Assembly: GCA_040357565.1 (NCBI GenBank)
Contig: JBDODJ010000104.1
Length of the DNA: 39,404 nt
Direction: 5' to 3' (one strand)
From: Cercozoa sp. M6MM
Taxonomy: Eukaryota > Protista > Endomyxa: Ascetosporea
Under the pieces are notes generated by a model. The model saw only the letters and a list, made by a program, of their open reading frames with translations, did not search any database and was not told where the DNA came from. Shown one piece after another: positions 1 to 39,404 of this stretch. Each line of letters begins with the position of its first letter. Within the stretch, counting starts at the first letter, position 1. The translations under genes were made by a program, and so were the position numbers.

Positions 1-42
<42 letters not shown>
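1..42. repeat. (TA)n microsatellite, probably intronic
   Basis: Perfect TA dinucleotide run. Confidence 0.95.
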
Positions 43-46
<4 letters not shown>

Positions 47-760
47 ACTTATATAAATCAATACTAGATTGCTGAACTGAAGGAGTTACCGAAAGAATGT
101 CGGAAGCCACAACGGCTGCACACAGCAACGGCGCCAGAATCGCCGACACGCGGAAGGACCAGCGACGCAGCGTGTGATCGTTCAGTCCTGCCGAGGACGA
201 ACGAATTACCAGGTGGCAAGTCGTTAGTGCCGTGCCAACCAGCAACATCGATGCTGCATCCAGTAGAGCCTTGTGCACCTGCTTAATTGCAACAACACTT
301 CATCGCTAGAATTAAACCTTTAGTATCCTGCAGAATGTACCCAATGCGGATAGATATCGAGCACGCCATGAGGATCCACCGAACGAATCAGCAGTAAACA
401 GCATACGCAACAGCCGAATCGATGGAATGCGAACTTGAGCGACGGACGCGGAATCGGGTGTACTTTTTGAGCGTGTATCTGCTTCAACGTTGCGCTTAGT
501 TCAATTTTTAAAATCATAGTGGTTCCACTCAACTGAACTCTCAAAAGTAACAAGCTACCTGCACCAGAAAAAAGAATAGAAGCACAGACGATGCTGAGAC
601 CTGCAGTGCCTACAGTACAGTATGAATCGGGTACAGGTACAGAAATCTGTATCTTTAGTACTTGTTCAAGCAAGAAACGTGTGTCGACTTCGATCCAGTT
701 GTTGCTGCCCTCGTCGGCGGAAGCATCGCCGCTGACATGATCGTTGGGTGGTGTGCCCAT
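1..760 (-). CDS. Multi-pass membrane protein of unknown family (5' part; continues beyond the window start)
   Basis: ATG at 760 (MGTPPNDHVSGD...). Spliced exons give hydrophobic segments such as GLSIVCASILFSGA, FGCCVCCLLLIRSVDPHGVLDIYP and VHKALLDAASMLLVGTALTTCHL, separated by GT-AG introns. Confidence 0.55.
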
Positions 761-1139
761 CTCGAGCACCACGTGCACTCAAGTGCACGCACTAGTTAGA
801 GCACCAAGGGATGATGCCTCAAGGAAGAAGGTAGTCGGATGAAGAGTCAACAGGAACAAAATAATTTATAGTGACCGGCACGTCATTGACATGCTTGTTA
901 GATCTTCGGTCAATTTGCTGCACTGCGTGGTTTCTTGATGTCTTCTCGCAGGTTTTGTTCTTTAGTTGTTACTCAAAGACCGACTGGCGGACGAATTGTA
1001 AATCTTAATCTGTTGGGATTCAATCTGCTAAGAACAATGGGCAGGTGGCGGCCGTCCACTACTTGGCCTACCTTGATGGAACAATGGCGAAGAAGCCCGA
1101 AGGATAACTCCAGTGGAGGAAGCACTCATCCGACCGACC

Positions 1140-2169
1140 TCAGAAGGGACGGTTGTTGAAGAAGGGTCGCATTTCGGGTAGTGCGCGCACCTTGTGGAAC
1201 GTGCCCGCCACCGAGGGAGCGAGTGCTTCGAGTTCTTTCTTGGCCTTGGCGTCTTCTGGGGCCTACAGTGAAACAACGCGAGGTAATTCACAGAATACAG
1301 GTAGAAATATAAAAGTCGGAAGTTAATTTAGTACGCCCTTGAAGATGCCCTTGAGGTAATTCTCGGCCAGGAAGTGCACAGCCAAATCTCCGAGACTCAA
1401 GGAGCCGCCCACCACGAAGCTGTCGTTGTTCTGCATAGAACAGTTAAATTGCGACTAATTTACGGGGCGGAACGAAGTGTTCAAAAAACAATGGAAAAAA
1501 AGATGGTAAATTTATCGTTGCAGTAGTCCGGTATAATTCGCAGTACCGACTTGAGTTGCTTCAGGTAGTGTTCGAGCTCGCGCAGGCCCTGTGTGCTCCC
1601 GTGTGAAGCGTCTTTCAGGATGCTCTCGGCAGTGTGTGACTTCTGGAAGACGACGGCACCCACCATCGACTGCAGAATGTCGTTGCACTTGATCGTGAGC
1701 GCGTCACAGATTGCCGCGTCGACTTCATCTTTTCCAGCGTAGCCATAGCGGCGCGCCAGAAGGCCAGTGACGGCTGCAGTCTCGGGAATCGTGACACGGG
1801 TGCCGTCCGAGCGCTGCACTTTCAGCACCGGGACCTTGTGGAACGGCAGACTCTTCTTCTTTTCGGCCCATACGCGTCCGTGTTCCTAGTAAACGCACCA
1901 AGAATCTCTCGGAAGAAACTGAAAGGTAAGTTTAATATAAACTGCCTTTTAAACGAGTACCTCTTCAAAGAACGGAGTGTCATAAGCGTCTTCTTTGCAG
2001 TCGCACTGGTCACCCGCCAGTGACATCAGTGCACGTGCGCTCTCAGCACGGGCACGGTACTTGAAGTACCTACAGTATCATCACAGGGTAGAATTCAACC
2101 TGATGTTTTCGGACGACTGGGTTTAAAAGAAACCCACGAGAAGGTCAGCGGTTTCGGGGTCGACGACAT
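1140..2169 (-). CDS. Glutathione S-transferase (Tyr-type, sigma-like), 5 exons
   Basis: Spliced translation MSSTPKPLTFSYFKYRARAESARALMSLAG...SLPFHKVPVL...IPETAAVTGLLARRYGYAGKD...SFVVGGSLSLGDLAV...NNRPF*. It shows the catalytic YF/RAE motif, the cis-Pro VP motif, the GYAG linker and the FxVGxxLSxxD N-cap motif. Confidence 0.9.
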
Positions 2170-2588
2170 AACAACTTTAACGACGACACAGCTCTATCTT
2201 AGAGGTACGACTGCGAGTTTCACTGCAATTTCAACACAGTTTTAAGCCCTCAGCGGTGCCACAGGTTGACCGCTTGTGGTAATTTCGCCCAATTTATGTT
2301 CCAGTTCTTTCAGTTCAGCAATGGTACGAACGGAATTGCCACACATGAACGGAATTACCAAATATGTTCCTCGAGGCATGCGATGGCCGAGTTTGACAAC
2401 CGAACGAACACCACAGTCATGGTAAATTTACCGTGCGCGATTAACGGAAGTCGCCAAGTAAGTTTAAGTTTAGACAAACTAGACTAAACAGAACTGACCG
2501 GCGGAACGGAACGGAGCAGACCGGCGCGGAACATAGATACGATACATTTCGTCAACATCACATTGACAGTACTGTAAGTTTACGGTAG

Positions 2589-5500
2589 TCATCCCGTTGA
2601 CATGTCGTGGGCGCGTGGGCAGAGCACTGCGAGAACGAGCTCGATTTGTCGCTTCACACGGCGCCACTGGCGTTCCAGCAGGAACTGCTGTCTCTCAATG
2701 TCTCCGTTTTTCGACGTGATCGCTTTGCGCAAAGCGGCAACGGACTGCGCTGCCTGCGAAAAACGCTGCAGTCGACGCATGAACTCGCTTTCAGAGCTTT
2801 CTTCTGTCGAAGAGAAGAGAACTTAAGAAAGTAAAAGCAATCGGTAGTGGTACCGTGCTTTCCGAACAGTCGTTCGTAGACAGTGAGGACGCAACGCTTG
2901 ATGTGCGAATCGAAATCTAAAGCACATTAACAGCATCATAGATGAAACAGAAACAGTGATGACTGAGGCACCTTTCTGAGTGGTGGCGGTTTGTGCAAGT
3001 GCCAGTGAGTCAGAGACGACTGTGAGTGACCACATGGCATGACTCATCAGCAAGTGCTGCACGGTGAGGAGACGAGCCACACAGAGTGCAATGTCGTTAT
3101 CTGTTGTGAAACAGCAACCATGCGTGTGCGCACGTGCGAAACGCAGACGATTCAGAGCGTCACGTGCGTGCAACAACCGCGCCAGAGCGTCTATGATACT
3201 GCTCAGTCGTTTCTGAAGCTGTTCTGGAAGATGTGACACCTGCACACGCATGGTTGCTGTTTCACAACAGGAGGAATAAAGTCCAAATGAGTCTCAAAAA
3301 AAAGGTACAGGTGTTACCGTGCTTAAAATCACCATCGCCAGACATGCTTTCGTCACTGTGAATGACCAATCGTGCACCACGTACGTTCAGATCATCACTA
3401 AGGGCCGCGCGTGCCAACTCGCCGTCAGTCAACGACGCTGCCTCACCTGCGACAGGAGTGACTTGCGATATGCGGAGCAACGTGTCGTCACGTGCACTCA
3501 ACAACGATAGCAGCAGTCTAATCAACTGCGCACGTGCGACAGTCTGTCGCTCCGAGTGGAACACGTGCCACTTTGCAGTGTCAAGCCGATGCCGCACGGT
3601 GCGGCCCACCTCCCTGATGCATCGATCGACCGATTCGGTCAGTTGTTCGTGCTCATTGTCTGTGATATCAATGGCACAGTCTACGTCGCCAATGGTGCCA
3701 CACAGCACGTGAAACACAGTGTCAATGCACCGCCGCAGTTGTTGCTGCGACTCATAAATCGCCAGGTTGCGACTTTCGTCAATTTCTTCACAGAAAAACA
3801 AAGAATTCACTTAAACTTCCGCGAAATTTCAAAAGAAATACCTAGATTCGGCGAAATTTCGCTCAATTCCATCGAACTCGCGAAGAGCTCGCTCGAAGAA
3901 GGCAAGTAACTTCCCTCATCGCTTTCGTCGCTTTCGTCATCGCCAAACACGAGTCGCATCGCGTGTGCGTTGTGTTTGGTGCACAGGCGCGGACTGAATG
4001 CCTGTTGGACAGCAAAAAAACTGACACAGCATTTGTACACTTCAAATGCTCGTAAAGTACATGCAACGTGACGCGGTCGACAAGTGCAGAAATGCGGAGA
4101 AACGCGTCCGCGCGGATGCATTGCGCCAAAATATGACCAGACGATCGCAAATACCGCAAATCGGAAACGCTCGTTGCGTCACCCTTGAGGATTGCGTTTA
4201 CGATGTTACTGGGTGGAAGGCGAATCTGCAATGACCAGTTAGGTGAATAAGCTTCGAAAATAACGATGTAAGTTAAACTCACAGCAGCTCGACGTATGTA
4301 GCAAATGAGAGCAATGAGCGTTTCTCGAGCTTTCGTAATATTTCCGCTGTCGTTGTGCAGCAACGTCGTCAATTCAGGCACCAGAGCAGTCAATGCAACG
4401 TGTGTCTGGACACCAGGAACACTCAAAAGCACAAAAAAGAAATCGATCATTAAACAAAAAGTAGCGAATTTACAGGTACAAGTTGATTCGCGAGCAATGT
4501 GATCGAATGTCGGTTACTCTGTCGGCTATCTTCAAGACAGCGATCAGTTGTAGTGCACAGTATGGCACGTGTCACTCGCAACAGCACAGACAATGACGGT
4601 TGCAACCACGTGTCCATCAGTGTTTGTCGTGCCTGCCCCCAACCAAAATTATGACCCATACCTCCTGTTTGTTGAAGGGTACCTCGCGAAGTAGCGTAGC
4701 CACGTGCAAAATGATCTGCATGGCATTGAGTTGGTAGTCAGAGTGATCGCTGCTGTGACCTTGATAGGTGTAGCGCTGTCGCTGCTCGCAGTAGTACAGG
4801 TTTGCACTCATCGGTTCTTGCGATTGAGGCGTTTCGTCGCACAGCGAAATCAGCACGTCACACATCTCGCGTATCGCACCTGGACAAAAAAAAAGTTCAG
4901 AGCATCTAAAGAGCAAAGCCCGTCCAATTTTCTTACAAGGAGCAGCGACAATGGGTGGCTTTCGGGTGCTTTCAAATGAGATCATGTCGAGTTCACTTTC
5001 GCTGCTTTTACTGTTCGTGTTGATCGTGGCGTTAGAGTTTTCAATATTGTGGTCGCCAACTCCGTTGGTAGTTTGCTTGCGTTCACTGCTTTCATTATCA
5101 CTGATATCTTCAACCTCACTGTCGTCACTGTCGTCCACAAGCGACCGTCGGTACTCTTGCTCCCACTGTCTACAACACTTATGCATAGCGTATGTATTAT
5201 TATATTGTCAGTGAATAATGATACAAGTAGTCAGAATCAGGTGGTTCCAATATCCGTGCGGCATCACTTAGCACTCGATCGAATGCGCCGCTCACATCAT
5301 CGGCAGTCCCAAAGTCACTCTCCAGGTCAACTGTCGCACAAGCATATTTAACACACGAACTGTACAGACAGACGTACCTTCATGCGGCTTCTGCAGTCTC
5401 AGTAAAACAGCAAACGGTGCCGAAAAATGGTCGATTTCAGTTCTTGCGATTTTCTTTGTGGCCAAAGGAGTATTTTTTCAAGTGTCAAACAACAAAGTTC

Positions 5501-5868
5501 CTGATACTTTTGTACGCACGAGTGCGCGTGCCTTTTCGACGACATTGCGCACAACAGTTGCCCTCCTTGGCATTTGCCTCACTTCCATTGCCTAAGATAC
5601 CTTCTTTTTAAGCAAAACAACGCAATCCACAGAGTTGAGACACCTCAGCAACACGCAAAAGGGTTCGAAATGTCTGTTGTGCAGCCTGGCGTCCTTCCGG
5701 CGCTGTTTTCAACGAGTTTGCACATTTCTGGGTAACGTAACACTGGTAAAGAAAGGTAAAATGACGGAAAGGGACTATCAAAACCTTGAGACGTTCAGAG
5801 GACAAATCTGGGGCGAACTCGCGCAAAAACGAGAGAATCGCGCGATTTCTCTCTTCGAGCAAACTCAT
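2589..5868 (-). CDS. Large hypothetical helical protein with acidic linkers (about 15 exons)
   Basis: ATG at 5868 (MSLLEERNRAILSFLREF...). Successive minus-strand exons join in frame through GT-AG introns, including a 13-nt microexon near 5378-5390, and end ...HDMSTG* at 2589. No family motif recognised. Confidence 0.6.
3101..3270. repeat. Perfect 29-bp inverted repeat with a 112-bp spacer
   Basis: 3101-3129 CTGTTGTGAAACAGCAACCATGCGTGTGC is the exact reverse complement of 3242-3270 GCACACGCATGGTTGCTGTTTCACAACAG. Confidence 0.97.
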
Positions 5869-6147
5869 GCTGCCGAATACTGCAACCTCTTAGATATGTG
5901 CGCGTGTTCACAGATAACACTGTAGAAATAGCACTCGCATGCGTTGCATGATTGCTCACAAGGACGGCAGGACCCTTTTGGTTTCTTCGCCAACCCTGCA
6001 TGATTTTCGACAGCGCACGTGCAAAAAAAAAAACAATATGCCGTGCTGGCTTGTGCTTTCTCGGACTTCGATTGTCGGTTTTACTTGTGCTTGAACAGTT
6101 CCTCTGGGAGATACTGCTCAAAACAGGTTCTAACGATGCGCTTGCCT

Positions 6148-7130
6148 ATGAAACTCGCTTTGCTGGGAATAGTTTTGCTCACCCGAATAGTTAGCGCCTC
6201 TAAGAAGACGGTAGATAGCGCCTTGATTTATTCTCAGTTTTTGAGTCAGTAAATTCTCGGTGTTTTCTTTTTGAGTTGCAGTTCATCGTGTATGACGATC
6301 TCGACAAGTCGTGTCGCGAGTGTCCATCTCCGGATGACATAGATCCCGGTGAACGATGGGATTTCAAGTTGTGCGGAGCGAGAGCTAACATCAATGCGTG
6401 TTTGGAAAGCAAATGCACGCAACTAACTTGGAAGCGCAAGTGGTTGCAGCGACGTCCTTGGAAACTCAAGTTTGACCCAGTGTGGACAAAGGAGAAGTGT
6501 CGAGATCGAGCTGCCCAAAGCACAGCAGACCTCAGTCCTGGAAAAGTAGTGAAACAGCCTTGGTACCGACGACCCGGAATTGTGCTCGTGGTTGCGTAAG
6601 TTTCGTTTTTCCTCTCATTTGCATTTGTTCTACACCCCTACTGGTACTCTTTTACTGGATGGTTTAGAAAGGACGCATCGACGAAGATAGCGGCGCCAGA
6701 GAGCTGCTCGGTGTGCGCCTTCACCAATGTCAGGCCGGAAAGCGAAAGCCGCTCTACCGTAATCAAGCACCTGGAACAAGCAGTGCAAACAATGTGCGAC
6801 ACTCGTGGCGCCAAAGTCGGCAAAGTCAGGACCAAACATCAAAATGACAAATGTCTTCAGAAACTCCAGGCATCGAAGAAGTACTCAAACAACTCAATCA
6901 AGTGTCGACTCAAAAGTTCGCATACGTTCGCGTCGACTTGCGCCGCAAGCACGGCACAAAAAGATGGAATCGGCAGGTGTGCCACGACCTTGGAAAAACC
7001 GCCTGGTGTCACATCGTACTCCTACGACTCGATGCATGTCAGATGCACGCATGTGGAGGAGCTGCCGTTTGACAAGTGCAGCGCAAAGGCTTGCGAGCCG
7101 TATCTAAAACGTCTAGCAAAATCGATATAG
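6148..7130 (+). CDS. Secreted cysteine-rich protein (about 280 aa, 3 exons)
   Basis: Signal-peptide-like N-terminus MKLALLGIVLLTRIVSA. Two GT-AG introns join FIVYDDLDKSCREC... and KDASTKIAAPESCSVC... in frame. 16 Cys. Confidence 0.75.
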
Positions 7131-7241
7131 GCCGACGTTCGACAGCAACGTTAGCTAGCTATTGTCAGTGCAGACGCGACAAGATTACACGCTCGACAGT
7201 ATTCATTTTTATTGTACGGGATGCACATCGCGCTGATTTAG

Positions 7242-8158
7242 CTATGCTTTCCTGCGGCACTTCTGCTTGGCGTTCCAGTCGACGAAGCGGGCGATGCGCG
7301 GGTGCTCGAGCAGTAAAGCGACAGTGTGGTAATGTACGGCGAGCGATAGATTGCTCTCGGCGCTGTGTACGGCCGAGTGGCATGCGCGGCACTGCCAGAT
7401 CGATTCAAATGAACAACATACGGGTAGAACTTGGGTTGCGGTACAATCATGGTGCCGTAGTTGAGTAGTCGCTGCTTGTCGTTGCGTGCCGGTGGGCAAA
7501 GATCTACGAGGTGTGCGTAACGCTTCAGAACTTGGTCGTGCACCTCTGCATTGGGCAAGCAAAATTAAAAATCCACGTGAGTGCAGGAGAGGCCAGGTAC
7601 CCTTGGGAATCAGGTGGTGGAACGTGAGCTTGACGTCGCGCTTGCACATCTCGCACGTGCCGTCCTGCCACTCACGTTCAGAGTCGTCAGAGTCTTCCTC
7701 CTGCTGCTGCGCGAGGTAGCGCTCGAACACCTCGGTATCAAAGGCGTCAACGTCGTCGAGTGCCTGGCCGATCACGATGGCGTTGTCGCTCTCGGCATCG
7801 AGTGCTGCGCCGATGCTGCCGTGACTGGTGCTGCTGTGACTGGTGCTGTTGTGACTGGTGCTGTGCTTGGTGCTGTGGCTATTGTCTTGACTGGCGCTTT
7901 GGCTGCTGTCATTTTTCAGCAGCGCGCCAAGTCGCTCCATGCATAGGCACATGGCGTCTTCGGCAGCACCAAAGTCGCGCAGCATGTCGCTCACCTGCTC
8001 CAGCGCGCCTTCCTCGCCGTCAAGCAGAATACTTGCACAGTACTCGGCGTAGCCTTCATCGTCACACAACTGCATATACACACAACTACATATACCATTG
8101 TGCATTTTCGACCAAGAGCGCTTCGCACCAAACCGATCTCTCGCACCAAGGCGTCCAT
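7242..8158 (-). CDS. HNH-fold zinc-binding protein (YisB-like) with an acidic N-terminal region, 4 exons
   Basis: Spliced C-terminus TCEMCKRDVKLTFHHLIPKEVH...GTMICRACHSAVH... gives the CxxC, HH(L)IP, CxxCHxxxH pattern of the HNH fold. Start MDALVREIG at 8158. Confidence 0.8.
7821..7877. repeat. 15-bp coding tandem repeat (about 3.8 copies; HSTS/HNSTS)
   Basis: GTGACTGGTGCTG(C/T)(T/G) repeated. Confidence 0.9.
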
Positions 8159-8672
8159 TCCGTATCAAAGGAAAACACAAGATACAATACGATCTAGTGC
8201 TTTGAGAGGCAGAATAGAAGCTTCGTGGTGCTTGGCATGTTCTTGTAGCCACCTTTGGCTACTGCTTGACCGTTAAATAACTCCAATATTAACGAAACTG
8301 AACCCCCCCCCCCCCCCAATCGTAATTATGTTGCCAAAGAAGCCGAAATCTTCCTCCAATATTACGATTTGCTACGATTACTGTCTGGAGTCCACACGAT
8401 TTATGAGTATGAGGGCCAAAAAGTACAATTCGGTATGCCAATAAGCAGAGAAATTAAGTCAAAGAGTCGACAGCGTGGGTGATTATGTTGCGTTGTGTCA
8501 GCTATTGTGCATGCTGTGGGTGTCGAGTCGTTTCAGTCAAACTATCATTGTTTCATGTCCGATCGTTTCACGGTGGGAGCAGAAGCAGTCAGTCACGTCA
8601 TGTGTCAGTGTTTGTCACTATAAATCAGGGAGGGCCAGACAGCACGTGTGCATGTGTGGGTGCGCGCAAGTT

Positions 8673-11600
8673 TCACACGTCGATGGCGAGTGCGAGGTTC
8701 GACGGCAGGAGCCACGGGAAGTGGAAGTAACCCGCGGCTTCGAGATCGGCGTTGCGTGCCTCCATCACTTGCGCCATCTCGTCGGTCTCGCTCAGCAGGT
8801 TGGCACGTGCGCGCAGCAGCAGGCGCCTCTCATGTCGCGCTGCATTACATGTGAGGTAAGGAGTATAAGGGCCAAAGAGCGAAACAAAGATTGGGTACTG
8901 CTGCCATCGTCGCGAATAGGTAGACCATCCATCGCCTCGACATCGCCACGCCAGTCCTCCAGACGACCGTTCGGCGGCACCGACAGTACGCGCGCACTCT
9001 GCCACCAAGCTATGATAGGAGAGGGCACGGGGAGGGAAAACGTGAGATACCTGGATGGTGTGCACCGTGCGCGGCACATCGGCAATGGCCTGCACCATGT
9101 ACTTCTCCGAGAGCGCCGAGTGCGCTGCCGCCGGCGGGAACGGCAGCGTCTGGAACAGCGGCCGCGTCGGCGGGTACGCGTAGAACTAAGGCCAAAACTC
9201 ACGTCATCAAGGAAGGAGGCGGGTGTGTAAACTGAACGTACATCGTATTGCGCAAAGTTAACCGCACTGTGCTGTGCCATGCCTGTTGACACATGGGGAA
9301 GTATAAACGGGGTTGTGGTACAGGGTAAGCAGCAAGGTACTCTGGAACAAAAAGTGCGCGATAAAGTCGACCGTCAGCGGTCGAGATGCGCAGGTAGGCA
9401 GGTCGGCAAACAGCGACGACACCTCACGCAACTCGCGCAACAGCTGTGTCAGCAACACGCTGCTCGTCGCGCGGCCGTCCTTCTGTTTCAATCCATCACA
9501 AGGTCCAGAGGGTAGGGTAAGTGGTAACACAAGGTATACCTGCAGGAACAAATCCTCTGACGTGTTGCTGCACTCTTCTGGCAGACCCGGCCACACAAAG
9601 TCCACTAGTTGCCGCGCGTACTGGAAAGGGGCAAAACGAGTAAAGGTCACGGACAAGATCGATCGGCAGGTACGCGATGCAGGGCGTCATAGACACGTGT
9701 GCCGTCCTCGAGGTAGGCAAAGTGCCACGGGTAGTCATCTATACACTCAAGGGGTAACTACCCAACCGATACTCCCTTCAGTGCCAAGTACCAGAAGAGC
9801 CGTTCTTCTCATCGAAAACAAAGCCACGGCGCTTCATGCGCTCCGGGAAACTCGCACTCAAGAAACGCCAGCCTTCGCTCCCTTCCTCGCCTGCGAGATA
9901 TCACATACTTTACTGAATGATATCTTTGTAGAAACGAGTACCCGGGAGAGGCATGCGGTCGCCGTGCGCAAAGAAAGCGTCAATGATCTGGAGTGCACCA
10001 CGGGCGCCTGCCGACGACACTTCGTCAAACATGCCGTGTCGCACCAGCAGCTACGGGGGGGGGGGGGGGTAGAGGATAAGATAGAACCAGGATGAAAGGA
10101 AACAGGGTGGTACAGTCTTGCGTCCGAGGTCGTTGATAGCGACAGCACCGGAGCAGTGCTCACCGAGAGCCAACATGCCTCGACGCGCCTCTCGCTGCAG
10201 GGCCTCTCGCCACGCCTCCAGTGGCTGCGAATGTCGCACCGACGGGTACCGCTGTAGGTGCTGGTCCAACAGGTGCTCCACCTAGGAGGCGACGAGGTAA
10301 CAGTTGGAGGCGAGGCAAAGTGGCAAAGGTACGGTCTCCTCGTCTGAAGCCATCTCTTCAAACACGCGGTGCAGCAGCACCACCACTGGCTCCAGCGCGA
10401 GGTGCGTGTCGCCAAGGTGCGAAGCGAACTCGTGCACATGCGCGTCAGCCACCATTGTGCAACTAAAGGATGTAGTGGTAACGAACGGTGAAGCAGACAA
10501 GGAGAAAACAGCTCGAGTACATCTTGGCAAAGGTCCAGGCGTTGTCGTTTTCGTTGCGCCAGACGAGTTGTGGCTCGTGTCCGTGGTGTTCGCGGCGTGC
10601 CTCAGGAACCGCGCCCGACACGATCTGAATCGCCACGGGCATCAACTCGCGCCTGGCGTCCATCACAAACAGCACGGCCGGTGCGTGCACCACCCTGTTA
10701 CAGGGAAGGGTAGAGGGGGTGTAAATGAGGAGGTTAACGGGGCAACAGATGGGTACCGTCCATGCAGCGGATCAGCCATTGAGGTGAGCGCCAAATCGGC
10801 CACAAAGATTCGGCCTTGCTCCACCGACTGTTTCAGGTTAATCTCTTGCTCCAAGCGTTTCTCATCCTCTCTGATGGGGTACGGGGTAACGGGCAAACGA
10901 AAGCAGAGGGGCAGCAAGCTAAAATACTCAGACAGACGCATGAGTTGCTGCACTTCGAGCAGGGACATGGCACGACGCAACACGACCGGATTGATGCCAG
11001 CCACCTGTGTGAAACGTTGCTTTCACTCGAAGGCACACAAAAATTGAAGAAAAGTGTACAAACTGGTGCGCCCAGAGTCGGTCATCGTACAGCTTGTCCA
11101 CGCCAAACAACTGCTCACACACATAACGTACTAGTGCGGACATAGAGGGGATTGTATTTGATACCAGAGGTTTCTGAAGCTGCGCATGGAATGCATGCGA
11201 CGCGAACAGCTGTGAAAATCGAAACAATCTCACAAACCCAGAAAACAAAAACACAAAACACAAACTGGAACGTAAAAAACAGAAACATTGATTCAAAAAA
11301 CCTGAGTGTAGTCTTCCAGAGAGCTGAACGCGTCACGACTCAGCGAACTCTCCGGGCGCAACCTACATGTGCCAAAAATCCCCAAACACCCGCAAATATG
11401 CTTTTTTGGCGGAACTGACCACAAAAACTCGCCACGCACATTCTCGAGGACAATTCGAAAAAGCTGAACGGCGTTGTGTGCTGTCCAATAGCTGTGGGAT
11501 GCCGGCACGTGTTTCACTGCGCAGCTCACGCACACAAATCACATTCGATCACACGGCGAGTGACTGGAGTAAATTTACCGTGGGGGGCAAGATGACGATG

Positions 11601-13926
11601 ACCGGTCTTGACTAGTTCGAAACGGCGTCCGCGCGGAGGCGTGCAACCAACGAAACGAGTGACCGAATGAGTGTCACCAGTCGAGGAAAACACGCTTGCC
11701 AGCTGGTCTGCGGGTTGCAAGCCGAGTGCACACCACTGCAGGACACGCAAGACAACATCAGTTTCTGTGGCAGTTGCAAAAACGGATCAGCTACCATGAG
11801 CATGGTCTCGGAAGCGAAAGAAAGAAGCGCCGCCCAGGGACGGCGTGCCACGTAGCGTGTGTCGAGTTGCGTGAGCGAGAACCACAGCCCGAGCACCACC
11901 ACGAAGGGCGAGAGTTTCCAGAACAAAGCGGCGGCCTTTACGAAGCCGCGCTGGATCTTTTGCTGCGTTGACTCGCGTTGCTGCTGCAGCGAGAGGTCTC
12001 TCTCCCTAAAGTGACAGGAAGGTAACATAGAACAACTACAACAAAAAGGAAGGGAGTAAGGCTGCATACTGGTCAGCAAGGCGCATGAGCTGCGAGCACT
12101 CGTCCGTGGTAAGAAAGACGATCTCGACCGATGCAATGCTGGGAGTGTCAGCGGCAGTCAGACCCTCCTGCTGATCGGTGGCACCGTGCACACGCGTCAC
12201 CAGTGACGTGCGCGAAGGCAGAACGTGCCGCGACGCCTGCATGAGCTGTTCGAACTCGGCGAGTCGCGGGAAACGGAAGCACACATGGCGGTACGGATCC
12301 TTCTGTCGTCATATGCCAGGAGATAGATTTTGGAGGAAAGGGATTGGATTTGGGCTAGAGTATACAGGAGCAGGACTCTCGTCGAACGCAGACTCATCGC
12401 TCTCGGACAGGCAGCTTCCGGACTTCCGGGACAAAGCGGGTGACATGACATCGACGTCATTGCTATTGTCGCCGAGCACATCGTTAACCACATCGGCCAA
12501 GGTGCCGCTCGGGTCAACGTCGCACACGCGCACCTCCTCCTCGCTGCCTGTGCCGACCAAAGCATCCACGAGCGGCTTGCGCACCTACAGATCAACAGTA
12601 GGTAAGTTATGGAAGGACTCGGATAGAGAGAGCCGAGCGAAGCAGCACTACCGAACGGCCACGACTTGAGGGAGCGCCGAGACGGCCGCCGTAGGACGAC
12701 CGCACCGAGGCCAAGTCATCGTTGCGCAGACCGCGCAATGCATCCACTGGCGTCGCCGAGCGGACGCACATCGAGTGCCGACGCGGCTGCGGTGCCTTGA
12801 GTTGGAAGTGGCCCTGCAAACACACGCTCGTATTCGCACATTGTTTATCCTCACATCCACGAGAGCTACACAGGTACCGCAGTGGCAGGCGACGTGCCAA
12901 TCGAGCCGCGACGGCCGCGACGTGCCGCCATCTCGTGCAGGTGCACCGAGGCTGTGTCACTGTAGGTACTGGCTGCACTGCTGCCCTTGCTGCGCAGGGG
13001 ATCAAGGGTATACAAAGGAGGAGTACAGGAGTGGCAGAGTAACGTACTATTCATGCGTAGATCGCTTGCGCGCCGAGCGCGACAGACGTCGCAGCAGCGC
13101 CACCAAGGCATCAGCAATGTCCTCGTGTTCGACACCAGGCGGCACATGCAGTGCCATGACGCCGGCACACCGCGTGCGCGCAAACAGACGGGCCACACTC
13201 TGATGCCGCTGCATAGACGGCATCTCCATTAACGGCGACGACAGTTCCTGCTCGTCGATCGCGTGCATCTCGGGCACTGACGGTACCAGGACCGTCGGCA
13301 TGCGCGGCCGCATCGATCTCTGCACATAAACCGAAGGGAGGGTAAAGGAGGGGGGGCTAAAAATCAGCACTAGCAACGCACAACAGAACGCGGGCTTGAG
13401 GTCTCGGAGCGTTCATCACGCACGTGCGACGGAAAGTGAAAGTGTAACGAGCGACCCGACTCGTGGGTCAGTGAGCGAGGGGCTGCAAAGGACACGGCAA
13501 CTCATGACAGAAAGGAGAATACCCCCAAAGGGTACAGTATCATCTGATTGATGATCCGACTAACAGATTTTTGTATACGGATGGGAGGAGTCGTTGATGC
13601 CGACACTGGCGAACGGCCACTCCGACGCCGGCTTGGTGTGCCAATCTTCAGCTCGAGTTTCGGCGGCACTACCGCCACAGGCGCACTGTTGATACTGTCA
13701 TCCGACCGAGGAGCTGCACAGAGCAATAGAGCATTCAGAGCAACGCACTTGGAAACTTAAACAAATAAAACGGCCAATCAATGGTATCTTCCTTTTTCTT
13801 GAACCAAAAAAGAAAAAGATAATTTTGGTCCACCATACAATCACATAAAGGCAGATCGAGTGCACTAGGGGTGCTCTGCAAGGTTGGAGTTGACGAAGTG
13901 GATCGAGCCTCTCGGATGAATGGCAT
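8673..13926 (-). CDS. Lipoxygenase with a long N-terminal extension (more than 25 exons)
   Basis: Diagnostic motifs in the expected order: DDRLWAHQFVAGINP, GRIFVADL, LMPVAIQ, WTFAK, DAHVHEFASHLGDTH, AINDLGR, FPERMKRRG, AYLEDG, QHSAVNFAQYD, and C-terminal PSNLALAIDV*. Upstream exons join in frame through GT-AG introns to an ATG at 13926; the start is less certain than the catalytic domain. Confidence 0.9.
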
Positions 13927-14398
13927 GGCCCCGAGATGATGCAACACGCAAAACAGCCGGCCCAGGAGCAGCAAAGAAACCGAGCACGGTTCCGCGCGCG
14001 GTGCAAAACCTCAAAACCGCGAGGCAAACAGCAGTGTTGCGCCCACAGGTGAGCAAACACACAACCCAGAGCAGACTCAAAAGCGTTGCACGTTGCAAGC
14101 GTACAGAAAAAAGCAACACTGGGTGACTGACTGGCTGTGATGGTGAGCCGCGCGACACTGATCTCGAAATTGATCGACCAAAATGATCATCGGGCCACAC
14201 GCGATTGTTCCTTCACTGAAGAAACCGCCCATGATCGGGACTCGAACCGTTTAGCACTGCCAGATCAAAGAGCACGAGCAAAACCGATCAAAAGCAAACC
14301 CGCATCACCCGTGCCGCTCATGTCCAAACCCCGCAGCTGGACCGGCAAAACGGTTTGTGCACAGGGTGGTCGCGCCACCAAAACAAAACGAGCAAATA

Positions 14399-14834
14399 TC
14401 AACACACGCTCTGACTGCCTGTCGCAGCAAAGCGCACAACACAGCACATTTCAAGGAGGGGCTGCCTACCGCGAGGTGACATCGCGCTGGTCGGGAGCGA
14501 CGCGCCCAGAGCAGCTTCTCCGACTCCACTGTCTGCGCAAATCACAATGACTTGTTGATCAGATGCGCGCACATCAGTGCACATGGAGCCAGTGTGTGTG
14601 TGCAGGTATGTGTTTGGATGTGTGCTTCATGTAGTAAGGTGCACCTGTTTGCATCGACTGCTGCCGCGCTAAGGTTGCGGCGGCCCGAACGTAGTGAGCG
14701 CCCTGCATGGCACACAGCAAAGCGTTTTCGTCAGCAAAGAAGATATTATCATCGCCATGTGTGTTGGTCAGTGCAACTGTGCCGTTTTCGGTAGAGGTAT
14801 CAACACACCATGTCGTCGTCGTCGTCGTGGTCAT
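14399..14834 (-). CDS. Possible small hypothetical protein (about 90 aa, 3 exons), or an upstream ORF of the lipoxygenase transcript
   Basis: MTTTTTTTWCVD... can be spliced through two phase-compatible GT-AG introns to ...GSQSVC*. No motif recognised. Confidence 0.3.
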
Positions 14835-15441
14835 CTAGACTGATGCCTGAGACAGGACACACAGACAACCATGATCAGCAGCAAATCGGTCGGGGATATT
14901 ATTCGTGTGTGCTGACTGACCATATGCAGTTGGCGAGGCCTGCAGTGAACGAGAGCGTTTGCGCCGATGGCCTCTCAGTGGCATTGTGCGGCGACGACTT
15001 GACATGTCTTGCAAATAATCTGAAGAAGGAAAATACTCGGAAAGGAATCCTTTCGCCCGCGACTACAACGACGTCTGTGTCACTGCAAAGTTGCGTATTC
15101 GAGTTCGCAAAAGCCCAGCAGAGCCCGCTGTGTCTTGTCAGTGGCGATCATACAGGAAGCGTTTCTTTTGAAACTCGGTCCAAACAAGCCGATCAATTGA
15201 AATTTAAAAATTAAACATCCGGCGCCCGGCACTCCACAGCAAACGCAGAGGTCAGCGGGAACATCTCGCTAGAGTATCGACGCGTGTGTGCCAGAATATT
15301 TTGGACGATTGCGCTTCATAAGTCCTGTGATCCGTCACAGAATTATCTCATCTCGCCCATTCTATTTGCTCGCGCCGTTTTTGTCGTGTTTGAACCCTGG
15401 CGTTGCGTGCTCGTTCGATCTAGTATAAGTCACAACAGTCT

Positions 15442-15988
15442 ATGGTAACACTGACTAAGGCTATTGTGACCCATTGGTGCCGACCGCCATGCGGCTGTTT
15501 TTAGGGCAAGGCGAAGCGCACCAAGAAGTTCGCCTTGGTAAAGCGTCGTCTGGGCGCCAAGGACAACCGCTCGGCGACGGCCGAGGCACTGAAGGAGCGA
15601 GAAGCCAAGGCAGTCAAGAAGGTGCAATCTTTGGTTTTTGAAAAGTGAGTAGTGTTAACCCACTTTGGTGCGAGGAAGCAGAAGACGGCGAGATGGCACG
15701 ACGCCGGCACGCAGCCGTCGCACATGTTCTTTGAGCACAACGAGGCACTGGGCCCGCCATATCGAGTGCTGCTGGACACGAACTTTATCAACTTTGCCGT
15801 CAAGAACAAGATCGATCTGGTACAAGGCATGATGGACTGCATGCTGGCCAAGTGCATCCCGTGCATCACCGACTGCGTTATGGCCGAACTGGAGAAACTC
15901 GGGCAAAAGTACCGCGTCGCTCTGCGCACTGCCAAGGTAGATTTGGTTGTACTTTTCCTGCAGTATACGTGTGGCTATTTGTATGTGT

Positions 15989-16019
<31 letters not shown>

Positions 16020-16307
16020 TGCAGGACCCGCGAGTCAAGCGATTAAAATGCACGCACAAGGGAACTTACGGTAAGATGCGCTGCTTAGAATTTCGCAGAC
16101 TGAGCTGTGACTCATCGTGTTGGCACAGCTGATGACTGTCTCGTGCATCGCGTCAAAGGCAATCGCGTCTTTGTGGTGGCCACGTGCGACAAAGACCTCA
16201 AGCGACGCTTGCGCAAGATCCCTGGCGTGCCCATCATGTACATCTTCCAGCACAAGTTTTCGGTCGAACAGCTGCCCGAGGCCTATGGTGCTCCTCGCAA
16301 CGGCTAG
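15442..16307 (+). CDS. FCF1: rRNA-processing PIN nuclease FCF1/UTP24, 5 exons
   Basis: M|[14 protein letters not shown]...[23 protein letters not shown]...[22 protein letters not shown]...CTHKGTYADDCLV...[23 protein letters not shown]. The first coding exon is the ATG alone (intron 15445-15504). Confidence 0.97.
15989..16017. repeat. (TA)n microsatellite in an FCF1 intron
   Basis: Perfect TA run. Confidence 0.9.
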
Positions 16308-16519
16308 ATTGCACCCGACCGCTACGCCTGCCGTTTCTCGTTATTTGATTGCATAATTAAAAAAAATCCACTGCGGCAGGTTCTCCGGACGTGCTTGCAG
16401 AATGCTCGTTCGGAGAAACGTGATAATGTTTGAACCTGCGACCAAAGGGCTAGTCTGAAGGAAAGTTTCTGTAGCACTGCACACCGGTACAGTGCTTGTG
16501 TTAATAGCAACCTAGCGCA

Positions 16520-18931
16520 ATGCTGTGGTATGACGGGAAGACGCTTCGAACGATAAAGCTGCTGGCGAGGTACTCCGGCGTTCTCGGGGAATGATATTAA
16601 CTTCCAATTGAGATACCGTGGCTGCAACAAACGGTGCAGGGTGCGAGGAACCGTGTGGCCGCTGATAGTGCGTCCGATGGCGTTCTTTTTGCTGCTCAAC
16701 GCACTGTTTACTGCTTTCGTCGTTCTTTCGCGTACTGTAATCTTTACATATCACTACGATCAGTACAAATATGTCTCTGTGTAGCTTCGTCGTGGTTGCT
16801 GACGACGGTGAATGTCGATGCCTTGTCGGGCAAGTTCTGCGAAGTGTTGGGTCTCTTCCTGTTCTTCACACAGTCGTGGTACGTGTCGCTCTGCGCTCAA
16901 CGGTTCTGGGACCTGTACACCAATGCCGCTGCCATCGCCACTGAGGTAAGTTCAGTTAATCCGACGAGAGCTAGCTTCCAGCACCGTGCATCACTGTAGA
17001 TCGTGTTAACATCACGCCTCGTGGCAGCATACATTCGACCTGCACGTAAACTTACCTCAGGCTTGTTACTCACCTTTGAAAGCACCCCGGCCCCAAATTT
17101 CTCCATACACAACAGCGAGCACCTCGATCAGTTCGTCGCGGTCCAACATTGTTCGCGAGCAAAGCGACATGGACAACGTATGCTAGTGCTTTCACCTTCT
17201 ACAAGTCTGCACACGCTAGTATCGCACTGGAATGAAAGCAGAGACGTCTATCGACGGCGTGGACACAGCAAGCCAAGTCTGTCGCGCTCTTTCGTCAAGC
17301 AGCTGGTCTACTAGCAATAACTTTCGCGTATTTACTCCCTTTCGTGTACAGTATTGATTTATTTGATACAGACGAAAGCGGAGCCGGCGAAATAGGCCGA
17401 AGTGCTCGAGGCTCCCTCGATTCACTGCCTACCTACCTGTTCATTCAGGTACTTAACCTTGCTACCTATATGTCTTTGTATACACTTGTCGCAGCACGAG
17501 ATCGTACGATACCTAAACCTCGCATTCGCCATCACGTTCCACGAACTGGCCGGTTCTGCCTCCAAGTAAGCTTCTTGGTTATCAATTAAGTTGCACAGCT
17601 GATACTGGTCCTAAAATAGACTGACGTTTCTGCGACTGGTAGAGAAAGGTCTCTGCTCGCCTGCGGAAGGACACGCGCTGTTCAAGGACACAGACCTGGC
17701 ACGCGAGACCTTCCCGGTTCGCTGGGCCTCCGAACGCTTCCTTCAGGCGCAGCAGCATCACCTGGTGCAGTACATTCTCTTCGCAGTAAAATAATCATGC
17801 GTTGCTATGATATATTGCTGCAGGTGGCAGGAGTCGCAGTGCAACGAACCTTTGAATCGTACACTCCCTCCACCCAGGTTGGTACAGTCAATACCTTTGA
17901 CTGTGGTGGAGTAGACACCTGGGCGAACTGGCAGGTCGACTCGGCACGTTCGGCGACTTCTTGCGCTGTCCTCCGCCCTTTGCCTATTATCACTTGTACG
18001 CTTGCCTTCTTGGCACAAACAAGACTAGTATTGAAAGCACACACAGACTGGTGACACTGTCGTGGTTGTATACGTGTGTTGCTGTTCCGTCCTTCGCCAT
18101 AATATCACCTGTACAAAGCGTGTACCTGTTATGTCTAGGTAGTAAATTGAATGTATACCGGGGTGTGTGCAAAGTACTTGTCGTTCCTGGTGACGTTCGT
18201 GCTGGTGTTTGGTCTGTTCGGACTCAATGCAGTGAGCACGGTGTTGTCAAGTCCGTTCGGCGGCGACGTTTACTCGCTCGATGTGGCCTCGATCCTCAGC
18301 AGTACGTCGGCCAACTCCATGGCACTCATTCGTCCCAAGGTATCATCTGATATCATCTTTCTTTTATAACCCCATCCCCCAACTCAAACACCTGTGTGTG
18401 TGCACTAGCTCTCACTGCAAGCTGTGCTCCTGGGCGAAGATCGCAAACGTTCGCTCAACTCGCTGGTACAGTCTTAACACAGCTTCAGATTGTGCCAGGT
18501 ATCAGAGTAAATGCATGTTTGACTAGGCCAATGATGTGGCACGTGCGTCGTTGCAAGCTGCACCCAGAGGCACCGAGGGACAACACTGGAAGATCTTCGA
18601 GGACACCGATAAGCAAGACACCGAGCACAGCGGACGCGTCGAGAAAGCTCAACTACGCGACACTATGCCCAGTGCTGCGGTATTCTACCCCTCCCTTTAC
18701 TCCCACCATCTACCCCAGTCTCTATAGCCAAACGTGTCGTTGGCACACGACGTGCAAGAACTCGAAAAGGAACATATCGCCTCGCTCTCGGAGGAACCTG
18801 TGTCTGCCACACCTTCCCATCCTGCGACACCTGCACCATCGCCTGTCCGCGCGGAGGAAACACAGCCCCGTCCGCACGAACATGCCGTCAGTATTGAATC
18901 CTCGGGTGAAATGGGACCCGCAGCCCCATAG
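16520..18931 (+). CDS. Bestrophin-family anion channel
   Basis: Spliced motifs LLARVRGTVWP, QRFWD, EIVRYLNLAF, LVEKGLCSPAE, FPVRWA, PPPFAYYHL and VLSSPFGGD follow the order seen in bestrophins. Confidence 0.85.
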
Positions 18932-19249
18932 CGTTCATTTCACTCCGATATTTTACAGTATTATTGTACTGTACGTATCCAAAACCCAACCAGAGCCAGG
19001 CCAGCTCTCAAGAGCCACAACAGTCGGCTCAACTCGCCACTGTCAGCTTGCGACTGGCTAAAAAGCTGTGTGGTGTCTTGTAGTGCCCAGAGAGTACTAC
19101 AGACGTAGTGTTTAACACAGTAAAATCGTGGCAGAAAATTCCAGCAAAGATCAGTGAACAGAACAAAATCTCAAGTCCGTTTTGCTCCTTGTTTCTCCTT
19201 TCCTGCATGGGCTTTGCCCGGAGTGCACACAACTTCTGTGCTTGAGCAG

Positions 19250-19748
<499 letters not shown>

Positions 19749-19985
19749 TGACGCCTCATCGATTCGACCGTGCACTATGCTTGTTCAAGTCCAGCTCAAC
19801 GCAATTGAATTTGCCAGCTTGAATTATGCGGTGACTCCAAGTTTTGAGTTCGGGACGGCACGGCGTTTTCAAAATTCAGTTGTGAGTACTAAATAACACC
19901 GTTCTGCCTCTGCAGACACGGTAGAAACTGATGTGCACCAACGGCAAGTCGAATCGGAATGGAGCGGACGCGACTCGGACGAGAT

Positions 19986-20308
19986 TTACGCGACGCCGTG
20001 GCCGTGCACAAAGAAGGAGTTCACAAGGTCGAGAGCCGTCATGGCGACAAAGTAGATACCGACGCCCTGCGCGAGGAAGTACATCCAGCGGTCGTTGACG
20101 TCGTTGTAGATGTCCATGCCGAGACGGTCAGTGATGGGTCGCCACACGAACTTGTTGAGCGGCTTCTTGCACTTGTCGGCCGAGTCCTTGTCCATCTCGA
20201 GGCCCTCGTGGTACGCCACGTAGTCGTTCTTGTCCGACGGCGGCGAGTGCAGCGGCGGGATCAGCTTGTGCACCTACTCAGCCCCGACAAACAATTTACA
20301 TAGATATT

Positions 20309-20363
<55 letters not shown>

Positions 20364-20631
20364 GGGGGCAAAGCACCTTGTGCCAGAAGCTCGAGTCGTA
20401 GTTCTGCGTCTCGTCCCACTGCTTCCAGGCGTCCTTGTCGACGTTGTACTTCTGGGCGAACTCCTCCGACATCAAGTGCTTGCCGTGGTACGAGTTCTTC
20501 ACCTGCACACCCATTCGCACATTGACCAGCTCAGTCCAAGTATACAAGCACAAACGTACATCACCCGACGGCACAGCCACCGAAAAGCTGCGCACGGTGC
20601 TACGCGACAGACGGGACGCACGAACCAGCAT
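19986..20631 (-). CDS. Small mitochondrion-targeted single-pass membrane protein (about 160 aa; possible respiratory-complex accessory subunit)
   Basis: Arg/Ser-rich, acid-free presequence MLVRASRLSRSTVRSFS; C-terminal TM segment WMYFLAQGVGIYFVAMTAL; strong C/G-ending codon bias; 2 introns. Confidence 0.75.
20313..20357. repeat. (TA)n microsatellite, intronic
   Basis: Perfect TA run. Confidence 0.9.
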
Positions 20632-21064
20632 GCTCTGCGACACTCGGAAAACATCAACACCGCAGGGAAACAACACCGCAGGGAAACAAAGCAAAAGAAA
20701 AGAAAAATGCAGCACAAAAGCCAGGCCAACATATCAAAACGGCACAGCAGATAAAATGTAGGGATATGCACGCTTGAAACCAGCACAAAACACTCATGTC
20801 GGCCATGAAATGTCGCGAGCACACTTTTGCATCGGCTGCTCGCTTGTGTGATTTTCCGCATACACAAGCATCCTACCTAAAGTGGGCGTTCTACAAGACT
20901 AAGAGCACACCAGCGAAACAGGCGGTGCGATTGGACGGCCAGTGAAATCCCTGTGCATCTTGTTAAGGGTGCTGACAATCAGCATTTTAAGGTTGCGTTT
21001 TCTCGCGAGCGCGAGCTGGGCTGCTAGCGTTCTCACGTGCGTGTGTTGAGTGTAAGCCACCGCC

Positions 21065-21929
21065 ATGGGCCAAAAGTACTTTAAGTGGAAGGCCGTGCAC
21101 CTCAAGTACTCGCCGCCGTACGCAGACTCGCGCAAGTCGCGCGTCGTTCCGTTCCGGCGGCTGCCGCTCGGTTTCCAAGGCCCCAGGGTGCGTTGTTCAA
21201 TCTGGTTGATATTGATCGCAAGCACATCGAATAAAATTGAAATTTATGTGGTTTGTTTGTGTTTGTTTGTACAGATCACATGGAAGATGCAGCACCAGGT
21301 GAGTACTCTTTACCATGTATACCAATTGTTGAGTTTGGCGTTTGAGCACTGGTGTGTTGCGCAGGCCAAGGAGATTGTGAGACAGTACTACGCCATCAAG
21401 ACGAACGATCAGTTGAAGAAGATCGCCGCCAAGGCGCTCAAGAAGCGAAACGCCCGCATGCGCACGTTCAACTTCATCGATCTGCTTGAGCGACGTCTCA
21501 TGACGATGTACACTCGTGCTTTTTCACTTGATCAATCCAGTTAATTTTCGCATTGCAGGGTCTACAAGTTCGGTGCTGCCGACTCAATGTGGGCCGCGCG
21601 GAAGGTCGTGGTTCACGGTCACGTGCGTGTCAACGGCGAAGTCGTGCGTGCGAGCAGTCACATCGTGCAGCCCGGCGATGTCGTGCGTATCGACCCGCGT
21701 CTCCCGCTTCGGTAAGCTTGAGCTCTTTGTTTGTGAGTTTACTTTGCTTGCTGTGCTTTTGTGCTTGACTGAAGCTTGTGTGTTTATGCCGTTTTGGATT
21801 TTGGGCAGAGAGAAGTTCGCCAGACGAATCTTCACCAACGTGCAAGAGTACCTGATGGCCAACAAGTACTACGTGAGACCGCACCCGTCGCCGCCCATCG
21901 TGCCAAACTACGTGGTAGCTTTAACACAC

Positions 21930-21992
<63 letters not shown>

Positions 21993-22255
21993 CAACACGC
22001 ACAGATAGATAGCTTGCGATTGATTGGTTTTTGTGCGTGCGTGTGCGCAGCTTTGGACGATGCGATACAACGCACCGGTGCGCAGCGAACTCGACGTCGA
22101 CTTTGGCGCACACTTCAACGCTAACCGTATCCTTTCTGCCTGCTTTGTTTAATTCGTAAGCACACGTTTTTTCTCGTTTGGTAGGACACTTCCTGCAAGT
22201 GCTCGAGATGGCCATGCAGTACTACCGCTACCGCACAAAGACGCGCTCGCTGTAA
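21065..22255 (+). CDS. rps4: Bacterial/mitochondrial-type ribosomal protein uS4, nucleus-encoded, 7 exons
   Basis: AKEIVRQYYAI...QLKK...NFIDLLERRLMTMVYKFGAADSMWAARKVVVHGHVRVNGEVVRASSHIVQPGDVV...IVPNYV matches the uS4/S4-domain pattern (LExRL...AR...HGH..VNG......S..V.PGD). The gene has six spliceosomal introns. Confidence 0.88.
21924..21993. repeat. (CA)n microsatellite in an rps4 intron
   Basis: Long CA run with rare CG interruptions. Confidence 0.95.
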
Positions 22256-22609
22256 GCTTGATCACTCGAGTCGCGACGTTCGGGTTGTCTGACCGACCTC
22301 GTCACCCGGCCATCTTCCCGTCCAGCCTGGCAGTCGTGACGCGTGCTTTAAGATTCTATTTACGGAAGTTCGAGTGTCACGTTAGTTACCTGCTAGTTCA
22401 TAACCCTTTGATCTTGAGTTTCCCGCACTTACCCCCGACGAGGCTACTGCAACTCATTAAACATGGGGGATTAATTGATGAGCTGCTAAAATCAAATTTA
22501 ATCTCAAGGTTAATTAATGAGTCGATTTCGTCGGGGTATGTATGCGCCAGACTAGAACAGCGTCACCACGTGCCAAACGAAATCGCGCTGGACGCCTTGG
22601 CTGCAGGTG

Positions 22610-24894
22610 CTAGATTTCTTCGGCATTGGCTGCGTCCAGCATGTGCCGATGCATGACGTACTCGGGGTCGTCGCCTTCCTCCTCATCGGCTTCCTCTTCG
22701 ACATCCGAGTCATCCTCGTCATCGCCTTCGATGGAGTTCAGGTTGAGAGCGTCCTCGTCGTCGACATTGTCAGGTGACCCGGATTCCTCAATCTGCTCGT
22801 CATCGTCAGTGTAGAGACGCGCCGATCGGCGCTGTGTCACCACATCGGACATAGTGTAAATAAGCAGAAAAGGTCGTTTGACTAGAGGGTACAGTTTGGC
22901 GCTGCGACTTGCGCGAAGGAAGCTGCGGCAGCGACGTCGGCATGATTTTGTCGAGATCGACAGCAGCGTGCAGTTGCATTGGATTCGGCGTCATTGGAGG
23001 CGACTGAAAAGAGACATAAACATAACAGCTTCAGTTCGGCGCCAACAGTGACTGTACCGAAACCCGACGCACGGCTTCTTCCATTTGCGCGCGTTTCGCG
23101 ATCCACTGTTCGTAGAAGTCGCTGTTCAAAAAGACAGCCACACGTGATGGCAAAACAACTGGTAGGCGAAAAGAGAGTGATGTACAGGTCGAGGTAGTAG
23201 TAGTGACGCGTGCCACTCTTCTCGGCACGCACAAAGAATCCCTGTTGCGTCAGACGTGCTGGGAACTGATGTCAAACATTCAATATCTCACATGTCAACA
23301 AGAGAGCACCGAAGGTACCTTGTTGAACTGCTTGCGTGTCTCGGCGAGTTTATCGCCCATGGAGTTCACCATCATCTCGTACATGTCACTGTTGACGAGT
23401 GCCGACTCAGGCGACGTGTTGCCGTTGAGTTTCATGAGGCGACACAGCGTGAGCGACATGGCCGACGGCTGGATCATGAGCACATCGCGCGTGCGACGAC
23501 GCTTCGCCGACGGCATACGCGAGCGCGAGGAACTGCCGCCGCTGGACGAAGAGAATTCGCGCTTGCGTTGCAGTGTTTCAAGTCGTTGTTGCTGTTGCTG
23601 TTGCTGCTGCTGTTGATGTTGTTGCTGCTGTTGCTGCTGAGCAGCTGCCACTTCGTACATCTTGCACGGTGGCAGTGACTGTACCCGTGCATGCAAGTGC
23701 CGATGCGCACTCTCCTGGACGAAAATCAAGCGAAAATCAACAAGATATGAAAGATCAACTGAAACTAACCTCGTTGTAGTTGACACGAGCGCGTTTGCGA
23801 CCCGAGCGACGACAGCCTTCGAAAAGTTGCGTTGCCTCGATCTGCTGCTGCTGCGTGTTGTGTAGATGCTGCAACAGACGCTGCTGTAGCTGCACGCGCT
23901 GTGCGTGCACTCGACGCTGTAGTTCTTTCGGTGCTAGGTCGCCTAAACATACATACCCGCCGTATTCTTGGACTGTTAAAAAAAAAACACGTAGATCTGG
24001 AAGTACTCGGGTGGCCAGCACGAAAGGCAGTGTCCAGTGAGGAAGCTTCAAGCATCTCGCAGTCTGGCAGTTTGCCACCGCGCAACGAAGCTTCGCGCAG
24101 AAAGCTTTCGAGACGTGAGAGCTGATGTCGCATCTGCAGCATCTGGAGTGCATTGCGCGACTCTTGCTCGACCATTCGACGCTCAAGTTGCTCGACAACC
24201 TTCTGCTGCTGTTGCACCTGCGTGGAACAGCGCTCTAGTTTCAACTCCGGCTTGCTCGACGCCGAGCCCGAAGCACGCAACTTTGCGTTCTCCGACTCGA
24301 GCTGCTTGATGCGTTCCAGCAGTGCTGCATCAGTGAAGATTTGATCTCAGCATATTCAACGTCAGCAGTAAAGTAGTTGTACTGTACCGTGCGTGTTGGA
24401 TTTCTTTTCGGTGTCAAGTGCAGGGCTTTTGGTGTTTTCGCGCGAGCGAGTCGCCGTTTCGCCGCCGCTGTTGATCGAAGTCGCCTTGCTGTCGCGACTG
24501 GTGCTCGAGCCGATTGAAGTCGACTTGCCGCTCGGAGGAGCGCTTTCGGTGTGCTTTTGCTGTTTCATGCGTTGCTGTGCGAGTTGCTGCAGGTGCGCCG
24601 CTCGCAGAAGCTGCGCATTTGCTTTCGGCTGCGGTGCCAGCGCAGCTTGGCCGGAGCGTTTCACCTGCGCAACAAACCATGGTCCAGTTTGATTGAACCC
24701 ATGAAATCGAAAACACTTCACAGAACAGAACGCACCTTGCTCAGAAGTCCGCCTTTGCTTTTGCAAGTGGTACCTGTACCAGGCGCATTCTTCATGGCAG
24801 TAGGCAGCACCATTGGAATTGACTTGGACAGGGCAGTCGGAGGCTGCGAAATTGTGCCACGAACCACGGGCAGTCCTGTGTTGTCGGCTGACAT
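22610..24894 (-). CDS. Gln-rich coiled-coil protein with an acidic tail (probably nuclear, function unknown)
   Basis: Start MSADNTGLPVV...; coiled-coil exon (KVVEQLERRMVEQESRNALQML), polyQ tract (23585-23640), NLS-like AKRRRTR, D/E-rich final exon ending NAEEI*. Confidence 0.65.
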
Positions 24895-25014
24895 ATCTCA
24901 AGTTCGTTAGTTCTTGCGTGCCCTACCGCTGCTGCGAAGTACTTCTGCGCAGAAACGCGACTCGTAAGCACGAGAAACGCGAAATTCGGAATGAACTTTT
25001 TTAGTCAGTTCAGC

Positions 25015-25338
25015 TCCCCAGTTCCAACCCTCGGAAACTGCTCTTTCGCGGCTAGCGTTGCAAACGCAAGTTTTCTGCGACTGCAAGCAGCAGTGAAGCA
25101 ACTTCAGACACGGAATTAGCCCTAGGCAAGGGCGTTGCCGTTTCCAGGCGGAACGAAAAATTCAAAAACCCACCCTTCGCGTGGGGAGCTTGAACGAAGA
25201 CAAAGCAACGCGTCTTTCGGATTTGCGTTGTGCTTGTGACACAGCCTGCTAGTGCAAACGTGCCGCCGATGAGCGTAGACGCAAAAATCCTTTCAAGGCA
25301 AGAATAGGCGCGTCCTCGCGGATTGGTTCGGCTGGGGA
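25015..25338 (-). ncRNA. Candidate structured RNA of unknown family
   Basis: The ends pair (TCCCCAGTT at 25015 with GGCTGGGGA ending at 25338). About nine internal hairpins. Several loops read as GNRA on the minus strand (tcc-GCGA-gga, ctg-GAAA-cgg, c-GAAA-g). Confidence 0.4.
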
Positions 25339-26185
25339 AAATACGAAAAAGTCGGATTTCTGACAATTCTAGGAAGTCCGCAGCTGGTTCCGCTGCTCAA
25401 CTGCATACAAAGTCTTTAATACAATCTCTGTAATTATTCTTATTTGACGTCTCAGCCAGGGCCAGAGGTACCGCCTTGCTTGGTACCCGTCACGAGATTG
25501 GGAACAATCGACGGTTGCGGCCCGCTTGTGGGGCGATCATAGATGATGCCGCCTGCAACCATAAAGACAACGCAATTTGGGTGATTGCGCAGGAACCGAG
25601 CGTGTGCTCAACTGTACGCAGCGCAGGAGCTCGCTGAAGGTACACGCTGGAGACCTACAGTGCAAGGTACGGTTTTCTCTGACCCGTCACAGGTTGGTCG
25701 CCATTGCTTCAACCCGCCGTTCTGGCTTTTGCTTCTGGGTTGGCTCCAACAGCAACAACCTGACATTGGTTGCGATGTTTGTTGTGTTACATTCTGGCGA
25801 TCCTATGCGGGTACGGCTGGTCGGACGACCGCCCCCGATTGGGGCATTTTTGCGTTTTGCCAGTTTTGATTGATTGATCGATGCGCTGTTTTGACAGGCG
25901 ATGCTGTAGCTTGTCCTTTCTGCAACCAAGCATATCGCGCGCGTTTCTGTGTTTAGATTGCAGTAGAGAGCTGTGTGTGAAACAGAAGTGAAGAACAACT
26001 GGCAGGCTGACACCGTCATCTTTTGCTTTCGTTTTGCTTTGCTGCGAGTGCTTCGCGCGTGGTTAGTGTTTTTTTCGGAGTGTGCGCAAGCGCAGCACCG
26101 TCTCTGTGTGCGAGTGAAACCGTGTGTCGCTTTTGGTCGACAGAGATACGCGCGCATACAGTCGTTTTGAGAATCGCGAGGTCTC

Positions 26186-28555
26186 ATGCAGGACGAGGAG
26201 CCTGCCGCGCTGTGTCGGCAACTGCTGCAGCTGTATCCCCTTTACCTTTAACCTTTAGTATTAAGCCTTACCCTTCCGGTATCTTATGCAGGGTGGAGCG
26301 CATGCTGGCTGCCGACGAAGCGGCGCGTGCCTTGTTCTCGCCGAACGCGGCGCAGCATGGCGTCGATCGTGAGCTGTGGCGCGCCGAAGGCGAGCTGCGT
26401 GGACGCTGCGTGCAGTACCTACGCGAGAGGGTACTTTGCTCTGGCAGCTGTACTGGGCGGGGTAACAGGGCCCAGAGAGAGAGGGTAAAGCACGGTGTGA
26501 GCAGGTGAGCAGGCCACTGAGCGAGGCGTTGCATGAGTGGGAGACACGTGCGCGCACTGCTTCCGAGTCCGAACGACAGACGATGCGCGCGCGACTGCAG
26601 AAGTCGCGACGACAGGCGCAGCACGCACTCGCGGCACGCCAGCGCAGTGTGGAACAGTGCGTGCGCGACCCGACTCTCCAGCGGCCAGATGTGCGGCCTG
26701 TGGAGGTTTACCCTCCCCCATCCCTTCTTTTACCCCCATGTACCCCCCCCCCCCAGGCGCGAGTGGTAGAGATGCCAGCCTACGCAAGCGGCGTGGTGCC
26801 GACGCTGGCGAGTGTGCTGTCAGCGCCGTTGCTGTCGCGGTCGGTGTCGACACCGTCGTCCGCGCGGACGCTGGTGCCCGGTGTGACTGTACCCAGGGTG
26901 ACTGTACCCGGGGTGACTGTACCCGGGGTGACTGTACCCAGGGCAACTTTGCCTAGGGTTCACAGGATGACAGCACCGAGGATGACGGTACCAGTGACAC
27001 CGTCGAGATCGACAGGAAAAGCAGGTGGCACTGCCACTGGTGCAGCGACGGTTTCTATTGATCTGGACTCGATGGAACTGGAGACGCGTCTGCACCGCAT
27101 TCGCTCCATCGTGCGACTGGCCGCCAAGTGGCGCCACCGACTGCAGCGGCACACCGAGGTCAGCTTTACCCCCCCCCCCCGCTCTAGCCCCTCTTCCCCC
27201 TAGCCAGCCCACACCTTCTTACCCCCTCCCGTAGGCACACAAAGGCCACCTAATCGACCTGCCGGCCATGTGGTATCCTGTGCTACCGAGTAGTTAGTAG
27301 TACCTGTCAAACAAGCGTGTTGACTGGGGGACAGCGAGGAGACCAAGCTGGCGCTGCAAGTGATGAGCACGCGCAGTCGCGTGCCGCCGCCGCCGCGCTT
27401 TCGCTACGCCATGTGTGTTTACCCCCCCCCCCCCATTACCCCCTTGAGCCCGTTGAGCCCACATTTCTGTATACCCCATTCTACCCTTGCCCAGGCGCGG
27501 GCCGAACGAGAAACGCACCGAAAGCGACAAGGCTGGCGACGACGACGACAGCGAAAAAGAGACGCGCAAACGCAGCGCCGACATTTCTGCGCTGCAGTTT
27601 TTCGGCTACTACGTGCCTGACTCGTATTACCCCCCTTTTTACCCCCCCCCCCCCTACCCCCCCCCCACACCTTGTACCCTCCCCGCGTAGCTACAAAGAT
27701 CTCGAACCAAACCCCGCGTGGAGGTACTTCAACCCACCTTACCCCCCTTACCCTCTCCCCCCCCCCCCCCCCCAGGCGAATTAGAATATGGTACGACAAT
27801 AACGGCAAAGTGTTCTACGACTGCGAGTACGTTTGTTTGTATTTTCGGGCGTTTCTCTCAGACACGGTTGTTGGTGTTGTTCGTGGACAGGTGTGGTCGA
27901 CGCAAGCCGGTGCACGACATGCGCAAAATCAAGATTCACTCGGCCGATGTGCCGCACACTGTAGTGCTGTGTTTTACCACCTTTACCCCCTACTACTCCC
28001 TATACCCCCCTGTGTGCACAGGTGATACCGCAGAAGACAGCGCGTGCAGAGGAGCGGCCGGCGCTGCCGGAGGCCAAGAGGCGGCGCGTGCAGACACCAC
28101 GATCGGGATCAGTGACACCGTCGGCAGCACCGTCAGTGGTACCATCGGTGGTTCCATCGGTAGTACCCTCAGTGGTACCCTCAGTGGTATCAGCAGTGAC
28201 ACCGTCACTGGGATCACTGGTGCAGCAGCTGTGGTCGCTACAGCCGATGAGTTACCTGCTGGCACTCAACAATCACATGCGACGAGCTGCCTCCAGTCAG
28301 AGTCACGGTGTGCCACGTGCCAATGTGACCACTGCTACACTCGGCTCGCTGACTGCCGCCACACTGGCGCAGCTCGGCCTGCCGCCCGTGCGATCGGTGG
28401 CATCACCTCGCTCGCCGCTGTCGCCGCTGCTGTCGGTACTGACCCCCTCCCACCCCATCTATCCCTTCTACCCCCACCTTCAGCAACAAAGCAGACCTGA
28501 CGATAGCGACGACAGCAGTAGCTCGAGCGATCACGACTCGCACGTGTCTACTTGA
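26186..28555 (+). CDS. Putative zinc-finger regulatory protein with low-complexity repeats
   Basis: Exons join in frame from MQDEEPAAL... to ...DHDSHVST*. Contains RIRIWYDNNGKVFYDCECGRRKPVHDMRKIKIHSADVPH (CxC...H...H) and the NLS-like AKRRR. The start is uncertain; 25500-26180 is unresolved. Confidence 0.6.
26883..26942 (+). repeat. 15-bp coding tandem repeat x4 (VTVP[RG])
   Basis: GTGACTGTACCC(A/G)GG x4. Confidence 0.95.
28130..28189 (+). repeat. 12-bp coding tandem repeat x5 (PSVV)
   Basis: CCNTCRGTRGTW x5. Confidence 0.9.
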
Positions 28556-28973
28556 CTCCACGCACACGAAAGGCATCATGATCATCACTTGACCTTTGCT
28601 TCCGTTTCTTTTGCGTCGAATACACCATATGACATGACGTTCGGTCAGAACACTGGCGTACGTATATGCTTGATGGATGCATATCGATTACTGTACGTCG
28701 CGTATTGTATGTAAATTTACGGTAGTTTGCTGATAGTTAGTTAGTTGAGTCTTCTAGGAAACCAACTATGTAGTTCCCCTGCACCAGTCTGGGGTGGGTT
28801 TAGTTTGCTGATAAAAGCTCAACTCGAACTAACTTTGTTAATAAAGACTCAGCTCGTCCTGCCTGTAACTCGCCTTAGCGGGTGGTTAGTTTGTTAGTTC
28901 AGTCTTCTAAGAACGTTGAAGCTTGGCGACACGAAGCCTTCAAACGTGCGCCATTGGGGTGCGAGGTAGTTCA

Positions 28974-31948
28974 CTATACGTTCACGCAGACTCCCTTGGC
29001 GTCAACGTTCGCCCTGCAGCAGTCTCGTCTTAGTCTTGGTTGGCGTCCAGCGACCCTCCACGTCGAAGTCTCGGGCGTCACACAGTGGCAGACTGACGTC
29101 GACAGCGACGATCGATACGTCATGGTTGCTACAGGATAGTCGGCGTCCAAGCGCCGACGTAGCACACCTTTGGCCGGGCGGCGACGGCGGCGGACGACTC
29201 TTGCGTCCAGCGAAGTGAGTGGTACAGTCTGACAGGCCAGTCTACTCTGGTGCGGTCGAGAGGATGGGAGCCAGGGTGATGCGGATAAATTTATACGATA
29301 AATTTGATTAATTTCGCGAGTGTTTCTTAAATTTACATTGGCAAACTTGTTCGACAGTTAATACAGGTACAATAGTCTGGCAGTATTCTGCCAAAGCCAC
29401 TGCGGTATCGATGCAGAGGCCGGGCGAAGGAGTGACTCTCGACTCGGAGTGAGGAGTGCGCTCATTTCGCATCACTCCTCGCTGCCGTGCACCCACGAGT
29501 AAACCACCGAGAATGACGAGCCGATCACGCACAGACATCCAAACAGTGCCACCGTCAACAAACCCAGCTTCACTACAGGTGCCCACGATACACAGCAACA
29601 CAATAAGCCGTATTGACGATACAACTCGTCAGTGTGTACCAGGGCGGGTCAACACGTGTTGGGGAACCACGCGGTACATCTGAACCACGTGCGTAACATC
29701 AGGGAAACTTGCTCAGTTGATAGACACGTGCGTGTAGTACAATCAAAGGCGGCAGGATGTAGGTCATGATGTTGCCAGGAAGTGCTCCAGCTATCTCGAA
29801 CGGTGTGTTTACCGACTTGCACAGTGACGCGATTGCAATCACCTACAGAACCGTCACATCGTAAACATATCCCAAAGAATAAGGTAGGCCATACTACTCA
29901 ACTGTACCCACAACAGACAAGCAGTCGATGCTCCGTAAAACCACTTACTGGGCACACTGCAAACACAATTGCGCACATTCACTTTGACTGGCAGCCAGTC
30001 AAATAAATAAACGCACAGTGAGAGGTTTGAGCAGTTCGACAGCGCCGTATCTTTTTTCATCACCTCCAAGAGAGCACTCATGAAAGCCAAGGAGAGACTT
30101 CTGAATCCGATGAACAAAAGCGGGATCTCGGCTGCCATCGCGCATATGATGGCGAAACGCGCGATCTACGAAAGCCCAGTTCTGTGTGATACCCGGGGGG
30201 GGGGGGGGCGGTCGGTCTAATAAAAAGAACCAACCGTGCCGGGTGCTCCTCCAAATTCGGTGTTGCTCAGTACGCTGCTTTTGGGTGCCTACATAGTTGT
30301 ACTAAAAAACACAAAGTGGATTGAATAGATCCTAATTTACCTCTCCCAGCATGCGGTACGAGAAGAAGAAGAACATTGCGTTCAGCAGAGCGATAACGAC
30401 AAAGGCAATCACCGACAGCTTGGCGAAGCGACGCGTTCGCTTCTTTGCCTCTTTGTTCACTTGAGTTTCTTCTACTTCCTGTTTCAATAAATTTAATATA
30501 GATGGGGGGCGGATGGAGATACAACAACAACAACAACAACAAAAACGCAAGTGTCTACCGAGAGTTCGACTTTCATCTCTCCGCACATCTGCGGCGCGTT
30601 GAAGTGCGACATGTAGGCAATCGACACAAGTGCCACCAGCGACATCGTAGCCACCGGACTGTGCAATTTAAACAACCCATTCTGCAACTAAGTTTACTAT
30701 GAAAACATCCGACAAATGGTGTTACTCAAAGTCGGCCCAGTTGCGACCCTTGCCACCATCGAACTCGTGCTCAGGCACAGCTTTAGCAATGCCCAGATAC
30801 ACGGTAGCCAGCACCATGACCGAGATCGCAGTTACTCCAATCTATAGTATCACAGTCATTCCAACTCGTATATGATTAAAAAGGGTACCGCTGATCCATG
30901 TCGCAGCGCGTTAATCGTTCGTTGCAGGAACAGAGGCAGCAGTAATAGTGCCCAGATCAGGTGCAGCATCCACAAACGACCGTAAGAAGTCTCTCCCGTG
31001 TCTGGATCAGTGTCCTGTTGAAGAAAGACACCACATTGGACAGATACACAAGGGCACCGACCGGTAAGAAAGCCCGTAGTGTACCAAAGGAATTAACACG
31101 GTGTCTTCCAACGAAGGCCAACGGAGACGCAGGAGATCCGCCGTTGTACTGCTTAGCACCATACTACGCAAGCCAGACAATGAACACAACGAGTACACTT
31201 CCAAAGAGAGGCCAACTCACAAGCAGCCAGGCGCAGCAACAGCGAGCAGTCCCATCACACACAAGACGACAACAACGGCAGCTTTGTCGCCAAACGCCAG
31301 GCGCGTGAGTTCGCCTGTCGATAACCAAACGTAAGCTGTACTTGTTTACCACTGGACAAAAAGTACTCGCTGTTACCGTAGGAAAACCGGCGTGTGTAGG
31401 ACGAAGCGGCACCCAGCATTGCGTGTGCTGAAAACAAACCATAAACTTAAATAGATTTTAAATTTTAAATATCGTCTCAAATGAAGAAAAAAAGATAGAT
31501 ACAAGCAGAGGCCATGAAAAAGGTGAATCCGACGAGCGCGAAAGTGACAGCAGCACTCGCGTTGTGTCCGAGCAACGGCATAACAACGAGGCCCGCACCG
31601 ACGGCATTTTTGATGATGCTCACGAAAGTGGCGATCGCGCCTGCACGTGCGATCCCCTTCTGAATGATATCTCTACACCAAGGGAATGCAAGAAGAGAGG
31701 AAGTTCCCTCATTCATCTCCGAAAGGCACTCATCATTATAAAATATACCCAGCCTCGACGTCATCTGACACGGTTGTCGTTGCCGTGTCCTCGTCAGTGA
31801 TGTGAGTCTACCACAGCAAGCAACAGAGCACGTAAAGAAGTCAGCACGCGCGTAAAGACGGTCGTTTTATAGCCAAAGATACGCTCGTGTATAATTCTAA
31901 CACGCTGCCCCCGGCGCGCCGCGAACGGGCTTCATTGTTTGACGTCAT
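28974..31948 (-). CDS. Amino-acid transporter (AAAP/SLC38-like Aa_trans family)
   Basis: ATFVSIIKNAVGAGLVVMP (TM1 motif), VSIAYMSHFNAPQM (TM6 motif), EIPLLFIGFR and several further TM exons. The C-terminus ends either at 29308 (unspliced) or at 28974 (via a GTACCT donor near 29369). Confidence 0.82.
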
Positions 31949-32487
31949 AATATGCTGCTGTCCTGTATGACTTTCAAGCTGTCTAATCCACGCGCGACGA
32001 CGGAAGCCGCCAAAAGAAACCGCGTCATCATCGGGCGGTGCGAATTTCGGACTCTGCGACACACGTGCTTGCCCGAAACGGACGTGCTGATCAAAGTGAT
32101 CGCGTTCGGAGAATCACGAATCTCGGACTGCGCGACAACCGGCATCATCCGAGGGTTGTTCTTGCGAAAACTACGCGGGAATTGACTCTTATCGACCCGT
32201 GGGTCGGTCACGTATACGTGTCAACCTGAGAAGCGTTTTTCTAAGGTCATTCATTGGCAGAGCTGATTCAATTTCAATTTGGCGGTCACGGGCCGGGTTC
32301 TTCAACGCGGACACATTCATTCACCAGCGCTACGTCCACGGCGCGATACACCGCATATCCGTCACGGTAAGTCGGTAGTATCTGACCTAATGTAACTGAC
32401 CGGACGTGCCATGAACGCACTGTAACGCGCTACTGTAAGTTAAAAATTAAATAGTAAGAAGCACGGCACGAACTGAATGAAACGCGA

Positions 32488-35400
32488 CTAATCACAGCTG
32501 GGCGGTGTGCTGCAGGTGCTGCTGCAGGCACTACCGGTGGCACTACTGCTCTTGCTGTGCGGCGTGCGTTTCCTGTGGCGTGTGCGGCGTCTACTCGGCG
32601 TTTTCTGGTGCCGCTCGAGAGCAGCAGCCACCTGTGCATAGATTCGTTCCGATAAATGTCGGTGAAGACACATCGCATAAGCCTAGTGTACCAGATCAGC
32701 CATGTCAGTGTCGTGATCCTCATCGGGAAGTGGCGGGAACTGCGGCATGTTGGTCGGCGTATTAGTCGGCATGTTAGTCGACGTCTCTGCCGACACATCT
32801 TTCGGCGGACCATTCCTCTCGACCAAACAAGAGTGTTCGACAGGTCGGTCAAAGTCAGGCAACGCAGGCGACAAGGACTTGTTGAGTTGCTGCACGTGTG
32901 CGTGCACCTCGTCGCTCAACATGCGACAGCCGCGAACGTCGATTTTCTGCAGCGTCCTTGACTCCAGCAGTGCTTGTACCGCCTGAAGCAGGGAAGATGG
33001 GGGGGGGGGGGGGTAGAGTGGAAGAAGTGGAAGTGCGCTACCTCGTTACTCAAGATTCGATTGAAAGCAACACTCACGTGTCGCAACTGACCCTGCAAAA
33101 AAGTGGTTTTAATACGCATATATATATATATATATAATCACATACATAAGTGTAACATACAAACACAGATGTAACATACCTACGTATGTGACATACATAC
33201 ATATACATAACATACATACACATGCCTATAAAACATAAATATTAAAAGTGTACATTGCGAACGAGGTGTCGGAAAGATGGCACAACTAGTGCGCGGCAGT
33301 TTTCGACCTGTTTACAAATCTCTTGCTTTACCCCCCTACCCCTTCAAAGAAGTTAATGTTACGTTGAGAAACTCGAGTTTGCAATTCGTCAGAGAAATCG
33401 AGCGCAAGTTTCGGCATTGTGAAACATCCAGATGCGTCAAATTAGGCGTCTAGTTCAAGCAACATGCTACCTCATCTGACCCTCTAATCCACTCAAGCAG
33501 AACTAGAAATACACAGAGTTCGAGTTGACGCAGATTCGTGTTGTTGCGTAGTCGCAGTCGCTGCATTGTCGGCGACTCCACGCGGAGGAACTCGAGTGAC
33601 TGACAGGCGTCCATGCGCAATTCGCGCAAGCACTCGCTCCGCTCCGTCTGCAGTGTCCACCTGCCGAAACCTGTTCGGAGGGAGGTGTACAGTGGGTATG
33701 GGGGAGGGAGCCTAAAGTTACCCTTGCACCCAGTAAGGTCCAGGCAGTGCAACGAGCCGAAACCGACGCGTTGGAACAAATCGGCACGCACCACACGCGA
33801 CGGTGTCTGGTAAAAGGGGTGGGGATGGGGGGGGGGGGGGATAAAAATGTAAAGGGGTAAGAGGTAAACTACCGAACGCAACACGAGTTCGCGCAGGTGC
33901 GGAAAACGACGAATCGCGGCGGACACCGCACTGGCGTCCATGTACATGCACCTAAGGGGGGGGGGGGTAAATTGTGTATGTATGTATGTGTGTGTATGTG
34001 TGTGTATGTGTGTGTGTGTAGGGTGGGGGTGACAACACACTTGGACAACTCAAGTCGCTGCAGACTCATATGTCGGACAGCCGGTGATTGCGCTGCCTGC
34101 GGGGGGGGGGGGGTAAGGGGAAGGGAGCGGTAAGGGGAGGGAGGTAAGGGGAGGGAGGTAAGGGGAAGGAAGGGGTAAGGGGAGGGAGGGGTAAGGGAAG
34201 GGAGGGGGTAAGGGGACGGGAGGGGTAAAGAGTAAAGGTATATGGGTAGGGGGCGATGGGAAAAAGAGCAGGGTAAGGAAACCCTGCGAATGCCGGCGCC
34301 AGTGATATCGGTGCCAGACAGAGTGAGCGACGTGAGCCAAGGGGCCGCCACGAGGAGGCCGAAAACCTCGTCGTCAGTGATGGCACATCCGGCGAGATCC
34401 AATGTGCGCAGTGTCGTCGCCAGCACGCCCGGCAGTCGCGCGAAACTTTCGAAACGCTCACTTCGCACTGTCAGACTCTCCAGCTACACACACTCCCTTA
34501 ACTAACAATACCAACTCCCTTAATAATTAGTCTCAAACCCTTAATAATAGACTCAAAGCCCTGTAAGAAAAGTCTTCAGACCCCCCCTTAATAAATAGCT
34601 GATATGTACCGACGGGAAGCAAGCCACCATGCGCAGTAGCGCCTCGTCTGACACATCGGCCAGACGCCGGTGCACACGTAACACACGCGTGCTACCAAAG
34701 TCCTCGCGAGCGCGACGACACGTGAGTCGACTCACTTGTGCCACTGGAGTCAGTGTTGCACTATCCAAACCAACACAGGAAACACGAAAAGTGCAAGCTA
34801 CACTTGGCCTTGTCGGCATAGTTCAGCTGCATCAGAATGCGCCACTACAAGATTCAAAGGTCCAAGGGTGTGTTTGACGAGAGAACAACTCAAACGCACA
34901 TAAAGAGGATCAGGAAGCGACGATAAACGATCAGTCGGCAGTTCTAACTCACATGCAAAGTGAAACAGCCCCATTTTAGCTTTGGCTACAGTGTGTACCA
35001 GGTGTACGAGGAGCTTCGCTGCGTGCAGGCGCGAAATACTCGAGCACACGATCCGCATCCTGTCCCATTGCAATCCAGACCTCATGCAACAGCAGACTGT
35101 CGACATGAGGCAGCGCAGCTCGCAAACTCTCCAACTGAGCAGTTTTATTGTTTTCTCATTGAATTGAAACGATCAAACAAGTTTGTTTGCAAACTGAAAG
35201 TACCGAAATCGCCGCTAAACGCTCTGCGTGCACGTCCAATACGGACGTTTGCGTTCCTGGTGTCTCTCTGCTGCCGCCGTCCAACAAGAGACTGCAATCG
35301 ATCAGAAATGACCAATCGAATAATTTGATTAAATTTAGATCGAAAACTGTAGGAAGACAAGTTTGTTTGTGCAAGCTTGTTTGCTGTAAATTTACCTCGT

Positions 35401-35604
35401 CATATTCGACGGACTTGAAGACAAAGGTGTCAGCGAAGGCGAACGAGAAGCCGTTCGCCTCCTGCGACGAGGCGACATTCGCTGCCTCTGCCTTGAGCTA
35501 TTCAATGACGTAAAGTATCCAAGTTTCAACCTTATGCGACCTCAGCACACTGTGTACCTTTGTTGCCCATAGTAGCTTTCGCCGATCGGTATACGATCCG
35601 ACAT
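32488..35604 (-). CDS. CUE-like domain + F-box + leucine-rich repeat protein
   Basis: Spliced LESLRAALPHVDSLLLHEVWIAMGQDADRVLEYF (CUE-like); DRLSSLPDPLYWRILMQL...AQVSR (F-box); LRTLDLAGCAITD, LTSLTLSGTDIT, LQRLELSKC, LTHLDVSQCRNL and LQKIDVRGCRMLSD (cysteine-containing LRRs). Confidence 0.85.
34101..34240. repeat. Intronic G-rich minisatellite (about 15-17-bp unit, about 8 copies)
   Basis: Poly-G followed by GGTAAGGGGAGGGAG(G) variants. Confidence 0.9.
34494..34598. repeat. Intronic degenerate direct repeats (CCCTTAAT/CCCTTAAC units)
   Basis: CCCTTAACTAAC, CCCTTAATAATTAGTCTCAAA, CCCTTAATAATAGACTCAAA, CCCTTAATAAATAG. Confidence 0.75.
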
Positions 35605-35987
35605 GGCAACTGTGACACAAGCAGAAGTGACCCAGAATTCCCAAAGCCTTCTTGGCAAGCAATAGAAGTGTAAAACCACATTTTTGAAAGGTACACTATA
35701 TTTGGAACACAGAAGTATGCGCGGGCGCACTAATAAATCTCAAATTCGCACGATCGTTTGAAAAAAAAATCATTCGGTGCCACGCACTTAAACACCAAAA
35801 ATCATCTCACTAAGTACCTTATCACACCTGCTTTGGTTGCTACCTCTGGAAGGAAGACGTGGCAATCTTTTAAAGATTTTTCTTGTCAGTCTGAAAAATA
35901 AACTGGCCTCTGAACGCAGTTTTCTAGATACATTGAGCACTTCGGGTGCGTGTTACTGCACCGGACAAGTGCGAGTGGTGCAAAGTC

Positions 35988-38531
35988 ATGCGATTCCGGA
36001 TTCTGATCGGGAATCCAAAATTCGTTCCGCGCGAAGGAGTGGTTGGTGTGTTTCTCCTACGTCCAGATGTGCCAAAACGTTTAATCATTGAGTTTACAGA
36101 GTGTGAAACTCCGCGCGAGAACAGTAATACTAAAGGAGATTGTAACGGGGACGATGCCGGTTTGCTTGCGAGTGAGAGTACACGTGATTTTGAGGCCAAA
36201 AACATGAAGCAGCCTGTGTTTGGCAGACACACGAGAGTTCGTCGACAGCGATGACGAGTGGGAGTACGACGTTTTACGAACTTTCCGACTGCGTGACAGA
36301 GCCAGAAAGGTAATCCTATCTTTTGATCTCTGTCGGATCACAAATTACGTTTAATTTGAACAGAACGGCGAATTCGCGATTGTTGCAATTGCTGACATCA
36401 GCACGGAAGTTTCACTTCCTGAAATAGCGGCGAAATTTGATGTTCCCAGAGGCGCAGTTTCCGATTTGTTAGTTGCTGCGCAAGTAAGTCTTTCGTTTGT
36501 CTCTGCTTTCGTTTGTCCGCGAGCTTTTTGTTTTCTAGGAGGAAGAGAACGTCTACTGCGTTTTGCTGCGCTTTCATCGGCACGAAGAAGCTGACGAATT
36601 TATTCGAGTGAACAAGTGGGCTTTCGTTTCTTTCTTTGCTCTTTGAGACCATTAGTGTGTGTCGTCGTTTTAGGGACGTCGGTAAGGTGATGAAAGTGTC
36701 CAGTTTCGAGTCCGATTTCGAGTGGAAGCGCTCTCAAGATGACCCATGCCCGATCTGCCTCGAACCGATTTCGTATTGCCTTTTTCCTGTCAACTTGTAT
36801 AAATCTAGCTCAGTTTAAACCTCAGATGGCCGGAAGAAGAGCAATGCGAGGACGAGGGGGATTTGGTGCCACTTTAAACTTTTGTTTTGCAAGTCAATTC
36901 GCGGATCGAACAAGTTTGTTCGTTTTGTTCGGTCGGACAAAGGTGTTTATAATTTTGACAATTGTAGGCTGGATGGCTGTATGCGGCGCAAGTCTGTGCA
37001 GCAACAGTGCAATGCAAGCATACGTTCCACTGGAGGTGCGTTTTGCAGTGGCAGCGCGAGCACTCACTGACAGGTGACGCATGCTGCCCGCTTTGTCGCT
37101 GTTCTCTCATTCCGACGACTCTAAACGAAAATGTCACTCGCTGTGCCGAGTGTACACTCACGGAAGAGCTGTGGATGTGTCTGGTTTGTGGACATGTCGG
37201 CTGCGGTAGAAGGGTATTTTTTCTTTGTTGCGGTTTTTTCTGTCAAAAACTGAGTTGGGATTTTAGCAAAATGCGCATGCGAGGAAACACTACGAGAGCA
37301 CATTTCACGCAGTAAAATTCAGTTTCTATGACTCAAGTGTGTTCGTTTGTAGTGTTTGTTTGGTAGTACGCCTCGCATGTTTCTGATGGGCGAGTCTGGG
37401 ACTACGCGAGCGATGATTTCACGGAGCGTGTTGTTCTGGCGATCAATGCTGACGACAACAACGGGGGCGGTGCGGAAAGCCCATTGTTCTAACAACGTTG
37501 TTCAAACAACATTGTTCACACAACATTGTTTTAAACCTTTGTGTTTCAATGTCTCGGCAGCAAAACTGGTGGCCACGGCGGATGCGTCGAATGCGGACAA
37601 AGGAAAACTCACGCAAGTCGCTGATGAGTTCCAGGCGCTTCTCACACGCGAACTCGATGAACAACGCCGTTTTTACGAACGGGTACTTGCTTCTCAGTGT
37701 GCTTTCAAAGCTTTCTTTTCATTTACGTGTGTTTTTTGTGCAAACAGCGACTGCAGCAACTCGCAACAGAAGACGCTGACATCGACGAGTTGCGAAAACA
37801 GCAGTCGCAGGTGGAACAGCGTGTTGCACATCTGCAAGAAGTGCTGCAAGGCTTGCGTAACGAGGTTGCGAGACTCAAGGTAACTGCACCTTTATTGCAA
37901 GAGTGATGCTGATGCTTCGTGTTGCAGCAAGAAGCACAAAAACTCCAAAAACACAATGCCGAACTCATCGATGAAAAGCAAGAAGTACATTTGTGTTTTT
38001 GCTCCTGTCCTTTGTTTTAATCACCCGTAATCTATTAGTTCGAATGTCTTCAAACAAATGTTCGAGAAGGTTTCGCCGCCAAAATCCGCGAAAATTCAAC
38101 GAAAATTTCAAATCTTCGCGAAGAAGTGCCTTTTTCCTGTCCTTGAGAGTATCGACAACATGATTGTTTCGGCTTTGCAGATTCACGACTTGGAGTGTCA
38201 CGCGAATCTGCAGCAACAGCTGCAGCACCACGACGGAAGCAGCGGTGACTATTTGGCGCACTTTGCTCAGCAGCGCACTGTGAGCACACGCGAGCGTCTA
38301 CGACAGCGACTTGCGCAGCGGCGTGCCGGACAAGTTCCTTCTGGGTATTCTTACTCTGCCGTCCGTCAAAAGTTAGTTGTATGTGAGTGACTTTGTTGTT
38401 GCAGCAGTGATGCAAGCATCGAGCACAGTGGTGGCCCAAGAGACGCGAGCGCCAGTGCAACCGACACGGAACTCTCCAAGCCGCGAAAGACACGCAACAA
38501 GAGAAAGAAGCGCAACAAACGAAGGAAATAA
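35988..38531 (+). CDS. BRAP: BRAP/IMP/Etp1-family RING-H2 + ZnF-UBP E3 ubiquitin ligase
   Basis: GNPK N-terminal motif, VYCVLLRF...EADEF, CPICLE...CKHTFHWRC...CPLCR, CAEC...LWMCLVCGHVGCGR...HARKHY...RVWDYASD, a coiled coil (LLTRELDEQRRFYE) and a basic C-terminal tail. Confidence 0.93.
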
Positions 38532-39107
38532 CGTAAACATAAAAAGCAGACTCAATTGTGTTATGGTACAAACCTGTTGATTGTGAGATTGTCACTTTTA
38601 GTGGAGACAACGACTGAAGAAAAGTAAGATGTAAGATCGTTTAATTTAGTGTTCGTTCGACGTCTCAATAAACCAAATCCGCCCAAGCACTATGACGGCA
38701 GAACGTATCAAGTGCAAAGGGACGAAGCTCCGTCGAAGGAAGCTGGATAAGAGGGAATTCGAACTGCAGTCAAAGTGGTGAGCTGTCGGAAGCTTGTTGC
38801 AATTAAACGGCAAATATCGCGGGTACGTTCCGGATCGGCGGGGCGCTTTTTTTCTTTGGTCTTGCGTTGTATGGGGAAAAAATCCCCATCGCATTGTCAA
38901 AAAAGTGATATCCTTCCAGGGGGTTGCAAACTACCTAAACATACCAGACAGCCAAGGGCAAATAAAAGAATCCGTCAAGGAAACTTAGGAAAGCCCACAA
39001 CGCCTAACGGTTGGATTTTGCAAAAACGCTCCGCCAATCCGGGGCATACCCTTATAGCGCTGAATAAACGTCAGACAGATGAACACCGAATTCGCGCGAG
39101 TCAGTTT

Positions 39108-39388
39108 TTAGCTGGACTGGTCGCCCTGCAGCAGCGGCTGATCAAGCGTCTGATCGGCGTCCGTGGTGCGGTACAACGTGGCCGTGACATCCTCGGCCGC
39201 CGAGTCGTCGGCGTCCGCCTTGTCCGCCTATACACACAAGCATAAGTACCGCACACTCACCTCAAGACAGGGGGAGGGGACCTCTGAGGCCTTGCGACGG
39301 TTGAGGTAGACACGCGCGAGCTTGCGGCCGGTTCGACGGTCGAAGAACCACAAGAGACCACCGACGCAGATACCGAGGTAGCCAATGC
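39108..39388 (-). CDS. Last two exons of a membrane protein, possibly an MFS (MFSD1-like) transporter; 5' part lies outside the window
   Basis: IGYLGICVGGLLWFFDRRTGRKL...|ADKADADD...DQPLLQGDQSS*: a final TM helix, then an acidic tail with a dileucine motif. Confidence 0.55.
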
Positions 39389-39404
39389 CTATGGGGGGGG
39401 GGGG

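What the first reader, a model, noticed from the sequence alone, without database searches (positions are those of the whole stretch)
25015..25338. Candidate novel structured RNA of about 320 nt between divergent genes
Seen: a terminal helix (25015-25029 with 25325-25338) encloses nearly back-to-back hairpins at 25055-25067, 25094-25106, 25119-25133, 25133-25155, 25161-25194, 25200-25237, 25273-25282, 25289-25298 and 25313-25322. On the minus strand several loops are GNRA-like (GCGA, GAAA), Sm-site-like AUUUUUG and AAUUUUUCG lie between hairpins, and AGAAA...UGCAA recalls RNase P CR-II/III, although I could not find a P4 pseudoknot. No credible ORF. Inference: a divergent RNase P/MRP, snRNA-like or telomerase-like RNA, an undescribed ncRNA, or a structured 5' leader of the Gln-rich gene.
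Basis: partly seen in the sequence, partly recalled or inferred. Interest (0 to 1): 0.75.

Follow-up and report, generated by a model that had tools for sequence, protein, structure and literature searches.

The report
Likely long spliced mRNA leader exon
This non-coding stretch in a marine amoeba folds only modestly and matches no catalogued RNA family; it is most likely an ordinary part of a long, intron-split 5' leader of the neighbouring orphan gene, not a new RNA gene.

Summary
The complementary segments are in the sequence, but the fold is unremarkable. z is -1.3 to -2.4. 8 of 43 same-length control windows fold as well, and about 4% of random probes find an equally good long-range partner. 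When flanks are included, a competing helix (25013-25020/25182-25189) displaces the terminal helix. Rfam gives nothing. RNase P/MRP, snRNA, SRP and telomerase hallmarks were absent or at chance level.

The stretch is single-copy, non-coding DNA of Cercozoa sp. M6MM (Lemnamoeba sinaloensis). A splice-site model trained on 42 introns of this window finds three strong minus-strand introns: 25643-25553, 25471-25401 and 24996-24945 (0 of 300 shuffles match this). The last two bracket the element. The minus strand has no AUG for 510 nt up to the start codon (24894) of the Gln-rich orphan gene MHM6MM_003407.

Best reading: the element lies in a predicted 404-nt exon of that gene's long spliced 5' leader, behind a short upstream ORF. 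No RNA data and no relative were available, so transcription and conservation are untested. A discrete novel RNA is not excluded (about 12%).

The parts
25015..25338 (-).
24997..25400 (-). Predicted 404-nt internal 5' UTR exon, no AUG
   Evidence: bounded by predicted introns; AUG count 0 vs 2.6 in shuffles, P 0.046; fold z -1.69
25401..25471 (-). Predicted 71-nt leader intron (GT..AG)
   Evidence: score 11.8
24945..24996 (-). Predicted 52-nt leader intron (GT..AG)
   Evidence: score 11.8
25553..25643 (-). Predicted 91-nt leader intron (GT..AG); low intron-body score (-7.9)
   Evidence: score 11.1
25472..25552 (-). Predicted 81-nt leader exon with a 16-codon upstream ORF (AUG at 25540)
24895..24944 (-). 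Predicted last 50-nt leader exon before the start codon
22610..24894 (-). Gln-rich orphan gene MHM6MM_003407 (599 aa, 8 introns); coiled coils, acidic tail, weak winged-helix-like lead at residues ~385-495
25004..25201 (+). Best-folding segment (long stem with a three-hairpin junction); antisense to the predicted leader; boundaries chosen after the fact
   Evidence: z -3.53, 0 of 200 shuffles; rank 24 of 134 loci in the window-wide scan
25238..25319 (-). Two local hairpins that persist in all three minus-strand folding contexts (core stems p 0.93-0.98)
   Evidence: z -2.39
26186..28560 (+). Divergent neighbouring gene (my model; no database hit for the exon tested)

Best explanation
The element is non-coding DNA that is likely transcribed on the minus strand as most of a predicted 404-nt exon in the long, intron-split 5' leader of the orphan gene MHM6MM_003407, and its hairpins are likely the ordinary folding of a 52%-GC leader. 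Inferred route: Pol II starts upstream of 25471 (perhaps near 25700). Three short introns are spliced out. Ribosomes meet a 16-codon upstream ORF at 25540, then scan an AUG-free stretch of about 470 nt (after splicing) through the element to the start codon at 24894. The leader would set how much of this protein is made, by leaky scanning or re-initiation. Shown: non-coding, single copy, splice-signal scores, absence of AUG, modest folding. Inferred: transcription, splicing, start site, any regulation.
For: Three non-overlapping minus-strand intron candidates score >=11 in 24895-26185, against 0.07 expected; 0 of 300 dinucleotide shuffles reach three. At that threshold 10 of 11 hits in 16.6 kb of other predicted genes lie on the sense strand, and the antisense strands of the 8 training genes give 3 hits in 9.6 kb. 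The plus strand has none >=11. No AUG on minus between 25405 and 24895, the longest of 1024 AUG-free gaps in the window; shuffle P = 0.027. No coding signal: 0 of 8 windows in the element >0, against 89% of 72 true-CDS windows. Folding is at background level. The genome is compact (84% genes, median intergenic 162 bp, 13 introns per gene; PMC13746701 section 5), so a 1.29-kb start-to-start gap without coding signal suggests long UTRs. The T-rich skew on + from 25700 on fits a separate leader for the plus-strand gene.
Against: No RNA read was seen. The threshold of 11 was picked after looking, and only 19% of real introns reach it. At threshold 10 the plus strand also has two candidates (P 0.01-0.04); both use palindromic GTAC donors shared between strands. 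Intron-body scores of the three candidates (-7.9, 0.1, -1.5) are lower than typical. A 510-nt AUG gap is about the longest expected somewhere in a window of this size, and other upstream regions here are also AUG-poor (438, 285, 255 nt), so it marks 'upstream DNA' more than 'leader'. A 404-nt internal exon is large (1 of 34 training exons is longer). The element has the highest AA/TT excess of all 324-nt windows, which also fits promoter DNA.
Confidence: 0.6

Rival explanations
1. The element is mostly untranscribed or promoter-proximal DNA. A/T-tract-rich sequence forms the promoter of MHM6MM_003407 (start inside or just below the element, one leader intron at 24996-24945), and the upstream introns belong to a separate short transcript or are chance.
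For: Highest AA/TT observed/expected ratio (1.75) of all 324-nt windows, with low AT. AUG-poor like other upstream regions. Short A/T tracts on both strands.
Against: An upstream-versus-genic composition score puts it only at the 65th percentile, and that classifier is weak. By eye, the element has no AT-rich patch like those after the stop codons of the two NCBI-modelled genes that could end an upstream transcript. Two strong introns lie upstream on the same strand.
Confidence: 0.2
2. A discrete, undescribed structured RNA is made here, either the plus-strand domain 25004-25201 (or to 25397) or a minus-strand RNA cut from the leader or from a long 25471-24945 intron when the exon is skipped.
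For: 25004-25201(+) folds at z -3.53 with MFE close to centroid. 25004-25397(+) is well defined, z -2.37. A k-turn-like tandem GA lies next to the minus-strand terminal stem. Many true ncRNAs have only modest z (PMC1274297, passages).
Against: Boundaries were chosen after the fact; the domain ranks 24th of 134 locally stable loci in 39 kb. Such k-turn-like closures occur 1.0 per kb per strand. The minus strand has three internal T5 runs and the plus strand no T-run after 25074 until 25673, which disfavours a Pol III gene on either strand (terminator rule from my own knowledge). No Rfam match.
Confidence: 0.12
3. It is a highly diverged RNase P/MRP, snRNA, U3, SRP or telomerase RNA.
For: Length and paired ends fit. 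AGAAA and UGCAA are present. A crossing pair of inverted repeats (25195-25182/25020-25008 and 25163-25155/25001-24992) gives an RNase-P-like topology by eye.
Against: Rfam finds nothing even on 436 nt at E<=10, except one sR58 match at E 3.1. CR-I, CR-V, SRP helix 8, U1/U2/U5/U6 motifs, box C and U3 box A patterns are absent from 24900-26200 (patterns recalled). No closed GARAR pentaloop. No template for TAA[G]n or TTAGGG-type repeats. The crossing helix is plain U/A-rich and lacks the conserved CR-I/CR-V bases.
Confidence: 0.04
4. The gap hides a small multi-exon protein-coding gene whose exons overlap the element.
For: A 114-codon open frame on minus 25396-25052 and short protein-like frames on plus exist. 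The coding model scored one repetitive held-out exon at -4.4, so it can miss such exons.
Against: The minus frame has no AUG. 1 of 41 windows across the gap is >0 (max 0.5). Best gene parses are 40-58 aa, lie upstream of the element and rest on splice signals. Pfam: 0 families above cut-off for 9 open frames. Atlas best score 0.76, recognition 1253.
Confidence: 0.04

Closest known systems
Long intron-containing 5' UTRs with upstream ORFs in eukaryotic regulatory genes (GCN4/ATF4-type leaders; from my own knowledge)
   Same: Predicted short uORF, long AUG-free spacer, downstream gene with Gln-rich, coiled-coil and acidic segments
   Different: Neither transcript nor regulation shown; uORF number depends on an unknown start site; no conserved element known
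Eukaryotic RNase P / MRP RNA (Rfam RNaseP_nuc, RNase_MRP)
   Same: About 320 nt, paired ends, AGAAA and UGCAA words
   Different: No CR-I/CR-V P4 sequences, no GARAR P8 loop, no covariance-model hit, internal T5 runs on the strand that bears the CR-II/III-like words
Diaphoretickes telomerase RNAs (PMC8287931)
   Same: Size range, closing stem, unpaired stretch in the plus-strand domain
   Different: No template for the TAA[G]n motif reported for this organism or for TTAGGG-type repeats; no T-rich terminator after the plus-strand domain
U3 / box C/D RNAs with a terminal k-turn
   Same: Tandem GA/GA next to a 7-bp terminal stem on minus
   Different: No RUGAUGA, no U3 box A, D-like box is CCGA; motif occurs at chance rate

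Membership tests
RNase P RNA (nuclear) | P4 pseudoknot formed by CR-I and CR-V (PMC2996960, passages) | tested here: not met
   No CR-I or CR-V pattern in 24900-26200 (patterns recalled); Rfam negative
RNase P RNA (nuclear) | CR-II/CR-III T-loop module flanked by P10/11 and P12 | tested here: inconclusive
   AGAAA and UGCAA present on minus but in the MFE they are largely paired inside one stem-loop; five-letter words carry little weight
RNase P RNA (nuclear) | Pol III transcript without internal T-runs, ending at a T-run | tested here: not met
   Minus has T5 at 25287, 25168, 25160; plus has no T>=4 between 25074 and 25673. Pol II intronic exceptions exist (recalled)
RNase MRP RNA | P8 pentaloop GARAR (PMC13184271, passages) plus CR-I/CR-V | tested here: not met
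   All 8 GARAR words close with 0-2 bp; MRP CR-I absent
Sm-class spliceosomal snRNA | Family-specific 5' motif (U1 5' end, U2 branch-site pairing, U5 loop 1, U6 box) | tested here: not met
   None in 24900-26200 (patterns recalled); Rfam negative
Sm-class spliceosomal snRNA | Sm site RAU4-6GR between hairpins | tested here: inconclusive
   Strict pattern absent; loose AUUUUUG once on minus, 0.25 expected per 324 nt
Telomerase RNA | Template: permuted C-strand repeat plus one base (PMC8287931, passages) | tested here: not met
   0 hits for TAAG2-6, TTAGGG, TTTAGGG, TTTTAGGG; single chance-level hits for TTGGGG and TTTGGG (13 and 22 in the window). The true telomere repeat of this organism is uncertain (PMC13746701)
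SRP RNA | Helix 8 AGG..GNRA..AGCA motif | tested here: not met
   Absent in strict and loose form (recalled); Rfam negative
U3 / box C/D snoRNA | Boxes C (RUGAUGA) and D, U3 box A | tested here: not met
   Box C and box A patterns absent; k-turn-like closure at chance rate, 1.0 per kb per strand
Miniature inverted-repeat transposon | Many copies, terminal inverted repeats with target-site duplication | tested here: not met
   Flat depth 471.7, one 1960-nt contig with 0 differences in run X1 at 80% likeness; no duplication seen at the ends
Spliced 5' UTR exon | Flanking GT-AG introns on the gene's strand | tested here: met
   Predicted only: scores 11.8 and 11.8, 0 of 300 shuffles give three such introns
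Spliced 5' UTR exon | Presence in the mature mRNA | not testable with these tools
   No RNA holder listed

The most novel reading that the evidence does not exclude
A lineage-specific structured RNA of 200-400 nt is made from this locus: the plus-strand stem with its three-hairpin junction (25004-25201), or a k-turn-closed RNA released when the leader exon is skipped. It would be the first such orphan RNA in Apofilosa, possibly a non-canonical telomerase or other RNP RNA in an amoeba whose genome shows no canonical telomere repeats.
Probability: 0.12. Interest if true: 0.7.

Novelty: new member of a known kind. Interest (0 to 1): 0.18.

Why it matters
If the best reading holds it matters little: a long spliced leader with an upstream ORF ahead of an orphan, possibly DNA-binding protein, useful mainly as a testable prediction for the annotation of a deep rhizarian genome. 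If a discrete RNA exists, it would be an uncatalogued RNA in a lineage whose non-coding RNAs the two genome papers do not describe (term look-ups) and whose telomere repeat is unresolved.

Tried and rejected
Rfam: whole window at gathering 0 hits; E<=0.5 three repeat-driven hits elsewhere; 1401 nt and 436 nt around the element at E<=10 only sR58, E 9.9 and 3.1. No tRNA or tmRNA. No whole genome is held for this window, so other loci could not be searched for the true RNase P, MRP, U3 or SRP genes. Sequencing runs: no RNA holder listed. Run X2 holds only 24615-24795 and short repeats; X3 and X4 only C-runs. Metagenome scan with an 18-nt word: 15 loci; best extensions 24 nt, or 43 nt at 81%, read as chance. 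Viral scan with the 8-bp inverted repeat: 78 loci, no blastn match to the element. Phage and plasmid blastn: none. P0125 has no relative among 1.84 billion representatives and an exon of the plus gene found none, so no synteny or covariation test was possible. A self-training gene finder diverged after the first round and was dropped; the curated 8-gene model was used instead. A plus-strand spliced ORF guessed by eye across 25308-25953 got no support. AlphaFold models of P0125 and of its 107-residue domain were low confidence (pLDDT 49.7 and 45.1), so no fold search was run. Earlier findings: nothing for this genome or relatives, one unrelated archaeal item. Supplements of PMC11069148 (4 files held as text) held no locus-level entry; those of PMC13746701 were not opened and may bear on UTR annotation.

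Full report
Verdict. The stretch is real, single-copy, non-coding DNA, but its folding does not stand out from the rest of the window, and it matches no RNA family. The strongest non-random signal is splicing, not structure. It most likely belongs to a long spliced 5' leader of the Gln-rich gene. No RNA data could be examined.

Context. The window is eukaryotic. An exon of the gene at 15442-16307 found a 100% identical protein that the database labels Cercozoa sp. M6MM, with Pfam PF04900 (Fcf1). An exon of the Gln-rich gene found MHM6MM_003407 (P0125, 599 aa), which maps to 24894-22610 on the minus strand with 8 introns of 53-71 nt. The organism is now Lemnamoeba sinaloensis: 27 Mb, 84% genes, median intergenic distance 162 bp, 13 introns per gene, no canonical telomere repeat, a TAA[G]n motif at five contig ends (PMC13746701; I saw passages and sections 5 and 34). 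In PMC11069148 I saw passages and searched 4 supplement files. Neither text has the word snRNA or Rfam. In run X1 one 1960-nt contig covers 24767-26726 with no difference and the depth is flat, so the locus is neither a repeat nor a misjoin.

Is the structure more than chance? The 324-nt element folds at z -1.66 (+) and -2.36 (-); my own 200 shuffles gave -1.33 and -2.02. Of 43 control windows of equal length with unoptimised ends (43 of 61 planned, 12 shuffles each), 8 reached -2.36 or lower on their better strand. In a 120-nt scan that covered 478 windows (the first 28.7 kb), 11% were below -2 and the element's best was -2.96. The terminal helix exists, but about 4% of 3251 probes per strand find an equally good partner at that distance, and 27-28 of 31 blocks of 1.3 kb contain one. 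With flanking sequence the helix is replaced by 25013-25020/25182-25189 in three of four folds. That competitor closes a better plus-strand domain, 25004-25201 (z -3.53), but its ends were chosen after the fact, and in a scan of all local folds up to 250 nt it ranks 24th of 134 loci. The GNRA loops, the Sm-like word and a k-turn-like closure that I noticed all occur at chance rates. A modest z does not rule out a real RNA (PMC1274297, passages), so this removes the positive evidence without disproving a transcript.

Known families. Rfam gave no hit at gathering level and only sR58 at E 3-10 around the element. RNase P is defined by the CR-I/CR-V P4 pseudoknot (PMC2996960, passages) and MRP also by a GARAR P8 loop (PMC13184271, passages). 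My recalled CR-I and CR-V patterns found nothing in 24900-26200, and no GARAR word closes a stem. Using the template rule of PMC8287931 (passages), there is no template for TAA[G]n or TTAGGG-type repeats. Internal T5 runs on minus and the lack of a terminal T-run on plus argue against a Pol III gene.

Coding? A codon model from 8 genes of the window (6.9 kb, 42 introns; two are NCBI models, six my own) scores 89% of 72 left-out CDS windows above zero, median +5.7. In the element 0 of 8 windows are above zero in any of six frames, and across the gap 1 of 41. One repetitive held-out exon scored -4.4, so the model has blind spots. Pfam and the Atlas gave nothing for the open frames.

The positive signal. 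The splice model finds three non-overlapping minus-strand introns scoring 11 or more: 25643-25553, 25471-25401 and 24996-24945. Shuffles of the same DNA give 0.07 on average and 0 of 300 give three; the plus strand has none. At this threshold 10 of 11 hits in 16.6 kb of other predicted genes are on the sense strand (strands from my own gene calls). The second and third introns bracket the element in a 404-nt exon. The minus strand has no AUG from 25405 to the start codon, and the AUG at 25406 falls inside the second intron (shuffle P 0.027). After splicing, the nearest upstream AUG, at 25540, opens a 16-codon ORF. Against this: the threshold was chosen after looking, two plus-strand candidates score 10-10.5, the intron bodies score low, other upstream regions are AUG-poor too, and the element's extreme AA/TT content would also suit a promoter.

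How it likely works. Pol II would start upstream of 25471, back to back with the plus-strand gene, whose own T-rich leader seems to run from about 25700. Three introns would be removed. Ribosomes would pass or translate the short upstream ORF and scan about 470 nt, including two stable local hairpins at 25319-25238, to the main AUG. Such a leader would dampen or tune output of the protein. All of this is inferred. The protein is an orphan (1 hit, itself, in 1.84 billion representatives). The Atlas's predicted model aligns residues about 380-498 with winged-helix regulators at TM 0.55-0.66, below the naming bar, and my own models were low confidence. A regulatory role is a lead only.

Comparative evidence could not be had: no genome, no relative, no RNA holder. 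I found no paper on this locus; the organism search listed 2 papers and a 2026 search on the new genus name listed only unrelated reviews among the 5 shown.

Scores. Leader exon 0.60, promoter or split transcripts 0.20, discrete novel RNA 0.12, diverged known RNA 0.04, hidden coding gene 0.04. Interest 0.18; a new member of a known kind.

Noticed in passing
window 22610-24894 (-), residues ~385-495 of P0125: Orphan protein whose Atlas model aligns with winged-helix regulators (TM 0.55-0.66, below the naming bar); no sequence relative.
   Followed up: partly
window 16321-16500: Just after the Fcf1 stop codon, 120-nt windows fold at z -5.2 (+) and -4.2 (-), better than the element; no Rfam hit.
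   Followed up: no
window 3084-3296 (+), 38821-39052 (+), 17312-17465 (+), 29784-30033 (+): Locally stable folds with z -7.8, -6.0, -5.3 and -4.6; 29809-30132 also gave -5.4. Causes not examined.
   Followed up: no
window 28734-28980 and about 22000-22230: Multi-copy repeats: very high summed depth and many loose ends in run X1; likely short interspersed elements.
   Followed up: no
window 21065-21830 (+): Intron-split gene that I read as a bacterial-type ribosomal protein S4 (recalled, not scanned); fits the report of mitochondrial ribosomal genes moved to the nucleus (PMC13746701).
   Followed up: no
window 8673-11400 (-): Gene with at least 15 introns that I read as a lipoxygenase (recalled, not scanned; model).
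   Followed up: no
window 26230-28500 and 33700-34290: Introns full of TTACCCC / GGGGTAA runs, the same TAA[G]n motif reported at chromosome ends (one search counts; PMC13746701).
   Followed up: no
window 25811-25897 and 25906-25956 (+): Possible introns in the T-rich leader of the plus-strand gene (second scores 9.8); a CxxC..CxxC-like frame overlaps them (Pfam zf-Tbcl_FmdE E 0.015, below cut-off).
   Followed up: partly
L017, L021, L025, L034 and 13 more loci of IMGVR GVMAG-S-1035145-40: 17 copies of a ~168-bp foldback repeat with long inverted ends, MITE-like, in one giant-virus bin; unrelated to the element.
   Followed up: no
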